Positions 1 through 64,000 of a DNA stretch of 64,000 nucleotides are shown piece by piece. Origin of the DNA: an uncultured bacterium (GTDB taxonomy: Bacteria > Hinthialibacterota > Hinthialibacteria > Hinthialibacterales > Hinthialibacteraceae); the NCBI GenBank assembly GCA_964556895.1, contig CAZKYC010000006.1, positions 25,099-89,098 of the forward strand, read 5' to 3'. The translations under genes were made by a program, and so were the position numbers. The notes beneath the pieces are model-generated. The model had not been told where the DNA came from. It made no database searches and saw nothing but the letters and a program-made list of their open reading frames with translations. How positions within the stretch are numbered: the first letter of the stretch is position 1; the number at the start of each line of letters is the position of its first letter.

Positions 1-134
1 CTTTGGTTGAGATTGGCGATCAAGCCAGTTCGATCAAGCCAGCGTTGGCCAAGATGGAACGCGAAGACAAAAACGTCCCCGCGCGCTCTCGCGGTTATGT
101 AGGGCGGTTAATGAAAACCATTCTTGGTGAGTGA
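1..134 (+). CDS. C-terminal fragment of an unidentified protein (gene starts upstream of window)
   Basis: Frame open from window edge, ...LVEIGDQASSIKPALAKMEREDKNVPARSRGYVGRLMKTILGE, TGA at 132-134; no family recognised. Confidence 0.3.
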   Translation, partial: LVEIGDQASSIKPALAKMEREDKNVPARSRGYVGRLMKTILGE

Positions 135-146
135 TCTATGAATTTT

Positions 147-229
147 GGGGAGGGCGAACCTCCTGGTGAGCCGCGATAACAAGAAAATGGTTTGATCTTT
201 TTCGGCTCGTCGGGAGACTCGCCCTCCCC
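147..229. repeat. Long imperfect inverted repeat (REP-like element) between two gene ends
   Basis: GGGGAGGGCGAACCTCCTGGTGAGCCG (147-173) vs CGGCTCGTCGGGAGACTCGCCCTCCCC (203-229); outer 11 bp perfect, inner part with mismatches/wobbles; core GGGAGGGCGA recurs at 32093-32102. Confidence 0.5.
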
Positions 230-238
230 ATGTTTCAG

Positions 239-613
239 CTATATCGACGGTGAGAAAAAATAAAAAACCAGCCAGTCGATGCGGCCGCGTTTGACGAAGT
301 ACATACCCGAAAAACGCATCACCTCTTTGATCCTGGCTCGATACTCCGGTTTATAACAATGGGTCGGGCATTGTTTGCACTTAGGTTTGGGGTCATAGGG
401 GCAATGACGAACTCTGGCGCAGGCGTACTCGTATAAATCGCTGCACTCACCACATAATTCGCCTTTCGGCGTGTTATGGTTTTTTTGGCAATAGACGAGG
501 ATAAACGCCTCTAATACTTTACGGTTTTTTTTATAGACGCGCTCATCGACTTTGCCCGTGCGCCGGGTCAACGATGCCGCGTCAAGCGGTTTTGAGCGAA
601 AAAATTGCAGCAT
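239..613 (-). CDS. Nitrous oxide-stimulated promoter family protein (YgbA-like small Cys-rich protein)
   Basis: 124 aa; Cys-rich core CGECSDLYEYACARVRHCPY..KPKCKQCPTHCYKPEYR resembling the CKxCPxHCY signature of E. coli YgbA-type proteins. Confidence 0.7.
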   Translation of the reverse strand: MLQFFRSKPLDAASLTRRTGKVDERVYKKNRKVLEAFILVYCQKNHNTPKGELCGECSDLYEYACARVRHCPYDPKPKCKQCPTHCYKPEYRARIKEVMRFSGMYFVKRGRIDWLVFYFFSPSI

Positions 614-628
614 AAAAATCCTTGTATC

Positions 629-3613
629 CTACGGCGTATTTTTCGCCGCCTTTTCATAGTGTATCAGCGCCAAATCGCGGCGCCCCATTTTCACATAGAG
701 TTGCGCGAGGTTTTTGTGGGCCAAATGATAGCCGGGCCTAACGAGTAAAGCCTGTTTATACGACGCCTCGGCGCGTTGCAGGTCGCCGCTGACCTCATAA
801 ATCGACCCCCGGTTCATCCACGCCTGAGACGAACGCGGCGAGCGCGTCACCGCTTCTTCGATATACGTTTTCGCTTTTGAAAACTGCTTATCTTGGGCCA
901 TCAACACAGCGAGTTGGTTTAACGCCTTGCCGTCAAATGGGTATTCAGCGGCTGCCGTTTCAAACAATTCAATGGCTTTAGAGCTCTCATCCTCGCGCAG
1001 TAACCGCAAGGCTTCTGAAGTCATCGTCGTGGCAATTTCGCGGCGTATCCTTAATGAATTGGCTTCCTGTTTAAGCGCCAGGTACGTCTCTATCGCCTGT
1101 TGATTGGAGATTGAGCGCCCTTCTTCTGTCATTCGCGCCATGCGAAGCGTGAGCGTCGCATCCACCCGCCGTAACCCAAGCCATTGTTGATCATATTGGC
1201 GTAACAGACACGCCTCGCATTGGTCTTGAAAACGCAATTGGCTCAATCGTTCAATGTTCTCAACCAGGGTGTTGCTGCCAACATGATATGGACTTGAAAA
1301 CTCGACATGCAGATTATCATCCGTATTGATCAACGCCCCTTGGCTCAATTCGTTCAAGCCGTCTTGATCAGCAACATACATCGCCAACAAGGCGCCGGCA
1401 TGATCAAGATCAATCGCTAATAAATCATCTTTCAATGGAGCGTCATTAAACCGCTGCGCCCATTCTTCAACTTGAATTGAGAATGATTCATTCGAGCCAA
1501 TCAGAATACTGTCGTAATAGGTCTGCCACAGCATGGCGTTTGGAAACGCTTGGGTGAACGTGCGGACCAGCGTATCGATGTCGCGCTCTGACAATTCATA
1601 CAATGGCAGCCACTGCGCCATCACACCGCCAGGGTTTAACCTCGCCGCCGCATCTTTGTAATAATCATAGGTATACAAAAACGTTGATCCCGCCGCCCAG
1701 GGATGGATCGGGTCAGCCGTAATCACATCATAGGTTTCCGTCGTAGTACGCAGGTGGTTGCGCCCATCTTGTATCGTGACTGTAACAGTGGGTTGATTGA
1801 GCGCGTCGCTGTTTGCGTAATCAAACGCCGCGGCGCCGCCCAAAACGGCAGGCTCAATCTCAACCAGCCTTACGCTATCCACGCCAGGATGGATCGCCGC
1901 CGCGCCTACTGTACATCCCGCCCCCAGGCCAATGACCAATACGCTCTTTGGGGCCGGGTGAACGAAGCAAGGGAGATGCCCCATTAACTTTTGCAGACTC
2001 AGGCCGTTCTTGCTGTCAGTGGCGACTGTCTTGCCATTGATGACCAGTGAACGCATCTCGCTGCTCTGAACAACCGAGACATTCGCGTCTGCGCCTTCTT
2101 CATAATACACAATGGTTGAATCGGCCAACGCCGCGTCTAACTGAATGGCCCCGTCATCGTTCAGATAGGCGGCGCCAACATTGTTGCGAAATGCGCTGAG
2201 GCGATGGTAATCCCATTGAGGAAGTTGAAAGCCAACGCTAATGATTCCAAGAGCGCCAACAATCGCCAAACAGAATGCCAGCCAGCCTTTTGAAGATACG
2301 GTTTTAAACGCCCAACATAGAACCAAAAATCCGTAAAGCGCTGGGATGGTTGATACCAAGAGCAAACTAGTTTGCAACCCGAGTTGTGGAACTAATACAT
2401 ATCCCGCTGCCAGCGCACCCAACGCAGCGCCGACCGTATTGATGAAAGCGCTTTCACCCGTCGAAGCGCCAAATCGGCGTTGCAATAATGAGCGCGCTTC
2501 AGCTGCCATGGGAAACGCCATACCAAACAAAAACGCCGGGGCCGCCATCAATAAAAAACTCAGAGCAAACCCCGCCATCGGACGTACGCCAGAGAAATGA
2601 CCGTATATCCATTGGTTTAATTGAAGCGACGCTGCTGGAACTTCTGGAACCAATTGACAAGCAACGCCCGCCGAAGCGCCAATAAAAAGTAGAACAAATC
2701 CAAACCGTGTTGATAAACGGTATTCCTTGAATAATTGAAGGCTTTCAAATAGCCCACCCAGAGCGATGCCTGACAAAAACGCCGCGAGCATTAACGTGAA
2801 ATTGTATGAGGTTGCGCCCAACGCCACCGCCAATGCACGCGTCCACATCACTTCCATGCCCAGCGAACAGAAGCCGCATACCGCCGCTCCCCAAAACACC
2901 AAACGCAAGGCGAGAGCGTCGTCTGTTGGCCTTAAATTTTTATCCGGAGTAGTATCTGATGTAGTTGAAGCGGATTGCATGGTATGCGAATAACCAATCG
3001 CCGCAATTCCAACTAAACCATTCAATAGCGCTGAATAGAGTTGGGTTTGAAACAAGCCAAGCGCAGGAAGAATAACAAACCCGGCGAGCAAGGCGCCGCC
3101 CGCCGCGCCAAGAGTATTCACGCCATACAACAACGGCATGCGCTGCGCCATCTGAGACTGGTTTGATACCAGAAACTGAACCAGCACGGGCAAGGTAGCG
3201 CCCATACAAACCGTCGGCAGCAGCAACAACCCAAACGCAAAGCAAAACCTGGCGATGCTTAACATGACCGTCACGTCGCCCACAGACTTTGCAATAGAAA
3301 TGTAAAGGAGATCGACAACCTGGAGAAAATAGGGAAACAGGACGGCAAACACAGCGACGGCGATTTCTAGCCAGCCGTATAATTTGAGCGGGTTTTTTAC
3401 CCGGCTGCTCCATCGCCCGCCGAGGGCGCCGCCCAGCGCCAAACCGATCATAAACGCGGCCAAGACAATACTGGTCGCGGCGCGGCTGGCGCCAAAAACA
3501 AGCGTGAGTTCGCGGTTCCAGGCCGATTGATAGACAAGCGCAATCGCGCCAGTTATCAAAAACAAACAATAGACCACAACCGCATCCCGGTTCACACGGC
3601 CCATACAAGACAA
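629..3613 (-). CDS. Fused polytopic membrane (MFS-like) / spermidine synthase-like / TPR-repeat protein
   Basis: 994 aa; about 470 aa of hydrophobic helices, then a GxGxG methyltransferase-fold block (VLVIGLGAGCTVGAA ... ITADPIHPW), then TPR-like repeats (AWMNRGSIYEVSGDLQRAEASYKQALLVRPGYHLAHKNLAQLY). Confidence 0.8.
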   Translation of the reverse strand: MSCMGRVNRDAVVVYCLFLITGAIALVYQSAWNRELTLVFGASRAATSIVLAAFMIGLALGGALGGRWSSRVKNPLKLYGWLEIAVAVFAVLFPYFLQVVDLLYISIAKSVGDVTVMLSIARFCFAFGLLLLPTVCMGATLPVLVQFLVSNQSQMAQRMPLLYGVNTLGAAGGALLAGFVILPALGLFQTQLYSALLNGLVGIAAIGYSHTMQSASTTSDTTPDKNLRPTDDALALRLVFWGAAVCGFCSLGMEVMWTRALAVALGATSYNFTLMLAAFLSGIALGGLFESLQLFKEYRLSTRFGFVLLFIGASAGVACQLVPEVPAASLQLNQWIYGHFSGVRPMAGFALSFLLMAAPAFLFGMAFPMAAEARSLLQRRFGASTGESAFINTVGAALGALAAGYVLVPQLGLQTSLLLVSTIPALYGFLVLCWAFKTVSSKGWLAFCLAIVGALGIISVGFQLPQWDYHRLSAFRNNVGAAYLNDDGAIQLDAALADSTIVYYEEGADANVSVVQSSEMRSLVINGKTVATDSKNGLSLQKLMGHLPCFVHPAPKSVLVIGLGAGCTVGAAAIHPGVDSVRLVEIEPAVLGGAAAFDYANSDALNQPTVTVTIQDGRNHLRTTTETYDVITADPIHPWAAGSTFLYTYDYYKDAAARLNPGGVMAQWLPLYELSERDIDTLVRTFTQAFPNAMLWQTYYDSILIGSNESFSIQVEEWAQRFNDAPLKDDLLAIDLDHAGALLAMYVADQDGLNELSQGALINTDDNLHVEFSSPYHVGSNTLVENIERLSQLRFQDQCEACLLRQYDQQWLGLRRVDATLTLRMARMTEEGRSISNQQAIETYLALKQEANSLRIRREIATTMTSEALRLLREDESSKAIELFETAAAEYPFDGKALNQLAVLMAQDKQFSKAKTYIEEAVTRSPRSSQAWMNRGSIYEVSGDLQRAEASYKQALLVRPGYHLAHKNLAQLYVKMGRRDLALIHYEKAAKNTP

Positions 3614-3635
3614 CCGCCGAGGTAGGAAGGATAAA

Positions 3636-4757
3636 TTACAATTGGTCTGCGTTTTGTTCTTTTAACGCCGCGACCGCTTGTTTGACGTCTTGAGCGCGGT
3701 CTTTAGGACACACCAACACCGCGTCATGAGTGGTCACAACAATGGCGTCTTTCATACCGACCACACAAACAGCCAACTCTTTGGCGCCTGGCTCGTTGTA
3801 AGCGACCACATTGTCGCAATCAATTAACACCGGCCCGCCAACAGGCGTGTTTCGCCGCTCGTCGCGTGGGCGTATGCGGGATAGAGCGTCCCATGAACCA
3901 AGGTCGTCCCAACGAAAGTCGCCCAGCGTTACATAGACGTTGTCGGCTTTCTCCATCAGGCCATAGTCGATGGATATATTGGGCAGCGCTTCAAAGAAAG
4001 CCAATAACTTCGCATCAACGTCACAGTTATGATTCTGGAGAACCAACGACATTGATTCAATGCTTTGCGCCAATTCGGGCATGTGTATTTGTAAACTGTT
4101 AACAAAAGATGACAGGCGCCAGAAAAACATGCCGCTGTTCCAATAATAAAAGCGCGACGCCTGATATTTTTCAGCGTCGTCTAAGTTGGGTTTCTCTAAA
4201 AAGCGCGACACTCGGTAGATGGGGATGCCGTCTTCATCGGTGATGGGTTTGTTCAGTTCAGAAATCTCAATATACCCGTAACCGGTTTCGGGGCGGGTGG
4301 GGTGCGTACCGATGGTGAGCAGCGCGTCTTCTTGTTCAGCAAACCGCAAGGCGGCTGTAATGGTTTCACAAAAGCGCTCTTCATCGCCGATGAGATGGTC
4401 GGCGGTCGTGACCGACATAAGCAGGTCGCCGTTTTCGTCAGCAAACCGCGCCTTGGCGTGAGCGGCGGCGAACGCGAGACAGCCAGAGGTATTTCGCCGT
4501 AACGGCTCGCCAATGATGTTCTCAGCCGGATGGTTAGGCAGCGCCTCGCGGATCGGTTCAATCAGGTCCTGGCTGGTGGCGATCAACACCCGCTCTGCGG
4601 GCAACACCGGAGCAAGGCGGTCGACTGCCTCCTGCAACATGGTTTTTTCGTCACTCGTTAAATGCAACAATTGTTTGGGACGCAAACGCCGACTGACAGG
4701 CCAGAAACGCTCGCCAGACCCGCCCGCCATAATTACGCCAACAGTTTGAAGCGGCAT
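3636..4757 (-). CDS. Mannose-1-phosphate guanylyltransferase-type sugar nucleotidyltransferase
   Basis: N-terminal GVIMAGGSGERFWPVSRRLRPKQLL nucleotidyltransferase motif; ATG at 4757 sits 7 nt after GGAGAG, preferred over the GTG at 4763 used by the ORF track. Confidence 0.8.
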   Translation of the reverse strand: MPLQTVGVIMAGGSGERFWPVSRRLRPKQLLHLTSDEKTMLQEAVDRLAPVLPAERVLIATSQDLIEPIREALPNHPAENIIGEPLRRNTSGCLAFAAAHAKARFADENGDLLMSVTTADHLIGDEERFCETITAALRFAEQEDALLTIGTHPTRPETGYGYIEISELNKPITDEDGIPIYRVSRFLEKPNLDDAEKYQASRFYYWNSGMFFWRLSSFVNSLQIHMPELAQSIESMSLVLQNHNCDVDAKLLAFFEALPNISIDYGLMEKADNVYVTLGDFRWDDLGSWDALSRIRPRDERRNTPVGGPVLIDCDNVVAYNEPGAKELAVCVVGMKDAIVVTTHDAVLVCPKDRAQDVKQAVAALKEQNADQL

Positions 4758-4847
4758 ACTCACTCTCTCCTATAAAATCCATTGCTTATATCCTACATTC
4801 AACTAGGCGAGTTTCTACAGTAAGACCACGGTTTTGAGGAGAGAACC

Positions 4848-6014
4848 ATGCAATCACGCAGACGCTTTCTATCATCAAGCGCAACCCTCACAGCAGTTTC
4901 GGCATTTTCGATTCAGCGGGCGTCCGCTGCGAAAGACTATAAGGCCGCGGTCATAGGCCGCACCGGCGGCGGCGATTATGGCCATGGCTACGACAAGATA
5001 TTCAACGGCCTAAATAACGTAAGCGTGGCCGCAGTCGCCGACCAGGATGAAAATGGCCGCGCCAAAGCGGCAGAACGCTCAGGCGCCAAGCGGCAATACG
5101 CCGACTATCGTGAGATGCTGGAAAAAGAAAAACCCGACCTAGTTAGTGTGGCGCCGCGCCAGCCTGATTGTCACAAAGACATGGCCGTCGCAGCCATCGA
5201 GAATGGCGCCCACGTCTTTATGGAAAAACCCTTCACCGAAACCCTCGAAGACAGTGACGCGATTATCAGCGCCGCCGAAAAACACAATCGAATCGTCGCG
5301 GTCGCCCACAACCGCCGGCACACACGATTGTTTCGACAGATTGGCCAGTTAGTTCAAGACGGGTCAATTGGGACTGTCCTTGAAATGCGCGTCTATGGAA
5401 AGCAAGACTCACGCGCGGGCGGAGAAGACCTGATCGTATTGGGCACACATGATTTCGACTTGATGCGCCTTTATTTTGGCGACCCGCTCTGGTGCAGCGC
5501 GACGGTCCTAAAAGATGGCCGCGATGTTACTATCAATGACGCCCGTAGGGGCCGCGAGCCGCTGTTGGTCGCGGGCGACACGATATGCGCAACGATTGCG
5601 TTTCCCAACAACATTTTCTGTCATTGGACGTCAGTAAAAACCAGCGACCATTGGAACACCAATTTCTCAAAGCGGGAGAAATGGCGATTTGACATCAATG
5701 GGACTAAAGCCATGCTCGCATACCAATCAGGCCTCGAAGCCGCGATCTGGAACTCGCCCTTCCCCGCCCATACAGACGGCAGCGTCACTTGGAAAGACTT
5801 GCCTGAACCTCAAAATTGGGATCTCCCAGAACATGAGTTACACCCAATCAAAAACTTGATTCACGCTATTGAAACTGACTCACAGCCGCTATGCAGTATG
5901 TATGACGGGCGCTGGACAGTCGAGATGGTCTCGTCGGTCTACGCATCTCATTTCAAACAAGGCCGGATCAAGTATCCATTGAAAAAGCGAGGCCACCCGT
6001 TGCGCTCGTCCTAA
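4848..6014 (+). CDS. Gfo/Idh/MocA family oxidoreductase with twin-arginine signal
   Basis: MQSRRRFLSSSATLTAVSAFS Tat-type leader, Rossmann start AAVIGRTGGGDYGHG, EKP motif (VFMEKPF); GAGGAG Shine-Dalgarno (SD) upstream. Confidence 0.85.
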   Translation: MQSRRRFLSSSATLTAVSAFSIQRASAAKDYKAAVIGRTGGGDYGHGYDKIFNGLNNVSVAAVADQDENGRAKAAERSGAKRQYADYREMLEKEKPDLVSVAPRQPDCHKDMAVAAIENGAHVFMEKPFTETLEDSDAIISAAEKHNRIVAVAHNRRHTRLFRQIGQLVQDGSIGTVLEMRVYGKQDSRAGGEDLIVLGTHDFDLMRLYFGDPLWCSATVLKDGRDVTINDARRGREPLLVAGDTICATIAFPNNIFCHWTSVKTSDHWNTNFSKREKWRFDINGTKAMLAYQSGLEAAIWNSPFPAHTDGSVTWKDLPEPQNWDLPEHELHPIKNLIHAIETDSQPLCSMYDGRWTVEMVSSVYASHFKQGRIKYPLKKRGHPLRSS

Positions 6015-6136
6015 CAGAAACCAAATATTGACATCTATTGGCAGAACGGAGACTGAGGCTATGATGCGTAGATATGTATTTGGCTTTGAATCACAATAAA
6101 AGTTTTGGCTTGGATTCGAGCATTACTTATTAGACT

Positions 6137-6661
6137 ATGGTTCCGGTTATTCAGCGCCCGGCGCGATACTTTTATCTTAAATTGATTCGCCAAGAAGGCT
6201 CGCCCGACCAGATATCCGCCGGGATGGCGCTTGGCGTGTTTATTGGCCTGATCACGCCGCCTGGCCCGCAAATGATCATCGCCGTCATTATCGCCGCATT
6301 CGCAGGCATGAACCGAATCTCATCAGCGCTCGGCGTGTGGATCACCAACCCGGTCACGATTCCGTTCATTTATCCATTCCAGGTGTGGCTAGGCAGCAAG
6401 TTCTCCGGCATCCCCCTCAACTTCAAAGCGCCGACTACGATCCCTGAATTGTGGGTGCTACTCACCGATAGCCAAAATCATTGGAACTTGATTATCACTC
6501 TCCTAGTCGGCGCGTTTGTCTCGGCGGTATTCATGTCGTTTCTTTCGTTTTTTGTAACAAAGTATGTCGTCAATTCATACCGTCAGAAAAAAATCGCCCG
6601 TCAACAGAGTATGCGCGTGCGCCAGGCTGCAGCGCAATCGACCAAATCAGCCGAACAATAA
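6137..6661 (+). CDS. DUF2062-like small membrane protein
   Basis: 174 aa; SPDQISAGMALGVFIGLITPPG.. pattern and 3-4 hydrophobic helices typical of DUF2062. Confidence 0.6.
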   Translation: MVPVIQRPARYFYLKLIRQEGSPDQISAGMALGVFIGLITPPGPQMIIAVIIAAFAGMNRISSALGVWITNPVTIPFIYPFQVWLGSKFSGIPLNFKAPTTIPELWVLLTDSQNHWNLIITLLVGAFVSAVFMSFLSFFVTKYVVNSYRQKKIARQQSMRVRQAAAQSTKSAEQ

Positions 6662-6670
6662 GAGGCGCCC

Positions 6671-7855
6671 GTGTTTCATCTCTCACAGCGTATGGAATCC
6701 GTCCAGGATCCGGTGATCCCCATCATCGGGCGAATGGTGCGTGAGAATCGCGGTACAATCAATTTTGGCCAGGGCGTCGCCCATTACCCTCCGCCCCAGG
6801 AAGCGCTCGACGCCTACAATCAATTTCTCAGCGACCCAGCGAACCATAGATACCACGCGGTTGACGGCATCCCCCAATTCAAACAAACCTTGATCAACAA
6901 ACTTCAGTCTGAAAACAACATCAAACTGAACACCGCTAAGGGCGGCAAAGCGCGCCTATGCGTCACCGCAGGCGGCAATATGGCGTTTTTACACGCGGTG
7001 ACAGCGATTACTGACCCCGGCGATGAGATCATTGTACTCACGCCGTTCTATTTCAACCACGAAATGGCGGTGCGAATCGCTGATTGCAGGCCAGTCTTCG
7101 CCGCGACCGATGAGAATTTTCAGCCTGACATCGACGCAATTTTAGACGCAATCACTGAGCGGACGAAAGCGGTCCTCACGGTGTCGCCAAACAACCCGAC
7201 TGGCGCGGTGTATCCTGAGTCAACCCTACGCGCGATTAACAAACTGTGTCTTGAACGCAGCATCTATCACATTCACGATGAGGCCTATGAGTATTTCACC
7301 TACAACGACGCTACCCATTTCTCGCCGGGCTCAATTGATCACGCAAACCAACACACCATTTCGCTCTTTTCGTTCTCAAAGAGTTACGGCTTCGCGGGGT
7401 GGCGCGTCGGGTATATGACCTTTCCCGCCCGGCTCGAAACCGCTATTCATAAAATTCAAGATACCAACCTCATTTGCCCGCCGATTGTCTCTCAATACGC
7501 CGCGATGGGGGCGCTTGAAGCCGGGGGAACATATTGCAAACAGTTTTCGCGATCCTACAATACAGTTCGAGGCCAATTGTTGAACGAGTTTGAAGAGTTA
7601 CACGACAAAATCACAATTCCACCAGCTGACGGCGCATTTTATTTCTTCCTAAAGATCAACACATCCATGGCGCCGATGGATTTAGCCAAGCGCCTGATTC
7701 TTGAACATAAGGTTGCGTTGATGCCCGGCCACGCATTCGGCATGGATAAGGGCTGCTACCTGCGCTTATCGTATGGCGCGTTGGACGCAGCCCAGGCGGC
7801 AGAAGGCGCCTCCAGGCTCAAACAAGGGTTACGCACACTATTGAGGAGCGATTAA
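6671..7855 (+). CDS. Class I/II pyridoxal-phosphate-dependent aminotransferase
   Basis: 394 aa; SPNNPTG block and SFSKSYGFAGWRVGY (PLP-lysine motif); GTG start 6 nt after AAGAGG. Confidence 0.85.
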   Translation: MFHLSQRMESVQDPVIPIIGRMVRENRGTINFGQGVAHYPPPQEALDAYNQFLSDPANHRYHAVDGIPQFKQTLINKLQSENNIKLNTAKGGKARLCVTAGGNMAFLHAVTAITDPGDEIIVLTPFYFNHEMAVRIADCRPVFAATDENFQPDIDAILDAITERTKAVLTVSPNNPTGAVYPESTLRAINKLCLERSIYHIHDEAYEYFTYNDATHFSPGSIDHANQHTISLFSFSKSYGFAGWRVGYMTFPARLETAIHKIQDTNLICPPIVSQYAAMGALEAGGTYCKQFSRSYNTVRGQLLNEFEELHDKITIPPADGAFYFFLKINTSMAPMDLAKRLILEHKVALMPGHAFGMDKGCYLRLSYGALDAAQAAEGASRLKQGLRTLLRSD

Positions 7856-7857
7856 CC

Positions 7858-8637
7858 GTGGACGTATTCGGCGTGCAACTTAACATGCAATGGGAAAACA
7901 AACCCGCGAATTATGAGAGAGTAAAATCGCTGCTGGCCCAACAAACCATTACGCCAAATAGTTTGATTGTCTTGCCTGAGATGTTCGCGACTGGCTTCAG
8001 CATGAACCTGACTGATATTCACGAACCTGACTCCGGCCCAACCGCGCAGTTTTTAAGTACACTCGCTCAAGACTCCAAATCTAGTGTTGTTGGCGGTTGT
8101 GTCGGGCTTGGCGACGATCAAAAAGGGCGCAACCAGGCGCTTTGTTTTGGCCCCGATGGCGGCGAAGTTGCGCGTTACACCAAGATGCACCCATTCACTT
8201 TCGGCGGCGAAACCAAACACTACACCCCTGGAGATGAGATCATTCTATTTCAATGGGGCGAATTCACCGTGGCGCCGTTTATTTGTTATGACTTGCGGTT
8301 TCCTGAAATTTTTCGTCATGCGACGCAGATGGGCGCCAATGTTTTTCTTGTGATTGCCTGTTGGCCTCAGGCGCGCGACGCCCATTGGATGGCGCTGCTG
8401 CGCGCCCGCGCTATTGAAAACCAATCATATGTGGTTGGCGTAAACCGCTGTGGCAGCGACCCTAAACTGAAATACTCAGGCCGCAGCCAGATGATTGATC
8501 CGATGGGAAATGTGCTATCTGATGCACAAAGCGAAGAAACCATCATCAACGCAAAACTTGATGTTGGCATGTTGAACCAATATCGAAGCGACTTCCCCGT
8601 CTTACAAGATATACGTGAAGAGTATCGCCCTGAATAG
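7858..8637 (+). CDS. Carbon-nitrogen hydrolase, omega-amidase (YafV/Nit)-like
   Basis: Glu-Lys-Cys triad context: VLPEMF, YTKMHPF, FICYDLRFPE; GTG start 2 nt after the aminotransferase stop, GAGGAG upstream. Confidence 0.8.
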   Translation: MDVFGVQLNMQWENKPANYERVKSLLAQQTITPNSLIVLPEMFATGFSMNLTDIHEPDSGPTAQFLSTLAQDSKSSVVGGCVGLGDDQKGRNQALCFGPDGGEVARYTKMHPFTFGGETKHYTPGDEIILFQWGEFTVAPFICYDLRFPEIFRHATQMGANVFLVIACWPQARDAHWMALLRARAIENQSYVVGVNRCGSDPKLKYSGRSQMIDPMGNVLSDAQSEETIINAKLDVGMLNQYRSDFPVLQDIREEYRPE

Positions 8638-8756
8638 GGGCGCAACACGCTGCGCCTGTCTGATGCTTGGAAAATCAATCAAGAACTGAATCTGCTTCGC
8701 TCATTCTTGCCCTTGCCACTCCCGCCCACTATACATGGACTGACAAACCCCAGTAG

Positions 8757-8783
8757 GGCGGGATGAATGAAATGAATCCCGCC
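8757..8783. repeat. Small GC-rich palindrome (REP-like hairpin)
   Basis: GGCGGGAT (8757-8764) / ATCCCGCC (8776-8783) around an 11-nt loop, in the convergent intergenic region. Confidence 0.5.
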
Positions 8784-8920
8784 ATTGGTTGTTATAGTGG
8801 TTTCCAGAATACTGTGCGGATTGAGTTTACATAACTGTATCTTTCGCTGTCCGCCGCGGCGGATACGGGTGCGCTTACCGCACGCAATTTTGTCAAACGC
8901 TCTAATCGCTCAATTTTAAA

Positions 8921-8969
8921 GTCCCCTTTTTACAAGGAGGGGGGTCGCCGCAGGCGGAAAGGGGAGATC
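8921..8969. repeat. REP-like composite palindromic element, copy 1
   Basis: GTCCCCTTTTTACAAGGAGGGGGGTCGCCGCAGGCGGAAAGGGGAGATC; same architecture and much of the sequence as 24743-24790. Confidence 0.6.
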
Positions 8970-8986
8970 AGCCCATCGCGGAAAAA

Positions 8987-10162
8987 TCACTCAGTCCCAA
9001 CGTATAATTTCATCGCTTCGGCCAGTTCTTTATCGACAACCAACTTGCCGTCTTTCTTATTGAAAAATCCAAAGCCGCCGTCGAGTTCCCACTTTGACCA
9101 GCCGACGCCGTGGCGTTCAAGCGCGGCGATCAGATCACGGTGCCAATTGAGCAGGCTCTCACGCGGCGCATAGTTCCGGTACGCGCCAAATTCATTGCAA
9201 GTGACAGGTACATCATATTTCTTCGCCCATTGCCCCGCTTTGTCGATTTCATCGTTTATCGTCTTCGCGTTCCATTGCTTCTTGCCATAGTCGACCAAGG
9301 TGTCTTTTGATTTTTTGTTATTGACCAACGCCACCGCTTTTTTCACCAACTCTGGCGTTGACGGATATGGAACCTCGCGCATCGGCCTGACATGATCGCT
9401 GGTCCAACTGGCGCCCTGGTGAGTAAACGGGAACGGCTCATAAAAGTGAAAGTTGTATACGATGTTTTTGTCTTCGACTGGTTTGAGTTTCAAAAACGTA
9501 TGCAGATTCGCCCAATGCGCGCTGGTCGCGAGAATGGTATGCTTTGGAGCGCTCTTTCGAATGGCGGCGATCAGCCGGTTTTGAATAGGGATCCAGTCTT
9601 CGGTATGGCCGACGAAGGTCGGTTCATTCATCGGTTCCAAAAAAACATAGTCAGGGTCAAACTGGCTGAGGTGTTTGGCGAATGACGACCAAAAGTCGAC
9701 AAAGGTGTTGACAAACTCTGGGTCATGCTCAATGGGTCCAGAATAATTGCTGCTTTCGCCTTCGAGTTTAATGTGATGAAGATCAATGATGACGCCCAAC
9801 TCACGCTTGATCAAAATCTGAATGCCCTTATCCAATAGTTTCAACGACCGCTGGTTGAGCCGGCTTGGCTCACTCGCGTCATAGATGGTTTTCCATTGAA
9901 TGGGGATTCGAACATGCCTAAACCCAACCGCCAGAATCAAATCAAGATCATCACTCGACACTCTTTTACTCAATTCAGTAGCTGGCTCAGGCCCCAGCCA
10001 TAGCCAGCGAGGAATATTGATCCCTCTTGATAAGCGTTCAACCCTGGCTTCAGCGACTCCTTCACTTTGAGCCGAGTAAGCGCTCATCAAATACAAAGCG
10101 AATAGTGTGGTAATTATGAGAAGAAAGGCGAATAATTTCTGGGCTTTGCTTAATTCTTTCAT
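8987..10162 (-). CDS. Secreted glycoside hydrolase family 5 (cellulase/mannanase-type)
   Basis: Signal peptide MKELSKAQKLFAFLLIITTLFALYLMSAYSA; acid/base FLEPMNEPT and nucleophile TCNEFGAY motifs. Confidence 0.8.
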   Translation of the reverse strand: MKELSKAQKLFAFLLIITTLFALYLMSAYSAQSEGVAEARVERLSRGINIPRWLWLGPEPATELSKRVSSDDLDLILAVGFRHVRIPIQWKTIYDASEPSRLNQRSLKLLDKGIQILIKRELGVIIDLHHIKLEGESSNYSGPIEHDPEFVNTFVDFWSSFAKHLSQFDPDYVFLEPMNEPTFVGHTEDWIPIQNRLIAAIRKSAPKHTILATSAHWANLHTFLKLKPVEDKNIVYNFHFYEPFPFTHQGASWTSDHVRPMREVPYPSTPELVKKAVALVNNKKSKDTLVDYGKKQWNAKTINDEIDKAGQWAKKYDVPVTCNEFGAYRNYAPRESLLNWHRDLIAALERHGVGWSKWELDGGFGFFNKKDGKLVVDKELAEAMKLYVGTE

Positions 10163-10441
10163 GGTGAACTCTCCCTCGGCTGCGAACTTGAAACGCGACA
10201 GGTTCTTATTATTGCGCTTATGCTATTTTCGACATTACCAAATAGAACCTATGGGTTCAACCAATTTCTATCGAGTCTATAAAAAAGTTCTAGATATTAT
10301 AAAGCATTTCCTTTACAATATCAGCGTTTTTTGCGAGACCCTACAAAATTGTAGCATTTTTAGACCATTCATCCTTGGCTTTGTCTGTAGTCTCGCCTCT
10401 ATACGCATTCTTGATATTTATCGACACAAGGAGATGGAGTA

Positions 10442-10654
10442 ATGACGGCAACTGGAAGAGTCAAATGGTTTAATGAGCAAAAGGGATATGGATTCATCGA
10501 ACAGGAAGGCGGGCAGGACATCTTCGTCCATTACACTGGCATCACTGGCGACGGGTTTAAAAACCTATATGAAGGCCAGTTGGTCAAATTTGAGGTGACC
10601 GAGGGTGAAAAAGGCCCAAAGGCAGTCAATGTTATTGGGTCCGCCGCCGAGTAA
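10442..10654 (+). CDS. csp: Cold-shock domain protein (CspA family)
   Basis: 70 aa; [15 protein letters not shown] (RNP1) and DIFVHY (RNP2); GGAGATGGAG upstream. Confidence 0.95.
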
Positions 10655-10679
10655 TTTTTCAGACAATTTCGATTCACTG

Positions 10680-10707
10680 CGCCCGCTAAGTCTATCGGGC
10701 GTTTTTT
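10680..10707 (+). terminator. Rho-independent terminator after csp
   Basis: CGCCCG (10680-10685) / CGGGCG (10696-10701) stem followed by TTTTTT. Confidence 0.8.
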
Positions 10708-10843
10708 ATGTAAATTTTTGTTTTTGCTTCAGTTAAAAAGCGTGCTTTAATACGCCTCTAATATTCACTTTCTATTGTAAGAGATAAGAAAACACCGCAA
10801 TTACAAGAATTATGTTCTTTTAGAATTCTTAGGATTTCTTGGT

Positions 10844-12163
10844 ATGAATAAGCCCAAAGGGGCTGTAACCGCCTGGTTAGAACGATCCCCCAATTTCGTT
10901 TTCGTCATTTATGCCATCACAGCGGCTTTCTGTGTCTATTTTTGTATGTACGCATACAGAAAACCCTGGTCAGCCGCCACCTTCGACGGCGCCAGCTGGG
11001 AAGCGTTTAAATACTGGGCGGGCGTTAGTCAGATTCTGGGCTATGCGCTGTCAAAATTTGTCGGCATCAAAATCTGCTCCGAAATCAGCCACGCCAAACG
11101 CGCCATCGCCATCATTGGTTTCATTTTTGTTGCTGAGTTCGCTTTATTGCTGTTCGCCGTCGTTCCAGAGAATCTCAAAATCGCCGCTATCTTTTTAAAT
11201 GGCATCCCCCTTGGGATGATCTGGGGGTTAGTGGTCAGTTTTCTCGAAGGCCGACGCACATCTGAAATTCTGCTCGCCGGATTGAGTTGTTCATTTATTG
11301 TCTCAAGCGGCATGGTCAAAGACTTTGGCCGCTGGCTGATAATGTCTTGGGACGTCACCGATTACTGGATGCCCTTTGTCACGGGCTTGTGCTTCTTGGC
11401 CCCGCTGATTTTCTTCGTCTGGATGTTAAGCCAGCTGCCCGAACCAAACTACAATGATGAGGATGAACGCACCCGCCGCGAGCCGATGAACGCCCAACAA
11501 CGCATTGAGTTCTTCAAATCATTCCTGCCCGGCATGATCATGCTGTTGGTTGCATATTTCTTCCTGACGGCCTACCGCGACTACCGTGACACCTTCGGTA
11601 TCGAAGTATTCGTCACAATGGGCTATGAGAACGAATCGGGCCTTTTCACACGCGCCGATCTTCCCGTCGCGTTTGGCGTATTGGTCTGCTTAGGCGCTTT
11701 GAACGCAATCAAAAATAACAAATGGGGCCTCATCGGCGCTTACGCCATCATGGCGGGCGGTACGACATTATTAGGCGTCGGCACCCTGCTTTATGACTTT
11801 GGCATGATTACAGGACTCACCTGGATGACGCTGACTGGGCTTGGTTCATACTTGGCCTACGTCCCGTATGGTTCCGTATTGTTCGACCGTACCATTGCCC
11901 ACACTCGCGTGGTGGGCACATCTGTTTTTGCCATCTATGTCGCTGACGCCTGCGGCTACACCGGGTCAATCGCCACCATGATCGCCGACTACTATATATT
12001 CCATGAAATCAAACATTTCGAGTTTTTCCACGCCTTCACCTACTTTATGTGTTTCTTAGGGACAATCTTGTTGATCGTAAGTTGTATCTACTTCATCAAA
12101 CGCAGCGAAACCATCCGCCAATCAAACCTAAGCACGTCGAGCCCGGCTCCAACAGAAGCGTAA
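10844..12163 (+). CDS. Polytopic membrane protein, MFS-like (resembles DUF5690 family)
   Basis: 439 aa, about 12 hydrophobic helices; N-terminal FCVYFCMYAYRKPWSAATF pattern recalled from DUF5690 proteins (recollection only). Confidence 0.55.
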   Translation: MNKPKGAVTAWLERSPNFVFVIYAITAAFCVYFCMYAYRKPWSAATFDGASWEAFKYWAGVSQILGYALSKFVGIKICSEISHAKRAIAIIGFIFVAEFALLLFAVVPENLKIAAIFLNGIPLGMIWGLVVSFLEGRRTSEILLAGLSCSFIVSSGMVKDFGRWLIMSWDVTDYWMPFVTGLCFLAPLIFFVWMLSQLPEPNYNDEDERTRREPMNAQQRIEFFKSFLPGMIMLLVAYFFLTAYRDYRDTFGIEVFVTMGYENESGLFTRADLPVAFGVLVCLGALNAIKNNKWGLIGAYAIMAGGTTLLGVGTLLYDFGMITGLTWMTLTGLGSYLAYVPYGSVLFDRTIAHTRVVGTSVFAIYVADACGYTGSIATMIADYYIFHEIKHFEFFHAFTYFMCFLGTILLIVSCIYFIKRSETIRQSNLSTSSPAPTEA

Positions 12164-12303
12164 ACTAATGTTACTCTATGTGAAATCTCTGCAAATTATT
12201 TAATACTATTTTCATCAATTCGTTTAACTCCCCCCCCTTCTAACCGATAACTATGGTGTAGTTATTTTATTCTTAGAGGGCGACGAAACAGGGAGGTTTC
12301 ACC

Positions 12304-12759
12304 ATGATGAATCCATTGATTAGCCGATGGACAATTGCAGACGTTTATGAACACACAGGAATTAACTGTTATAATCTTGGCGACTTAGAAGATGCAAAGA
12401 TTATGCTTCTTTCCGCAGTGGAGCATGGCGAATCAGAAGACGACGACGCAGAATTTATGGTTAGCAAGTTTCACAACCTGGCGGTCGTTTACTTCGAACT
12501 CAATGAATACAAGAAGTCTGATCTCTTCTTTCACAAAGCACTAAAGTGTTTTGTCGAAAATCCAAGCATGGATGCTGAAAAGTTGACTCTGCTGCTCAAC
12601 AACTATTCATTGTTGATGGAGCAACGAAATGAGTCGGTTCTTTCTGAAGCGTTCAGCATCTGCGCCGAGTTTGTCAGCGACCACTGGTTTGAGGCAAAAA
12701 AGAAAATCGATTTTTCTCTCGAAGATCAAAACGTTGCAGCGCTCATGAATGTAGCCTAA
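12304..12759 (+). CDS. Hypothetical protein with TPR-like helical repeats
   Basis: 151 aa; GGGAGG SD 7 nt upstream; NLAVVYFELNEYKKSDLFFHKALKCF repeat-like segment; AT-rich gene. Confidence 0.55.
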   Translation: MMNPLISRWTIADVYEHTGINCYNLGDLEDAKIMLLSAVEHGESEDDDAEFMVSKFHNLAVVYFELNEYKKSDLFFHKALKCFVENPSMDAEKLTLLLNNYSLLMEQRNESVLSEAFSICAEFVSDHWFEAKKKIDFSLEDQNVAALMNVA

Positions 12760-12785
12760 CGAATTCCACGAACCGTTATGAAAAA

Positions 12786-12814
12786 GGCGTACTGGATTCA
12801 GTACGCCTTTTTTT
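12786..12814. terminator. Bidirectional rho-independent terminator
   Basis: GGCGTACTG / CAGTACGCC 9-bp stem, GATT loop, flanked by AAAAA (5') and TTTTTTT (3'); sits between convergent gene ends at 12759 and 12827. Confidence 0.85.
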
Positions 12815-12826
12815 GTTCCGTTTTGA

Positions 12827-13150
12827 TTACTGTATGGCGGGCGGTCGAGGGATGTTCACTACCCGCTCAGGCGCAAAACTTTTTTCTTCGGCCAACGGGT
12901 CAAATAAGAGGCATTTACAGCGTGTCCCGATTAGATTGGGCACAAACTCTTTTGCCGCCACTTCGACAATATCGTATTCCGCCCGAAAGAAGGTTTGCTC
13001 AAGCCATGAGTACGCGCGCGCCTTGCTCGACCAGACAGGCACAGCGATATCACCGCCCGGCAAATCAAAATAGAGCGGACTTACTTGGGCGGACGGAGAG
13101 TCGTTTTTACCAATAATAAAAACGGCTGGCGGCAGCTGGTCGATTTCCAT
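12827..13150 (-). CDS. Hypothetical 107-aa protein, last gene of the metal-transport operon
   Basis: Starts 30 nt after the permease stop on the same strand and ends just before the terminator; no family recognised. Confidence 0.5.
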   Translation of the reverse strand: MEIDQLPPAVFIIGKNDSPSAQVSPLYFDLPGGDIAVPVWSSKARAYSWLEQTFFRAEYDIVEVAAKEFVPNLIGTRCKCLLFDPLAEEKSFAPERVVNIPRPPAIQ

Positions 13151-13180
13151 AATTGAATCGTCATTCTACCACCAAATTGA

Positions 13181-14452
13181 TCAGCGCGGGATTGTCTTGC
13201 CATGTGGGTCGACTTCTGGGTGTTCCATCTCACGGTCTAACTTTTCAGTTAAGTCTGGGGTGATATGGTGTTCGACGCGGTCAGCCGGATCGTGTGTATG
13301 GTCAGCGGCGTAGCCAATGCCTTCGAGGTATGATTCATACAAACGGTGGCGTTTGATGAGTTCGATGGCGTCGTTATTGCCTGACTTGGTCAGTTCAAAT
13401 TTCAAATTGCCTTCTTCTAATAATCCTTTTCGCACCAACCGCCGGGCGGTCTTCTCCGCATCGGGCAACAGCCATTGCTGGGCCTCGCTGATATCCATCA
13501 CGCTGAATGGAAGAGCAAAGCCCGCTTCAACCTGGCGCCCCGCCCAAAGCAATACGTCTTCTTCAGCGACCCGGTTTGACAGGTTTCGTCTCGACAACCA
13601 GCGGGTAAACACGCCGTGTGTTGGAGAGAAAACCAATGCCACAGCAAACAACAGCCCTGACACAGCGCCCATTGCTCCGGCGATCGAACTATCAAGCCAA
13701 ATCGCTGAGAAGAAACCCAGGATCGAAGTCAGCGAACCCGCCAGAACCGAATAGAGCAACATCAACGACAAGCGGTCAGTCAATAAATAGGCTGTCGCGG
13801 CAGGCGCGATCAACATCGCCACGACAAGTATGACGCCGACGCTTTCAAACGCGCCCACCGTGGTGACCGCAACCAACGTCATCAACAGATAGTGCATCAC
13901 TGTGACGGGAATCCCCACCGCCGCCGCCATCGCCGGGTCAAACGCGCACAATTTGAATTCTTTGTAAAACAAACTCACGACGACACTATTGAGCAACAAC
14001 AAACCGCCGTTGACCCATAACGCTCTGGGGCCGAGATAGAACTCACCCAGCACAAATGAATCAAGCGGAGTCAGCGCAATCTCGCCCTCTAATACGCAAT
14101 CGGTATCCAAGTGGACGCCTTCGCCAAACAGAGAAACGCCAATCACGCCAAGGGCGAACAGCGCGGTGAACGTGACGCCAAGCGCCGCGTCATGTTGAAC
14201 GCCGCCGCTATTGAGGGTTTGAATAATGAATGTCGTTAAAATTCCAATCAGGGCCGCTCCAAGAAACATCCAGAAGATCGACATTGAGTTGCTCAACAAA
14301 AATGCGATGACGATTCCCGGAAGAACCGCGTGGCTGATGGCGTCACCCAACATCGCCATACGGCGCAGCACCAAAAAGCAGCCCAGCATCCCACAGGCGG
14401 ACGCAGCGAAGGCCCCGGTTAAGATGATCCAAAATCCACTTAAGAAATCCAT
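13181..14452 (-). CDS. Metal ABC transporter permease (ABC-3/TroD-like) fused to a C-terminal DtxR/MntR-like domain
   Basis: About 285 aa of permease helices, then a cytoplasmic tail with a winged helix-turn-helix (wHTH)-like segment (AEKTARRLVRKGLLEEGNLKFELTKSG), KRHRLYESYL and His/Asp/Glu-rich HDPADRVEHHI..DPHGKTIP. Confidence 0.85.
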   Translation of the reverse strand: MDFLSGFWIILTGAFAASACGMLGCFLVLRRMAMLGDAISHAVLPGIVIAFLLSNSMSIFWMFLGAALIGILTTFIIQTLNSGGVQHDAALGVTFTALFALGVIGVSLFGEGVHLDTDCVLEGEIALTPLDSFVLGEFYLGPRALWVNGGLLLLNSVVVSLFYKEFKLCAFDPAMAAAVGIPVTVMHYLLMTLVAVTTVGAFESVGVILVVAMLIAPAATAYLLTDRLSLMLLYSVLAGSLTSILGFFSAIWLDSSIAGAMGAVSGLLFAVALVFSPTHGVFTRWLSRRNLSNRVAEEDVLLWAGRQVEAGFALPFSVMDISEAQQWLLPDAEKTARRLVRKGLLEEGNLKFELTKSGNNDAIELIKRHRLYESYLEGIGYAADHTHDPADRVEHHITPDLTEKLDREMEHPEVDPHGKTIPR

Positions 14453-14467
14453 TGCGTGTTTCCTCTG

Positions 14468-15751
14468 TTAGGCAGTTGCGATCGGGTGCGCAGTAGGTGG
14501 TCGTTCCAGGTTAAGCCCATGGGTGTTTAATAGACGCTCGAGTTGTTTGACCGTCTCAGGCGCCAAGAAGTGTTCGATCAAATCGGCGTCGCGGTCGACA
14601 TGGTCAGATTCAAATTCTTCTTCGTGCATCAGATACATTTCCCATAAACGGTGGTTGCGGGTCACTTGATAGGCCTGTTCCATGCCGCTTTGCGTCAAAC
14701 GAAATGAGCCGTTTTGTTCTTCGACACATTGTTCGTTCATTAATCTGTGCAGGTTTCTCAGCGCTTGGGCTGGCGTTTGCGACCGCAGTGCGGCGATATC
14801 GTTTAAAGGCGCCCATCCGTCCCAGGAACCGTGTCGTTCAGACCATTCATACAACGAGCGAAGTGCATTCTCTCGAGCGACGCGGCGGCGAAGTTTCCAA
14901 ACCCGAATGCCTTTGGCGACCAATCCACGCGCTGGAGCGAAAAGCAGCGATAGCACAAACATCAACGTCGCCGACAATACGATCCACGGGCCGGTTGGCA
15001 TTCGCGGGGCCAGCGCGCTCAAATACACGCCCAGCGCTCCTGACATGCCGCCGAACAGGGCGGATAGCAAGGTCATACGGTGAAGGCGGTCCGTCCAATA
15101 GCGGGCGGCGGCGGCTGGAGTAATCAACATCGCAACCATTAATACAACGCCGACCGCTTGAAGCCCAATGACGACAATCAGAACGATCAAGATGTTGAGC
15201 ATCGCGTCAAGCCAGGCGGATGAAAACCCTAGACTGTCGGCGAACCCTGTGTCAAAGCAAAGCAGTTTCATTTCTTTATAAAGCAACAACGAGAATACAA
15301 TGACAGCGAAGGCGCAAAACGCCATGATATACACATCGCGTCCGACCATCGCCGCCGCCTGCCCAAAAATAAAGGTCTTCAGGCCTGCTTTGTTGCCGCC
15401 GCTGGAATTCAATATGAATGTCAACAACACAATGCCAATCGCGAAGAAAACCGAGAGAACCAGCCCTAAGGCCGCGTCTTCTTTAATGCGCGAATGGCGC
15501 GTAATGAATTGAATGCAAAATGCGCCCAACATGCCGGCGGCGAGCGCGCCCAACATAAAGGCCGGGATTGAACGTTCGCCAACGATCATGTACGCGACGC
15601 ACACGCCGGGAAGCGCCGCATGGGCCAAGGCGTCGCCTAACAGGCTGCGCTTTCTCAGCATGGCGAAACTGCTGAGGATGCCGCTGCACATACCAAGCAG
15701 GACGCACCCAGCCAACACCCATTGAGCATTAATGTCAGTCAAAAAGTTCAT
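14468..15751 (-). CDS. Metal ABC transporter permease (ABC-3/TroC-like) fused to a C-terminal DtxR/MntR-like domain
   Basis: Permease core followed by ..[70 protein letters not shown]..; 4-nt overlap with the upstream ATPase gene. Confidence 0.85.
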
Positions 15752-16593
15752 TGTTGTGGATCAGCCCCGTGTGGTTGGTTAATCGAAACCGCGTCGGCCA
15801 GCTCTGAAATGATGTTGAGGCGCCCGCCGTAGGTCTTACGAAGGTTGTCTTCGTTAAACACCTCTTCAGTCGGGCCAATGGTGATCAGCCGCATGTTGAT
15901 CATTAACACCCAATCAAAATAGTCGCTGACTGTCTGTAAGTCGTGGTGAACCACAAACACGGTCTTGCCCTGGGATTTCAGCGTCTTCAAAATTTTGATA
16001 ATGGCTTTTTCTGTCGCGACGTCGACGCCTGCGAAGGGTTCATCCATAAAATAAACAGTGGAGTTTTGTGCGAGCGCGCGGGCGAGAAACACGCGTTGTT
16101 GTTGGCCACCCGAAAGCTGGCTGATTTGGCGGTTGGCGAAATCAGCCATCCCGACTTGTTTCAAACAGCCCATTGCATACTCTCTGTCACGCCGAGCTGG
16201 ACGGCGAAACCACCCCAAGCGACCATAAACGCCCATTAAGACAACGTCTAACACATCAGTGGGAAAATCCCAGTCGACTGATTCGCGCTGAGGAACATAC
16301 CCAATTTTTTGGCGTTGTTTAGAGATTGGTTCGCCATAACATTTCACCCAGCCGGACGCGGGAGGCACAAGCCCCATCGCTGACTTCAATAACGTCGACT
16401 TGCCCGCCCCGTTGGGGCCGACGATTCCGACTAACACCCCTTCAGGAACAACAAAATCAATGTCCCACAACACGGGTTTGCGGTGATAGGCGACCGTCAG
16501 GTCATGGACCTCAAGCGGCGGCGGATCAGGTACCGCATAAGACGGTGATGGCTTGATATCGTTTGTAGATTCAGCGGTAATAGTCATCAACAA
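15748..16593 (-). CDS. Metal ABC transporter ATP-binding protein (TroB/MntB/ZnuC-like)
   Basis: Walker [10 protein letters not shown], signature LSGGQQQRV, Walker B VYFMDEPF. Confidence 0.9.
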
Positions 16594-16602
16594 GTCTCCA
16601 AC

Positions 16603-17532
16603 TTACTGTAAGGCGTTCACAATTGTGTTCACATTGTGGCGGATCATTCCGATATAGGTTCCTTCTTCCGTCCCGGCGGCGCCCATCGCGTCAGAAAACA
16701 ACTCCCCGCCGATAACAACCTCATGTCCTTTGCCTTTGCAGCCTTCAACCAATGCTTCAATTGACCGGGCCGGGACGCTGGTTTCGACAAACACTGCTTT
16801 TACGTTGCGTTCAACAATAATTTCGATCAATCGCTGAAGGTCTTGCAGTCCAAATTCGCTGACGGTGCTGATGCCTTGCAGGCCCATCACTTCGATGTCA
16901 TAGGCGCGGCCAAAATAGCCAAACGCATCATGGGCGGTGATCAACACGCGTTGTTGTTGAGGGATACTGGCGATTTGTTCTTTGACCCAAACATCGAGTT
17001 CAGCCAGCTGGTTTTGATAGGCTTCGCCATTGTCGCGGTATTCCTGTTCGCCTTCAGGATCGACTTTGACCAGCGCTTCGACCACGGCGGCGACCGCCTG
17101 AGACCACAGACTGACGTCCATCCAAATGTGGGGGTCATAATGGCCTTCATAGTCTGGGTGTGAAAGCAGTAACGATAGTCCAATAGCATCGCCAAACGCA
17201 ACGACAGGTTTGGGGCCGCTTTGCATTTTCTCAAAGATTTCAATCATACGCCCTTCAAGAATCAGCCCATTGTAGAATATCACGTTCGCGCGAGACAATA
17301 GGCCTAAATCGGCAGGCGAAGCTTTGTATAAGTGGGGGTCGACTCCCTCCCCCATCATGTTAATCACTTCGATGCGTTCTCCAGCGACATTGTGGACAAC
17401 ATCGGCGATTTGGGCGATCGTACAAACCGCCCTCAGGTTGCCGTCGTCTATCGGGCCGCCGCAAGAACTGACAATGAACACAATAACTATGAGTGCTATT
17501 TTTTGAATCACAATGGATATCCTCTCCTTCAT
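16603..17532 (-). CDS. Metal ABC transporter substrate-binding lipoprotein (cluster A-I, TroA/MntC/ZnuA-like)
   Basis: MKERISIVIQKIALIVIVFIVSSCGG lipobox; ATG at 17532 overlaps the regulator stop (ATGA); HLYKASP / DPHIWMD metal-site motifs. Confidence 0.85.
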   Translation of the reverse strand: MKERISIVIQKIALIVIVFIVSSCGGPIDDGNLRAVCTIAQIADVVHNVAGERIEVINMMGEGVDPHLYKASPADLGLLSRANVIFYNGLILEGRMIEIFEKMQSGPKPVVAFGDAIGLSLLLSHPDYEGHYDPHIWMDVSLWSQAVAAVVEALVKVDPEGEQEYRDNGEAYQNQLAELDVWVKEQIASIPQQQRVLITAHDAFGYFGRAYDIEVMGLQGISTVSEFGLQDLQRLIEIIVERNVKAVFVETSVPARSIEALVEGCKGKGHEVVIGGELFSDAMGAAGTEEGTYIGMIRHNVNTIVNALQ

Positions 17533-18188
17533 TTTTTCTTCGATTGGACAAACACATTTGACGCGAGGTCGCGTCCGATGGCGCACTCGGCGCCATTGAT
17601 TTTTAGATGGATGGAACCGCCGTACGGCTCTTCTTTCATCATCTGGACTTTAGCGCCCGGCACCAGGCCGACTACATCCATATATTGCAACATGCTTGCG
17701 TCAGAATCATCGACGCGCTGCACCTGGCTAGCCTCGCCGGGTTGCATCGCCATGATTGGTAGAATGGATTGGTCGGGCAACGCGCCATCTTTTGATGGGA
17801 TCGGGTCGCCATGGGGGTCGTGAGTGGGATGCCCCAAAAACTCATCAATTTTCTCTTCGAAAACTTCTGAAATGACATGCTCAAGACGCTCGGCTTCGTC
17901 GTGAACCTGGTCCCAGCTGTAGCCAAGCGCTTTTTGAAGATAGAGCTCAATCAGGCGATGATGGCGAAGAATTTCTAGCGCAATCTTCTCTCCACTTTTG
18001 GTCAACGCCAGACCTGTCGCTCGCGAGTAATTCACCAGTTTTAACGACCGGAGCCGCTTGACCATCTTGGTTACAGCCGCTGGCGACACCGAAAAATTCT
18101 CCGCAAGCATCGAAGGGGTAACGGTGTCGCCATCCCGCCCCATTGAATAGATGGTTTTTAAATAGTCTTCGCCGTTAGAACCTAACAT
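17529..18188 (-). CDS. mntR: DtxR/MntR family metal-dependent transcriptional regulator with C-terminal FeoA/SH3-like domain
   Basis: MLGSNGEDYLKTIYSM.. typical DtxR N-terminus, RHHRLIELYL, HEAERLEH; start moved to M13 (18188, AGGTGG SD) because the ORF-track start lies inside a promoter -10. Confidence 0.85.
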   Translation of the reverse strand: MLGSNGEDYLKTIYSMGRDGDTVTPSMLAENFSVSPAAVTKMVKRLRSLKLVNYSRATGLALTKSGEKIALEILRHHRLIELYLQKALGYSWDQVHDEAERLEHVISEVFEEKIDEFLGHPTHDPHGDPIPSKDGALPDQSILPIMAMQPGEASQVQRVDDSDASMLQYMDVVGLVPGAKVQMMKEEPYGGSIHLKINGAECAIGRDLASNVFVQSKKK

Positions 18189-18214
18189 AACACCACCTGG
18201 GTTAACTAGAGTAT

Positions 18215-18248
18215 AATTTAACATTAACCAAAGTTAAATTTATGTCAA
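18215..18248 (-). promoter_or_regulatory. Sigma-70 promoter with overlapping palindromic operator (probable MntR box)
   Basis: Minus strand TTGACA (18248-18243), 16-nt spacer, TAATGT (18226-18221); inverted repeat AATTTAAC (18215-18222) / GTTAAATT (18233-18240) with inner TTAAC-N4-GTTAA spans the spacer and -10. Confidence 0.55.
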
Positions 18249-18277
18249 GACAAGTGGAGAAATAATCATTCTGGTAC

Positions 18278-19315
18278 TTAATATGGAATCGGTGAGATCA
18301 TACACATCAGCGCAAATTGAATTAGAAGAAGAATTCCAATCCATTGATTGACTGCGGATTGAGGCTCAGAGTAGGTGGATAAGAACTTCATTCGGGCAAC
18401 GCGTGGAAAATGAAATTCAACAAAATGGTTGAGCGCCCAGCCTTTCATTTGGCTGTCTGATTGGAGAAACATCTGTTGAATCATTACGCTGACATATTTT
18501 CGGCGATCAATGCCAAATAAGCGCATTGCTTCGAGGTCGCGAGCGATTTCGCGGTGATAGTCAAACCAGCGGTCCGCAAGTATTCGAACCGGATGCGCAT
18601 GAAACATGACCAAACAAAGAAACCGAAGCAGGTTTAACCAGATGTCTCTGTTTTGGATATGCGCCAGTTCATGCGCAATTACCACATCAAGCGTATCTTC
18701 ATCTCCCTCGTCAATTAACGACTGGGGAAGAATGATCGTATGGCTATTCAAAAGGCCAATCGTGCACGGTGAAAAGGAACCTTGAAATGTTTTCAACTTC
18801 GTAACAAAGGGCAAACCGAGACAACTCGATAAATGGGCAAGTCTCTCAAACGCAATCCCACTATCAACGATTGGCAACTTTCGTAAACGCCTATGAAATA
18901 CGGCGAATCGATACAATTGAACAACCGCAACCTGAACCGACAACAATACCCAGACAAGAATAAAAGCACTTAAACAGAGGTGAAGGCCCTCACTTGGATC
19001 CAACCCCCCCACGCAATGGAAAACTTGAAAAACAAAAAAAACCATCTCAGCGGAGTTGCCCATAGTTGATTGAAGATGAATAGGATCGTCAAAAACGCGC
19101 CCGCCTAGTATATAGGAAGGAGAAAACACTCGAGGATGGGTTTGTAATTCCAAAAGCCCAACAGGTAATAGCAACTTCACTAACACAATCAACCACACCC
19201 AATAACACAAAGACGGTTTGATATGGTATAACAGTAGGGAGAAACCAAGCGCCAAGGCAAGCAGAAAAAAGGCATGAAAGGAAGAGAAATAAAGAAATAG
19301 GCTAGAGATGTTCAT
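18278..19315 (-). CDS. M56 family (BlaR1-like) membrane zinc metallopeptidase, no sensor domain
   Basis: HELAHIQNRD HExxH motif between hydrophobic helices; ATG at 19315 preferred over the TTG at 19360; AT-rich gene. Confidence 0.75.
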   Translation of the reverse strand: MNISSLFLYFSSFHAFFLLALALGFSLLLYHIKPSLCYWVWLIVLVKLLLPVGLLELQTHPRVFSPSYILGGRVFDDPIHLQSTMGNSAEMVFFVFQVFHCVGGLDPSEGLHLCLSAFILVWVLLSVQVAVVQLYRFAVFHRRLRKLPIVDSGIAFERLAHLSSCLGLPFVTKLKTFQGSFSPCTIGLLNSHTIILPQSLIDEGDEDTLDVVIAHELAHIQNRDIWLNLLRFLCLVMFHAHPVRILADRWFDYHREIARDLEAMRLFGIDRRKYVSVMIQQMFLQSDSQMKGWALNHFVEFHFPRVARMKFLSTYSEPQSAVNQWIGILLLIQFALMCMISPIPY

Positions 19316-19629
19316 ACTTGATGCTCTTATCTCGTTACTACAATTAAGAAGAAAAATCAACTAGATGATTAAACGTCGATACAACCTAACGGAAAAGATA
19401 ACTGCTCATTTGGTCTTATTTGAACATTACCACAATACAATAAAACTACTTAATACGATATTGATATTTTTTACCTGTTCAATTTCTAGCAAAAAAAAAT
19501 CAGGATTTACCGTAATTGGGATTTCAAATCTCTAAAACCGGACAAAATAAGTTATCTCTAGTGAAACATTGCATGACTTATTGTGCATAAACCATTATTT
19601 ATAAGTTATTTATAACGCCTGTTCAAAGT

Positions 19630-19645
19630 TGGCACAAAGCCTGCG
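19630..19645 (+). promoter_or_regulatory. Sigma-54 (-24/-12) promoter-like element
   Basis: TGGCACAAAGCCTGCG matches TGGCAC-N5-TTGC with correct GG/GC spacing; 41 nt upstream of an SD-led ATG. Confidence 0.35.
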
Positions 19646-19686
19646 TATTAACCCCGTGAAAACAATTCTAAGGAAAGGAAGGAAAG

Positions 19687-19863
19687 ATGATACGCAATGA
19701 ACGTCTCAGACCGAAGCCTGTCCCTAGTGGTTCGAGACCGAAGAACCATTTGGGACAAAGTGAGAACAACCAGCGTCTCGAACAATTTCAGCGTTATCTA
19801 GAAAGCCGCGGCTGCCCCGTGCGCCTTGCGCCAAAAGATAACGATGTTCGATGGATTGGTTAA
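19687..19863 (+). CDS. Candidate small basic protein (58 aa), below the ORF-track cutoff
   Basis: AAGGAAAGGAAGGAAAG immediately before the ATG; MIRNERLRPKPVPSGSRPKNHLGQSENNQRLEQFQRYLESRGCPVRLAPKDNDVRWIG; no family recognised. Confidence 0.3.
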   Translation: MIRNERLRPKPVPSGSRPKNHLGQSENNQRLEQFQRYLESRGCPVRLAPKDNDVRWIG

Positions 19864-19989
19864 CGGAACACGAAGGAAGAACGAAATGAATCTTACCCAA
19901 CCCACACACCTCAATCGCTTCGCCGGCCCCGTACGGCGTTAAGAATTTCACCGAGTCGTATTCGATTTACCTCACGAAGTATCGAATAA

Positions 19990-20037
19990 TCCCAAAACAA
20001 AATCCGCTCTACAGAGTTTACACTCAACGTAGAGCGG
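19990..20037 (-). terminator. Rho-independent terminator after pgi
   Basis: Minus strand CCGCTCTAC / GTAGAGCGG stem followed by ATTTTGTTTTGGG. Confidence 0.75.
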
Positions 20038-20062
20038 GTTCATTGTTTATAGGGCCAAACGA

Positions 20063-21484
20063 TTACTGATCAATATTTTCGCGCATCTTCTGTTTGTAGC
20101 CTTCGACGCCGGTTTGGATATAGGTCTCTTCATCACCCACCCGGCGTTTGACAGAGATCGGATCAATATGAAGCGACTGTAAGCGCCCTTTCACAGCGAC
20201 CATGTCCATCAATACGCGCATTAAGGCAAACACTTCGTAGGTGTCGCGTTTCGGGAACTCAATTATCGCTGATGGAACCGCCTTATCGACAAAGTCTTCG
20301 TAAGCGCCTCTCATTGATGCGACCTGGGCTTGTTGCAGCGTCTTGCCCTTGAAGACGCTCAGGCTGCCTTGAAGCGGTGCGTTTTGGGGGACGGTGATAT
20401 CTTCGCCAAATGATTTTGGGGTGAGAAACATCACCACCTTGTCACGTGGGCCGTTGATCACGCCATTCAACAGCGAGTGGTTGCCGGTTGGGCCTGTCGT
20501 CGATATGACGTTAAGCCCCTCGCCGCGCTCTTGGACGGATTCTTCATACAACTGAACGAACCAGTCGCCCAGCTTGACATTATCAAAGTAGGGATAAAAC
20601 ACCATGCAGGATTTGTTGCAGCCCCATTCGGCGATATGGAGAAACTCAGCCAGCCGATAAGCGGGGTTCTTTTCAATGGGAGCGGTCAAAAACGTTTGAT
20701 GAGCGGCGCCATATCCCTTCATCGCATCTTGAAGGCGCGCAAGCGGATCGTTTGACGCGCTGACCGCTAAAAATAACAACCCGACAGGCGACGCAAACGA
20801 AAAACGCCCGCCCACTCCATCAGGAACAGGCAACAGCGCCATAAATTCACCCTGCCGGCTTGATTGCATTTGATACAAAAGGCTCTTGTCGTTCAGGCCT
20901 GTTGTTGCGACGGTCTGGCCCATCCAGTCGTCGCCAAGGGCGTCAGCGAGAACCATTGCCGCCAGCGCAGTTTCAGCAGTGGTTCCACTTTTACTGACGA
21001 TGTTAATGATCGTTTTGTCTAACAGGCCTCGCAGTTTCAAAACATCCAACAAGCCTCTAAGACGCAAGGGGTCGAAGGTGTCGCCTGTAAAATAGACTTC
21101 AGGCGGGCCATCAATCTCTCCCGCGCTGACCAGGTCGTTGTGATAGGGATGGTTTAGCAGATCATGCAGGGTGCGGGCGCCAAGGTCCGAACCGCCGATG
21201 CCGATTGTGATAAACACTTTAGCTTTCTCTCGAACCTGGTTGGCAATGTCGGCAATTGATTCGAGCGATGCAGAATCTGGATGTTCAACAGGCGTCTGGT
21301 GACACCATGTCCAGGCGCGCAGCCGCTGGACGAGCTTTTCGTAGCCTTCGTTGTCTTCTTCGACAAACTCTTGTTCAATCGCCATCAGGCTGGCTCGGAG
21401 CTGCTCGCTCCAGGCGCCAGGGACTGATTTATAAAGCAAACCGGCGCCAGCCAGATCAACATGAAATGAATCGCGGATTGGCAT
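20063..21484 (-). CDS. pgi: Glucose-6-phosphate isomerase
   Basis: 473 aa; GIGGSDLGARTL and SKSGTTAET SIS-domain motifs. Confidence 0.9.
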   Translation of the reverse strand: MPIRDSFHVDLAGAGLLYKSVPGAWSEQLRASLMAIEQEFVEEDNEGYEKLVQRLRAWTWCHQTPVEHPDSASLESIADIANQVREKAKVFITIGIGGSDLGARTLHDLLNHPYHNDLVSAGEIDGPPEVYFTGDTFDPLRLRGLLDVLKLRGLLDKTIINIVSKSGTTAETALAAMVLADALGDDWMGQTVATTGLNDKSLLYQMQSSRQGEFMALLPVPDGVGGRFSFASPVGLLFLAVSASNDPLARLQDAMKGYGAAHQTFLTAPIEKNPAYRLAEFLHIAEWGCNKSCMVFYPYFDNVKLGDWFVQLYEESVQERGEGLNVISTTGPTGNHSLLNGVINGPRDKVVMFLTPKSFGEDITVPQNAPLQGSLSVFKGKTLQQAQVASMRGAYEDFVDKAVPSAIIEFPKRDTYEVFALMRVLMDMVAVKGRLQSLHIDPISVKRRVGDEETYIQTGVEGYKQKMRENIDQ

Positions 21485-21528
21485 GATGTCTTCACCTTTT
21501 TTTGTAGAATATACGAGCCATAGAACTA

Positions 21529-21559
21529 AGCGGCGCCAACTCTGTTGAGTGGCGCCGCT
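21529..21559 (-). terminator. GC-rich stem-loop after the ferritin gene (possible terminator/attenuator)
   Basis: AGCGGCGCC / GGCGCCGCT 9-bp stem; no strong U-tract. Confidence 0.45.
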
Positions 21560-21584
21560 GTGTTGTGCCGCATGTAATGTGAGG

Positions 21585-22100
21585 CTACTTTGCTGGCGTG
21601 ATCACCATGGCCTGACGAGCCGCGAGTTCTCTGTCCATATGATAGAGCGCGACTTTATCACTCTCGACAAACTCTAACTGGTCAACGATGCCCTTAGCAG
21701 TGGCTTCTTCTTCGATCTGTTCATTGACGAACCATTGCAAGAAATTATGGGTTGCATGGTCTTTTTCTTTGTTGGACAAATCAACTAATTTGCCGACGCA
21801 ACTAGAGATATATTTTTCATGTTCATAGGCTGCATTGAAGGCGTCATGGGCGGATTTCCATTTGACTGGCGGTTCGTTGATCGGGCCCAAGACAACGCGT
21901 CCGTCGCGGTCATGAATATATTTGTAGAACCGCATGACGTGGGCCAATTCTTCTTGCGATTGGGCTTCCATCCAACTGGCGAAGCCTGGCAAATTGATGG
22001 ATTCAAAATACGCAGCCATCGACAAATAGATATACGAAGAATACATTTCTTCGTTGATCTGCTTATTGAGTGCATCAAACATTTTCTTGCTGGCCATTGG
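21585..22100 (-). CDS. ftn: Non-haem ferritin
   Basis: MASKKMFDALNKQINEEMYSSYIYLSMAAYF..SQEELAHVMRFYKYI ferroxidase-centre pattern; AAGGAGAG SD before the ATG at 22100. Confidence 0.9.
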   Translation of the reverse strand, partial: PMASKKMFDALNKQINEEMYSSYIYLSMAAYFESINLPGFASWMEAQSQEELAHVMRFYKYIHDRDGRVVLGPINEPPVKWKSAHDAFNAAYEHEKYISSCVGKLVDLSNKEKDHATHNFLQWFVNEQIEEEATAKGIVDQLEFVESDKVALYHMDRELAARQAMVITPAK

Positions 22101-22560
22101 GTGCTCTCCTTTAGAAACATAATTCAATCAATGAAATAGAAGTATACCATCCCATCAAACAACCCAAAACTATTTGAGATTAAATTATGTGTTATTTTTT
22201 TATTCACCGTTCAGCTATCACTGAGGCCAAACCCAGTGCTGGAGCGCTTGCAGGCATAGTAATCGTTTGGTTTGTTTGATTAACATCTGCGGTGAAAATG
22301 CGACTGTTCATTGTGGAAGGAATTTATCTCAGACTTCATCTATTCGCGCATTGAGATAACGCTGGATCACTTTTGCAGTCAAAGTTTCTATATTTTGAAT
22401 TGCGAGTATGAAGAAAAGAAAACAAATAGACTCAGGCATATCACGGGTTCGAGGAGGTTTTCATCACGACTCCCTTACGCCTGTTTAGTGACGGGGAAAA
22501 ATTCATCAAGCGTCAATAGCCTCTCCAGAAACATACAGTCTAAAGAGGTGAAAGAATTGT

Positions 22561-24549
22561 TTAATCTATCAGCCTCCAATCATCAACAGAGACGGGCAAG
22601 ACGCCGTCTAAATAATCCAGCCGCCGAACGGTAAAGTTCATGATGTAGTCATAGGCGTCGCGAATTTGCCGCCTGCGGCTATTTTGGGTCGCGCCAGTCA
22701 TGGCTTCTTCTAATTTGAGGTCGGCCAGTAGCAATTCTTCATATTGGTCGCAAAGTTCTTGAAGACGCTCGACAGAAAATTTGCGCGTCATTTCACGGCG
22801 AACTCGGCGTTTGTATTCTTCATGAAACGGTTGATGGCTGTGTAATGGGCCCGAGAGATATCCGACAGGTCTACCGCCAACCGGAGACTGCCCGTTTAAT
22901 GGGTAATCAATCGGCATCTTAAAAAACTGGGGAATACTGGCTTCAGAATAGCCAAACGTTTTGTCACAATCCCAGGGGATGCACTCCCACCTGTTAGCGG
23001 GTGCGGGGGCGTGATATAAAAACATATTGTTAAAGAAGCCGTCCCAATTGCCCATCAACACGCCCGCCACCGAGTAGTTCATCACTTTCTCAACATCAAG
23101 ATATTTTCTGAGGTTGACCTCGCGTTGTTCGGCGTTTGAGACGCGAATCGCCTGGTTGAGTTCGGCCAAGTCTAATTCGTCTTCGTCTAAATTGGTTTGT
23201 TTTTGTACTCCGTTGGGTACGTTGTACGCGACCTTATATACATTGGCGTCGCGGTTGCGGTCATTTAAATCTAAGAAATTTTCGTTTGGCTGTTGGACGA
23301 ACAATTGTTGGCGGTGGCTCTCGCCCTGGATGGTGCGATACCAAGCCGAACCCGGCGCCATGACGCCAAAATCGCTAAATATTTGATAACTGATTTGTTC
23401 GATATGAGGGGTATGTGGACCTGAGGTTGTGCCGCCAGAGGGCCGTTCGGGAATCACATTCAGCGTGCGGTTGCCGCGGTATTCCTGGCCTTTCAAAAAC
23501 TTGATCTTCTGGCCGTTTCGGGATGGATACACATTGGCGCCGTCATACACTTCAGGGGGGCCGTCTACTGGCTTGAACACCGCGCCTGGAAATGATGACG
23601 ACCGCGAGTCGGGCAGGTTGCCCAGGATTTGGGAGTAAACCCAAACCAGCGGCAACTTTGTTTCGAGTTCATCGTCGTAAATAAAATACGATTCATACGG
23701 ACGCGCCGCGCCGCGATGAGGCCAGAACACCGTCTCGCCCGAATTGGTCGTCACCTCAAATTTGTATCGCACCAACCACTGTGAACTTTTTGGTGGAACG
23801 CGCACAGAATACGTCACACTTTCGCCGTCAACATTACCGCGGTCCAGAGGATACCGTGTCACGCTGCCTGACCGTGATGTATTTAGGGGTTGCAAGTGCA
23901 TTCGCACACTGCTGATCAGCGACGCACCAGTGAAGGTTGCTTCGACAGTGACGAAATCTGTTGAAGTCGGGTTTTGAGGCGAATGGGTCACGCCATCTAA
24001 AAAGAGACCGGGCGCTTCGCCAAAGACAGAATTTCGCGCGCCTGGAGTTCCATTCGAACTGAGTGATGTACGCCAGTTTCTGTGGTCGGTTGAAAGCAGA
24101 GATGGGTCGATCTTCTCAAGCGATGCGCCGTAGCCGTCAGGCCCGATTGGCCATGGGACGGTATCGGAATAGTCAAACTCATCAACGATTTCACCGTTTG
24201 AATTTCGCAAAGTGATGCGCTCACCGCTGTCAGCCAATTTGCCAATATATGGAGCGCTGACAACATTGGCGTTGCGAAAATTTATATGGTTGGGATCGCG
24301 GGCAATGAGGAGATACTCATTGCCGCCAATCAGCGTCCGGCGTGGAAACTCAAACAACACTCCCTCAGTAAATAAATACCCATCCAGGCGAATGATGTTG
24401 TTGCCAGTGTTGTACAACTCAATGAATTCTTGAACGCCGTCTTCGGGCGGATTATAATGAATCTCATTAATGACGACTTCAGAGTGAGTGAGTATCCCTA
24501 TGGTTAACATCATTAGGGCGCAAGGCCCCAAAAGACGACCCAATCGCAT
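22561..24549 (-). CDS. Secreted CotH kinase-family protein with N-terminal lamin-tail domain (LTD)
   Basis: Signal peptide, LTD signature VVINEIHYNPPEDGVQEFIELYNTG, long CotH-like C-terminal region (..NWDGFFNNMFLYH..WDCDKTFG). Confidence 0.75.
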   Translation of the reverse strand: MRLGRLLGPCALMMLTIGILTHSEVVINEIHYNPPEDGVQEFIELYNTGNNIIRLDGYLFTEGVLFEFPRRTLIGGNEYLLIARDPNHINFRNANVVSAPYIGKLADSGERITLRNSNGEIVDEFDYSDTVPWPIGPDGYGASLEKIDPSLLSTDHRNWRTSLSSNGTPGARNSVFGEAPGLFLDGVTHSPQNPTSTDFVTVEATFTGASLISSVRMHLQPLNTSRSGSVTRYPLDRGNVDGESVTYSVRVPPKSSQWLVRYKFEVTTNSGETVFWPHRGAARPYESYFIYDDELETKLPLVWVYSQILGNLPDSRSSSFPGAVFKPVDGPPEVYDGANVYPSRNGQKIKFLKGQEYRGNRTLNVIPERPSGGTTSGPHTPHIEQISYQIFSDFGVMAPGSAWYRTIQGESHRQQLFVQQPNENFLDLNDRNRDANVYKVAYNVPNGVQKQTNLDEDELDLAELNQAIRVSNAEQREVNLRKYLDVEKVMNYSVAGVLMGNWDGFFNNMFLYHAPAPANRWECIPWDCDKTFGYSEASIPQFFKMPIDYPLNGQSPVGGRPVGYLSGPLHSHQPFHEEYKRRVRREMTRKFSVERLQELCDQYEELLLADLKLEEAMTGATQNSRRRQIRDAYDYIMNFTVRRLDYLDGVLPVSVDDWRLID

Positions 24550-24742
24550 GGACTAAACCCCTAAGATCGTTTTATTTGATTAAGTATACCTAAATCAAAA
24601 CACTATCACAATAATACGCAAACATCAGGCGGAAATTCTCGCTTGTTTCTTCGGCAATTTTCTCCCCTCCCTCTTGCCGCCTTGGTTTGCAGGCCTGCGG
24701 CCTGCACCGCAAGATTAAATTGAAAATCGCCTGATTGTTTAA

Positions 24743-24790
24743 GCCCCCCTTTTTAAGGGGGCTGTCCGCCGCTGGCGGACAGGGGGGATC
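24743..24790. repeat. REP-like composite palindromic element, copy 2
   Basis: GCCCCCCTTTTTAAGGGGGCTGTCCGCCGCTGGCGGACAGGGGGGATC; two adjacent hairpins, similar to 8921-8969. Confidence 0.6.
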
Positions 24791-24956
24791 ATGTGCACCC
24801 AATAACAACATTTGCATTGCTCCCTAAAAGAGGCAATACGAATAGACAGATATTCAACCTGTATTTACGCTAAGGATTACTTGTTGAATCAATCTAGACA
24901 ATTTTCTCTCACTTGTTTTATACTCATAAAACCATCATCCGTAAAAGGCAAATATA

Positions 24957-25751
24957 ATGAACGCCAGAGACGCCGCTGTCATCGCCTGCCGCTTGCTCGC
25001 AGTTTACATTGTTTTCGAAGCGCTCAACATTCACACGAGAACCTTCTACTTGGCAAACATGAACCCAAATTCCCAGCCCAATGATTTTCAGCTGTTGGTG
25101 ATTCCAGTCTTTGTCTTGATAGGGATTTATCTGTGGTGGGACGGCGGCAAACGAATTTCGAGGTTGCTCGCAAATCCAGATGAAGACATTCAAACTGCGC
25201 TAAATGCACAACAATGGGTTTGTCTTATTCTAAGTTTGATGGGATTCTATTTTCTCGTCAGTTCAATAACTTCCATCTCCAACAATCTATTTGTATTGGT
25301 ATCTCGAGCAGCGAATACATCCCAATTTGCGAATGCGAACCCGTTGGGGAATTGGTATGTATTTTCATTATTGAGTGGATTGTCTTTACCCTTTTTGGGC
25401 CTGATGCTCCTCATCTTTTCGTGGCCGTTATCGAAGGCAATCGTTTATCTTCAAACATTTCAGTATTCCGACCAGAAGGCGTCATCCACATTAACCACTC
25501 AAGCGCTGGCCTTAAGCCTGTTGGGAATCTATTTAATATCAAGAGTGCTTCCACAAATCATACAATACATCTCAGTGATTTATATGAATCCACAACAGAA
25601 CCAATCAACGTTTACTTTTTTATCTGTCGGCGCGTGGGTACAACTCTGTTTCGCGCTTGCGTTAACTCTCGGAGCGCGTGGCATCATTGGAATGCTCTAT
25701 ATGCTTCGCGTGTGGGGAAACCCGTTCGCCAAAGAGAGCATAGAAAAGTAA
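24957..25751 (+). CDS. Hypothetical polytopic membrane protein
   Basis: 264 aa, 6-7 hydrophobic helices, AT-rich; no family recognised. Confidence 0.55.
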   Translation: MNARDAAVIACRLLAVYIVFEALNIHTRTFYLANMNPNSQPNDFQLLVIPVFVLIGIYLWWDGGKRISRLLANPDEDIQTALNAQQWVCLILSLMGFYFLVSSITSISNNLFVLVSRAANTSQFANANPLGNWYVFSLLSGLSLPFLGLMLLIFSWPLSKAIVYLQTFQYSDQKASSTLTTQALALSLLGIYLISRVLPQIIQYISVIYMNPQQNQSTFTFLSVGAWVQLCFALALTLGARGIIGMLYMLRVWGNPFAKESIEK

Positions 25752-27329
25752 CTACGGCTTGACCGGGCGGTCGCGATCGTGGTCGACGATGCAGAAAAAA
25801 CCGAATGGCTGGTCTGAATTATTACACAGTTGATGCACCTGCATCGGCTCGACATAGGCGATGTCCATGTAAGCAAGAGGAACCTCTTTGTCGGTGAGTT
25901 TTAATACGCCGCTGCCACGAACGCATATCACGGTATGGGTATGATTGTGTTTCTCCAGGCTGCTTAACCCGTTGGGGCCAATTTCAAAATAGCGCAAATC
26001 ATACGCGGTCTGCTCGCCGCTCTTACCGATCAGCTCACAGCGTGACACGTTTTTAAAGGGCAGTTCGGCGGCTGAGTCTTTATACGCTTCTGGCTGCCTG
26101 CCCTGCCATTTGAACCCTTCGGCGAATTTCAAAAGCGTTTGAACATCGCCCTTTTCTACTGTCGGCAATTCACAGGCCGACGCCAAACCCGCGTCGGGTT
26201 CTTCAAGGCGCTCGTCAAAATTCTTTCTGACTTCGTCCATGAAGGCTTTGGTGCTCATGGCGAGGTCGTCAGAGTGACTGATTAACGCGCCGCCGATTAA
26301 AAAGAGCGTGTCTTCGCCATACTCATGGCCCATGGTGGGGATGTTGTCAAACTTCATGCCGCCTGCTGGCGATGGAAACGCGCTTTTAATATGCGCCATC
26401 GGCTGGCGTAAGCGGTCACAGATATCGTGACAGTCGTCCTGTGTGAACGAAAAGCGCCCGCCGTAGTTGGGGAAGATTGAGACGTCCGCTCCCAACAAAC
26501 GAAATAGCGTTCCTAAAAACACGCCGTGAGAGATGCCGTGGCGGCTGTCGAAGAAGTGTGCGCCTGTGAAGCTAGGGTGGGCCAGGTAACACAACGGGTA
26601 GGTCTCGACTATGTAGCGAAAGGTATCAAGCCCAATCGTGAATGGACAGATTAAGATTGAGAAGATTCCCTGTTGACTGATGAATGTCATCAGTTTGTCG
26701 AGGTCTTCGACCGGGGCCATTACGTTCGGACAGTAGAGCGTCGGGCGGCCTGTTTGTTTCTCGGCGTCGAGCGCCGCCTGGTGGCACATACTCACCCGGC
26801 GCTTAAAATCATCGAACGAACTTTCATGTAAGTTATGGTCGTCTTTAATCAAATCGCCGCCGCCTAACGCAAAGTTGCGCGTCATGTCGGCGAAGGTCTC
26901 ATGTGATGAGCCATACGGCTTCAAAGCAGTCGATAACAACGGGCGGCCATACACACCGAGGCGCTTACGGATACCGTCAATGCCGTGGTTTGGTCCTTTG
27001 AGTTTATCTAAAAACGATTGGGGAAATTTGATATCTGATATGAAAATGTTTTTCTTCAGTGAAATGTTGCCGTAAATCAGATTCAAAAACTGCGGCCATT
27101 GATAGCCCGTATGGTCGATGGGGTATTCGATAACCGCTTCAAACAGATCGTTACTTGACTGGTTTGGTTTAATTGAACGAATCTGGCCAACTACCTGTTC
27201 GCGAAGATGTTCAGGGACCAGTTGCTCTGGCACCTCGACCGTTTGTTCGTAAGCAATATCTTTAGCAATTTGGTCAACCTCAGACGCGCCGCAGGTTAAA
27301 CGGTAGTGAACGATCAAGCCATCAGTCAT
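25752..27329 (-). CDS. RuBisCO-like protein (form IV large-subunit homologue) fused to a C-terminal cupin domain
   Basis: 525 aa; RuBisCO-large motifs with substitutions (STALKPYGSS for KPKLG; GGGDLIKDDHNL for GGLDFTKDDEN); residues from about 420 to 525 carry cupin motifs EKHNHTHTVICVRGSG and VEPMQVHQLCN. Confidence 0.85.
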   Translation of the reverse strand: MTDGLIVHYRLTCGASEVDQIAKDIAYEQTVEVPEQLVPEHLREQVVGQIRSIKPNQSSNDLFEAVIEYPIDHTGYQWPQFLNLIYGNISLKKNIFISDIKFPQSFLDKLKGPNHGIDGIRKRLGVYGRPLLSTALKPYGSSHETFADMTRNFALGGGDLIKDDHNLHESSFDDFKRRVSMCHQAALDAEKQTGRPTLYCPNVMAPVEDLDKLMTFISQQGIFSILICPFTIGLDTFRYIVETYPLCYLAHPSFTGAHFFDSRHGISHGVFLGTLFRLLGADVSIFPNYGGRFSFTQDDCHDICDRLRQPMAHIKSAFPSPAGGMKFDNIPTMGHEYGEDTLFLIGGALISHSDDLAMSTKAFMDEVRKNFDERLEEPDAGLASACELPTVEKGDVQTLLKFAEGFKWQGRQPEAYKDSAAELPFKNVSRCELIGKSGEQTAYDLRYFEIGPNGLSSLEKHNHTHTVICVRGSGVLKLTDKEVPLAYMDIAYVEPMQVHQLCNNSDQPFGFFCIVDHDRDRPVKP

Positions 27330-27510
27330 CTATCAACGCCCCTTTTTCATTGAATAAGTGAACGAGTCTAGCATCAGCGATTCAGGCGTAGTAGTGTCAC
27401 TTTTCATTGTTGGTTGTCATTAAAATTTTAGTAACACCAATGTCTGTAAAGAATCATTACAGCAATAATCCAATTTTTTAGCGAATTTTGGGGTGAAACG
27501 GCTAAAACTA

Positions 27511-27577
27511 TTACTGTTTTCTCGGCAAGGATGCTATAATTTAGTTAAATTTAGTCGAGTAGATTGTATGCTATAAT
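27511..27577 (+). promoter_or_regulatory. Two tandem extended -10 promoters
   Basis: TGCTATAAT at 27532-27540 (with TTACTG at 27511-27516) and again at 27569-27577, upstream of the ATG at 27691. Confidence 0.55.
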
Positions 27578-27690
27578 ACGATTTTATTTCGAGGAATTGC
27601 TATATCATTTCAACGTTTGCATTCATTTGGTTTGGAAGCCTGATTGTAATGCAATGAATTGAGTAGCCTCCTAGACAGATTGCGGGAGCT

Positions 27691-28842
27691 ATGTCGACAG
27701 TGATTGCCCATGAGATCTTATATGACGAGTCGGTCTGCCAACATTTAGACCGGGTCTGCGTCGCACGCACGTCATTCGAAGAAATGACGGGCACCCCCCA
27801 CCCATGGGAAGTCATGAACGGCGCCATAAATTCCGTCCAAAATCAATTTCTTCAAATTGAAAACGATCTGAGCGCCAACCATAAAGATGGCGACTTGACT
27901 TGTGTCAAGACCGCGCAGGGCGCGTTTTGGATCAACAAAAACGGGGTTGATTCGGTTATTGATGAGCTAAACCACCATATTGGCCGGGTGTCTCGCAAAG
28001 GCCCTGTTCCTCTCTGGAATTACACGTCGATTGAACTGTTCACCCAGATTTTGGATAACCTGAAACGGCTGATCATTACCACTAGCCATGACCGGGTTGA
28101 ACTCAAGCGAATCGAAACATTGTTGAACGGAACAAGCAACTCCGTTCTTCAAGAGCTCAACAAAGCCAACACGGCGCTTGATGAATTATTGGGCAAGATC
28201 AAACAACATGCGCCTCACGTTTCGCTGGCCAGCCAGCCTGACGTGGTTTTGTATGAACGCGCCCGAATCACGTTTGACCTGCTCCAAAAACACCTCAAAA
28301 CCGAACAACAACTTGGCTATGACCGCGCGACGCTAAAACAGGCGTATGATTTACTTGAATCGCGGTGCGGGTTCAAAATCAAAAATTTCCGCCAACGAAT
28401 TCAGGCGTTCATGCTGGCGTTTCGTGATGAATTGCGTCAAAGCGAAATTCTCCAACTGTTGTTGTCTAGCCGCTGGGGACTCACACTATCATCTCTTGAG
28501 AAACCCTCAGAGTCGCTAACCGGCCTGATTCGGATTATTCGAAAAGAAACCGACTGGTTTTCGGCGTTTGTCTCTTCGCGCGATACCGAATTAGGCCCAT
28601 CCCCTTCAGCAATCCACGCTCTGGCGATGGCTGAGAAAGCTGACTATCAGTTCACTCATGGCAAGCCCAGCGAAGAAGAACTCGCGGGCCGCGCCCTGAG
28701 CGATGATGAAATTCAACAACTTCTCGCCAGCGACAAAACCGAATCAGAAAATGAGGTTGACGTTGCTGACGCGCCTTCTGGCGCATCCAAGCCAAAGAAA
28801 AGCGCCCACCGAATGGCCTTCACCTCGCGCGGCCGCCGGTAA
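27691..28842 (+). CDS. Hypothetical, mostly helical protein with basic C-terminal tail
   Basis: 383 aa; no family recognised; no signal peptide or TM helix. Confidence 0.6.
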   Translation: MSTVIAHEILYDESVCQHLDRVCVARTSFEEMTGTPHPWEVMNGAINSVQNQFLQIENDLSANHKDGDLTCVKTAQGAFWINKNGVDSVIDELNHHIGRVSRKGPVPLWNYTSIELFTQILDNLKRLIITTSHDRVELKRIETLLNGTSNSVLQELNKANTALDELLGKIKQHAPHVSLASQPDVVLYERARITFDLLQKHLKTEQQLGYDRATLKQAYDLLESRCGFKIKNFRQRIQAFMLAFRDELRQSEILQLLLSSRWGLTLSSLEKPSESLTGLIRIIRKETDWFSAFVSSRDTELGPSPSAIHALAMAEKADYQFTHGKPSEEELAGRALSDDEIQQLLASDKTESENEVDVADAPSGASKPKKSAHRMAFTSRGRR

Positions 28843-28934
28843 ATCATGCCTGCGTTTTATTTAGTCTCACCTTGGGCGAGAATTGCGCTTGTTATATACT
28901 ATGTTCATTGACCATTAATTTGAGGAAACAATTT

Positions 28935-29786
28935 ATGAACGCATTGTTTCGCGCCGTTTGGGTTTTGGTGGCGCTTCTCGTTATACAGTCGGCTTCTGTT
29001 GCGCAAGATTCTGTCATTATAGAAATTCCCGGATTGGCGGAAGGCGCCAGACCCATTGAACTTGTACGCATTCCGGCGGGGTCGTTTGTTATGGGTACCC
29101 CGCTTGACCAAAAAGAGCGTTGGCCTGAAGAGTTCCCTCCCCACGAAGTCACCATCTCAAACGATTTTTATATCGGCAAGTATGAAGTCACCCAGGCGCA
29201 GTGGTACGCCGTCGAAGACGGCAGACCGTCTCGCTATGAATTTCCGTTAGATGAAAACCATCCAGTCGAGACCGTCTCCTGGCGTAACATTGAAGATTTC
29301 TTTGAACAACTCGCAGAAGATGGGGTTGGCCCGTTTCGCCTGCCCACCGAAGCCGAGTGGGAATACGCCTGTAAAGCGGGCACGACGACTCCCTATTTTT
29401 GGGGCGAAACCAGCGGCCCGATCAGCACCTACGCTTGGTATTTCTCTAACGCGCGCGACCGCCATAAACCGGTTGGGCAAAAGTTGCCCAACCCTTGGGG
29501 GCTGTTTGATATGACGGGCAACGTGTTTGAGATTTGTTTTGACGATTGGCGCGACGGGTTTGAACGCGAGCCGCAAGTCGACCCCGTCGTTGAACGCGAT
29601 ACCCGCTTTCGTGTGATTAAAGGCGGCGGCTATAAAAGCAACGCACACCGCACCCGCCCGGGCTGGCGCTATTTTACTGAAGACACCCGTCGAAACTTTA
29701 ACTTCGGGTTTAGAGTCGCGATGGACGTCGAAAACCTGCCGTCAACCCAAATTCAAACCAGCGTATCAGACTGGCCGCTTCATTAA
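28935..29786 (+). CDS. Secreted formylglycine-generating enzyme (FGE-sulfatase/SUMF1) family protein
   Basis: Signal peptide MNALFRAVWVLVALLVIQSASVAQ after a GAGGAAA SD; RLPTEAEWEYACKAG, GNVFE, RVIKGGGY, FGFRV motifs. Confidence 0.85.
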   Translation: MNALFRAVWVLVALLVIQSASVAQDSVIIEIPGLAEGARPIELVRIPAGSFVMGTPLDQKERWPEEFPPHEVTISNDFYIGKYEVTQAQWYAVEDGRPSRYEFPLDENHPVETVSWRNIEDFFEQLAEDGVGPFRLPTEAEWEYACKAGTTTPYFWGETSGPISTYAWYFSNARDRHKPVGQKLPNPWGLFDMTGNVFEICFDDWRDGFEREPQVDPVVERDTRFRVIKGGGYKSNAHRTRPGWRYFTEDTRRNFNFGFRVAMDVENLPSTQIQTSVSDWPLH

Positions 29787-30509
29787 AAAGCCGGGCGTTT
29801 CGAGACCGTGTTTTTCCATCAATTCTTGGTTGCGGAGAATTTCACCGACCGGGCCTGACGCCTGAATGGCGCCTTCATCTAATAAGACAACACGCTCACA
29901 GGTTTCGCAGATAAGATCTAAATTATGGCTGGAGATGATTCGCGTCACTGGCAGCGAATTTACTATTTTCACCAGTTCCCGCCGCCCACGCGGGTCCAGG
30001 TCGCTCGAAGGCTCATCTAACAACAAGACATCCGGCTGCATGGCGAGAATGCCCGCGATCGCTACGCGGCGTTTTTCACCGCCTGACAAATGAAACGGTA
30101 AACGAGATTTGAACGACTCGTCTAAGCCCACTTGTTTCATTGATTCATCAACGCGTTGTTTCGCTTCTTCAATAGATAATCCCAAATTGAGCGGGCCGAA
30201 TGCGATATCTTCTTCTACGCTGGCGTGAAACACCTGGTCGTCGGTTTGTTGAAATACGATGCCGAGCTTTTGATGAACTTGTTTTCGCCCTTCAGGCGTC
30301 GACAGTTCACAGCCAGCGACAACCACGCTGCCATCGAATTGGTCGCTGACTCCAGCGAGAACTTGAAACAAGGTAGTCTTGCCGGCGCCGTTAGGCCCAA
30401 CCAAGCCCACGCGCTGACCGTGTTTGATGTGTAGATTCACTCCATTGAGCGCGGCCCGCCCATCCGGGTAACAGAAATGCAAGTCAGAAATTTCAATTAA
30501 GCAACTCAA
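29766..30509 (-). CDS. cbiO: ECF/cobalt-type ABC transporter ATP-binding protein
   Basis: Walker A GPNGAGKTT, signature LSGGEKRRV, Walker B LLLDEPS; 4-nt overlap with cbiQ. Confidence 0.85.
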   Translation of the reverse strand: MSCLIEISDLHFCYPDGRAALNGVNLHIKHGQRVGLVGPNGAGKTTLFQVLAGVSDQFDGSVVVAGCELSTPEGRKQVHQKLGIVFQQTDDQVFHASVEEDIAFGPLNLGLSIEEAKQRVDESMKQVGLDESFKSRLPFHLSGGEKRRVAIAGILAMQPDVLLLDEPSSDLDPRGRRELVKIVNSLPVTRIISSHNLDLICETCERVVLLDEGAIQASGPVGEILRNQELMEKHGLETPGFLMKRPV

Positions 30510-31270
30510 AATGCGGCTCCCAAAACCCTATTTGCATACACAAGAACAGACGCCAGAATCACGCAAACCGTGAACGCTACGACATCGCCCGTTTGGGTTT
30601 GAAAGGTATGCAGGCGCTGAATGCGGCCATCATACCCACGACACTTCATCGCATGATGGACGCGCTCGGTTCGTTCGAGGCTGCGCACGAGCGTCATGCC
30701 AATCACATTCGCCCAGGTTTGATAGACGCGCATGGTCGCCCGGTTTTCAAACGCGCGCACCGCCAGCGCACAACGAATTCGCACAAATTCCACCCACAAC
30801 GTGTGAATATATCGAAACGTCAACAAAGCGATCTGGACTAGCGTCTTGGGGCAATACAACGCTTCAATCGCCTGCAGCAGGCGGTTCATGGGGGTGGTAT
30901 AGACCAATGCAATGGAGAACGACACCACTGCCACCGCGCGAAGATAGAGCAACAAGGCGAGATTGACGCCCTCGCGGGTGGCGTAGTATCCAGGAAGAAT
31001 CTCTTGCCCAGGCGCGCTGAATGGCAACACGATAAAGCATGGAACCAGGAAAAGATGCACTGCCCCTAACCGTGTCGCTATAACGTTGACCGGCAGCCTG
31101 GCTATGGAGAGTGACGCCAATGAAACAAGCGACGCCGTTGCCGCAGCGGTTAACGAACCAACCGTCGCGCTAACGCCAGTAAGAAGAACAAATGCGGCAA
31201 ACTTCCAACGGGCGTCCCAGCGATGGATGACCGAACCAAGTTGGGCGCATTGTTCAATTCTTAGATCCAA
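30506..31270 (-). CDS. cbiQ: ECF transporter transmembrane (T) component, CbiQ family
   Basis: 254 aa, 5-6 helices, conserved C-terminal ..RSLERTERVHHAMKCRGYDG.. coupling motif. Confidence 0.8.
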   Translation of the reverse strand: MDLRIEQCAQLGSVIHRWDARWKFAAFVLLTGVSATVGSLTAAATASLVSLASLSIARLPVNVIATRLGAVHLFLVPCFIVLPFSAPGQEILPGYYATREGVNLALLLYLRAVAVVSFSIALVYTTPMNRLLQAIEALYCPKTLVQIALLTFRYIHTLWVEFVRIRCALAVRAFENRATMRVYQTWANVIGMTLVRSLERTERVHHAMKCRGYDGRIQRLHTFQTQTGDVVAFTVCVILASVLVYANRVLGAAF

Positions 31271-31832
31271 GAGCCTCTAACCGTTTCTCAATGGCTTTCA
31301 ACCGCTGGTTGGCGCGATAGGCGAACCAGGCTGATACCAAACTTGTCAAAAATATAAAGGCAATGAGAATTCTCACTGGTTGGCTCAATGGGCTTTGGGT
31401 TGATTTGGCCACTCGAACTTCGCTTTTCCCGCCTTCTTCGTTATGTTCATGGTCTTGATCATGGTCGTGGTCTTGATCGCCATGCACATGAATTCGCTGA
31501 GACATTGACGCTTTCAAAGCGTCAATGTCTTCATGAGTCACCGTAATTTCATTCTGATGGCCGCGGCCCGCAAACACACGAATAGTAAACACATCATGGC
31601 CAGGCAAGTCGGTCATGTAATGGCCATGATCATCCATCTTGCCTTGATGAAAAACGCCGCCATCAGGCGTTAACAGCGACACCTCGGCGCCAGCGGTCGG
31701 CTCATCGTCGCCCATCCAGGCTTCGATTTTGAGATGATCGTGGTCCAGCGAATAGGCGATGTCTAAACTGTGGGAATGCGCCGATGCAACAACGAATGCG
31801 ACCACGAAAAAAGTTGTGATGAATTGTTTCAT
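31254..31832 (-). CDS. Secreted His-rich protein with C-terminal membrane anchor (putative metal-binding partner of CbiQO)
   Basis: Start at M43 of the ORF (GAGG SD); signal peptide MKQFITTFFVVAFVVASAHS, beta-rich domain, HVHGDQDHDHDQDHEHNEEGG tract, one TM helix (ILIAFIFLTSLVSAWFAY); overlaps cbiQ by 17 nt. Confidence 0.6.
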   Translation of the reverse strand: MKQFITTFFVVAFVVASAHSHSLDIAYSLDHDHLKIEAWMGDDEPTAGAEVSLLTPDGGVFHQGKMDDHGHYMTDLPGHDVFTIRVFAGRGHQNEITVTHEDIDALKASMSQRIHVHGDQDHDHDQDHEHNEEGGKSEVRVAKSTQSPLSQPVRILIAFIFLTSLVSAWFAYRANQRLKAIEKRLEALGSKN

Positions 31833-32043
31833 GTCGATCCTCAACTCGTTGAAATATGGTTCGCATATAGTAATACGAAATATTAAATAATATGAAGGGA
31901 GAGACATCGCTTCAGTTACAAACAACCATATTTCATACCAGAATAGCCTTGTAAACATTGATTGCTATGCTCATTCATCCATTGAAAAAATTCAAAAAAA
32001 AATTGTTGACAATGAGATTAAATCATAGTAGCTTTTTAGTCAG

Positions 32044-32275
32044 ATGAGACAAAGCGGTTTGGTTCTCAGCGAACTCAACCAAGGTCTCAACCGGGAGGGC
32101 GACTGGTATCGCCCCATGAGGCGGCTCCCCCTGATCGGGAACACCTCGTCGCATACATCCGCCGCCAGGCGGACCATAGAAAGGTTAGGCGTTCATGATT
32201 GGAGAAACGCCGCCGGATGCGTAGCGAAGGGGCCATCCGTCCAAACCAGGTGGCTCCTTCCTCTGTGAGACCTCC
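32044..32275 (+). ncRNA. Candidate structured RNA of unknown class (strand tentative)
   Basis: GC-rich island in an AT-rich 0.9-kb intergenic region; long-range helix GGTCTCA/GGGAGGG (32083-32099) with CCTTCCT/TGAGACC (32256-32272) plus internal hairpins; G-U wobbles only work on the plus strand; TTGACA-17-TAGCTT promoter at 32006-32034. Confidence 0.3.
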
Positions 32276-32812
32276 GCGTGTTTTAAGGTTCTTCGGATAT
32301 TTGAGTACTTCCCTTGCTGGATGACCTGAAATTTGGTCAAAAAACGATATTCGTCCTATCAATAATAGACAATCTAACTCAGGCATGGGTGCAACTCTGT
32401 GAGCGCCTGTGCAACAAAGCGGAGCGGCGCCGAAGCGAGCAGAGTTGTACCCATACCAAATACGACGATAAAAAAATCTTCCTTGAGAGCGTGTCTGGAA
32501 ATTTTAATTCAATTTGTGAGAACATATCCAAATCTCGGATGATCTTGTTTTAAACCCTCTCGTTCCATTCATCAACAACCACGTTTCACACACCACTCAA
32601 CTGTTTAGACGTGACGTATTTACTGGTCGAATTAATTGCCACACCCCATTCCACCCACAACATTTCGTCCCTATAATACAAGTCGTTAATCAGCAGGCGT
32701 CAACGCCGCGAGTGAGTTGGTTTCATTCTTGTCGCCCCGCTGTCAGCCCAACATCCTGTGAGTTCACACAGCGGCACAATCTTTTTGAGTGTATATGAGG
32801 TTTTTTTTGTTT

Positions 32813-34249
32813 ATGAAACTGCCAACGATAATCCAAGGGGGCATGGGCGTCGGCGTCTCAAATTGGAATCTCGCAAAAACGGTTTCAAAGATGGGCCATC
32901 TCGGCGTAGTCTCTGGAACAGCGCTCGACTCGGTATTCGCCCGCAGGCTCCAACACGGCGACCCAGACGGCCACATCAAGAGAGCTCTCGACCACTTCCC
33001 TGTATCTGAGATCGCCCATCGAGTTTACAACAAATACTTTATTCCATGCGGCAAGGCCATCGACCAGGCGTTTAAGCGGATCCCGATGCAGTCGCTGACG
33101 CCGAGCAAGCTGCTTCAAGAGATTACGATCTGTGCGAATTTTGTCGAAGTGTTTCTCGCCAAAGAAGGCCATGACGGCAAAGTCGGTATTAACTATTTAG
33201 AAAAGATTCAAATGCCCAACTTGGCCTCAATCTATGGCGCCATGTTAGCGGGCGTTGATTATGTCTTGATGGGCGCTGGCATCCCCCGTGAAATTCCAGG
33301 GGTGTTAGACAAATACGTCACTCATGAGCCAGCCGAACTCAAAGTCAAAGTCGACAACACGGACGAATCGTACTCCATGAAGTTTGATCCGCAAACCATT
33401 GTTGGCCCTCTCACCGAATCGCTGAAACGCCCTGACTTTTTGGCGATAATCTCTTCCGCGACCTTGGCGATTACTCTCGCCAGAAAATCATCCGGCAAAG
33501 TAAACGGGTTTGTCGTTGAAGGCTATGACGCTGGCGGTCATAACGCGCCGCCGCGCGGCCAACTCAAGATCGATGATAACGGCGAACCGATATACGGTGA
33601 AAAAGATGAAATTGATCTAAATAAAATCGGCAATCTCGGTTTGCCCTTCTGGCTGGCAGGCTCGTACGGTTCGCCGGAACGGATTCAACAGGCCTTAGAT
33701 GAAGGCGCCGCTGGCGTCCAACTGGGAACGCCGTTCGCCTTTTGCCGTGAATCAGGCCTCGAAGAAGTCATGCGAACTCAAGTAATCGAAAAGATATTAA
33801 ACGACGACATCGACGTTTTGACCGATGCCAAAGCGTCTCCCACCGGTTTTCCCTTCAAAGTTGTTCAAGCCGAAGGGACGCTCGCGAAACAAGACATGTA
33901 CGAAGAACGGCCTCGAATTTGTGATTTGGGCTATCTACGAACGCCCTTCAAGAGTAAGTCGGGCGACATTGGCTATCGTTGCCCGTCCGAACCTGTTGAA
34001 GACTATGTGCGCAAAGAAGGCGACGCTGAAGTAACAAAAGGCCGTAAATGCCTCTGCAACGGCCTCTTCGCTAACATCGGCCAAAGCCAGTTACAGCGGA
34101 CCGGTTACACAGAGAAGCCTCTACTGACTTCAGGAAAAGATTTATCCGTCATCAAGCAGTTCATTCGACCGGGCCAACTGTCGTACTCGGCTGAAGATGT
34201 AATCAATGCGCTTTGCCCTAAGCCTAAAATGGAACCCGCATTGGCGTAA
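32813..34249 (+). CDS. Nitronate monooxygenase / NAD(P)H-dependent flavin oxidoreductase (NMO family)
   Basis: MKLPTIIQGGMGVGVS N-terminus, VVEGYDAGGH FMN-site motif; start taken at M9 of the ORF. Confidence 0.8.
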   Translation: MKLPTIIQGGMGVGVSNWNLAKTVSKMGHLGVVSGTALDSVFARRLQHGDPDGHIKRALDHFPVSEIAHRVYNKYFIPCGKAIDQAFKRIPMQSLTPSKLLQEITICANFVEVFLAKEGHDGKVGINYLEKIQMPNLASIYGAMLAGVDYVLMGAGIPREIPGVLDKYVTHEPAELKVKVDNTDESYSMKFDPQTIVGPLTESLKRPDFLAIISSATLAITLARKSSGKVNGFVVEGYDAGGHNAPPRGQLKIDDNGEPIYGEKDEIDLNKIGNLGLPFWLAGSYGSPERIQQALDEGAAGVQLGTPFAFCRESGLEEVMRTQVIEKILNDDIDVLTDAKASPTGFPFKVVQAEGTLAKQDMYEERPRICDLGYLRTPFKSKSGDIGYRCPSEPVEDYVRKEGDAEVTKGRKCLCNGLFANIGQSQLQRTGYTEKPLLTSGKDLSVIKQFIRPGQLSYSAEDVINALCPKPKMEPALA

Positions 34250-34276
34250 TGATTTCTTGCGTCTTACAAATTCTAT

Positions 34277-34304
34277 CAAGGCGAAGCCAATCGGCTTCGC
34301 CTTG
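34277..34304 (+). terminator. Perfect 12-bp stem-loop after the NMO gene (possible terminator)
   Basis: CAAGGCGAAGCC-AATC-GGCTTCGCCTTG; only a weak T-rich tail. Confidence 0.45.
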
Positions 34305-34378
34305 AATCGTTATAGGCCTTTCTTTTATAGTAGTTAGCAAGATGTTGTTTGTGATTTCTTCTTCGGGGAGAATCCAGC

Positions 34379-35794
34379 ATGTCAGACAGCGGCGCATTGG
34401 AGACAATGTCTTCGCGGCTTGATCAATTGTATGAATTTGATCGAGAACCCGTCAGCGAAGACAAATTACACAGCGGGGGCCGTTTCGCCGCCGTTTTTTC
34501 AGGCGAGCACGTCGCCGGTACGGAGTTTGTCATTGGCGCCTTTTTTGTTCTTCACGGCGTCAACGCGTTTGACTTGCTGGTCGGCCTCTTAATCGGCAAC
34601 CTTCTTGCTGTGCTTTCATGGACTCTGGTCTGCGCTCCCATCGCGACCCAGGTTCGGCTAACCCTCTATTGGTACCTGCGAAAAATCGCCGGGCCGGGCG
34701 TCATGGTTCTCTACAACCTCGCCAATGCGTTTTTGTATTGTATTCTTGCGGGCGCGATGATCTCAGTCGCCGCGACCGCGGTCGGCATCCCATTCAATAT
34801 TGAGATGCCCAGCCTGAGCGATGTGTACCCAAACAGCCTGGGCTGGGTGTTGGTTGTTATCGGCGTCGGCTCCGTTGTCGGTGTTGTCGCGGTCATGGGC
34901 TTCAAGCGCGTCAGCCAGTTTTCGAGCATCTGCGTCCCTTGGATGTTCATGGTGTTTATCGCCGGGGCGATTGCGGTGTTGCCGCAATTAGGCGAGATCA
35001 ACAGCGTAAGCGACTTCTGGACGATTGCGAAAACCAAAGTCTGGACAGGCGCTCCCGTCGAGGGCCAAGAACAACTAGGGATGATGCACATCATCTTTTT
35101 CGCCTGGTTTTGTAATCTCGCCATGCACATCGGCCTGTCAGACATGGCGCTGTTTCGCTATGCAAAAAATTGGACGGTAGGATTGTATTCGGCGTTGGGC
35201 ATGTACCTCGGCCATTATCTCGCCTGGATCTGTTCAGGCATCATGGTCGCCGCCTATGGACATAAAATCGAACCGGGGTTGATGGCCTATTCAGCCTGTG
35301 GGCTGGCTGGCGCTATCGCCGTAGTCATCGCGGGATGGACCACCGCCAACCCGACGATTTACCGCTCGGGGCTGGCCCTACAGATCGTCACGCCCAACTG
35401 GCCGCGCTGGGTGACAACAGTGATCGCGTTTGTCGTCGCCACCGGGCTTGCCTGCTTTCCGGGGTTTGTGATGAACCTTCTCGACTTTGTCGCGATCTAT
35501 GGCATCATCCTCATGCCGATTGGCGCCATCGTGTTCGCTGAACACTGGCTGTTCCCTCTGTTAGGTCTAGAGCAATATTGGGCCGAAGAGCGGGGCGTAC
35601 TCATCAACTGGCCCGCGTTACTCACCTGGATTAGCGTCCTTCTCGCCTGCTGGTTGCCGATGGGTTGGCTGGGCTTGCACCTGTTTTTCCGGTGGCTGCC
35701 CGGATACATCCTTGCGTTAGGGCTTTATATTGTATTGTGTATGATTTGGGGCGTTGGTCAAAAACCAGCCGCTTCAACAGGAGGAGCGTCATGA
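34379..35794 (+). CDS. Polytopic permease, NCS1/cytosine-purine permease-like
   Basis: 471 aa, about 12 helices; N-terminal SGEHVAGTEFVIGAFFVLHGV pattern reminiscent of NCS1/CytX-type carriers (recollection only). Confidence 0.6.
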   Translation: MSDSGALETMSSRLDQLYEFDREPVSEDKLHSGGRFAAVFSGEHVAGTEFVIGAFFVLHGVNAFDLLVGLLIGNLLAVLSWTLVCAPIATQVRLTLYWYLRKIAGPGVMVLYNLANAFLYCILAGAMISVAATAVGIPFNIEMPSLSDVYPNSLGWVLVVIGVGSVVGVVAVMGFKRVSQFSSICVPWMFMVFIAGAIAVLPQLGEINSVSDFWTIAKTKVWTGAPVEGQEQLGMMHIIFFAWFCNLAMHIGLSDMALFRYAKNWTVGLYSALGMYLGHYLAWICSGIMVAAYGHKIEPGLMAYSACGLAGAIAVVIAGWTTANPTIYRSGLALQIVTPNWPRWVTTVIAFVVATGLACFPGFVMNLLDFVAIYGIILMPIGAIVFAEHWLFPLLGLEQYWAEERGVLINWPALLTWISVLLACWLPMGWLGLHLFFRWLPGYILALGLYIVLCMIWGVGQKPAASTGGAS

Positions 35795-36018
35795 GAGCGG
35801 TCTGTGGATCGGTAGCGGTCGCCGCAATTCTGGTTTGTATCATCAGCCCTTTGCGTGTGTTTTTCGGGATGCCGAGCGGCGACTATGAACAAGATTTTAG
35901 TTCATTCAAAACGCTATTTAACGGGGCGACATTGCTCTGGTTTTTGAGCGCGCCCTATTGGATGGCGCCCGACTTGTTTACCCCAAAACCAAACGATGAG
36001 GACAATTCGGAATCATGA
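35791..36018 (+). CDS. Small membrane protein (75 aa), translationally coupled on both sides
   Basis: ATGA overlap with the permease stop (35791-35794) and with the isomerase start (36015-36018); two hydrophobic segments. Confidence 0.5.
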   Translation: MRAVCGSVAVAAILVCIISPLRVFFGMPSGDYEQDFSSFKTLFNGATLLWFLSAPYWMAPDLFTPKPNDEDNSES

Positions 36019-37229
36019 GCGTATATCCTGAACGGCTGCAAAACCAAATTGAAGCCTCCGGCCTGGGCCTAGACCAGATTGAAGCCCAGCTCAAAGCGCA
36101 GGCGATTGAGACTCCATCGTGGGGATACGCCGATTCAGGCACGCGCTTTGGCGTGTTTAAACAGCCGTCCGCCGCCAAGACGCTTGAACACAAGCTGCAA
36201 GACGCCGCCGCCGTCCATCGCTTTACCGGCATCGCTCCATCCATCGCCCTGCATATCCCCTGGGACAAAGTAGACGACTGGAGCGAACTTGGCCAACAGG
36301 CTGCGGCCTTAGACATTCGCATCGGCGCCATCAATACCAACACCTTTCAAGACCAAGATTACAAACTCGGCAGCATCACCCATGAAGATAGGGCCGTCAG
36401 GCAAAAAGCGGTCGAGCACATGCTTGAATGCGTCGAGATTATGCGAGAGACCGGCTCTGATATTTTAAGCCTCTGGTTTGCCGACGGGACGAACTACCCC
36501 GGCCAGGGCCACTTCAGGCGGCGGAAGCAATGGATGATTGAATGTTTGCAGGAAGTGTATAACGCAACCGATGACGCCATGCGATGCTTGGTTGAGTATA
36601 AGTTATTTGAGCCGGGGTTTTATCATACCGACCTGATGGATTGGGGCGTCTCTTACATGGTATGCCAACACTTGGGCGAACGGGCGCAGGTGTTGGTCGA
36701 TCTTGGCCATCACGCTCACGGCGTCAACATCGAACATATCGTCGCCGTGTTGATCAGCGAAGGCAAACTGGGCGGGTTCCATTTTAATAATCGAAAATGC
36801 GCGGACGACGATTTGACCGTAGGCTCTATCAATCCATATGAGCTCTTCTTAATTTATAACGAACTGGTCGACGCAGAACTCGACCCAAACATCAACACCA
36901 ACATCGCCTACATGATTGATCAGAGCCATAACCTGAAGCCCAAAGTCGAAGCGATGATTCAATCGGTGGTGAACTGTCAGAAAGCCTACGCCAAAGCGCT
37001 TCTCGTTGACCGCCGTGCATTGCGCGTCGCTCAGCAAGAAGGCGATCTTGTCAAAGCAGAGCAAACCCTGACAGTCGCTTATGAAACCGATGTGGAGCCT
37101 CTCTTACAACACGTTCGAGCCAAGACAGGCGTTCAATCAGACCCAATCCAAGCATTTCGCGACAGTGGATATCAACAACAAATCGAAACGGACCGCTCGA
37201 ACATGACGGCGGCGGCGACGTTAGGCTGA
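36015..37229 (+). CDS. L-rhamnose isomerase-like sugar isomerase (xylose-isomerase-like TIM barrel)
   Basis: 404 aa; ..ETPSWGYADSGTRF..ALHIPWD..LVEYKLFEP..VDLGHHA..GGFHFNN.. resembles the P. stutzeri / actinobacterial RhaI type. Confidence 0.7.
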   Translation: MSVYPERLQNQIEASGLGLDQIEAQLKAQAIETPSWGYADSGTRFGVFKQPSAAKTLEHKLQDAAAVHRFTGIAPSIALHIPWDKVDDWSELGQQAAALDIRIGAINTNTFQDQDYKLGSITHEDRAVRQKAVEHMLECVEIMRETGSDILSLWFADGTNYPGQGHFRRRKQWMIECLQEVYNATDDAMRCLVEYKLFEPGFYHTDLMDWGVSYMVCQHLGERAQVLVDLGHHAHGVNIEHIVAVLISEGKLGGFHFNNRKCADDDLTVGSINPYELFLIYNELVDAELDPNINTNIAYMIDQSHNLKPKVEAMIQSVVNCQKAYAKALLVDRRALRVAQQEGDLVKAEQTLTVAYETDVEPLLQHVRAKTGVQSDPIQAFRDSGYQQQIETDRSNMTAAATLG

Positions 37230-40200
37230 TGACCGATCAAGCAGTGTGCGAATTTTCTTCAATAATACGTCTGGCGTAAACGGCTTCTGTAAGAAATTGA
37301 GGCCTGTATCTAATACTCCGTGTTGAACAATCGAATTTTCGGTATAGCCCGAAATAAACAATACCTTCAAGTTTTCCTGGATCTGTTGCATTTGTTTGGC
37401 CAGTTCACGCCCGCTCATTCCCGGCATGACCACATCCGTGACTACCAAATCAATTGGGCCAAGGTGTTGCTGTTTTTTTTCGAGAGCGTCGGCCCCGTTC
37501 GCCGCAACAATCACAGAATAGTGAGTGCGCTGTAATGACATTACGATCAAATCCCGTACGATTTCATCATCTTCGACGACCAAGATAGTTTCCGTTCCTT
37601 CTAGGGTTTCTTTCTTGTGGGATTCATTCACGATGGGCTCGACATCGCCTTCGGCTTTGGGCAAATAGATTTTCACCGTCGTACCCTGCCCGACTTCACT
37701 GTAGACCCAAATATTTCCACCGCTTTGTTTGACGATTCCATACACGGTTGATAAACCGAGACCCGTCCCCTTGTCTTTGTCTTTGGTGGTAAAAAACGGC
37801 TCAAAGATGTTATTAAGCGTCTCTGAGTCCATTCCACACCCGGTGTCGCTAACCGCAAGCATGACATGCCGGCCTGGCTTGGCGCCTTGGTGGTGTGAAA
37901 CATATTCATGAGTGAAGTCGACATTCTGGGTTTCTAATATAAGCGACCCGCCCCTGATCATTGCATCTCTGGCGTTAATGGCGAGGTTGACGATTACTTG
38001 CTGAAGTTGGCCCGGGTCGGCGACCACTGGCGCTAACCCTTCGGCTGGAACGGTCACCAATTGAATATCTTCTCCAATCAACCGCTGCAGCATGTCATTC
38101 ATGTCAATAAGCAGTTCGTTAAGGTTCAATACAATCGGTTGAAGGACTTGCTTTCGGCTGAATGCCAAAAGTTGTCGCGTCAAGAGTTCAGCGCGGTCGC
38201 CGGCTTTTTTGATTTCCATAATCTGGCGGCGAACTGGCTGGTTTTCATCCAAGTCGCTCAGCGCCATATCGCTATACCCCAAGATCGCAACCAACAGATT
38301 GTTGAAATCATGCGCGATCCCCCCCGCCAGGCGGCCGATTGACTCAATCCGCTGCGACTGCCTCAATTGTTCTTCTAATTTTTCATTTTCTTCTTTGGCG
38401 GTGACTTCATCGGTAACATCAACAACAATATAGATCGCGAGTTGTTGCGTCCATAAAAAGAGACACGAAAAATTGACAATTTTTTGTTGACCATCACTGG
38501 TTGTGATATTCAGCCCTTTCCAGTTGATTTGTTCTGATTCTCGGTTTTCTAAATCAGCGGTAATTTGGTTTTGTACGGTTGCGCGATAGTCAGGGTCAGG
38601 AAAAACGCTCTTGTAGAACAATTCTCGATTGCGAAGCGTCGCTTCTGGCCAAGCAAATATTTCAATGTACTCTTCATTGAGATAAACCGCCACATCGGTT
38701 TGAATGTCGACAACAAACACCCCGATTGGCAGCTGGTTTAACACTGATTCAATAAATTCATTGCGTTTTGCTAATTCGTCTTCATAGCGTTTTCGCTCGG
38801 TGATTTCTAAGTGAGTGCCGCTGGCGCGAAGAGGCCGCCCGGTGTGGTCCGTCTCAACAATTTGACCGCGATCTAAAATCCAACGCCAATCGCCGTTTTT
38901 GGTGCACATTCGGTATTCGGCCTGATAGGAACTGAACAATCCGCGCAAGTGGGCCGACCAAGCGCGCACCACACGCCTTCGGTCGTCGGGGTGAATAATG
39001 CGCCGCCAGGTTCGAATGGTTGACGGCAGTTCGTTTGCTGAATATCCCATCAAGTTGGCCCAGCGTTCATTAATATAAACCAGGCCTGTATTAAAGTTAT
39101 AATCCCAGATACCCAAATTGGCCCCTTGAAGGGCCAGTTCAAGCCTCTCTTGGCTAGTCTTTAAGGCCATTTCGGCCAATTTTCGTTTGGTTATGTCTCG
39201 CCCGACCGACTGATATTCAGTCACCTTGCCTTCACTGTCAAAAAGCGCATGGTCAGTCCAACTCAACCAACAGATTGAGCCATCAGGGCGAAAGGCCCGG
39301 TGTTCATCAACCTTTGACGGTTCGTCTAAAGTTAACGAATTGATTTTTTGGATGACGCCTTCTCGGTCTGATTCAGGAGTAAATTTTAATAAATTGAACC
39401 CAATGAGTTCATTTCGGTTGCGGTCAAAAAACCGGCAGTATGCATCGTTGGCATAGACAATTGTGAAGTCTGGCTTCCAGCGGACAATAAACTCAACCTG
39501 GTCTTCGACGATCGTGCGGTATCGCGCTTCACTCTCTCTCAGGGCTTTTTCGGTTTTCTTTCGTTCTGTTATGTCTTGTAAGATGCCGGTGGAACCAATG
39601 ACGTTTCCATTTGAATCACGAACTTGCACCGCCGCATTCATCAGCCATTTGTCTTCGCCGGTTTTTGTCAGGATACGAAAGTCAGCGCGCCAGCTTCTGC
39701 CCTCTTGGCTTCGCGCCCGTTCGACCGCTTCGTCAAGCGTCATCCCCGCCAATGGGCCAAGCAAAATAATTTCTTGAACGCGCGACTGCCACAGCGACGG
39801 CGTGAATTCATCGGGGTAATACCCGATCAATTTCGTAATTTGTTCACCAACAAAATCATAGGTATTGGTAATGTAGTTCATGTAATAGGGGACCGCGTCC
39901 CCCATTTCGATCGCGTCTCTATAGTAAACCTCTTGTTGCGCGGCGTCGCTCGATTGAATCGATTTTGGCGTAACGTCATATCCGACGCCCCATTCACGCC
40001 ATCCAGGTACATTGAACACATCGGTCATTCGCCGCCAGGCAATCTCTCTTTCAATCCCGTTCTTACTTTTGAATTGCCATTTTGAGAGATGAATCAGCTG
40101 ATTGACGTTATCAACTCGCGCTTGTTGTTCATGGTTTAGTTTTGAAAAAAGATCGTCCCATCCGTTGGGCAATTCATTTGACGAATATCCGGTGATCCGT

Positions 40201-40598
40201 TCGCATTCAGATGACCAGGCGGTAATGGTTCCTTTTTGGTCAAATGCGGCGACCATTATGGGCAGGCTGGTTAATTGTTCGCTTAGTTGGTTTTGGCTCG
40301 AAGCGCCTTGGTTGGCGAGTTGAGTGGTTTTTTGTTTTTCTTTGAGCAAAAGAATCAGCAAGGCCAACGAAGTCGCGGCAAACAACACCACCACAACAAA
40401 TATAACTGCTCGCTGAACGGCTGTATGGCTAACGGGCTCAGATAAATCTTGATCGGGGCCACTCGCGGCTTGAATGGCTTGGATAGATGTTTGAGGCCCT
40501 TGTCTATCGTCGATTTGGACTGAAACCCCTGGTTCAATCAAGACGGCATGAAACAGTAGAACCCAAAAAGGCAATTTCACAAAATATCGGCAACTCAT
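37221..40598 (-). CDS. Hybrid sensor histidine kinase with multiple PAS domains and C-terminal receiver
   Basis: 1125 aa; signal/TM region, repeated PAS-like blocks (e.g. WRWILDRG, ITERK linkers), H-box GGIAHDFNNLL, GTGLGLS ATP lid, receiver ILVVEDDEIV..DLVVTDVVMPGMSG..K. Confidence 0.9.
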   Translation of the reverse strand: MSCRYFVKLPFWVLLFHAVLIEPGVSVQIDDRQGPQTSIQAIQAASGPDQDLSEPVSHTAVQRAVIFVVVVLFAATSLALLILLLKEKQKTTQLANQGASSQNQLSEQLTSLPIMVAAFDQKGTITAWSSECERITGYSSNELPNGWDDLFSKLNHEQQARVDNVNQLIHLSKWQFKSKNGIEREIAWRRMTDVFNVPGWREWGVGYDVTPKSIQSSDAAQQEVYYRDAIEMGDAVPYYMNYITNTYDFVGEQITKLIGYYPDEFTPSLWQSRVQEIILLGPLAGMTLDEAVERARSQEGRSWRADFRILTKTGEDKWLMNAAVQVRDSNGNVIGSTGILQDITERKKTEKALRESEARYRTIVEDQVEFIVRWKPDFTIVYANDAYCRFFDRNRNELIGFNLLKFTPESDREGVIQKINSLTLDEPSKVDEHRAFRPDGSICWLSWTDHALFDSEGKVTEYQSVGRDITKRKLAEMALKTSQERLELALQGANLGIWDYNFNTGLVYINERWANLMGYSANELPSTIRTWRRIIHPDDRRRVVRAWSAHLRGLFSSYQAEYRMCTKNGDWRWILDRGQIVETDHTGRPLRASGTHLEITERKRYEDELAKRNEFIESVLNQLPIGVFVVDIQTDVAVYLNEEYIEIFAWPEATLRNRELFYKSVFPDPDYRATVQNQITADLENRESEQINWKGLNITTSDGQQKIVNFSCLFLWTQQLAIYIVVDVTDEVTAKEENEKLEEQLRQSQRIESIGRLAGGIAHDFNNLLVAILGYSDMALSDLDENQPVRRQIMEIKKAGDRAELLTRQLLAFSRKQVLQPIVLNLNELLIDMNDMLQRLIGEDIQLVTVPAEGLAPVVADPGQLQQVIVNLAINARDAMIRGGSLILETQNVDFTHEYVSHHQGAKPGRHVMLAVSDTGCGMDSETLNNIFEPFFTTKDKDKGTGLGLSTVYGIVKQSGGNIWVYSEVGQGTTVKIYLPKAEGDVEPIVNESHKKETLEGTETILVVEDDEIVRDLIVMSLQRTHYSVIVAANGADALEKKQQHLGPIDLVVTDVVMPGMSGRELAKQMQQIQENLKVLFISGYTENSIVQHGVLDTGLNFLQKPFTPDVLLKKIRTLLDRSSA

Positions 40599-40773
40599 TG
40601 ATTCAACCTAACCAGACAAAATGATCTCTAGGTTTCCAGGCATTGCAATTCAATTCTAACAAATTCACGCATTCTTATTCTGTTTGTAATACGGCGGAAA
40701 ATGAATCAATCATTGATAAAAAAGATTCTACCATCGAATAATGGTTGTTGGCAACTTATATTGAACAGCAGGC

Positions 40774-42405
40774 TTATTGGGTTGCCTCTTCTGTGGGCTG
40801 TTGGTCTTCAGCGTCGCCATCGCCTTCATCTTTGGTTGATGATGACGCCCGCAAGAGTGGATTGTCTTCAATGGAAAGCAATACGGTCGAGAAAAATTCT
40901 TTTCTGGCGTTTTTGCCCTTTTCGCTTTCATCATCAAAATCAAGTGAGTCTGGCGGCTTGCAATGAATTCGAAGATACCACCGAAACTTTCCTTTATCGA
41001 GATGGGCGGTTTCTTTAATCGTGAATTCATCGATTCCCACGTCAACTAAGTAGCCGTATCTGTCGCCATTTTCTTCATCAATGTTGCGCTCAAACAAACT
41101 AAACTCAATCTGTTTTTCGAATAATTCAACAATATAATCTTTGCGAAAATGTGTTTCGGTATTTTTGTCAGAATGCCGCTCCAGGTCGGTGCGCCCTTCC
41201 ATCTTTTTCCAATACTGGCGGGCTTCTTGTATATCGTCGCCTTTCACCAACAGATGGCTTGGCGGCATGTACCCCCGCCCCATCACTGAAGACACTGCGC
41301 TGAAAAATTCGACCAGATGGGCCAGATATTGTTGACAGACATAATGGCGCGCATTGGCATGGTCACCATAAAAAATCACACGCTTGGGGAACTGGTCTAA
41401 CGAAACGCGAAGCGACTCATATCGCGGGCCAATCTTGCCCAAGACCTTTGAGCGAAACACGGGCGAGATTTCGTTGCGCAACAAAAATTCCCTAATTTTC
41501 CTGTGGTCTGTCCGGTTAAACGAGATCCTGTCAGTAAACTGCCAACTATAGAAATAGGAGACCAGGGCTTCTATTTGTTGGACATCGAACTTAATCCCGC
41601 TTTTATAAATCTCTGTTTCCATCTTATTAGTAAAATCAGCGGCGCCCTGCAGGTCTTCCATCGCTTCTTTGAGGATTGTATTCAGGGCGCGGTTTTTGAT
41701 TGTCTGCATCGATTTTTTAACATCGCCCCGACCCGCTGGGGAATACTTTTTAAACTCATCACGACAGGCGAACACCCAGTGCCGCCACCCTTCAAACCCT
41801 TGAAGGGTGTATAAGACTTCGCCTTGCTCGTTTTTCACCGGAAAACCGTTTGAATTGGCCGCTAGAACAGTTTTGCCAACATTGGTCATCAATTGACGGA
41901 AGCGAAAGAGGCCATATTGGCCCAGCGGGTTGCCTGGGTTCACTTTCACCCCAAACTCAACCAACACTTTTCGCGCCTGACTGTCAGAGGTGTTCACAAT
42001 TTCTGACAGCATTTTTTTAATGATGATTGTGGCGCAATTGGCCATGCGTCCACGGCGGTCGAGAATATTTTTTATTTGAGTGCGGATGGCGTTTTCATCA
42101 ACTTTTTCGCCAGCGGCGTGGCGGTTGCAAACATCTTCAAAATAACGGAGGTCGTCAACGCCTAGCCAAACGCCCTGTTTTTCGAAGGCCTGTTTGACGA
42201 TTCGCTCGCCCCATACGCGGTCATTGACGCTTTTTCTCCATCCCCACTTATAGAACGGAGACTCTTGTTCTTTTGACCATGACGTGGCCAGGCCCAGGTC
42301 TACTTGGATGCCTTGCGACAGATTTTTTCCTCCGACGGACCGCACGAAGAGAAAAAAAACTAAACCGAATAGAATAAGCCCGGCAATGGGCGCAATTAGA
42401 TACAA
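40774..42405 (-). CDS. Hypothetical membrane-anchored protein with acidic C-terminal tail
   Basis: 543 aa; one N-terminal TM helix (MYLIAPIAGLILFGLVFFLFV), no recognisable domain, tail ..SSSTKDEGDGDAEDQQPTEEATQ; AT-rich. Confidence 0.6.
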   Translation of the reverse strand: MYLIAPIAGLILFGLVFFLFVRSVGGKNLSQGIQVDLGLATSWSKEQESPFYKWGWRKSVNDRVWGERIVKQAFEKQGVWLGVDDLRYFEDVCNRHAAGEKVDENAIRTQIKNILDRRGRMANCATIIIKKMLSEIVNTSDSQARKVLVEFGVKVNPGNPLGQYGLFRFRQLMTNVGKTVLAANSNGFPVKNEQGEVLYTLQGFEGWRHWVFACRDEFKKYSPAGRGDVKKSMQTIKNRALNTILKEAMEDLQGAADFTNKMETEIYKSGIKFDVQQIEALVSYFYSWQFTDRISFNRTDHRKIREFLLRNEISPVFRSKVLGKIGPRYESLRVSLDQFPKRVIFYGDHANARHYVCQQYLAHLVEFFSAVSSVMGRGYMPPSHLLVKGDDIQEARQYWKKMEGRTDLERHSDKNTETHFRKDYIVELFEKQIEFSLFERNIDEENGDRYGYLVDVGIDEFTIKETAHLDKGKFRWYLRIHCKPPDSLDFDDESEKGKNARKEFFSTVLLSIEDNPLLRASSSTKDEGDGDAEDQQPTEEATQ

Positions 42406-42511
42406 GGCGAAATCCTTGCCACTTGGAGGCTTTGAATTCTAATTCTTCTAAAACGTGTGATGGAAGTTTAAACCACAGCCATATTCTTGCTCATATTTAC
42501 CCAAAGAAAAG

Positions 42512-42547
42512 AGCAAAAAGCCGGCTTAATCAATTTTTCAACCGGCT
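42512..42547 (-). terminator. Rho-independent terminator closing the chemosensory/oxidoreductase operon
   Basis: Minus strand AGCCGG ... CCGGCT stem followed by TTTTTGCTC. Confidence 0.6.
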
Positions 42548-42776
42548 AAAAAATCATCCGAATGTTTATTTGTCTAATCAACGATCTATAAGCCATCTCA
42601 AAAATACGATCGAATGGCAGCAGGGGGGCGTGTGTATAGCTCTGCTCGCTTTAGTGCTGCTCTGCTGTAAAGCACAGGCGTTCACAGAGTTACACCCACG
42701 CCTTAGTTGGTTTTTCAAAATTTGGTAAGTTGAAACCTTATTGAAAAGCAATCAGTATTTTTGTGATGGCGTCTAA

Positions 42777-44135
42777 TCAACCTAGCGTCCATGGCTTGCG
42801 ATATTCGTAATGCAATAAATCATTGGCTTCGGGATTGTTCAGGATAACTTCGTTGGCTTCATCCCAGTTGATTCTTGATTTGGCGGCCCAGGCGATGTTC
42901 GCCAGATGTGAGAATGTAGTTGAACGGTGGCCAACTTCGATATCGCAGTTACATGTTTCCCGGCTTTTCACACAATCTAAGAAGTTTCGTATGTGTTGCT
43001 CAGTGAGGTTGCCGTCGGTTGCTTTGACTTCATCCTCTTTGGCCACGTCTGGGTCTTCCTGGAACTGGCCTGGTTTGGACGGGAAAATCTTGTAACTCGA
43101 TTCATTCGCGTAAAAGTTGGCCTTTGTGCCGCGCAGCTCAATTTCACCGTACTCAAGCGCCGAACCGCCGCTGGCTTCGTATTGGCCAAACACCATCAAC
43201 ATCCCCGATGGCAGCTCGTGTATGACTTCAAGAGTGTCGGGCACTGTGCGGTCGTCATCAATAGCGAATCTGCCGCCGTGAGCGGATATTGACACTGGCG
43301 CCGTCTCATCGACCATCCAGCGAATTGCGTCAAAGTAGTGGACACCCCAGTTGGCGACCTGAGACGAGTAATTCTGCCACCATCGAAATTTATAAAGCGG
43401 CAGGTTGTTTTGATAGGCGCGCACGGGGCGCGGCCCTAGCCACAAGTCCCAATCTAGCCCTTTGGGAGGCGCTGACGGCTTTGATTCGCCGATTCCGAAG
43501 GGGTACATATTGCTGATTCGGTAGGCGCGCGCGACTGTGATCTTTCCGATTTCGCCTTGCTGGAGGCGTTTATGCGCGGCATGATACAGGTTTGATGATC
43601 TTCGGTGCAACCCTACTTGAGTCACCCGTTTGGTGCGGCGGGCGGCTTCAACCATCTTGCGGCCTTCGACTACGGTTACGGATAGCGGCTTCTCCACATA
43701 GACATCCTTGCCTGATTCACAGGCCTGAATCATCTGTATGGCGTGCCAGTGGTCGGGCGAGGCGATGACGACCGCGTCAATATCTTTTTGTTCAAGAACA
43801 CGGCGAAAGTCGGCGTAACGGGCCGGGTCAGGGTCAAAGGTCTCGCCCATCATCGGGACGCGCCCCCCTAAACCATTGAGCAGCTCGTTATCAATTAAGC
43901 TCCGGTCTCGAAGCCGATACGCCTCAAAGACATCACAAAGTGCGGCGATTTCAACGTCTGGCTGTTTCATAAAGCCATGCAGCAGTTGAGTGCCGCGATT
44001 ACCAACGCCAATCAAGCCGACGCGGATTTTATCGTTGGCGCCAATAGACTTTTGAACGGCTGGCGCCGCAACGGCTGCGGTTGCAGCCGTTTGTTTTAAG
44101 AAAGAGCGCCGGTTCGGCTGGTTTTTATTCCTCAT
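42777..44135 (-). CDS. Gfo/Idh/MocA family oxidoreductase with twin-arginine signal
   Basis: Start at M17 (GGAGGA SD 5 nt upstream); NRRSFLKQTAATAAVAAPAV Tat leader; RVGLIGVGNRG Rossmann start; YVEKPL motif. Confidence 0.85.
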   Translation of the reverse strand: MRNKNQPNRRSFLKQTAATAAVAAPAVQKSIGANDKIRVGLIGVGNRGTQLLHGFMKQPDVEIAALCDVFEAYRLRDRSLIDNELLNGLGGRVPMMGETFDPDPARYADFRRVLEQKDIDAVVIASPDHWHAIQMIQACESGKDVYVEKPLSVTVVEGRKMVEAARRTKRVTQVGLHRRSSNLYHAAHKRLQQGEIGKITVARAYRISNMYPFGIGESKPSAPPKGLDWDLWLGPRPVRAYQNNLPLYKFRWWQNYSSQVANWGVHYFDAIRWMVDETAPVSISAHGGRFAIDDDRTVPDTLEVIHELPSGMLMVFGQYEASGGSALEYGEIELRGTKANFYANESSYKIFPSKPGQFQEDPDVAKEDEVKATDGNLTEQHIRNFLDCVKSRETCNCDIEVGHRSTTFSHLANIAWAAKSRINWDEANEVILNNPEANDLLHYEYRKPWTLG

Positions 44136-44163
44136 GGTTGTCCTCCACTGCGCGCCAAACGAG

Positions 44164-45348
44164 TTAATTGTCTGCAAAGACAAACTCTACCATAGAATAA
44201 TCATCATCAAAATAATCGAGGCCGCGTATCGCCACAATTTTATTCTGGATTGCTTCGAGACCGCTTTTTCCCGGCGCGACCGACTGGTCGACGATTTCAA
44301 CAAAATCAGAAAAACTCATCATCGTTCCATTGGGTTTAAACACTTCATACACGCCGTCACTGAATAAGAGCAATCTTGAACCAGGCTCAACGGTTTTCTG
44401 GTTGGTCTCAAATTCTGAGCGGGCCAGAGCGCCAACGATCACTCCGGTAGACTCCAAGCGGTCGGCGGCTTGGGTGGATGGGCTATACAACAAGGCGGGC
44501 GGGTGGCCCCCACTCGCATACAGCAATTGCCGGGTCGATTTGTCATAGACCCCATACCATATGGTGAAGATCAAGCCATTCTGTTGGTCCATCTGAAACG
44601 TCTGGTTTAGCGCGCCTAATACTTCACCGGGGTGATGAAAATCCACATTGGGCAGCGTGCCTGAACGCAACGCATTCATAATTGACACTGACAACAGCGC
44701 AGCGCTAACGCCGTGACCGACCACGTCTAATAAATAGATCGCAAAATGGTCGTCATCGATCCAATGGTAGCCAAACGCGTCTCCTCCCAACTGAGTTGAT
44801 GGAATAAACCGCCAGTTCGCTTGGATCAAACCGTCTTCAAGCGGCGAAGGGAGAAGTGATGTCACATAGCCAGCGGCGTCAGACAATTCTTCTTCTAATT
44901 TTTGATAGGCCTCGTTGCGCTGAAGCATGTGAATGTAAGCGTTTGAGTGAGAGCGAATTCGGGCGATCAGTTCAATTTTATCGGGCAATTTGACCAGATA
45001 ATCGTTGGCGCCATAGCCAAACGCCTCGGCCTTCACTTTGGGCTCTTCTTTTGTTGAAAGCACGATAACAGGAACATCTTGGGTTGAGACATTGGCCCGG
45101 TAAAATTTCAACAGGGTTAAGCCGTCAATGTCAGGCATGACCAAATCTTGTAAGATCACGGTCGGCGAAATGGTCTCCGCGGTTGGGATCGCTTCAGACG
45201 GGTTTGAACAATAATGAAATTGAATCTTCTTTTCGCCTTCTAACATACGGCGGACCGCCTCGCCTACCATTGGCTGGTCATCCACCAACAGGACAGTGAT
45301 CGGGTGGTCTTCAAGTAACGCCGAATGGCGGTCTTTAGTATGGCTCAT
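44164..45348 (-). CDS. Response regulator receiver fused to PP2C (SpoIIE/RsbU-type) phosphatase
   Basis: Receiver VLLVDDQP..ILQDLVMPDIDG..K; PP2C block GGDAFGYH..LLDVVGHGVSAAL..LLLFSDGV. Confidence 0.85.
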   Translation of the reverse strand: MSHTKDRHSALLEDHPITVLLVDDQPMVGEAVRRMLEGEKKIQFHYCSNPSEAIPTAETISPTVILQDLVMPDIDGLTLLKFYRANVSTQDVPVIVLSTKEEPKVKAEAFGYGANDYLVKLPDKIELIARIRSHSNAYIHMLQRNEAYQKLEEELSDAAGYVTSLLPSPLEDGLIQANWRFIPSTQLGGDAFGYHWIDDDHFAIYLLDVVGHGVSAALLSVSIMNALRSGTLPNVDFHHPGEVLGALNQTFQMDQQNGLIFTIWYGVYDKSTRQLLYASGGHPPALLYSPSTQAADRLESTGVIVGALARSEFETNQKTVEPGSRLLLFSDGVYEVFKPNGTMMSFSDFVEIVDQSVAPGKSGLEAIQNKIVAIRGLDYFDDDYSMVEFVFADN

Positions 45349-46373
45349 TCATTCACCTTTGGTTGAAACTGTTTCGTAATTGAGTCTGCGATTATATCGA
45401 TTGGCAACTCTTCGACCACAGCGCGGATCGCGACAGCAGCCTTGGGCATTCCATACACAACGCAGGTCGCTTCATCCTGCGCCACGGTATGCCACCCCGC
45501 CTCGCGCAGCGCGAGTAACCCGGCGGCGCCGTCTTTCCCCATTCCAGACAATAGCACAGCAGCGCCAGGGACATCCCACTCTAGAGCAGCGCTCATAAAT
45601 AATACATCAACAGAAGGCCGATAGGGCGTCTCAGCCGGTTCGTGTTGAAAGACCAGTTTATGGTCGGGACTAATGGCGGCATGGCGATCGCTGCCCGCGA
45701 GATAGACGCGGTTTGGTTCAATGCTGTCGCCGTCTTTGGCCGTTGAAACTGTTAGGCCCGTCTGGTCATCCAGCCATTTCGCCAAGCCTTCGCTAAATTG
45801 TGAATCGACATGCTGAACGATAACCACCGCGATATTCAAATCCGTTGACAATCCAGAGAGGACTTTCGCGATCGCCTTGGGCCCGCCGGTTGACGCGCCA
45901 ATCAATAGCAGGCCCGGCGCATCGGAGTAAAGCGTAATCGAGTCGGAACGTTGTTTAAACGCGGTTTTGGCTGGAGCGCCTTTGATGATTTTGCGAATGC
46001 GTTCTAACTTGCTATAGAATTCTTCGCTGCCGCTTGAATCGCCGTCCGCCCCAATGACCGGGGTCGCGACTGCGTCGAGGGCGCCGTTGCCCAGGGCTTC
46101 AAAGACTTTGGATACATGGCTGTCGACCGACGAGGTTACCACAATAATGGCGCAGGGCGAGTCGCGCATAATCTCACGCGTCGCTGCGGCGCCGTCTAAC
46201 ACGGGCATGATTAGGTCCATCAAAACGATGTCGGGTTTATCTTCTTTGGTCCGAAGCACCGCTTCGTTGCCGTCGGCGGCGATCCAAGCCACTTCATAAT
46301 CTGGTTTGGATTGAATTAACCGCCGCAGCGCTTCAACAGCGATCATCGAATCGTTCACAATGCCAATGCGCAT
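45345..46373 (-). CDS. cheB: Protein-glutamate methylesterase CheB (receiver + esterase)
   Basis: Receiver MRIGIVNDS..DIVLMDLIMPVLDG; esterase GASTGGP, VQHV, GMGKDG motifs. Confidence 0.9.
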   Translation of the reverse strand: MRIGIVNDSMIAVEALRRLIQSKPDYEVAWIAADGNEAVLRTKEDKPDIVLMDLIMPVLDGAAATREIMRDSPCAIIVVTSSVDSHVSKVFEALGNGALDAVATPVIGADGDSSGSEEFYSKLERIRKIIKGAPAKTAFKQRSDSITLYSDAPGLLLIGASTGGPKAIAKVLSGLSTDLNIAVVIVQHVDSQFSEGLAKWLDDQTGLTVSTAKDGDSIEPNRVYLAGSDRHAAISPDHKLVFQHEPAETPYRPSVDVLFMSAALEWDVPGAAVLLSGMGKDGAAGLLALREAGWHTVAQDEATCVVYGMPKAAVAIRAVVEELPIDIIADSITKQFQPKVNE

Positions 46374-48628
46374 TACTCTACCTCGCCAATCAAATCATCC
46401 ACCGCCTGAAGGAGGGTTTCATCATGGAAACTGCTTTTCGTCAGATAATAATCGGCGCCGGCCTCCAGGCCTCGCCTACGGTCTTGTTCACGGTCTTTGT
46501 ACGACACAATCATAACTGGCAGCGATTTTAAACGCTCATCCTGTTTCATTCGCTCGACTAGTTCAAAACCATTTAAACGCGGCATGTCGACATCGGTGAC
46601 AACCAGGTCAAAGTCGCTGCGCCGCAGGGCGTTCCAGCCGTCGATTCCATCGACCGCGGTTTCGACAAAATAGCCATTGTTCTGCAAGAGTTGCCGCTCA
46701 ACTTCGCGGACGGTCAATGAATCATCGACAACCAACACTCTCTTTTGCACTTTTTCAGATAGCGGTTGGTCGCCCTGGTCAATCTTCTTCAACCGTCCCC
46801 CGCTTAGGATGTCGTCTATCGTGCGGAGCAAGTCATCGACATCAAGAACCAATGTCGGCGCACCGTCGTCTAACAGCGACACGGCGCTGATGTCAGCCAC
46901 CTTGCCTAAGCGTGGGTCGAGCGGGCGAATTACCAGCTGGCGAACCCCAATCACCCGGTCAACCACCATCCCATAGGAATGAAAACGGTCGCTCAATAAC
47001 ACAACCGGCCATTGGTCTTCATACTCACACGACTCATCGAGTTCTAACGCCTGCCGGGCTGAAACCAAACCGATATGTTGATCATGAAACGTGACGAACG
47101 GCTGGTCTTCTACACGCCGTATCTGTTTGCGCTCGACGTTAATGACCCGGTTGATACGGGCGACCGGAAAGGCGTAAGGCTCGCCAGCGATTTCTACCAA
47201 TAACGCCCTGACGATAGACAAGGTCAGCGGCAACTGAAGCTCAAAGCGCATGCCCTGCCCCGGCGTGGAAAATGCGCGAACCAACCCGCCAACTTCACGG
47301 ATGGCGTTATGGACGACATCCAACCCAAAACCGCGTCCTGAGATTTCGGTCACTTTGTCAGAGGTTGAAAACCCAGGCAGAAACAGAAACTCCATCAGTT
47401 CCGCCTCTGTCAGTTTGTTGGCCATTTCTTCGGGCGCGAGGCTTTTTTTCACCACCTTGCGGCGGATGGAACCATACCCGATTCCGCGCCCGTCGTCTTG
47501 AATTTCTATGTTCAAAAACCCTGAGCGGTGAGAGGCGGTTAGTTGAACGGTTCCCTCTTCGGGTTTGCCCGCGGCCAAGCGCTCATGTGGAGGTTCAATG
47601 CCATGATCGACTGCATTACGGATTAAATGGTTAAGCGGCGATTCGATTTTTTCTAGTATGTCGCGATCAACTTGAGTGTGATGGCCAATAATTTTGAACT
47701 TGACTTTCTTGCCCAAACTTCGGGATATGTCTCTCACCATTCGAGGGAACGGGCGGATGCCGTCAGTAAATGGCCGCAGTTTGCTCGCGACCACGCCGCG
47801 GTAGAGATTGTTCGACGTGTTTACAGTACGGCGGGCGTGGAGTTCGAAGTCGTTATACAATTCAGTAATCGCTTCATGGCATTCACTCAGTTGGTCAGAA
47901 ATTGATTGCAATGAATACGAATACAACTCGGCGTTGGGGCTTGATTGGATTGACTCGCCTAGACGCTCTACCTGGGCGGCGATGTCGACTTGAGTGGAGC
48001 GCAACTTGAGCAGTGAGTCAGAAAAGGGCCGTAACCACCGGGTTTCGACAAGTGTTTCACCCGCAAGGCCTAACAGCCGGGTCAAATGTTGTTCTGATAC
48101 GCGAACGAACCGGTCTTGGCCGCTGCGGGTTGTTTCGGAATCCACTGTGTTGTCATCTCGGTTTGGATCGGTCTCTTGCGGCCCATCAGAACCAGCCGGT
48201 TCATTTTTGGGTTGAGTGATTTGAAATTTTGGGTCGCGCAGTTTGGTGATGCTTTCTTCAATTTCATGAGCGTGCGCCTGTTTCCATTGCTCAAAATCGC
48301 CGGCTGTTGCTTTGGCGATCTGGGCCAGCTGGTCAACACAAGTCAACAACAGGTCGCTGGCGGCGGCGGCGGGCATCGCGTCTTGTTCGATGGCGGCGCT
48401 AAACATGTCTTCCATCGCGTGAGCCAGTTTCTCAGCAAGACCGACCTGGACGATGCGCGCCGCGCCTTTGAGCGAATGAGACGCTCGCATCAATAACCGC
48501 AACAAATCAGGATCGTCAGACCCGTCTTCGATTTTGAGCAGGCCGTCGCTGAGCGAAGAGGCGTGGGTTTCGACTTCTTGGCGAAACAGGTCAAGCATTG
48601 AAAATTGGCTGAGGTCGTCGGCGTTCAA
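46373..48628 (-). CDS. cheA: Hybrid chemosensory histidine kinase CheA with C-terminal receiver (WspE-like)
   Basis: Hpt HSLKGAARIV, kinase HLIRNAVDHGIE / DDGRGI / GRGFGLD, CheW-like domain, receiver VLVVDDSLTVRE..DLVVTDVDMPRLNG. Confidence 0.9.
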   Translation of the reverse strand: MNADDLSQFSMLDLFRQEVETHASSLSDGLLKIEDGSDDPDLLRLLMRASHSLKGAARIVQVGLAEKLAHAMEDMFSAAIEQDAMPAAAASDLLLTCVDQLAQIAKATAGDFEQWKQAHAHEIEESITKLRDPKFQITQPKNEPAGSDGPQETDPNRDDNTVDSETTRSGQDRFVRVSEQHLTRLLGLAGETLVETRWLRPFSDSLLKLRSTQVDIAAQVERLGESIQSSPNAELYSYSLQSISDQLSECHEAITELYNDFELHARRTVNTSNNLYRGVVASKLRPFTDGIRPFPRMVRDISRSLGKKVKFKIIGHHTQVDRDILEKIESPLNHLIRNAVDHGIEPPHERLAAGKPEEGTVQLTASHRSGFLNIEIQDDGRGIGYGSIRRKVVKKSLAPEEMANKLTEAELMEFLFLPGFSTSDKVTEISGRGFGLDVVHNAIREVGGLVRAFSTPGQGMRFELQLPLTLSIVRALLVEIAGEPYAFPVARINRVINVERKQIRRVEDQPFVTFHDQHIGLVSARQALELDESCEYEDQWPVVLLSDRFHSYGMVVDRVIGVRQLVIRPLDPRLGKVADISAVSLLDDGAPTLVLDVDDLLRTIDDILSGGRLKKIDQGDQPLSEKVQKRVLVVDDSLTVREVERQLLQNNGYFVETAVDGIDGWNALRRSDFDLVVTDVDMPRLNGFELVERMKQDERLKSLPVMIVSYKDREQDRRRGLEAGADYYLTKSSFHDETLLQAVDDLIGEVE

Positions 48629-49302
48629 TAGACGCTCCGTTTCAAGGCTTCGAAAAGTTTGCTTTCATCCAACAGCCCAACAATATCGCCGTGGTAATTG
48701 ATTAACCCTGTGGTGAACGGTTTGGATGACTTGGCCACCGTTGACGGCGGCGCCTGTATCAACGTGGATGAATAACGATGGACGCCAAGAATTTCGTCCG
48801 CCGGGAACGCCCAGCGTTGATCCTGTTGAACGATGACCGCGATTCGAGAATAGATTGACCGCGAAGTTTTCATTCCATCGCAACGGTCTTGAGTGATCCC
48901 CAATATCTGCGCCAATGAGACGCAGAGTTGGATTTCGCCCGCGAGATTGGCCAACCCTAACACTCCTGGGCTTCGCATATGAGGAATTCGGTGAAACGGT
49001 TGTGACTCGTATACCTGGTGAAACGCCTGGGCGCTGATAGCAAGTTTTTCATGGCCCAGCCGAAAGACCACCACCGAACTGGGTTTCTGTACGGTGGAGC
49101 CTTTTTCGAATTCGATAAACCGCCCTGCTTCTTCGATATAGTCTTGAGGCAATTCGCGATTCAACAAGCTGCGTCCTGAGGATGAATAGATAGGGCAGTT
49201 GTGACAATGATTGTATTCAGCGAGTTCTGGGCATGAACGGTCGCCCATAACGCCGATTCGGCCCCAACAGCCTTGAACGTCGGCTTGATGAATGCGGCTC
49301 AT
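48625..49302 (-). CDS. CheW-like coupling protein with Cys-rich N-terminal extension (WspD position)
   Basis: CheW fold from about residue 75; N-terminus CWGRIGVMGDRSCPELAEYNHCHNCP (four Cys, two His). Confidence 0.8.
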   Translation of the reverse strand: MSRIHQADVQGCWGRIGVMGDRSCPELAEYNHCHNCPIYSSSGRSLLNRELPQDYIEEAGRFIEFEKGSTVQKPSSVVVFRLGHEKLAISAQAFHQVYESQPFHRIPHMRSPGVLGLANLAGEIQLCVSLAQILGITQDRCDGMKTSRSIYSRIAVIVQQDQRWAFPADEILGVHRYSSTLIQAPPSTVAKSSKPFTTGLINYHGDIVGLLDESKLFEALKRSVY

Positions 49303-50540
49303 TTCAACACCGCCGTTTCTATTGAATCTGATTTCGAAGCGTCAACACGTTTCAGGCGGCGGCGAAAACGCAACGCAGAACTCTCGTCGCCATTCTGTTG
49401 GCTCAACAACGCCATTTGCGCTAGCGCGCCTTCATGCCCCGGCTCTAAAAACAGCGCTTTTTGGTAAGACGCTTCGGCGGCTTGAGTCTCATTTAACGCC
49501 TGTTGAACAAGGCCATACATGTAATAGGCTTCGGCGTTTGGCGTTTGAGACAGGATGAAGTTTTCGGCGGCGATTCGCGCTTCATTGAGCCAGCCCCGGT
49601 TAGAAAGCGACTGGATGGTTTCAAGCGTCGGCGCGAATGGACCAATCACACTCGCTGCTTTTGGGACATGCCGTGTCGATGGTTTCGCGGGCATTGGCTT
49701 TGACTGGCAAACAGTCGAAGCGGTTTTGGGGGCCATGGTCGGTAGTGGCTGAACCGGAGGGTTGGCTTCTCTTCGGCGGTAGACAAACGCCAATGGTTCG
49801 CGAATGGGTTCAAAACGGTCTGTGATCGAGTGAAGCGCTTCGACGGCGCCGACAAACACCAACCCGCCCGGCGCTAACATGCGGTCAAGAGTTTGCACAA
49901 CCTGCTTGCGCGAGGGCGCGTCTAAATAGATCAATAGGTTTCGGCAAAAGATCACGTCATAGGGTTGTTTGTTCTCGCCAAAGGTTGGGTCAAGCAGGTT
50001 GCCCCACTCGAAATGAACCAGCGGGCGGTAGGGTTCACGCAGGCCGTAACTCCCACCGTTCTGCTCAAAATACCGGTCATGATTGGGGACAGCGTGTCGA
50101 AATGAGTTCGGGCGGTATACCGCTTCTTTCGCTCTCTGAAGCGCGCGCAGGCTAATGTCGAATCCATCAATGTGAAATTCGCTTGGTTTGTACTGATTCT
50201 CCAACAATGCGATTGCAATCGAGTAGGGTTCTTCCCCTTGAGAGCATGGGACGGAAGCGACTCGCAAGACAGACCCTTTGGGGCGCTTTTGCGTCCACGT
50301 TTTCAAGTATTGAAATGGCGCCTGGTCGCGAAAGAACCAGGTTTCAGGCACGACCGCTTCTTCAATCAAACGCTGGCGTTCATCTTCGGATGAGTGCAGC
50401 CGGGCCAAATATTCGCCTTCGTCTGAAATCTCACGCGCGCTCAAACGCCGTTGTATGGCGCGGTCGACCAGCTCGACGCCAATCGAATCAGGATCAAGGC
50501 CAATCTCTTTGGCCAACCAATCTTTGACGCGGTTCATCAT
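49299..50540 (-). CDS. cheR: CheR-type chemotaxis methyltransferase with C-terminal TPR repeats (WspC-like)
   Basis: ETWFFRD, SVPCSQGEEPYS SAM-binding region, IFCRNLLIY; TPR tail AEAYYMYGLVQQALNETQAAEASYQKALFLEP. Confidence 0.85.
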   Translation of the reverse strand: MMNRVKDWLAKEIGLDPDSIGVELVDRAIQRRLSAREISDEGEYLARLHSSEDERQRLIEEAVVPETWFFRDQAPFQYLKTWTQKRPKGSVLRVASVPCSQGEEPYSIAIALLENQYKPSEFHIDGFDISLRALQRAKEAVYRPNSFRHAVPNHDRYFEQNGGSYGLREPYRPLVHFEWGNLLDPTFGENKQPYDVIFCRNLLIYLDAPSRKQVVQTLDRMLAPGGLVFVGAVEALHSITDRFEPIREPLAFVYRRREANPPVQPLPTMAPKTASTVCQSKPMPAKPSTRHVPKAASVIGPFAPTLETIQSLSNRGWLNEARIAAENFILSQTPNAEAYYMYGLVQQALNETQAAEASYQKALFLEPGHEGALAQMALLSQQNGDESSALRFRRRLKRVDASKSDSIETAVLK

Positions 50541-51001
50541 AAGGCGACATTCTTTTGAAGCGATTGATACAAGACATCGCGAATGGTTTCGGGCAAAATT
50601 AAATAGGGGTCAATTCGCTGCACCATCTCGCCGTCATGTTGATAGATCTCAACCAAGTAAGGCGCTTCAATGGTGGTAACGCCAGGCGGCTGAGAATCAG
50701 GCCGCGATAGGTTCAAGGCGTCTGTGGCGCGCTCAACAATCAGGCCTAACGGTTGATGTTCATCTGATGCGGCGTTGACGACTAAAATGCGCGTGCTGAA
50801 CAATGCTTGAGCCGGCGCCCCTTCTAACGCCAAGCGCAGATCAATGGCCGGAGCGACCGCGCCGCGATAATTAAACACGCCAACCACGCCGGTAGGCGCT
50901 TTGGGCGCCGAACGAAATGGAACGAGGGGGACGACCTCAATCACATCCTTCGCGGAGACGGCGTAGCGGTTGGCGCCCAGGGTAAACAGCAGCATCAACA
51001 T
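50537..51001 (-). CDS. cheW: CheW coupling protein (WspB position)
   Basis: 154 aa single CheW domain (LLFTLGANRYAVSAKDVIEVVPL..GVFNYRG). Confidence 0.85.
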   Translation of the reverse strand: MLMLLFTLGANRYAVSAKDVIEVVPLVPFRSAPKAPTGVVGVFNYRGAVAPAIDLRLALEGAPAQALFSTRILVVNAASDEHQPLGLIVERATDALNLSRPDSQPPGVTTIEAPYLVEIYQHDGEMVQRIDPYLILPETIRDVLYQSLQKNVAL

Positions 51002-51007
51002 AGTCGG

Positions 51008-53341
51008 TCAGTCTAACACCTTAAATCGTGAGAACTCGGTTTGAAGGCGCTGAGCGGCTTCGTTTAACTGTGTGGTCGCGTTGTTAAATTCTCGTAATGA
51101 ATTTGCGGTCTGTTCCGCCCCCTCACTCAGTTGGACCATGGCCTGTGTAATCTGCAGCGCCCCTTGCGATTGTAAGTTCATGCCTTCAGTCACGCTCTGG
51201 AACTGAGGCGCGATGCTCTCCTGCACTTCGATGGAGCGGCTGAGTTGCTCGCCGTTTTGGCTGATAATATTCACTGCGCTTTCCACTTCTTTGCTGAAGC
51301 GGTCCATCTCCATCACGCCTGCCGAGACGGCGGACAGCATTTCTTTGACCATCTTTTCGATGTCTAGCGTTGCGACCGCGGTCTGGTCAGCCAGGCGGCG
51401 AATCTCACGGGCGACTACCGAAAAGCCCTGGCCGTATTCCCCTGCTTTTTCGGCTTCGATCGCCGCGTTTAGTGAAAGCAGGTTGGTCTGGTCGGCCACC
51501 TTTGTGATCGTTGTGATAATGCTGTTGATATTATTGGCCTTGTCGTTAATCGCGCCAAATTTGGATGAGAACGAAGACGTCGATTCCACCAACCGGTGCA
51601 TGGTATTGTCAATTTCATCCAACCCTTTTCGTCCAGTATGCACCAACTGAAGGCCTTCGTTGCCAAGTTCGCCGACGTCTTGCATGGTGCTGAGCAATTC
51701 GCGCGAGGTGGCCGAAATTTCTTTCGCCGTCGCGACTACCTGGTTGGTCGAAGAGGCCTGTTCGGCCACGGTTGATTCAAGCTGGCGGGCGGAGGCGGCG
51801 ATTTGGGTGGTGGAGGTTGTCACTTGAATGCCAACCCGTTGAACCTGCTTGACCGTTTGAGAGAGATTGTCAACGAAGGTGTTAAAACTGCACGCCAAGT
51901 GGCCCATCTCACCGGAACATTTTTCTGGGATTCTGCGGGTCAAGTCGGCGTCGCCAGTAGCAAGGTCTTCGAGCTCCCGTGAAACGATTTTGATGGATTG
52001 AGAGATTGACCGAATAATCGGCGCGCCGAACAAGAAGACGATGAGCAACACGATGCCAAAATTGATCAAGATGCCGCGCCCGATGGTGTTTGAGAGGGCG
52101 AACGCTTCTATGCGGTGCATGATGGCGACAATCGACCAATCAAGTCCTGTCATGTAGAGCGGCGTATGCGCGACCAATAGGTGGTCGCCTAAGCCGTTGC
52201 GATATTCCCCAACGCCAGTCGTCATTGAGGCGGCCGCGCGTTCAAACTCACTATCTAACATTTTCAACAAGATCGTCGTGTTGATTTGCTTGATCATTTC
52301 TAATGAAGAGTCTGGGAGGCCTCCGCGCTCGAGTTTTTCTAAAAACTTCGCTTTGTCTACTTCATTGCTTAACTGGCGGTCATCACTTCGCAGCGTGCGG
52401 TCAGATGCGACAAGCAATAGTTGTCCGGTTTCACCCAGTCCGATCTCTTCCCACTGCCCCATGACGGTTACGATGTTATTGATTTCCCAAATTGAGAGTT
52501 GAAAGACAGCTGCTCCGATGAGTTCTTCGCCATTAAAAATAGGAGACACGACAAATGAAGCGGGAATGTTTTGAGACGGTTCATAATATTCAAAATCAAC
52601 GATATGGACGCTATCTGACGAGTCTGACGACATGGCTTTCTTGAAGGCGCGCGCCAGGTTGGTGTCTTTGTAAGGGCCTGTCAATAAATTGGTCGCATAA
52701 TCAAACTCTTTGGCGACTGAATAGACAATGTCGCCGGCAGGAGAGACCAACAGCAGGTCATGAAAGCCAAAGCGGTTGGAATAGTTTCGATACAAGGGGT
52801 GAAACCGCTCATGATGGTGGCTATATAGCGAGTCTTCATCGGCGCTGACTAAGGCTTGTTTTTCGCCATATGGATTTGGGTTTTCTGAGATGTATAAACA
52901 TTGCAGCATTCTGGAAGCGGTATTTTGGGGATACCAGCGTTCAGCCGAAGCTTCGGGCGCGCCCGGAGTTTGCATCGACTGCTCTTCATACCAATTTTTC
53001 AGGTTGGCTTCCAGCGCTTCTTTGTTCTCTTGAAAATTGGCTGGGGGCGAACTCGTTATAAACTCAAACCCTTGGGTAAAGGCCATCATGGCTTCGACCG
53101 TCATCAGGTCTTCAGATATGGTGATGATCTGGTCTGTGATGCGGGAGAAGTAATCTTCGATTTGGTGTTTCTTGGTGTCGCGAATCGACTTCAGCTGATT
53201 GTGGGCCGCTTTTTCTAGGTGTCCGATTGAACGGTAATAGGTCATCGTCCCCATCAACGCAATGGGGGTGATTCCGATGAAAAGCAATAAGAAAAACAAC
53301 TTGGCCCGAATGGTGGTCCTGTCCCACTGGTTATCAGCCAT
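51008..53341 (-). CDS. Methyl-accepting chemotaxis protein with large periplasmic (double-Cache-like) sensor
   Basis: TM1 near residue 15, about 380-aa periplasmic region, TM2, HAMP, signalling hairpin [34 protein letters not shown]. Confidence 0.9.
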
Positions 53342-53611
53342 TCACACGTCTCCACATAAGTCAATCGTTCGTATTGTAATGGGTGTAGTATAGCGTTCTT
53401 TGATGGGCATCCCTATTTTTTGCGCTGATATGTCAGTACTTATCATCTTATCAATTTTTCTCCCCGAAACTGAAAAGAAATTGGGTTCATGTGTCAACCA
53501 TAGTTTACTTAACATCTGTTGTTAAGTGTACTTTATGGATTTATGAGGTTTATCTAGATTCAGAATCAGATTCAGTTAAACCTAATATTTTGAGATGGAT
53601 ATATAAATTTA

Positions 53612-54250
53612 CTATTCTATCGGCTTAGCGGGAATTCCAACAACAGTCGCGCCATCGGGGATGGCTTTCGTGACGACTGCACCCGCCCCGACCATTACAT
53701 CAGAGCCGATTTCGATGCCGGGAAGGACGCTAGCGCCGATGCTGATCTGGCTTCGGTCGCCGATTTTGGCGTTGCCGCCGATTGTAGCGCCAGGGGCGAT
53801 GTGGACTCCGTCTCCAAGTATACAATCATGCTCAACAACGCTGTTGGTGTTGATAATACAATTCTCGCCAATTTTGGCTTCAGCATTGATAACCGCGCCT
53901 GCGATGACTTGGGTTCCCTGCCCCAATTCTGCTGTTGGCGACACTACCGCGCTCGAATGAACCACGGTTATCAACCGCACCCCCTGGGTCGCAAACCACG
54001 CCGCTTTCTCGAGCCGGGTTAGGCTATGGCCAATGGCGACTAAGCCTGAAACGTCTCCCGGCTGGATGTAGTTTTCGACCGCATCACGCGGCGAAATGAC
54101 TGCGGCGCCTAACAGGCGCTCAGCGGAATTAGTTATACGATCATCGATCACTGCGGCAATCTCGGCGCCAACCGCTTGAAGCAACTCAATGACCACTTTG
54201 CCGTGGCCGCCGGCGCCGTATACGAGAATTCGCTTTGGTTCAATGCTCAT
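53612..54250 (-). CDS. NeuD/PglD-family sugar acyltransferase (left-handed beta-helix)
   Basis: ILVYGAGGHGKVV Rossmann-like N-domain plus hexapeptide repeats (IGENCIINTNSVVEHDCILGDGVHIAPGATIGGNAKIGD). Confidence 0.8.
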   Translation of the reverse strand: MSIEPKRILVYGAGGHGKVVIELLQAVGAEIAAVIDDRITNSAERLLGAAVISPRDAVENYIQPGDVSGLVAIGHSLTRLEKAAWFATQGVRLITVVHSSAVVSPTAELGQGTQVIAGAVINAEAKIGENCIINTNSVVEHDCILGDGVHIAPGATIGGNAKIGDRSQISIGASVLPGIEIGSDVMVGAGAVVTKAIPDGATVVGIPAKPIE

Positions 54251-54687
54251 TGTTGTGATAATTTTCCGTCGAGAATTTGTATGGCTGATTGTAACAAGGC
54301 TTCTTCTAATGAATTGGCAACCACTGGCTCAATATCTGGGTGTTTGATCTGCCAGACTTCGCGGGTGGTTTGTACGCCAGGCGTAATGGTCGGGAACATA
54401 CTACTCACCGAACGTACCATCTCAATCAAACTGGATACGCCTGGCATATAAACAAACTCTGAATTTTCAGCCCACCCATCCACACGAACCAGACTTTCGG
54501 CATCAATTGGGGGCAAGACAGGCGTGGCAAGCATAACCAACTGACCGCCGTATTCACCGATCACCCGGTGAGACTGGCCTTGATACAGCGCCAATTCGCC
54601 TGGTTCAGGCTCTAATTCAATCCCAAGCGCGCTGCACTGTTGGGCCAGTTTTTGGTAACCAGGAAGTAATTCGTAGATATCACTCAC
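54247..54687 (-). CDS. Hypothetical 146-aa protein, translationally coupled on both sides
   Basis: GTG at 54687 overlaps the upstream stop (GTGA); its own stop overlaps the acyltransferase ATG (ATGA); no family recognised. Confidence 0.5.
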   Translation of the reverse strand: MSDIYELLPGYQKLAQQCSALGIELEPEPGELALYQGQSHRVIGEYGGQLVMLATPVLPPIDAESLVRVDGWAENSEFVYMPGVSSLIEMVRSVSSMFPTITPGVQTTREVWQIKHPDIEPVVANSLEEALLQSAIQILDGKLSQQ

Positions 54688-56171
54688 AATGGTTGAGATT
54701 CTACACAGAACGGCGGTGATTGAAAGTCGAGGTCGCCAAACACGTGGGCCGAATACGCCCACAGTTTGGCGTCGGGGTTGTTCCAGGATCCAGGCGCCAT
54801 ACCCGCTTTGGCGCATACCGCTTCTAAAAATTCTTCGACGCTCCAGTTTCGCTCGGAGGCGACTTGAGGGAGCAGCGTACCTGAGCGCTGATATCCAGTT
54901 GGGCCAGTTCCCTCAATTTGCAACCCATCGCGCCCAATTCGTATTTCGTTGACATCATCAATCGGCCGCAACGGCGATAACACTGATATCTGAATGTCCG
55001 TCCAAAGCAGTTCCTCTTCAAGCAGGCTCAAAAACCGGTGGTCGTTCATCGCTGATTGCCCCGCCATGTATGGCGCGAGCTGGTAAAGTGGTTCTTCGAC
55101 GGGAGCGAAACGTCCCAAACAACCTCTTAATTCGCCGCGGTTTTTTAACGTAACAAACAACCCGGCATTGACTTTGAGCGACGCAGATTCAGTGGTCGGT
55201 TTGATGGACTTATTGGTCAATTCAGCCAGCACGCCTAAGCGCGCCAGATGTAGTAGCTCTTTTTGTTCGTCTTCACTCAAACGAAATTCTTCCAGCGTTT
55301 TTGAGCGGTCAGGCCAATAGATTGCCAGTGAGCCATAGCCGACCACACGGTCATGGTCGCCCCACTCGCTGTCGCCGCTGTTTTGGTAATGAAGCGTCTT
55401 GGCCTCGGTCGCTCCTAAGGCGCAGGCCGCTTCAACCGTTGTCAACATGGCTGCGCCGCCGCACATCACACAGTGCAAATTTGGGCCGCCATTCTTTTTG
55501 AGTGCGTCTAAGTCATGACGAATGTTATGCGGCGATAGTGATTGAACCGTTTTTAACATCGCCTGGTCAACCAAATTCGCCACATCATATTTAGGGTAAT
55601 GGCTCAAGTCAGACGACACGATGAGTAGCACATTCTTGCTAGAATCGGCCTCTGTTGCTCTCGCGATTCGCCCCCCCACGGTTTTACATAAAACAGCATC
55701 CACCTGAGAGATCAATAGAGACGAAACCCTGGCACGGGGAAACACCGTCTGTACAAAGGGCAAATTCACTTCAACCGAGTGTTCGCCAAAATGCGGCGTC
55801 GGATCGGCCTGGACCGGTTGTCCATCTTTCAGTAATTCGGCATTCAGTTCTTGATCGATATTGATATTGCCTAAGGGGGTTTCATAGCGAACGCCGTCAA
55901 ACACAGACGCGCCGTCTACTCCCTTATGGCCTAAGGCAACAAACAAAACCGTATCGGGATTTTGGTTTTGAACATGGCGGAAGGAACAGCCCGCTACCAG
56001 GCCGGAAAACGGATACCCCGCATGTGGCGCCAACACCGCCAACACGCGGCGGTTTGACGGTTCTACCTCCGCAAGCGACAGAAATTTTTGTATCTCGCTT
56101 GTCAGTTCGACAGGGTCAGCCGGGTAAAACTGTCCTGCGACCGTCGGTTTTAGCGCGTCTGGGGCCTGCAT
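54684..56171 (-). CDS. Fusion of a Memo-like protein (AmmeMemoRadiSam system protein B) and an AMMECR1 domain (protein A)
   Basis: N-terminal AGQFYPADP..VLAPHAGYPFSG..SSDLSHY (Memo); C-terminal LFVTLKNRGELRGCLG..GTLLPQV (AMMECR1). Confidence 0.8.
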   Translation of the reverse strand: MQAPDALKPTVAGQFYPADPVELTSEIQKFLSLAEVEPSNRRVLAVLAPHAGYPFSGLVAGCSFRHVQNQNPDTVLFVALGHKGVDGASVFDGVRYETPLGNINIDQELNAELLKDGQPVQADPTPHFGEHSVEVNLPFVQTVFPRARVSSLLISQVDAVLCKTVGGRIARATEADSSKNVLLIVSSDLSHYPKYDVANLVDQAMLKTVQSLSPHNIRHDLDALKKNGGPNLHCVMCGGAAMLTTVEAACALGATEAKTLHYQNSGDSEWGDHDRVVGYGSLAIYWPDRSKTLEEFRLSEDEQKELLHLARLGVLAELTNKSIKPTTESASLKVNAGLFVTLKNRGELRGCLGRFAPVEEPLYQLAPYMAGQSAMNDHRFLSLLEEELLWTDIQISVLSPLRPIDDVNEIRIGRDGLQIEGTGPTGYQRSGTLLPQVASERNWSVEEFLEAVCAKAGMAPGSWNNPDAKLWAYSAHVFGDLDFQSPPFCVESQPL

Positions 56172-56472
56172 GGAACACCTTTCTCACGCCATCGGAATCG
56201 AAAGATCGAAATGGGATTACAAAGCAAACATGTGTGCAGCCGCCTGGATGCAAACCAGCAAAAACAACGCAAAGAGAAATAGCCCAACTCTCATCGTTTC
56301 CCACACCAACTTCTATCATAACCGTTCTTTTTCAATTCCAAAACACTCAATCTACAATACTACAACCCTTTTCAATTAGAGCAGGTACGATAATATCAAC
56401 GAGACAAATAAACTCCTCAAACGTTATAGTATTGACGAAGCGATCCCGGCCTGAATGAAGAGGATGACAGGC

Positions 56473-57444
56473 ATGAACCGATTTGTGTTTTTGTTGATTG
56501 CAATTCTTGTACTGGCCCTAGCCCCACAGGCGCAACACATCGTTGATAAACAACAGGTCATACAAAATTATTCGAACCACGTTCAGCTGGCCAATACTCT
56601 TCAAGCGCGGGTGAAATTTCAATTTCACCGCTTTCTAAAAAATTCCATCACTGACGACCTCAAACCTGAATTGGAGCGTATTTACTCACTGCCAATTGAA
56701 GACAAAGTCTACCAACAGTTTCCCTTGTTTTTTAACAGCGTCTTTATGATGAAGTGGGACACCGTGTTAGACGGCGTCAAAATGACAGGCACGCAAACCG
56801 TGCAAAATTCGTATATGGAACTGCGCGGCGTTGACCCACGCTTTGACATGTCGGCGGATTTCATTCGCCGCCTGGAGAGCAGCCCCGCCATGCCGCTGGA
56901 ATACCGCTTCACGGTAGAACGCGCTGGTTCAGACATTCAATCCAACATGCTTCACCTGTTTATTCCAAATGAATTTATTGATTTCTTCTATCTGCCGAAT
57001 TATTGGTACCCGTCACCGAGATTTTTAGGGTTCCCAAAATCGCTTGATCAAGTCGAGGCGCGATCAAGCACGCTCGACCCTTACATCGTGTTTTTATTTA
57101 CCCCAACCGCCCTCAGCCCCAAGTTAATGGACTTTCTCCGGGGGGCCATCTTGAGGCCTGAGATCACTGAGAATGACGTCTATGTGATGCTTTCGATTGA
57201 TTCCAACCATTGGGCCTGCCGCAAAGTCGAGATCGGCGTCAAACGAGCCGAACCGCTTCACAAATGGGACGTTGATAAGATCATCATCATTGACCATCAA
57301 ATTTCATCGGCGACGCCATCGGGGCTGCCGTACCCCGGTACAAGCAACATGTGGGTCAATACATTTGTTCAGCATGGCGCTGAAACCGTCAGCAAGAATC
57401 TGTTTTTCTCTGAGTTGAGTGTTCAAAGCCTCGAAACGTTTTAG
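56473..57444 (+). CDS. Hypothetical secreted protein
   Basis: Signal peptide MNRFVFLLIAILVLALAPQAQ (start at M7 of the ORF); AT-rich; no family recognised. Confidence 0.55.
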   Translation: MNRFVFLLIAILVLALAPQAQHIVDKQQVIQNYSNHVQLANTLQARVKFQFHRFLKNSITDDLKPELERIYSLPIEDKVYQQFPLFFNSVFMMKWDTVLDGVKMTGTQTVQNSYMELRGVDPRFDMSADFIRRLESSPAMPLEYRFTVERAGSDIQSNMLHLFIPNEFIDFFYLPNYWYPSPRFLGFPKSLDQVEARSSTLDPYIVFLFTPTALSPKLMDFLRGAILRPEITENDVYVMLSIDSNHWACRKVEIGVKRAEPLHKWDVDKIIIIDHQISSATPSGLPYPGTSNMWVNTFVQHGAETVSKNLFFSELSVQSLETF

Positions 57445-57447
57445 CGT

Positions 57448-58836
57448 TTATGCGGGCTCGACGCTTCCGGCGTCTTCAGGATGATAGACAACGTGAATTG
57501 ACTTCCACTTTCCACGCCAAAACCGCAATACAGTAAGTGCGCTCTGGACCGCAGGCGCCGCTCCCCAAGCGACCCAGGCGCCGTAGACATCCCACGGGCT
57601 GTAAGCAACAAGACACCACGCCGCTGGGGCCATCAACATCCACTGAGCGAATACGGTGTACCGCATCGAAGGGCGCGTGTCTCCCGCTCCCGCCAGCGCG
57701 CCGCCCGCGACAATTGAAACGCAATTACAGAACTGCTCGCAGGCGATACAGACCAGAGTGATTCTTGCCAGCGCCAACACGTTTTCATCACTGGTAAACA
57801 ATGAAACAATCGTCTGCGACCAAATGATGAGAACAACGCTTGTCATTGCCATTACCATCGAGACGAATTGAATGGCCGTCCAGCCATACGCCTCGGCTTT
57901 TTCGATGTTTTGGGCGCCGATGCTTTGCCCAACCAGCGCGGCGGCGCCGACCTGAAACGCCAGGGCGGGCATAATTGACAACATGCGAATCTGAAAGCCA
58001 ATCGCCGCCGCCGCGACGGCGGTCGTCCCGGCGACGGTCGAGGCGATGATGCCGATAAACAACACACGCGCGCCGTTGCGAAAGAACCCTGACACGCCAG
58101 ACGGCACGCCAACGTTAAAAATTTGGCGCAGGATGGAAAAATCTATAAACGGCGAGACTTTCAGGTGGACTGGACGGCTGGGCTTCATCAACAATCTTAT
58201 CGCCAATATACCGCCAATCGCTCTAGCGAGCAGCGTCCCTATGGCGATGCCGGATACACCAAACGCGGGAATGATAGGCGGCAATCCAAATAAGAAAATA
58301 TAGTTAAAGCCAACATTTAAGACATTGACCAGTAATGCAATTTTGAGTGGGGTTTTGGTGTCTCCCATCGCGCGAAAGACGGCGTTGGTCGAGAAGTTTA
58401 TCATCAGAAACACAACGCCGCCAAGCAGCAGCCTTAAATACGGCTCGCCGTGATACAACACATCCGGCTCTGCGCCCAAGGCCAAGAGAAAGATACGTGC
58501 GGTCAATGCGCCAATCACGCCAAGGCCGATGCCCGCGACAATTGACACAAGAAGAGAATGCCAAGCGACTGATGAAGCGACGTCATATCGCTTCGCCCCA
58601 AAATTTTGTGAGACCAGGGTGATTGTGCCTGTGGTCACCGCGATGGTGCCGATCATCAGTACGAGAAATATCTGACGGGAGAAACCGAGCGCCGCAACAG
58701 CGGAATGGCCCAGAAAGCCAGAAAAATAAATATCAACCAGCCCAACCGCGGTTTCTAATAACGAATAAACCACAGTCGGCCATGAGATTTTGAGTAAATC
58801 CCTCAATAATTGCGGATCAAACCAACGATTTAACAT
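57448..58836 (-). CDS. MATE family efflux transporter
   Basis: 462 aa, 12 helices, N-terminal ..ISWPTVVYSLLETAVGLVDIYFSG.. typical of NorM/DinF-type MATE proteins. Confidence 0.85.
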   Translation of the reverse strand: MLNRWFDPQLLRDLLKISWPTVVYSLLETAVGLVDIYFSGFLGHSAVAALGFSRQIFLVLMIGTIAVTTGTITLVSQNFGAKRYDVASSVAWHSLLVSIVAGIGLGVIGALTARIFLLALGAEPDVLYHGEPYLRLLLGGVVFLMINFSTNAVFRAMGDTKTPLKIALLVNVLNVGFNYIFLFGLPPIIPAFGVSGIAIGTLLARAIGGILAIRLLMKPSRPVHLKVSPFIDFSILRQIFNVGVPSGVSGFFRNGARVLFIGIIASTVAGTTAVAAAAIGFQIRMLSIMPALAFQVGAAALVGQSIGAQNIEKAEAYGWTAIQFVSMVMAMTSVVLIIWSQTIVSLFTSDENVLALARITLVCIACEQFCNCVSIVAGGALAGAGDTRPSMRYTVFAQWMLMAPAAWCLVAYSPWDVYGAWVAWGAAPAVQSALTVLRFWRGKWKSIHVVYHPEDAGSVEPA

Positions 58837-58919
58837 ACATTCAAGCCAACTGGCTGCAACGGCTTCAGGTTGTGTTCTATCAACCTAAGCGCTTTCAATG
58901 CAGAACGGAAGGGATTGAA

Positions 58920-59135
58920 TTATCTAGGCGGCGGATAATAGTAACCGCGCAGGTCATAAAGCGTTGGTTTTTTATCTGGTTCTGATTGGGATTGCTGAGT
59001 CTCAGTCACTGGTGTAGTAGGGGTTGGCTGGTTTTCGACGCTGGCGCAACTCGAAAGCGCCACAATTATGACGAAGACGGTTACTGGCGCAGGCCGTCTT
59101 CGTTTTGGATTGATTGATGACCAAAAACCCGTCAT
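58920..59135 (-). CDS. Candidate small lipoprotein (71 aa)
   Basis: Internal start M62 of the ORF; VFVIIVALSSCAS lipobox; Thr/Pro/Gln-rich tail. Confidence 0.35.
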   Translation of the reverse strand: MTGFWSSINPKRRRPAPVTVFVIIVALSSCASVENQPTPTTPVTETQQSQSEPDKKPTLYDLRGYYYPPPR

Positions 59136-59169
59136 AGTACCACTATATTTTTCAAGAAAAAGTGAACCC

Positions 59170-59661
59170 ATGCGTAGAATACTCGTTTCCATATTTCTTA
59201 TCTTTCCGCTCATTCTATCAGCTTTTGACAGCGACGCCGCGTTTGTCAAAACCAAGTATGGCGCCATCGAAGGCAATGTGGTGGTCAGGCAATTTGAAGA
59301 CCTGGTGGTTACCATCAAAACTCGCGACCAGCGGCTCTTTCAATTCTACGGCGCAGACGTGGTCTCCGTTACCGCATCAACCAAAATTTTAGCGGGCACG
59401 GCCGTGTTTTTACGCGAAGAACCATCAGAAAGCGCCTTGCCGACCGTCGAACTGGCGACGGGGTGCCAAGTTGATTTCGCTGAAGACGCGCCGCAGGGCG
59501 ACTGGGTCAAAGTCAAAATCTGGGGCGCTAACCAGGGGTGGATTCAACACAACATACTAACCGACACGGTTCTGTTTAGATCGAAAACGACTAATTCTCG
59601 CTCAGACCATCACCCTGCTGACGTACATTCTGAGCCGCCGCCCGGCTCGAAAGAGCAATAA
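59170..59661 (+). CDS. Secreted protein with bacterial SH3-like domain
   Basis: Signal peptide MRRILVSIFLIFPLILSAFD; ..FLREEPSESALPTVELATGCQVDFAEDAPQGDWVKVKIWGANQGWI.. SH3b-like pattern. Confidence 0.5.
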   Translation: MRRILVSIFLIFPLILSAFDSDAAFVKTKYGAIEGNVVVRQFEDLVVTIKTRDQRLFQFYGADVVSVTASTKILAGTAVFLREEPSESALPTVELATGCQVDFAEDAPQGDWVKVKIWGANQGWIQHNILTDTVLFRSKTTNSRSDHHPADVHSEPPPGSKEQ

Positions 59662-59703
59662 ACGATTCAACTAGAACCAACATATTTGAGGAGGAACGGA
59701 TCA

Positions 59704-60720
59704 ATGCAATATCGACGATTTGGACGCATGGGTTGGGACATCGCTGAAATAGGCTTCGGGGCGTGGGCCATCGGCGGCATGTGGGGCGACCAGGATGACA
59801 ATGAATCACTGGCCGCACTGCACAAATATATAGAACTTGGCGGCAACTTTATCGACACCGCCCAAGCCTATGGTGAAGGCCGCAGTGAGACTCTGGTGGC
59901 CAAAGCCATCAAAAAACACGGCGACCGAATCTATGTCGCAACGAAACTGCCGCCGAAGAACGGCATTTGGAACCCGCCAGCAGGCATGCCGTGGAACCAA
60001 GCCTTTCCCGCTGACTATATTACCAAGGGCGTTGAGTTCAGCCTGAAAACCCTTGATACCGATTGCATAGATATTTACCAGTTGCATACCTGGTGTGAAA
60101 CTTGGAACGGAGTGGACGAAATCTACTCCGCCGCCGAAAAATTGAAACAAGACGGAAAGATCCGCGCCTTTGGCATCTCAACTACGGAAAGCTTCCCCGA
60201 ACAGGTCATCCCGGCGCTGCAGTCTGGCGTGGTCGACAGTCTGCAAGTAATCTTCAATTTATTTGAACAACATCCGGCCTATTCGCTGTTTCCCCATTGC
60301 AAGGAAAACGATGTCTTCGTCATTGTGCGCGTGCCGTTTGACGAAGCGTCATTGACGGGCAAATTCACGGGCGATGAAACCTTCGCGCAAGATGATTTTC
60401 GTACGCGCTACTTCCGCGGCGACAATCTCAAAGCGACTGTTCAGCGGGTAGACCAAATCAAAGAGTGGGCGAAAACCAACACGCCGGACATGTCGATGGC
60501 TGAACTGGCGTTGCGCTATACTTTGAGTTATGACCAAACAGGATCGGTGATTCCAGGCATTCGCAACCCCCGCCACGCGGAGCTCAACACAGCGCCGTCT
60601 GACGGCAAGCGGCTTTCGAGCGCCCAATTAAAAGGCCTGATGAAATTCGCCTGGCGGCGCAACCCTTGGGTTGAAGACCTGTTAACGTTAGACAAAATAC
60701 ATACAGGCGGGATTCAGTAG
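59704..60720 (+). CDS. Aldo/keto reductase
   Basis: GAGGAGG SD; MQYRRFGRMGWDIAEIGFGAW, GGNFIDTAQAYGEGRSE, IRAFGIS motifs. Confidence 0.85.
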   Translation: MQYRRFGRMGWDIAEIGFGAWAIGGMWGDQDDNESLAALHKYIELGGNFIDTAQAYGEGRSETLVAKAIKKHGDRIYVATKLPPKNGIWNPPAGMPWNQAFPADYITKGVEFSLKTLDTDCIDIYQLHTWCETWNGVDEIYSAAEKLKQDGKIRAFGISTTESFPEQVIPALQSGVVDSLQVIFNLFEQHPAYSLFPHCKENDVFVIVRVPFDEASLTGKFTGDETFAQDDFRTRYFRGDNLKATVQRVDQIKEWAKTNTPDMSMAELALRYTLSYDQTGSVIPGIRNPRHAELNTAPSDGKRLSSAQLKGLMKFAWRRNPWVEDLLTLDKIHTGGIQ

Positions 60721-60799
60721 AATTTAAAAATGATACACTCGCCCATTCCCCGATGACGATTGCCAAAGAGGGTGGGCGCTTAGAGAGTTTACGATTTAA

Positions 60800-61027
60800 T
60801 TATGCGACAGCGTGAGGCAATGTGATATCTGCGCCGCGTATGTTTACAACCGCATCGCCAACATGAATGGTTAAAACGACTCCACCCGGCGAGCCTTTGT
60901 AATCTTGTACGAGTTGCGCTTCGGAGATGACGCGGATTGACTCGATTTTACCACGCTGCCCGTTCAACGAGTCAATTAAGACTTCGTCTCCAACATGCAA
61001 CTCGGCTTCAACAGATGCTTCGAACAT
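60800..61027 (-). CDS. Hypothetical small protein (75 aa)
   Basis: GGGAGGCATAG just upstream of the ATG; beta-rich sequence, no family recognised. Confidence 0.45.
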   Translation of the reverse strand: MFEASVEAELHVGDEVLIDSLNGQRGKIESIRVISEAQLVQDYKGSPGGVVLTIHVGDAVVNIRGADITLPHAVA

Positions 61028-61268
61028 AAACTATGCCTCCCAGTGATGGTATGAGTGTTTCGATCGCCGTTTGGCGAATTGTGGTTGGAGAAATACTGTT
61101 GTTTTAATGCAAACAACATGGCTTTAGCCGCCGACTGAAGGAAAAGTAACTAACTATAATCATACAAGAAGGTTATTTATAGTCAATCCATTTTGATGTA
61201 AATCTCATTTTTATTTTAATCATTTCTATAGGTCTTCAAACCGACAAATGCGAATCGCAGGGTATTTG

Positions 61269-62498
61269 ATGAAATTGTCTCGAAGATTTCGTATGTTTCT
61301 CATCTTTTTCGCCCCGATACTCATTGTATTGGCAGTTTCGGCATACCTGCAAAACAGCCGGACGGCGTATATGAACCACTTGGCAACCCAGGGCGTATTA
61401 GCCATTTATAGTGGAGGAACGATTGAAGAAAGCGACATTCGATGGTATATCCATAATCCACCGAAAGGGGAAAGCCCGATTTTACGCGCACTTGAATTGA
61501 CGCCAGAAGATGTTGAAGGCCTCGATCAAGAACAAGCCGACTGGCTAGAACAAGACCTCGCCCAGGCGCTGTTAAAACGGATTATTCAACACATTGCTAT
61601 CATAAAGACAGTCACTGAATCGAAAGGCAACCATTTAATTGAAAGTGTATCGGCGGCAGTCTGGCACTATAAAGAAGAGCAGTTGAAAGAAATGATGGAA
61701 GCTGAATTAGACAGCATCACACCGTCCATCACGCGCCAGGAGATGTTGACCTACTACGTTCACAATCCACAAGAATTCTATAAACCCGGCGACCGCCTTG
61801 CCCGCCATATCATGCTCAACAGCCAGTCATCTGAAGCCGAAATCAGCCCGGCCACCCTCATGCACCGCCTTGAAGCAGGAGAAGATTTTCTCTCTCTGGT
61901 GCGCTATTCAGAATCAGAAACGGCGAATTCTGACGGGTATATAGGCTGGCTGGAAAAGGGAGCGGTCTCAAAACCGTTTGAAACCGCATTGTGGGCGCTG
62001 GAGGTTCAAGAAGTGACAGGCCCAATTCAAGTCGGCGACACATGGCATTTCATTCAGCTTATTGATAAACATGAACAAGGGTTGGTTCCATTCGAAGAAT
62101 GCCAGGCGCAAATTCAAGTGCGTCTAATTGAGGAAAAAAGCCTTCAACACCGCTTCAAACTACTCGGGATCGACGCCAGCGATAACCCAAGCAGAGACGA
62201 AACCTACTCAGAAGCGCTCTTGAAAGCCGCCTATGAGAAGGGCTTTGACAAAGACCCTAATCTTGCGCAGAAACTGAAAGCCTTCGAACAATACAATACG
62301 GCTGACGCGTTGTTTACTCAACAGGTTGAAAAACGAAAAAAACGCTACCGGAACGAAGATGAGTCGGCCTGGTATCACGAAAGCGAAACCGCCAAAGACT
62401 TGTTAAACCAAATGGGCTTTCAATTGGTTGTCATCTTGGCGCCAGCCAATACGGCGGATTCTCGACCGCCAATCAATTCACTTGAGCAAAATGATTGA
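61269..62498 (+). CDS. Membrane-anchored parvulin-type peptidyl-prolyl isomerase (SurA/PpiD-like)
   Basis: N-terminal anchor MKLSRRFRMFLIFFAPILIVLAV; PpiC block ARHIML..GYIGWLEKGAVSKPFETALWALEVQEVTGPIQVGDTWHFIQL. Confidence 0.7.
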   Translation: MKLSRRFRMFLIFFAPILIVLAVSAYLQNSRTAYMNHLATQGVLAIYSGGTIEESDIRWYIHNPPKGESPILRALELTPEDVEGLDQEQADWLEQDLAQALLKRIIQHIAIIKTVTESKGNHLIESVSAAVWHYKEEQLKEMMEAELDSITPSITRQEMLTYYVHNPQEFYKPGDRLARHIMLNSQSSEAEISPATLMHRLEAGEDFLSLVRYSESETANSDGYIGWLEKGAVSKPFETALWALEVQEVTGPIQVGDTWHFIQLIDKHEQGLVPFEECQAQIQVRLIEEKSLQHRFKLLGIDASDNPSRDETYSEALLKAAYEKGFDKDPNLAQKLKAFEQYNTADALFTQQVEKRKKRYRNEDESAWYHESETAKDLLNQMGFQLVVILAPANTADSRPPINSLEQND

Positions 62499-63255
62499 CA
62501 GGCCCTCTGCCCTTGCCTATCTTTGGATTGCTTCGTATCGCCAAATCAATAAACGCGCGCGCATTTGAGACTGCGTCACCCACCCCAAGGCCTTTGGCGA
62601 TGTTCGCGGTAATCGCCGCACTGAATACACATCCACTGCCATGAGTGTTTTGGGTGTCGATATAATCAACTAGAAATTTCTCTTCTCTCTCATCAGAAAC
62701 CAACAGGTCAAACCCAAACTCACGATGAGCGCCCGCTTTGATTATGACTGCCTTCGCGCCCATGTCTAAAATGGCTTTCGCTGCATCAGAGAAGGCTGGT
62801 CTGCTTGAAATATCCATTCCAGTCAACACGCTCGCTTCAAACAGATTTGGCGTTAACAAAAAGGTTTTGGGGATCAAATGGCTTTTGAGTTTCTCAATGG
62901 CCTCCGCTTGAATTAGCGTATGCCCATGTTTGCTGACCATTACTGGGTCAACAATGACTGGGCAATTGATATCAGACAAGCAGCCTGAGACGGCTTCAAT
63001 CATGGCGGCCGCGCCCAACGCGCCAGTCTTAATCGCCGCCGGGGGGATGTCGTTTATCAAGGAGTTGAATTGTTGAATGGCGAATTCGGGCTCGACCAAT
63101 TCGACAGCGTCAACCGATTGAGTGTTTTGAACGGTCAACAGCGTGACAACGCTCATGCCATACACGCCATGCTGGTGAAACGTTTTCAAATCTGCTTGAA
63201 GGCCTGCCCCGCCAGATGGGTCTGAACCTGCAACCGTCATTGCAACTGCGCCCAT
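62473..63255 (-). CDS. thiD: Hydroxymethylpyrimidine/phosphomethylpyrimidine kinase
   Basis: MTVAGSDPSGGAGLQADLKTF, VVDPVMVSKHG, THGSGCVFSAAI motifs; start at M24 of the ORF. Confidence 0.9.
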   Translation of the reverse strand: MGAVAMTVAGSDPSGGAGLQADLKTFHQHGVYGMSVVTLLTVQNTQSVDAVELVEPEFAIQQFNSLINDIPPAAIKTGALGAAAMIEAVSGCLSDINCPVIVDPVMVSKHGHTLIQAEAIEKLKSHLIPKTFLLTPNLFEASVLTGMDISSRPAFSDAAKAILDMGAKAVIIKAGAHREFGFDLLVSDEREEKFLVDYIDTQNTHGSGCVFSAAITANIAKGLGVGDAVSNARAFIDLAIRSNPKIGKGRGPVNHFAQVN

Positions 63256-63517
63256 TCTTTTCCTTCCCACAGGGTCATTTTGAAAGATTGAATCACGCCC
63301 AAAACTGAACGAAAAGAGCCGCAATACTCCCTAGAGTTATTGCATTAAAGTTTGGCGTATGGTTGATTCTACAGTAGAAATGTATAACGCAGATAATGAA
63401 CAGGTATAATAGACATAGAGAAAGTATAAAATATTAATAAACTATGCTATTGTTAGGTAATGATTAAGTCTCATATACTCCACTGTCAAATCCACATGAG
63501 GCTTAGGAGATAAGACG

Positions 63518-64000
63518 ATGTCAGTTCAGCTGGACGCCATCGGCCAGTCGCTAAAAGCGACGCCAGACCAACATCTGGAGTTTCTCGCCAAGCGGGAACT
63601 TATTGAAGAGATTTTGCGCCTGCGCGACGAAAAGAACGCCTTGATCCTGGGCCACAACTACATGGAGCCATTGGTTTATCAACTGTCTGGCGCCAACGAA
63701 CGCGGCGACTCGCTTGCGTTAAGCCGACGCGCGGCGAAGGCCGAAAACCCCATCATATTGTTTGACGGCGTTCGCTTTATGGCTGAGACCGCAAAAATTC
63801 TTAGCCCTGACAAAAAAGTGTTAATCGCCGATATGGAAGCGGGATGCAGCCTGGCTGACCCGTTCGGGCCTGATGAAGTATTAGCGTTCAAACAACGCTA
63901 CCCGGGCGCACCCGTAGTGACGTATATTAACAGTTATGCTGAGATTAAGGCGGTTTCGGATTATTGCTGCACTTCGTCGAATTGTGTAAAAGTCGTTGTT
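63518..64000 (+). CDS. nadA: Quinolinate synthase, 5' part (runs off window)
   Basis: AGGAGA SD, ATG at 63518; ..NALILGHNYMEP..VRFMAETAKILSP..AGCSLAD..YINSYAEIKA..CCTSSN.. ; not in the ORF track because no stop is reached. Confidence 0.85.
   Translation, partial: MSVQLDAIGQSLKATPDQHLEFLAKRELIEEILRLRDEKNALILGHNYMEPLVYQLSGANERGDSLALSRRAAKAENPIILFDGVRFMAETAKILSPDKKVLIADMEAGCSLADPFGPDEVLAFKQRYPGAPVVTYINSYAEIKAVSDYCCTSSNCVKVVV

Follow-up and report, generated by a model that had tools for sequence, protein, structure and literature searches.

The only homologue of these fused permeases to have been studied experimentally is YtgC-YtgR of Chlamydia trachomatis (CT069), in which an ABC-3 permease and a C-terminal DtxR-family module share one ORF within an operon, ytgABCD, for a binding protein, an ATPase and two permeases (PMC5599777). 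Only the first permease is fused in Chlamydia, with YtgD left unfused; no free DtxR regulator is described, and the tail undergoes cleavage from the permease and has been demonstrated to act as a repressor (PMC5599777, PMC7755916). An earlier note on the DNA analysed here had drawn this comparison, and it is a fair one: a review confirms both the fusion and the cleavage and places single permease-DtxR fusions in 11 phyla (PMC5599777). A second relative is the troABCD-troR operon of Treponema pallidum and T. denticola. It encodes a binding protein and an ATPase, two ABC-3 permeases and a regulator of the DtxR type, and its promoter bears a dyad-symmetric operator (PMC2628430), much as a palindrome lies at the promoter of our locus. 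The tro permeases are not described with metal-binding DtxR domains, unlike those presented here. The tro regulator gene also stands last and its product is not known to have an FeoA/SH3 domain, whereas our mntR is first and encodes FeoA.

The window, which is the whole 64-kb stretch of DNA that was analysed, holds a Tro/Mnt-type (cluster A-I, ABC-3) Mn/Fe/Zn importer operon from a relative of Candidatus Hinthialibacter (Table 1). The minus-strand layout proposed in the earlier note was borne out from mntR through a TroA-like substrate-binding protein (SBP), an ATPase, two ABC-3 permeases and a 107-aa ORF to a bidirectional terminator, with all six ORFs recovered at the coordinates in Table 1. 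The ATGA overlaps are likewise real: the SBP start codon overlaps the mntR stop codon at 17529-17532 and the ATPase stop codon overlaps the permease 1 start at 15748-15751. The terminator serves both the operon and a convergent TPR gene at 12304-12759.

Table 1. Features of the importer operon and its promoter, in window coordinates.
Feature	Position	Strand	Basis or description
Promoter/operator region	18201..18248	(-)	promoter scan + sequence
TTGACA	18248-18243	minus-strand reading	promoter/operator region
-35-like TTAACT	18237-18232	minus-strand reading	promoter/operator region
14-bp palindrome TTAACTTTGGTTAA	18237-18224	minus-strand reading	overlaps promoter
-10 TATACT	18215-18210	minus-strand reading	promoter/operator region
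Additional TAGTTAAC half-site	18208-18201	minus-strand reading	promoter/operator region
mntR	17529..18188	(-)	free three-domain DtxR/MntR-family regulator: wHTH + metal/dimerisation + FeoA/SH3-like
TroA-like cluster A-I substrate-binding lipoprotein	16603..17532	(-)	PF01297 3.6e-79
ABC ATPase subunit	15748..16593	(-)	PF00005 2e-29
Permease 1 membrane domain (ABC-3), residues 1-276	14924..15751	(-)	PF00950 1.1e-66
Permease 1 C-terminal tail, residues 277-427	14468..14923	(-)	PF02742 7.5e-13; diverged two-domain DtxR-like module
Permease 2 membrane domain (ABC-3), residues 1-280	13613..14452	(-)	PF00950 1e-45
Permease 2 C-terminal tail, residues 281-423	13181..13612	(-)	PF02742 1.3e-19; two-domain DtxR-like module
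107-aa ORF, between permease 2 and terminator	12827..13150	(-), co-directional	no assigned family
Bidirectional intrinsic terminator: A-run, 15-pair stem, T-run	12780..12813	(.)	terminator scan + sequence

The SBP has a VSSC lipobox, and its closest solved relative is T. pallidum TroA (1toa, E 2.4e-84), whose motif blocks GVDPHLY, DPHIW, TAHDAFGYF and LFSDAMG are kept. The ATPase, which probably starts at the ATG at 16587, scores 236 and 224 bits against the NCBIfam Mn/Fe ABC ATP-binding models, each under the equivalog cut-off. Permease 1 matches the Pfam ABC-3 model over residues 10-271, and the best structural match of both membrane domains is the S. pneumoniae Mn importer PsaBC(A) (7kyp, 31-33% identity), with Foldseek TM scores of 0.85, normalised to the target, for permease 1 and 0.76 for permease 2. 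As in PsaBC(A), the D-x3-H motif is invariant, as D40 and H44 across 33 homologues of permease 1 and D37 and H41 across 31 of permease 2. PsaC, however, forms a homodimer whose short permease chains (258-290 residues in the targets) have no cytoplasmic tail, whereas the importer of the window has a permease heterodimer in which both subunits are tailed. The 107-aa ORF has no match in Pfam or NCBIfam and has a homologue in only one of 87 related loci, that of Ca. Hinthialibacter antarcticus (L002; 204 bits); it is lineage-specific and lies outside the conserved cassette.

Each permease ends in a complete two-domain DtxR module, a winged helix followed by a metal/dimerisation domain without SH3/FeoA, since Pfam, PDB sequence alignments and AlphaFold/Foldseek models all agree on this assignment. 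The claim that both permeases bear DtxR-like C-terminal modules was upheld by HMM searches for the dimerisation domain PF02742, found at residues 353-410 of permease 1 (48.7 bits, with the cut-off at 27; E 7.5e-13) and 355-423 of permease 2 (E 1.3e-19, 70.4 bits). The N-terminal DNA-binding model PF01325 matched neither tail even at E<=10, so of the two DtxR domains HMM searches recover only the second, although a winged helix is present in each tail, as alignment shows for permease 1 and AlphaFold for both. The tails align to ScaR, SloR, IdeR and DtxR, with E 1.6e-9 for permease 1 against ScaR residues 4-117 and 5e-9 for permease 2 against IdeR residues 35-133, and AlphaFold gives both the topology a1-a2-a3-b-b-a4-a5-a6. 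The permease 2 tail is modelled at pLDDT 84-93 and matches the two-domain structures of DR2539, IdeR and DtxR, superposing on the DR2539-DNA complex (8pw0) with TM 0.80 and an rmsd of 2.6 A over 131 columns. The permease 1 tail is modelled at pLDDT of about 84-88 up to residue 370 but low around a5, and its Foldseek matches to DtxR-family folds are weak (E 2e-3 to 3e-2, rmsd 6-8 A). The motifs and His/Asp/Glu-rich stretches that the earlier note had picked out fall on DtxR ligand positions 79, 83, 98, 102, 105 and 106. Residues at ligand positions are N295, H367, E371, D386, D390, E393 and H394 in permease 1 and D299, H369, E373, H387, D391, E394 and H395 in permease 2, whose tail terminates in the family motif DPHGxxIP. 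We compared these with the free Mn-responsive DtxR-family repressors DR2539 of D. radiodurans, SloR, ScaR, MtsR, IdeR and DtxR. The Asp/Glu/Glu/His plus His/Glu/His ligand set of DR2539 (PMC6300522) is also carried by the window's MntR and by the permease 2 tail. Unlike the free repressors, both tails lack SH3/FeoA, are anchored at the N-terminus to a membrane helix and have an unconserved recognition helix.

The window contains one member of a widespread conserved cassette that recurs in many uncultured bacteria. The 120 best homologues of permease 2 all combine ABC-3 with PF02742, as do 111 of the 120 best for permease 1 (43 longest-contig sizes are common to the two lists). Among 68 complete related loci, a sample skewed towards relatives of the query, both permeases are fused in 30, the first only in 27, the second only in 4 and neither in 7. 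The whole operon is in view in 27 of the fused/fused loci, a subset with the same skew; an adjacent free DtxR-like gene is present in 18 of these and absent in the other 9, and the window's exact five-gene order recurs in all four double-fused neighbourhoods inspected (L002, L003, L004 and L007). With these counts, the idea that the arrangement is unusual does not hold. The related suggestion that it is undescribed survives in part: single fusions are published, but the double fusion may still lack a description, as our literature search, whose coverage lay outside the primary YtgC papers, found no paper describing it. What sets the window apart from the described YtgC is the fusion of both permeases and the presence of a free regulator with three domains, whose own operator is conserved. 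The possibility that a frameshift or assembly error ran a permease gene together with a small, separate gene for a regulator is ruled out for practical purposes because the same uninterrupted architecture and near-constant tether recur across dozens of independent assemblies from many sources; the junction is also modelled as a continuous helix, and no evidence supporting such an artefact was found.

The third DtxR module proposed in the earlier note is indeed a free DtxR/FeoA regulator. Its product matches PF01325 (5.5e-15), PF02742 (6.9e-32) and FeoA (7.2e-16), and among NCBIfam models it scores highest against the MntR model NF047407 (219.6 bits, under the equivalog cut-off of 350). The mechanical ORF reaches 18224 and has the -10 hexamer downstream of its first ATG; the likely start is the ATG at 18188, 3' of an SD-like AGGTGG. 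In the ORF numbering, its ligand-position residues are D20, H89, E93, H108, E112, E115 and H116. The operator suggested at 18215-18240 holds a genuine palindrome, at 18224-18237, that is kept in relatives: it recurs at the equivalent position in L002 (perfect, TTAACCTAGGTTAA), L007 and L009 and in degenerate forms in L004, L037 and L070. In the 64-kb window, TTAACYNNRGTTAA has one match against 0.31 expected. The regulator recognition helix has an identity of 0.77 across the four operons whose TTAACC..GGTTAA operator is clearest, and its ...AAVTKM... becomes ...ASV(T/S)DM... in the group that has TTAGATTAATCTAA as its operator. The tail recognition helices reach only 0.25-0.39 within one operator group. 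We infer that the free regulator is the operator reader, as its helix is conserved and co-varies with operator type and those of the tails do not. All three modules are thus present as claimed, but the implied picture of three repressors on one operator is doubtful because only the regulator helix behaves in this way.

The main rival to a sensing role for the tails is that one or both are YtgR-like, released by proteolysis or acting while tethered to the membrane as homo- or heterodimeric, metal-dependent DNA-binding repressors that add to or partly duplicate free MntR, possibly at other targets. Chlamydia provides the precedent, since in YtgC the C-terminal domain is released by cleavage and acts as a repressor of the ytg promoter (PMC5599777, PMC7755916). 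The complete wHTH and dimerisation fold is kept in both tails through deep divergence, the permease 2 tail superposes closely on DNA-bound DR2539, and Arg is common in the tails at DtxR positions 47 and 50. Some second permeases retain the winged helix only, without the metal domain, so it has a function of its own, which could still be to bind DNA. Tails and regulators are not distinguished by the net charge of their DNA-binding regions, and the 9 of 27 fused/fused operons without an adjacent free regulator speak for repressor tails and against sensor tails. We nevertheless regard YtgR-like tails as the less likely reading. Both recognition helices vary freely even among operons with a common operator, which sets them apart from YtgR as described, and in the same 13 operons their identities are 0.24 and 0.29 against 0.48 for the free regulator. 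Metal-domain identities in these operons are 0.49 and 0.43 against 0.61. The S/T at DtxR position 42 is kept in 13 of 13 regulators and lost in the tails, in which PF01325 finds no match, and the free regulator is already encoded in 18 of 27 cases. Finally, the tether, which runs from the membrane-domain end to DtxR position 10, is a short helix of almost constant length rather than a flexible cleavable linker: it measures 20 residues in 32 of 34 second-permease tails and 19 in 47 of 58 first-permease tails, and AlphaFold models it as a single continuous helix (residues 281-309 of permease 2 and 277-307 of permease 1).

The metal site follows a different pattern, and the tails look to have been selected for metal binding rather than DNA reading. 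In the fused/fused loci, second-permease tails have D at position 10 in 29 of 30 and H79, E83, H98, E105 and H106 in 30 of 30 each; first-permease tails have H79 in 27, E83 in 29, D98 in 27, D102 in 27, E105 in 28 and H106 in 28 of 30. Such (near-)invariance, even where overall identity falls to about 40%, would not be expected unless metal binding were under selection, which makes it improbable that the tails are left over from an old fusion and now serve only to fold, assemble or stabilise the permease heterodimer. That role better suits Firmicute-type first-permease tails such as that of Tumebacillus avium, which keep a fold-level match with the ligands lost (Q79, G102, D105 and A106), and the diverged permease 1 tail of the window, weakly matched by Foldseek and modelled at low pLDDT around a5, leans the same way. 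PtsG sequesters Mlc and MalK sequesters MalT, and by analogy the tail dimerisation domains could pair with free MntR and hold it at the membrane according to transporter or metal state. The dimerisation domain is common to all three modules, which occur together in the 18 loci above, and the permease 2 tail has an identity of 0.30 to the free regulator and 0.28 to the permease 1 tail. This purely inferential model is also a poor prospect: it has no need of the invariant metal ligands, the nine operons without an adjacent regulator count against it, and the tails are already 1:1 in one complex, so that they are most likely each other's partners.

At a rough probability of 0.45, we favor the reading in which free MntR represses the operon and the tails are cytoplasmic metal sensors that feed back on the transporter. 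Metal-loaded MntR would bind the promoter-overlapping palindrome and turn the whole operon off, while the tails would sense cytoplasmic metal in cis rather than act as sequence-specific repressors of this operator. Helix a1 of each tail would supply one residue at a ligand position (N295 in permease 1, D299 in permease 2) and would be extended by the tether into the last membrane helix, so metal bound between a1 and a5, with the two tails of one transporter probably forming a DtxR-like heterodimer, would act mechanically on the membrane domains or ATPases. Uptake would then be throttled at metal sufficiency. In MetNI and ModBC, trans-inhibition likewise uses a substrate-binding cytoplasmic domain, which is a C-terminal extension of the ATPase unrelated to DtxR. 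The likeness would be one of functional logic only, with a bound substrate shutting the importer, and it cuts both ways, as the known trans-inhibited ABC importers bear the sensor on the ATPase and the window has a DtxR-type domain on the permease. In a gel-shift assay with 18215-18240, MntR is predicted to bind because it alone has a conserved, operator-matched helix; with the tails, the predicted result is negative or non-specific. If the sensor reading is true, this family of importers would place fast post-translational feedback on top of slower transcriptional repression.

The operon genes were found in the layout claimed by the earlier note, six minus-strand ORFs within 12827-18224 running from mntR through the genes for a TroA-like binding protein, an ATPase, and two permeases to a 107-aa ORF, and the ATGA overlaps that it reported between mntR and the binding protein gene and between the ATPase and permease 1 genes are both seen in the sequence. 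The free regulator, the product of mntR, scores above the cut-off for each of the Pfam models PF01325, PF02742, and PF04023. Its most likely start is the ATG at 18188, because a Shine-Dalgarno-like AGGTGG precedes this codon and the best −10 hexamer lies downstream of the first ATG of the ORF at 18224. The operon has the components of a cluster A-I/ABC-3 importer, namely a TroA-family binding protein, two ABC-3 membrane subunits, and an ABC ATPase. By Foldseek, the membrane parts match the fold of the PsaBC manganese importer with TM scores of 0.85 (permease 1) and 0.76 (permease 2). Treponema pallidum TroA is the closest solved relative of the binding protein (E 2.4e-84), which keeps the TroA motif blocks GVDPHLY, DPHIW, TAHDAFGYF, and LFSDAMG, the blocks that hold the four TroA ligands. 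None of the transporter subunits reached an NCBIfam equivalog cut-off, so the transported metal stays Mn, Fe, or Zn, with all three of which the TroA-like ligand motifs appear compatible. Among 87 related loci, a homologue of the 107-aa ORF occurs in Candidatus Hinthialibacter antarcticus alone, and this gene is therefore lineage-specific and outside the conserved cassette.

Features of the operon and its surroundings, with positions in the window
Feature	Position	Strand	Length	Description
DUF5690 membrane protein and small TPR protein genes	10844-12759	+		Flank
Terminator	12780-12813			A-run/stem/T-run, seen in sequence
107-aa ORF, operon end	12827-13150	-	107 aa	No family match in Pfam or NCBIfam
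Permease 2		-	423 aa	ABC-3 (PF00950 1e-45); PF02742 at residues 355-423 (E 1.3e-19)
Permease 1		-	427 aa	ABC-3 at residues 10-271 (PF00950 1.1e-66); PF02742 at residues 353-410 (E 7.5e-13)
ATPase		-	281 aa	ABC type, PF00005 2e-29
Binding protein		-		ZnuA/TroA family, PF01297 3.6e-79
Free regulator	17529-18188	-	231 aa (ORF)	PF01325 + PF02742 + FeoA
Additional half-site	18201-18208	-		TAGTTAAC
Best −10 hexamer	18215-18210			TATACT
Palindrome	18237-18224	- (reading)		TTAACTTTGGTTAA
BlaR1-like M56 peptidase ORF	18278-19360	-	360 aa	TTG start, HELAH motif, PF05569 1.8e-18, low-GC stretch (0.42)
Glucose-6-phosphate isomerase (PGI) gene	20063-21484	-		Flank

The C-terminal extensions of the permeases (hereafter tails; residues 277-427 of permease 1 and 281-423 of permease 2) are DtxR-like as had been proposed, with PF02742, PDB alignments, AlphaFold models, and Foldseek in agreement. 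The domain searches on which that proposal was to be judged gave a divided answer: the dimerisation domain PF02742 matched both tails, but the DNA-binding model PF01325 matched neither, even at E<=10, so the winged helix was traced through PDB alignment and structure prediction instead. The permease 1 tail aligns from helix 1 onwards to ScaR 4-117 (E 1.6e-9) and SloR 5-118 (E 3.3e-8), and the permease 2 tail aligns to IdeR 35-133 and DtxR 30-133. AlphaFold models built on 31-33 homologues give both tails an a1-a2-a3-b-b-a4-a5-a6 topology, with pLDDT values of 84-93 across permease 2 residues 281-423 and about 84-88 in permease 1 up to residue 370. The permease 2 tail superimposes on the DR2539-DNA complex (TM 0.80, rmsd 2.6 Å, 131 columns) and also finds IdeR, DtxR, and SloR by Foldseek. 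The permease 1 tail is the more diverged of the two, since its Foldseek match to DtxR-family folds is weak (E 2e-3 to 3e-2, rmsd 6-8 Å). By these alignments and models, the winged-helix fold is present in both tails despite the silence of PF01325, whereas the third (SH3/FeoA) domain of the free regulator is absent from both. The net charge of the a2-to-wing region was tried as a discriminator between tails and regulator and rejected, with means of 2.0, 3.3, and 3.9 that did not separate.

Metal ligands were assigned from an alignment covering 13 operons with a complete set of modules (both tails and the free regulator), in which DtxR and Bacillus subtilis MntR sequences served as numbering rulers alone. 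The free regulator and the permease 2 tail carry Asp/Glu/Glu/His plus His/Glu/His, the set quoted for the Mn-dependent repressor DR2539 (PMC6300522). Across the loci in which both permeases are fused, second-permease tails hold D10 in 29/30 cases and H79, E83, H98, E105, and H106 in 30/30 each; first-permease tails hold H79, D98, and D102 in 27/30 each, E105 and H106 in 28/30 each, and E83 in 29/30. The ligand positions of both tails are thus nearly invariant, and metal binding is predicted for both. A purely structural role for the tails is one of the weaker alternatives; the loss of ligands from Firmicute-type tails speaks for it, and it has to be set beside this conservation.

Residues at the metal-ligand positions of the three modules (free regulator in ORF numbering)
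DtxR position	Permease 1	Permease 2	Free regulator
10	N295	D299	D20
79	H367	H369	H89
83	E371	E373	E93
98	D386	H387	H108
102	D390	D391	E112
105	E393	E394	E115
106	H394	H395	H116

The earlier note considered the arrangement unusual and undescribed, and of these two descriptions only the second may hold. Related loci were gathered by contig look-ups and a metagenome scan with alignment (a single-protein genome-contig scan gave 1 locus), and 87 of them plus the window were classified with HMMs built for the purpose. In the 68 loci with both permeases complete, both are fused in 30, the first alone in 27, the second alone in 4, and neither in 7, counts that do not give prevalence because the sampling favored loci related to the fused query. 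The complete operon is visible in 27 of the fused/fused loci, and 18 of these have a free DtxR-like ORF next to it; the order regulator(FeoA)-binding protein-ATPase-fused permease-fused permease recurs in three double-fused loci (L003, L004, L007). ABC-3 is combined with PF02742 in all of the best 120 homologues of permease 2 and in 111 of the best 120 of permease 1, in proteins of about 420-450 aa, and 43 longest-contig sizes common to the two lists point to gene pairs. Named sources of fused proteins include Armatimonadota, an Actinomycetota MAG, Abditibacteriota, Omnitrophota (the single phylum name added by cluster look-up), and Krumholzibacteriia; in Armatimonadota and the Actinomycetota MAG the two permeases probably share one contig, because both give an equal longest-contig size. 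The three-module operon is a recurrent cassette. A frameshift or assembly artefact, the concern raised when the fusions were first noticed, is excluded by the recurrence of the same architecture in many independent assemblies. A phmmer search with the tail only against 1.84 billion representatives returned 2962 matches at E<=1e-3, 237 at <=1e-10, and none at <=1e-30; it was rejected as a census of the architecture because its best 150 matches mix full-length fusions, fragments, and free regulators.

The closest named relative is Candidatus Hinthialibacter antarcticus of the phylum Hinthialibacterota (87-88% identity). Its locus L002 shares the gene order of the window, down to the 107-aa ORF and the TPR, DUF5690, and PGI genes on either side. 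The same flank genes are syntenic on its contig JAVCCE010000039, which places the window in the genus Hinthialibacter or close to it. The cassette varies among the related loci. The four loci with only the second permease fused (L022, L034, L047, L049) keep all ligand positions, and the existence of this class means that the two fusions can arise independently. In seven loci (L042, L051, L061, L062, L064, L071, L079) the second permease carries roughly 90 additional C-terminal residues whose match to the tail profiles is confined to the first half (positions ~5-81, E 5e-9 to 1e-4), which corresponds to the winged helix without the metal/dimerisation domain. The permease C-terminus therefore has at least four states: no extension, winged helix only, full tail with ligands, and full tail without ligands. 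In the Firmicute-type loci (L005 from Tumebacillus avium, and L006), a long permease is paired with a short one. In L005 the long one is the first permease (7001-8287, CP021434); its tail matches the profile at 146 bits and has lost its ligands (Q79, G102, D105, A106), with no PF02742 match on record for the protein. Bacillus subtilis MntC is a long permease of about 435 aa that may resemble it.

Which of the three modules reads the operator can be approached through the upstream region. The palindrome upstream of mntR lies between the promoter hexamers, overlapping the −35-like one of the best match in a promoter scan, and it is the single match to TTAACYNNRGTTAA in the 64 kb window, with 0.31 expected. 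The palindrome recurs in the corresponding position in L002 (perfect, TTAACCTAGGTTAA), L007, and L009, and in degenerate forms in L004, L037, and L070. In six loci with the first permease alone fused (L050, L052, L066, L068, L074, L081), TTAGATTAATCTAA replaces the TTAACC-type operator upstream of the regulator gene; a similar element recurs further upstream in L074 and L081. The additional half-site directly downstream of the −10 hexamer is kept in L002 and may be a second regulator binding site. The regulator recognition helix (S-P/S-A-A-V-T-K-M-V/I-K-R-L) is 0.77 identical among the four operons whose TTAACC-type operator is clearest, and in regulators of the TTAGAT group it is 0.63 identical with a systematic K-to-D change, so that K or D helix and operator type look like a clean specificity pair. 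Within one operator group, the recognition helices of the tails are only 0.25-0.39 identical. For the same 13 operons, recognition-helix identity is 0.48 in the regulator and 0.24 and 0.29 in the tails, and metal-domain identity is 0.61 and 0.49 and 0.43, respectively. Because the regulator helix is conserved and tracks operator type while the tail helices vary, the free regulator is the predicted operator-binding protein, and the tails seem not to be under selection for reading a conserved DNA sequence. The suggestion that the tails are repressors of the operon is, on this evidence, doubtful.

The connection of the tails to the membrane is equally regular. From the end of the membrane-domain profile to DtxR position 10 there are 20 residues in 32/34 second-permease tails and 19 residues in 47/58 first-permease tails (range 19-23), and the AlphaFold models show this tether and a1 as a single continuous helix. 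In DtxR-family proteins, as in the structures of DtxR, IdeR, and MntR, the residue at position 10 of a1 joins positions 102, 105, and 106 in holding the primary metal. A fixed helical link from a1 to the last membrane helix, as modeled, would be a requirement for mechanical coupling and would be unlike a flexible, cleavable linker, of which the fixed 19-20-residue tether gives no hint.

These features bear on the main rival, in which the tails would act as YtgR-like repressors, whether released or still tethered. YtgR of Chlamydia trachomatis is synthesized as part of a fusion with the permease YtgC, from which it is freed by cleavage, and it acts as a repressor at the ytg promoter (PMC5599777; PMC7755916 agrees). 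The proposed homology of the tails to this type of fusion holds: in both permeases here, the ABC-3 part and a DtxR-family module belong to a single chain. The Chlamydia precedent, the retained winged-helix fold, and the winged-helix-only extensions on some second permeases all favor the rival. For YtgC-YtgR, a single fused permease is described and no separate regulator, whereas the window has both permeases fused and a free regulator whose recognition helix tracks the operator. The DNA-binding domain of the tails is present as a fold but unmatched by PF01325 and poorly conserved in its recognition helix. We consider YtgR-like tails unlikely. At 28-30 kDa (PMC5599777, PMC7755916), the Chlamydia cleavage product exceeds the size of a DtxR module of two domains, a hint that the cut falls within the permease part. 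In the window, the M56 peptidase ORF between the PGI gene and mntR was considered as a tail-releasing protease and rejected. L002 has no such gene called at the same position, its PGI-mntR stretch of about 1.2 kb being empty of called genes, and in L003, L004, and L007 unrelated genes directly precede that of the regulator. Between the M56 ORF and the PGI gene there is no ORF of at least 90 aa for a BlaI-like partner.

In the best-supported reading, to which we assign a probability of about 0.45, MntR would repress the metal uptake operon at the palindrome, and the two tails, probably paired 1:1 within one transporter, would sense cytoplasmic Mn, Fe, or Zn and, when metal-loaded, slow the importer. 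More tentatively, the tails could form a DtxR-like heterodimer that acts as a metal-operated brake through the rigid link from a1 to the membrane helix. That the tails sequester MntR is a weaker alternative. The five listed readings sum to about nine tenths of the probability, and the remainder is left for mixed or unforeseen functions. A heterodimer brake would be trans-inhibition built into the permeases, which to our knowledge is not described for metal ABC importers. In MetNI and ModBC, trans-inhibition depends on a regulatory domain at the ATPase C-terminus; the ATPase of the window has ABC/AAA-type Pfam matches alone, and the extra modules sit on the permeases instead. With their nearly invariant ligand positions, the tails are candidates for a cytoplasmic regulatory domain that binds the transported substrate, as in MetNI and ModBC.

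Permease-DtxR fusions are known to be widespread in genomes, in 11 phyla according to Thompson et al. as cited in a review (PMC5599777), and are functionally unexplored outside Chlamydia, in which the tail is cleaved off as a repressor. Within the literature searched, which did not cover the primary YtgC papers, neither a double fusion nor a fusion beside a free regulator was described; the term permease-repressor appeared in Chlamydia studies only, and reviews of Deinococcus and of metallostasis made no mention of permease fusions. What is added here is that the fusion is often on both permeases, usually beside a free regulator that appears to read the operator, and that metal sites and a rigid tether are conserved in the tails when the DNA-reading helix is not. 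If the tails are ordinary repressors, the operon simply adds another case to an architecture that is common and poorly annotated. If they form a brake, a transcription-factor fold would have taken on the role of an allosteric sensor across many bacterial phyla, and Chlamydia YtgR would either have returned to DNA binding secondarily or have retained it. Mn, Fe, or Zn uptake in many bacteria may then be controlled post-translationally by a sensor built into the transporter, with consequences for the question of how cells escape metal overload more quickly than transcription permits and for the interpretation of YtgR in a pathogen.

Follow-up and report, generated by a model that had tools for sequence, protein, structure and literature searches.

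A RuBisCO-like protein fused to a methylsulfurylase-family cupin as a probable bifunctional enzyme of methionine salvage

The MTA-isoprenoid shunt converts methylthioadenosine (MTA), a sulfur-containing by-product, into an isoprenoid precursor and methanethiol. [quoted passage not shown] The RLPs, Rru_A1998 of R. rubrum and RLP1 of R. palustris, belong to the DeepYkr clade and are about 370 aa long, and the cupins, represented by Rru_A2000 (structure 3jzv), an R. palustris protein (3kgz) and Hhal_0468 (3ibm), measure about 145-165 aa. Stand-alone cupins of the Rru_A2000 type need an external thiol, which in R. rubrum is glutathione (PMC4334135). The R. palustris RLP1 gene, RPA2169, adjoins a cupin gene, RPA2170. 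Another member of the superfamily, the 2,3-diketo-5-methylthiopentyl-1-P enolase MtnW (YkrW clade; 2oek, 2zvi), has the same fold and also takes part in methionine salvage, but is not associated with the methylsulfurylase cupin family. The fusion of consecutive methionine salvage enzymes, one of them a cupin, in one polypeptide has a precedent in MtnBD of Tetrahymena (PMC3698126).

We analysed a gene from an uncultured bacterium, located in a 64 kb stretch of DNA (hereafter the window), in which the two families that are encoded side by side in R. palustris are joined in one polypeptide. Whereas Tetrahymena MtnBD combines a class II aldolase-type dehydratase with an acireductone dioxygenase (ARD), serves another branch of the pathway and belongs to a eukaryote, the protein described here is probably a bifunctional MTRu-1-P 1,3-isomerase and MTXu-5-P methylsulfurylase of the MTA-isoprenoid shunt, operating in methionine salvage of the R. 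rubrum type. A full-text literature search found no description of an RLP-cupin fusion, although Erb 2012 and Warlick 2012 might mention one; the initial annotation of the locus likewise knew of no characterised example.

The fused gene and its RuBisCO-like domain

The fusion gene occupies positions 25752..27329 on the minus strand of the window and is complete, with a single uninterrupted reading frame of 525 aa that runs from an ATG start to a TAG stop (25752-25754). A second assembly (L001) differs from this locus by 0 mismatches over 4371 nt, and a 70% ortholog (L002) preserves the same ungapped 525-codon frame at 66-70% nucleotide identity. The best 120 database matches cover 98-100% of the query and all 120 contain both Pfam domains; the same architecture recurs in 50 genomes, counted at species level, which are spread over about a dozen phyla. 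The identical second assembly, the ungapped ortholog and the architecture shared by the database matches confirm that the fusion is genuine and not an assembly artefact. The single fused polypeptide claimed in the initial annotation is thus upheld by an intact frame, by independent assemblies and by deep conservation of the open frame. The motifs quoted there all lie where they had been placed (ALKPYGSS at residues 135-142, GGGDLIKDDHNL at 156-167, EKHNHTHTVICVRGSG at 459-474 and VEPMQVHQLCN at 493-503), and its only correction at this level is that the strand needs to be stated as minus.

Residues 1-375 (26205..27329, minus strand) form a RuBisCO-like domain which Pfam, PDB sequence matches and the AF2 fold together predict to be a 5-methylthioribulose-1-P 1,3-isomerase. 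The Pfam family RuBisCO_large (PF00016) matches residues 116-361 with an E value of 9e-21 and a score of 74.8 bits, the cutoff being 30.1. The best PDB sequence match is the R. palustris RLP 3qfw (215.6 bits, E 1.5e-62; 31% identity), followed by MtnW at 130-140 bits (at most 139.7), form III RuBisCO at 114-122 and the Photo RLPs at about 100. The AF2 model aligns with RLP and RuBisCO structures at TM scores of 0.71-0.93 normalised to the target, the highest of which again belongs to 3qfw (rmsd 2.0). This structure is probably RLP1 (RPA2169), as judged from the label rlp2 carried by 2qyg. In a neighbour-joining (NJ) tree with MtnW as the only outgroup, the fused N-domains, 3qfw and the split RLPs form one clade against MtnW, within which the fused domains occupy branches of their own relative to 3qfw. 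Profile, sequence and fold thus agree with the form IV large-subunit scaffold proposed earlier. The domain appears to be a DeepYkr-type RLP nearest to the R. rubrum protein and R. palustris RLP1, and it groups apart from MtnW, Photo-type RLPs and true RuBisCO. A bona fide RuBisCO of forms I-III was rejected on the basis of scores far below the model cutoffs (form III model, 133.7 against 497; PRK04208, 138.8 against 438).

The active-site motifs point in the same direction. The GGGDLIKDDHNL motif (26829..26864) contains K162 at the carbamylated-Lys position and D164, and the Glu of RuBisCO and MtnW is replaced by H165; RuBisCO E204 aligns with H165 in a BLAST comparison to the spinach RbcL motif, for which we used what we take to be the correct sequence. 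The retention of the Lys and Asp with replacement of the Glu by His had been recognized from the sequence at the outset. Across 168 sequences K162, D163 and D164 are invariant, and residue 165 is His in 151 and Gln in 17. The GGRF motif (26451..26462) places R292, invariant in 168/168, at the position of the RuBisCO loop-6 K334 and matches NYGGRF of 3qfw, where MtnW reads SPYGSV. Three active-site positions agree with 3qfw and differ from MtnW, namely N88 (Lys in MtnW), H165 (KDDH in 3qfw and here, KDDE in MtnW) and R292, with N88 and R292 invariant among the 168 fused homologs; Rru_A1998 and RLP1 share the KDDH, GGRF and GN positions with the domain. By a manual alignment to RuBisCO numbering which we take to be correct, R295, H327, K334 and S379 presumably correspond to P252, I285, R292 and A322, positions that are conserved across the 168 homologs. 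By sequence and fold the domain is a form IV member of the RuBisCO superfamily, with substitutions at catalytic residues that would be incompatible with carboxylation. One element of the initial annotation did not survive in full. The ALKPYGSS motif is present, but the reported change of the second Lys of KPKLG to Tyr is not diagnostic, since this Lys (the K177 position) aligns with a one-residue gap relative to the spinach motif and the adjacent residue 139, Tyr here, varies across the family (R in 83, M in 29, V in 22 and K in 21 of 168).

The cupin domain, its separate relatives and the gene neighbourhood

Residues 404-525 (25755..26120, minus strand) constitute a cupin domain which is predicted from Pfam, PDB and AF2 comparisons to be a 1-methylthioxylulose-5-P methylsulfurylase. 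Pfam Cupin_2 matches residues 447-514 (E 6.5e-7) with 29.4 bits, barely over its cutoff of 27.2, so that both domain profiles exceed their thresholds. The top three PDB sequence matches are 3ibm (2e-27), 3jzv (8e-19) and 3kgz (1e-17), at 35-41% identity. A domain-only AF2 model (pLDDT 84.8) folds as a cupin and returns the same three structures, in the order 3kgz, 3jzv and 3ibm, as its top matches (TM 0.77/0.80 and rmsd 1.8 against 3kgz). Sequence and model comparisons thus place the domain, as far as prediction allows, in the Rru_A2000 family of MTXu-5-P methylsulfurylase cupins.

The predicted metal-binding motif E459-K-H461-N-H463-T-H465 (25935..25955) and the predicted fourth ligand H499 (25833-25835) are preserved in all 168 sequences, as are C513, R519 and D520. 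E459, H461 and H465 align with three His residues of TM1459, which we take to be its Mn ligands His52/54/58, and H499 presumably corresponds to its His92. The assertion that both cupin motifs are present with their His ligands apparently intact is therefore sustained. C513, the predicted nucleophile, lies in a GFFC motif (25791..25802), and an equivalent Cys is found in 3jzv, 3kgz, 3ibm and every split cupin; the metal-site residues of the fused domain likewise align with the same residues in these three structures. The methylsulfurylase Cys is reportedly catalytic in the account of Warlick (2012). All positions conserved to at least 95% over fused and stand-alone cupins (RYF, E.H.H.H, HQ, GF.C.V and RD.P) are kept, so that the fused cupin and the Rru_A2000 family are alike in their family-wide residues. 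In an NJ tree the fused cupins form a monophyletic clade separate from all stand-alone cupins.

Of 68 genome loci analysed for their ORF architecture, 50 contain one fused ORF and 14 contain a pair of neighbouring ORFs. The RLP gene precedes the cupin gene in the same orientation in 13 of these 14, separated by anything from a few-base overlap to a gap of about 100 nt, and the remaining one (L019) looks like a fusion gene that has suffered a frameshift. The split pairs belong to more distant relatives (Meiothermus, Chitinophagales, Chloroflexia, Hyphomicrobiales and Roseomonas) and have the gene order of the characterised R. palustris pair RPA2169/RPA2170. The fusion probably originated when such neighbouring genes, rlp followed by cupin, were joined to give a widespread family of its own. 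The diversity of this fused family is about equal to that of the stand-alone family. Three loci (L063, L071 and L083) retain an RLP with a linker remnant and lack the cupin. Short high-scoring cupin matches were considered as fission products, but an exhaustive search showed that most are fragments still bearing RLP C-terminal sequence. Consistent with the isomerase assignment, one homolog bears the JGI product name 'S-methyl-5-thioribulose 1-phosphate isomerase'.

A Pfam and NCBIfam survey of the 64 kb window found no small subunit (rbcS), prk, carboxysome or CBB genes, extending to the entire window an absence that the initial annotation had reported for the vicinity of the gene. The same survey of the window found no mtnP, mtnN/mtnK, mtnA, dxr, sulfhydrylase or MEP-pathway genes. 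ORF clustering of 80 related loci, with annotation of 20 operon-like neighbours, revealed no conserved partner gene and no recurrent mtnP, mtnN/mtnK, mtnA, dxr or sulfhydrylase gene nearby. No SAM or Met riboswitch emerged when the 5' intergenic region was compared with Rfam, and promoter-like and terminator-like sites occur at chance level. The lack of salvage genes is not unusual, since in R. rubrum, too, mtnP and mtnA (Rru_A0360/0361) lie apart from the RLP and cupin genes (Rru_A1998/2000) (PMC4958253). Neighbours that do recur are lineage-specific: adenylosuccinate synthetase lies upstream in Chitinophagales and Dak1 lies downstream in Chloroflexia.

The inter-domain linker and its cysteine

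In contrast to the stand-alone RLPs and cupins, the fused N-domain runs on into a linker, which measures 28-71 aa between conserved anchors among the 168 homologs and is followed by the cupin. Here it comprises residues 376-403 (26121..26204, minus strand), as delimited by low pLDDT (below 50 at residues 382-393 of the AF2 model) and variable length, and the junction previously put at about 26050-26200 has to be moved accordingly. The linker had been described as short and acidic; a linker is present, but it is not merely acidic, as it contains a conserved motif, SACELP (26163..26180), with C386 at 26172-26174. The consensus S-[A/S]-C-E-x-P is well represented in the 168 sequences (S in 150, C in 152, E in 145 and P in 135) and the motif is specific to fusions; where RLP and cupin are encoded separately, neither gene has it at its ends. 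It has been lost in 12/48 fused genome loci. Loss of the Cys affects 6/14 loci from Gammaproteobacteria versus 6/34 of the others, which is suggestive at most of a link between its loss and likely glutathione producers.

This linker Cys provides a simple, testable idea for how the thiol requirement of the cupin is met. We put forward, tentatively and with more doubt than conviction, that C386 may be an internal thiol with a relay or resolving role. By attacking the methyl-disulfide that arises on the active-site Cys513 it would cause methanethiol to leave, and the resulting intramolecular disulfide would be recycled by thioredoxin. Should this be true, the shunt would no longer be dependent on glutathione, which would help to account for its occurrence in so many phyla outside the proteobacteria. 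These phyla, which possibly make no glutathione, include Planctomycetota (with the anammox bacteria), Nitrospirota and Fibrobacterota.

Proposed function, alternatives and significance

In the function that we favour, the RuBisCO-like domain would convert MTRu-1-P to MTXu-5-P, and the cupin domain would act next in a thiol-dependent dethiomethylation of MTXu-5-P to DXP and methanethiol. The data show the domain identities, the open frame, the conservation of the predicted catalytic residues and the relation of split to fused genes; the substrates and products, like a possible channelling from one active site to the other, are what we infer. The profiles, the folds, the clade of the N-domain and the order of the split genes all support the proposal in the initial annotation of a Rosetta-stone fusion between an R. 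rubrum-type RLP isomerase and the cupin that follows it. The other option raised there, a new RLP chemistry with a metal-cupin partner, is superfluous for explaining the data; stand-alone enzymes of two alphaproteobacteria have already made both activities and the pathway known, and in chemical terms the fusion therefore adds nothing new.

A variant of this function retains the architecture and the general chemistry, isomerisation followed by cupin C-S cleavage, with a shifted substrate such as another pentulose phosphate of the 5-alkylthio or 5-deoxy type or a sugar that is phosphorylated differently, and with a product other than DXP. We regard it as unlikely, though it deserves consideration, as identity to the characterised enzymes is 31-41% and RLP clades of differing function are separated by sequence differences of similar size. 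The distinct clade of the fused cupins, the missing MTA-salvage context in the window and the 80 related loci, the variable residue 139 and the Gln that replaces His165 in 17/168 would all fit such a shift. However, the cupin keeps the Cys, the metal motif and every position conserved over stand-alone and fused cupins, the three RLP active-site positions agree with 3qfw, the same two families are partnered in the split and the fused state, and in R. rubrum mtnP and mtnA are just as unlinked.

It is considerably less probable that the RLP domain alone is catalytic and that the cupin is a module for ligand sensing, regulation or oligomerisation. A weak sub-threshold Pfam match to an AraC-type ligand-binding cupin (E 0.0066) and the three loci that keep the RLP and linker remnant without a cupin are compatible with such a role, but the predicted ligands E459, H461, H465 and H499, together with C513, R519 and D520, are invariant and the closest structures belong to the catalytic Rru_A2000 family.

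The pairing known from Bacillus, an MtnW enolase with an MtnD-like acireductone dioxygenase, was offered as an analogy in the initial annotation and is now effectively refuted, with very little probability left to it. Methionine salvage does include both enzymes, and MtnW models are the top NCBIfam matches by name, yet their scores fall far under the equivalog cutoffs (NF007095, 210.4 against 409; TIGR03332, 161.1 against 513.6) and the KDDH and GGRF motifs differ from KDDE and YGSV of MtnW. Nor is MtnD a better identity for the cupin, which matches the methylsulfurylase family and returns no ARD family among Pfam matches with E up to 1 or among its 19 PDB sequence matches. Finally, adjacent split genes do exist in other taxa, but a merger of neighbouring genes through sequencing frameshift or misassembly has almost no chance of being correct, and is ruled out as far as the assemblies allow by the identical DNA of the second assembly, the conserved ortholog frame, the widespread fused ORF and the fusion-limited linker motif.

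As a probable isomerase-methylsulfurylase, the fused protein is an independent line of evidence, drawn from genomes, for the RLP and the cupin working together as one unit. The fused family extends a likely oxygen-independent route from MTA to DXP and methanethiol to about a dozen phyla, anammox Planctomycetota and magnetotactic Nitrospirota among them, whereas the literature searched assigns the shunt only to 'some proteobacteria' plus a small number of further organisms. Labels used in databases, for example 'cupin domain-containing protein' or 'ribulose-bisphosphate carboxylase large chain', hide the bifunctional nature of these proteins, and metagenome surveys that rely on them could count RuBisCO falsely.

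The RLP-cupin open reading frame

The fusion gene (window 25752-27329, minus strand) appears in the ORF listing as a single unbroken frame of 525 aa, comprising a RuBisCO-like (RLP) N-domain (residues 1-375), a linker and a cupin C-domain (residues 404-525). By Pfam, RuBisCO_large covers residues 116-361 (74.8 bits; cutoff 30.1) and Cupin_2 covers residues 447-514 (29.4 bits; cutoff 27.2), and the four motifs quoted in the initial annotation were all found at the residues stated there. A frameshift or stop splitting the frame is not borne out by a second assembly, an ortholog or the homologs. Window 24133-28503 has zero mismatches to a Logan contig that was assembled separately; an ortholog with 70% identity, found in GCA_016125385.1 (locus L002), has the same 525 codons, ungapped, in a syntenic gene neighbourhood, with nucleotide identity of 66-70% in both domains and 55% in the linker; and the best 120 matches from a search of 5.8 billion proteins have 98-100% query coverage, with both Pfam domains in 120/120. 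The open frame is real, and the RLP-cupin observation is confirmed.

Active-site residues were placed by BLAST against the spinach RbcL active-site stretch. K137 aligns with the first Lys of KPKLG, which is kept as originally proposed; the second Lys aligns to a gap, and the Tyr proposed as its replacement is not diagnostic. K162 sits at the position of the carbamylated Lys, D164 at that of Asp203 and H165 at that of Glu204, in agreement with the earlier reading that Lys and Asp are kept and Glu becomes His. Outside the fusion gene, the 64 kb window contains no small subunit, carboxysome or CBB genes, as had been noted, and also no PRK.

Predicted functions of the two domains

On sequence comparison and structural models, the protein is most probably a bifunctional MTRu-1-P isomerase / MTXu-5-P methylsulfurylase. 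The top PDB sequence match of the N-domain is 3qfw, 'Rubisco-like protein from R. palustris' (215.6 bits), against 130-140 bits for MtnW enolases, 114-122 for form III RuBisCO, ~100 for Photo-type RLPs and 58 for 3nwr. The same structure is the top fold match of the full-length AlphaFold model (pLDDT 86.9; target-normalised TM 0.93, rmsd 2.0 Å), and in the NJ tree fused N-domains, split RLPs (encoded apart from the cupin) and 3qfw form one clade, separated from MtnW by a long branch; score, fold and tree all place the N-domain with 3qfw. Identity to 3qfw is only 31%, equal to that with MtnW; despite this, GN88, KDDH165 and NYGGR292F are common to the N-domain and 3qfw at three active-site positions, whereas MtnW has GK, KDDE and SPYGSV there. 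Among 168 aligned fused homologs N88 and R292 are invariant and position 165 is His in 151. MtnW enolase and RuBisCO identities were rejected, their NCBIfam equivalog scores lying far under cutoff. Because 2qyg bears the label rlp2, 3qfw is presumably RLP1 (RPA2169), the DeepYkr RLP that is an MTRu-1-P 1,3-isomerase in vivo (PMC5893883).

The C-domain alone matches 3ibm (Hhal_0468; 2e-27), 3jzv (Rru_A2000; 8e-19) and 3kgz (R. palustris; 1e-17) in the PDB, with generic cupins at 1e-4 or worse. These three are also the top fold matches of the domain-only model (pLDDT 84.8), followed by TM1459 and DddK; the C-terminal part thus matches and folds as a cupin. In R. rubrum, Rru_A2000 acts as the MTXu-5-P methylsulfurylase (PMC5893883, PMC4958253, PMC4334135). 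All positions conserved in 95% or more of stand-alone and fused members (W, YK, RYF, E.H.H.H, RG.G, HQ, GF.C.V, RD.P) are kept here and, including C513, are invariant in 168/168 fused sequences. An active-site Cys reportedly displaces the DXP enolate to give a methyl-disulfide intermediate (a proposal attributed to Warlick, 2012). As the sole Cys conserved family-wide, C513 is a candidate for this residue in the predicted methylsulfurylase, and offers a lead.

Origin and distribution of the fused form

The proposal of a Rosetta-stone fusion is supported by the 3qfw match, the Rru_A2000-family cupin and split pairs in the same order. Two-ORF loci (n=14) occur among more distant relatives, and in 13 of them an RLP of ~370-390 aa is directly followed by a cupin of ~145-185 aa, with spacing from a few-base overlap up to ~100 nt. 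This order is identical in the fused protein and R. palustris RPA2169/RPA2170 (PMC5893883), and North et al. described the pair in Meiothermus, Nitrococcus and Halorhodospira 'in a similar gene organization' (PMC4958253). The remaining locus, L019, is split inside the RLP domain and is likely a frameshifted fusion gene. In the cupin NJ tree all fused domains group as a single clade, separate from every stand-alone cupin; the RLP tree gives a less tidy picture, a few split genes falling inside the fused group. This pattern points to a single main fusion followed now and then by fission or loss, unless it is simply NJ noise. Three loci encode the RLP part only (L063:9983-11146, L071:3975-5159 and L083:4368-5537), nested in or beside the fused clade, and may reflect secondary cupin loss; L063 retains the linker start (FDERLTDP), then a stop.

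Among 68 related loci examined, all taken from species-representative genomes, 50 have a single fused ORF. These 50 belong to Planctomycetota (Planctopirus hydrillae, Schlesneria, Scalindua, Brocadiaceae), Nitrospirota (Ca. Magnetobacterium, Ca. Magnetominusculus), Gammaproteobacteria, Fibrobacterota/Chitinispirillaceae, Chloroflexota, Acidobacteriota (Vicinamibacteria), Sumerlaeota, Firestonebacteria, FCPU426 and Bacteroidota. When the linker-plus-cupin fragment was searched exhaustively against 1.84 billion representatives, it hit 225 clusters (clustered at 50% identity) with E ≤ 1e-10; among the best 150, 27 reach 490 aa or more and have the match close to their C-terminus, and several short high scorers are pieces of fused proteins. 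Fused proteins make up a substantial part of the family. Two proteins from this search, P0136 (781 aa) and P0132 (456 aa, a fragment), have three modules: an RLP, a Cys-bearing cupin and a second, degenerate cupin lacking the Cys (GFLLFMN and GLLTWVD). Low-complexity linkers rich in Gly and Arg connect these modules; the proteins' composition hints at a high-GC source, possibly eukaryotic (algal).

Linker, genomic context and significance

The linker is 28-71 residues long and variable across the 168 sequences, with pLDDT < 50 in the full-length model. Within it lies a conserved S-[A/S]-C-E-x-P motif (Ser in 150/168, Cys in 152/168, Glu in 145/168, Pro in 135/168), lost in 12/48 fused genome loci (6/14 in Gammaproteobacteria, 6/34 in others). 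The motif was found in neither split RLP C-termini nor split cupin N-termini and so belongs to the fusion itself. Since the stand-alone enzyme requires reduced sulfur and uses glutathione as its co-substrate in vivo (PMC4334135), it is an attractive idea that the linker Cys may act as a relay or resolving thiol within the protein.

We found no mtnP, mtnN, mtnK, mtnA, MEP-pathway or sulfhydrylase genes within the 64 kb window, no known riboswitch in the fusion gene's 5' intergenic region, and no recurrent neighbour family by ORF clustering across 80 related loci, whose tight same-strand neighbours are heterogeneous. The missing salvage genes are weak evidence against the assignment, because R. 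rubrum mtnP/mtnA (Rru_A0360/0361) are likewise remote from that species' RLP and cupin genes (Rru_A1998/2000) (PMC4958253). Some neighbours of the split pair are lineage-specific: four Chitinophagales loci (L070, L075, L076, L082) have a conserved ~430-aa ORF immediately upstream of split rlp-cupin with a few-base overlap, which by eye looks like adenylosuccinate synthetase, and two Chloroflexia loci (L077, L081) have a Dak1 dihydroxyacetone-kinase subunit 15 nt downstream. Divergent from the fusion gene is a 383-aa ORF (27691-28842, plus strand) with no family match, conserved in that L002 has a 385-aa gene, also unmatched, at the same relative position. A convergent 264-aa ORF (24957-25751, plus strand) ends at the base just before the fusion gene's stop codon (25752); it has no Pfam/NCBIfam match, is among the genes called on the Logan contig and is absent at the syntenic position in L002.

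Elsewhere in the window, a 994-aa protein (629-3613, minus strand) with C-terminal TPR repeats scores above the NCBIfam cutoff for 'fused MFS/spermidine synthase' (105 bits, cutoff 40) and would be one source of MTA in this organism, if an active aminopropyltransferase. A PLP aminotransferase (6671-7855, plus strand; PRK05957 equivalog, 569 bits, cutoff 498) is followed after 3 nt by a carbon-nitrogen hydrolase (7858-8637, plus strand), 18 kb away from the fusion gene; this arrangement resembles the glutamine-transaminase/omega-amidase pair, through which the classical cycle of methionine salvage has been proposed to close. Two tandem ABC-3 (Mn/Zn-type) permeases (13181-14452 and 14468-15751, minus strand), each with a C-terminal iron-dependent-repressor metal-binding domain, adjoin an ABC ATPase, a ZnuA-like binding protein and a DtxR/FeoA-type repressor; this permease-sensor fusion is unusual. 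A chemotaxis-type cluster (44164-50540, minus strand; CheR, CheW, CheB, a response regulator-SpoIIE/PP2C phosphatase fusion and a 751-aa ORF) is unrelated to the RLP-cupin finding.

A full-text literature search turned up no account of an RLP-cupin fusion, consistent with the initial annotation, which knew of no characterised example. Homologs carry names such as 'cupin domain-containing protein', 'RuBisCO large subunit C-terminal-like domain-containing protein' and 'ribulose-bisphosphate carboxylase large chain', and only once 'S-methyl-5-thioribulose 1-phosphate isomerase'. The novelty is the domain architecture of a known two-enzyme system, whose chemistry can be predicted from enzymes already known. 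The interest lies in the distribution of a large, apparently undescribed family, broad across phyla, in the annotation problem and in the linker Cys.
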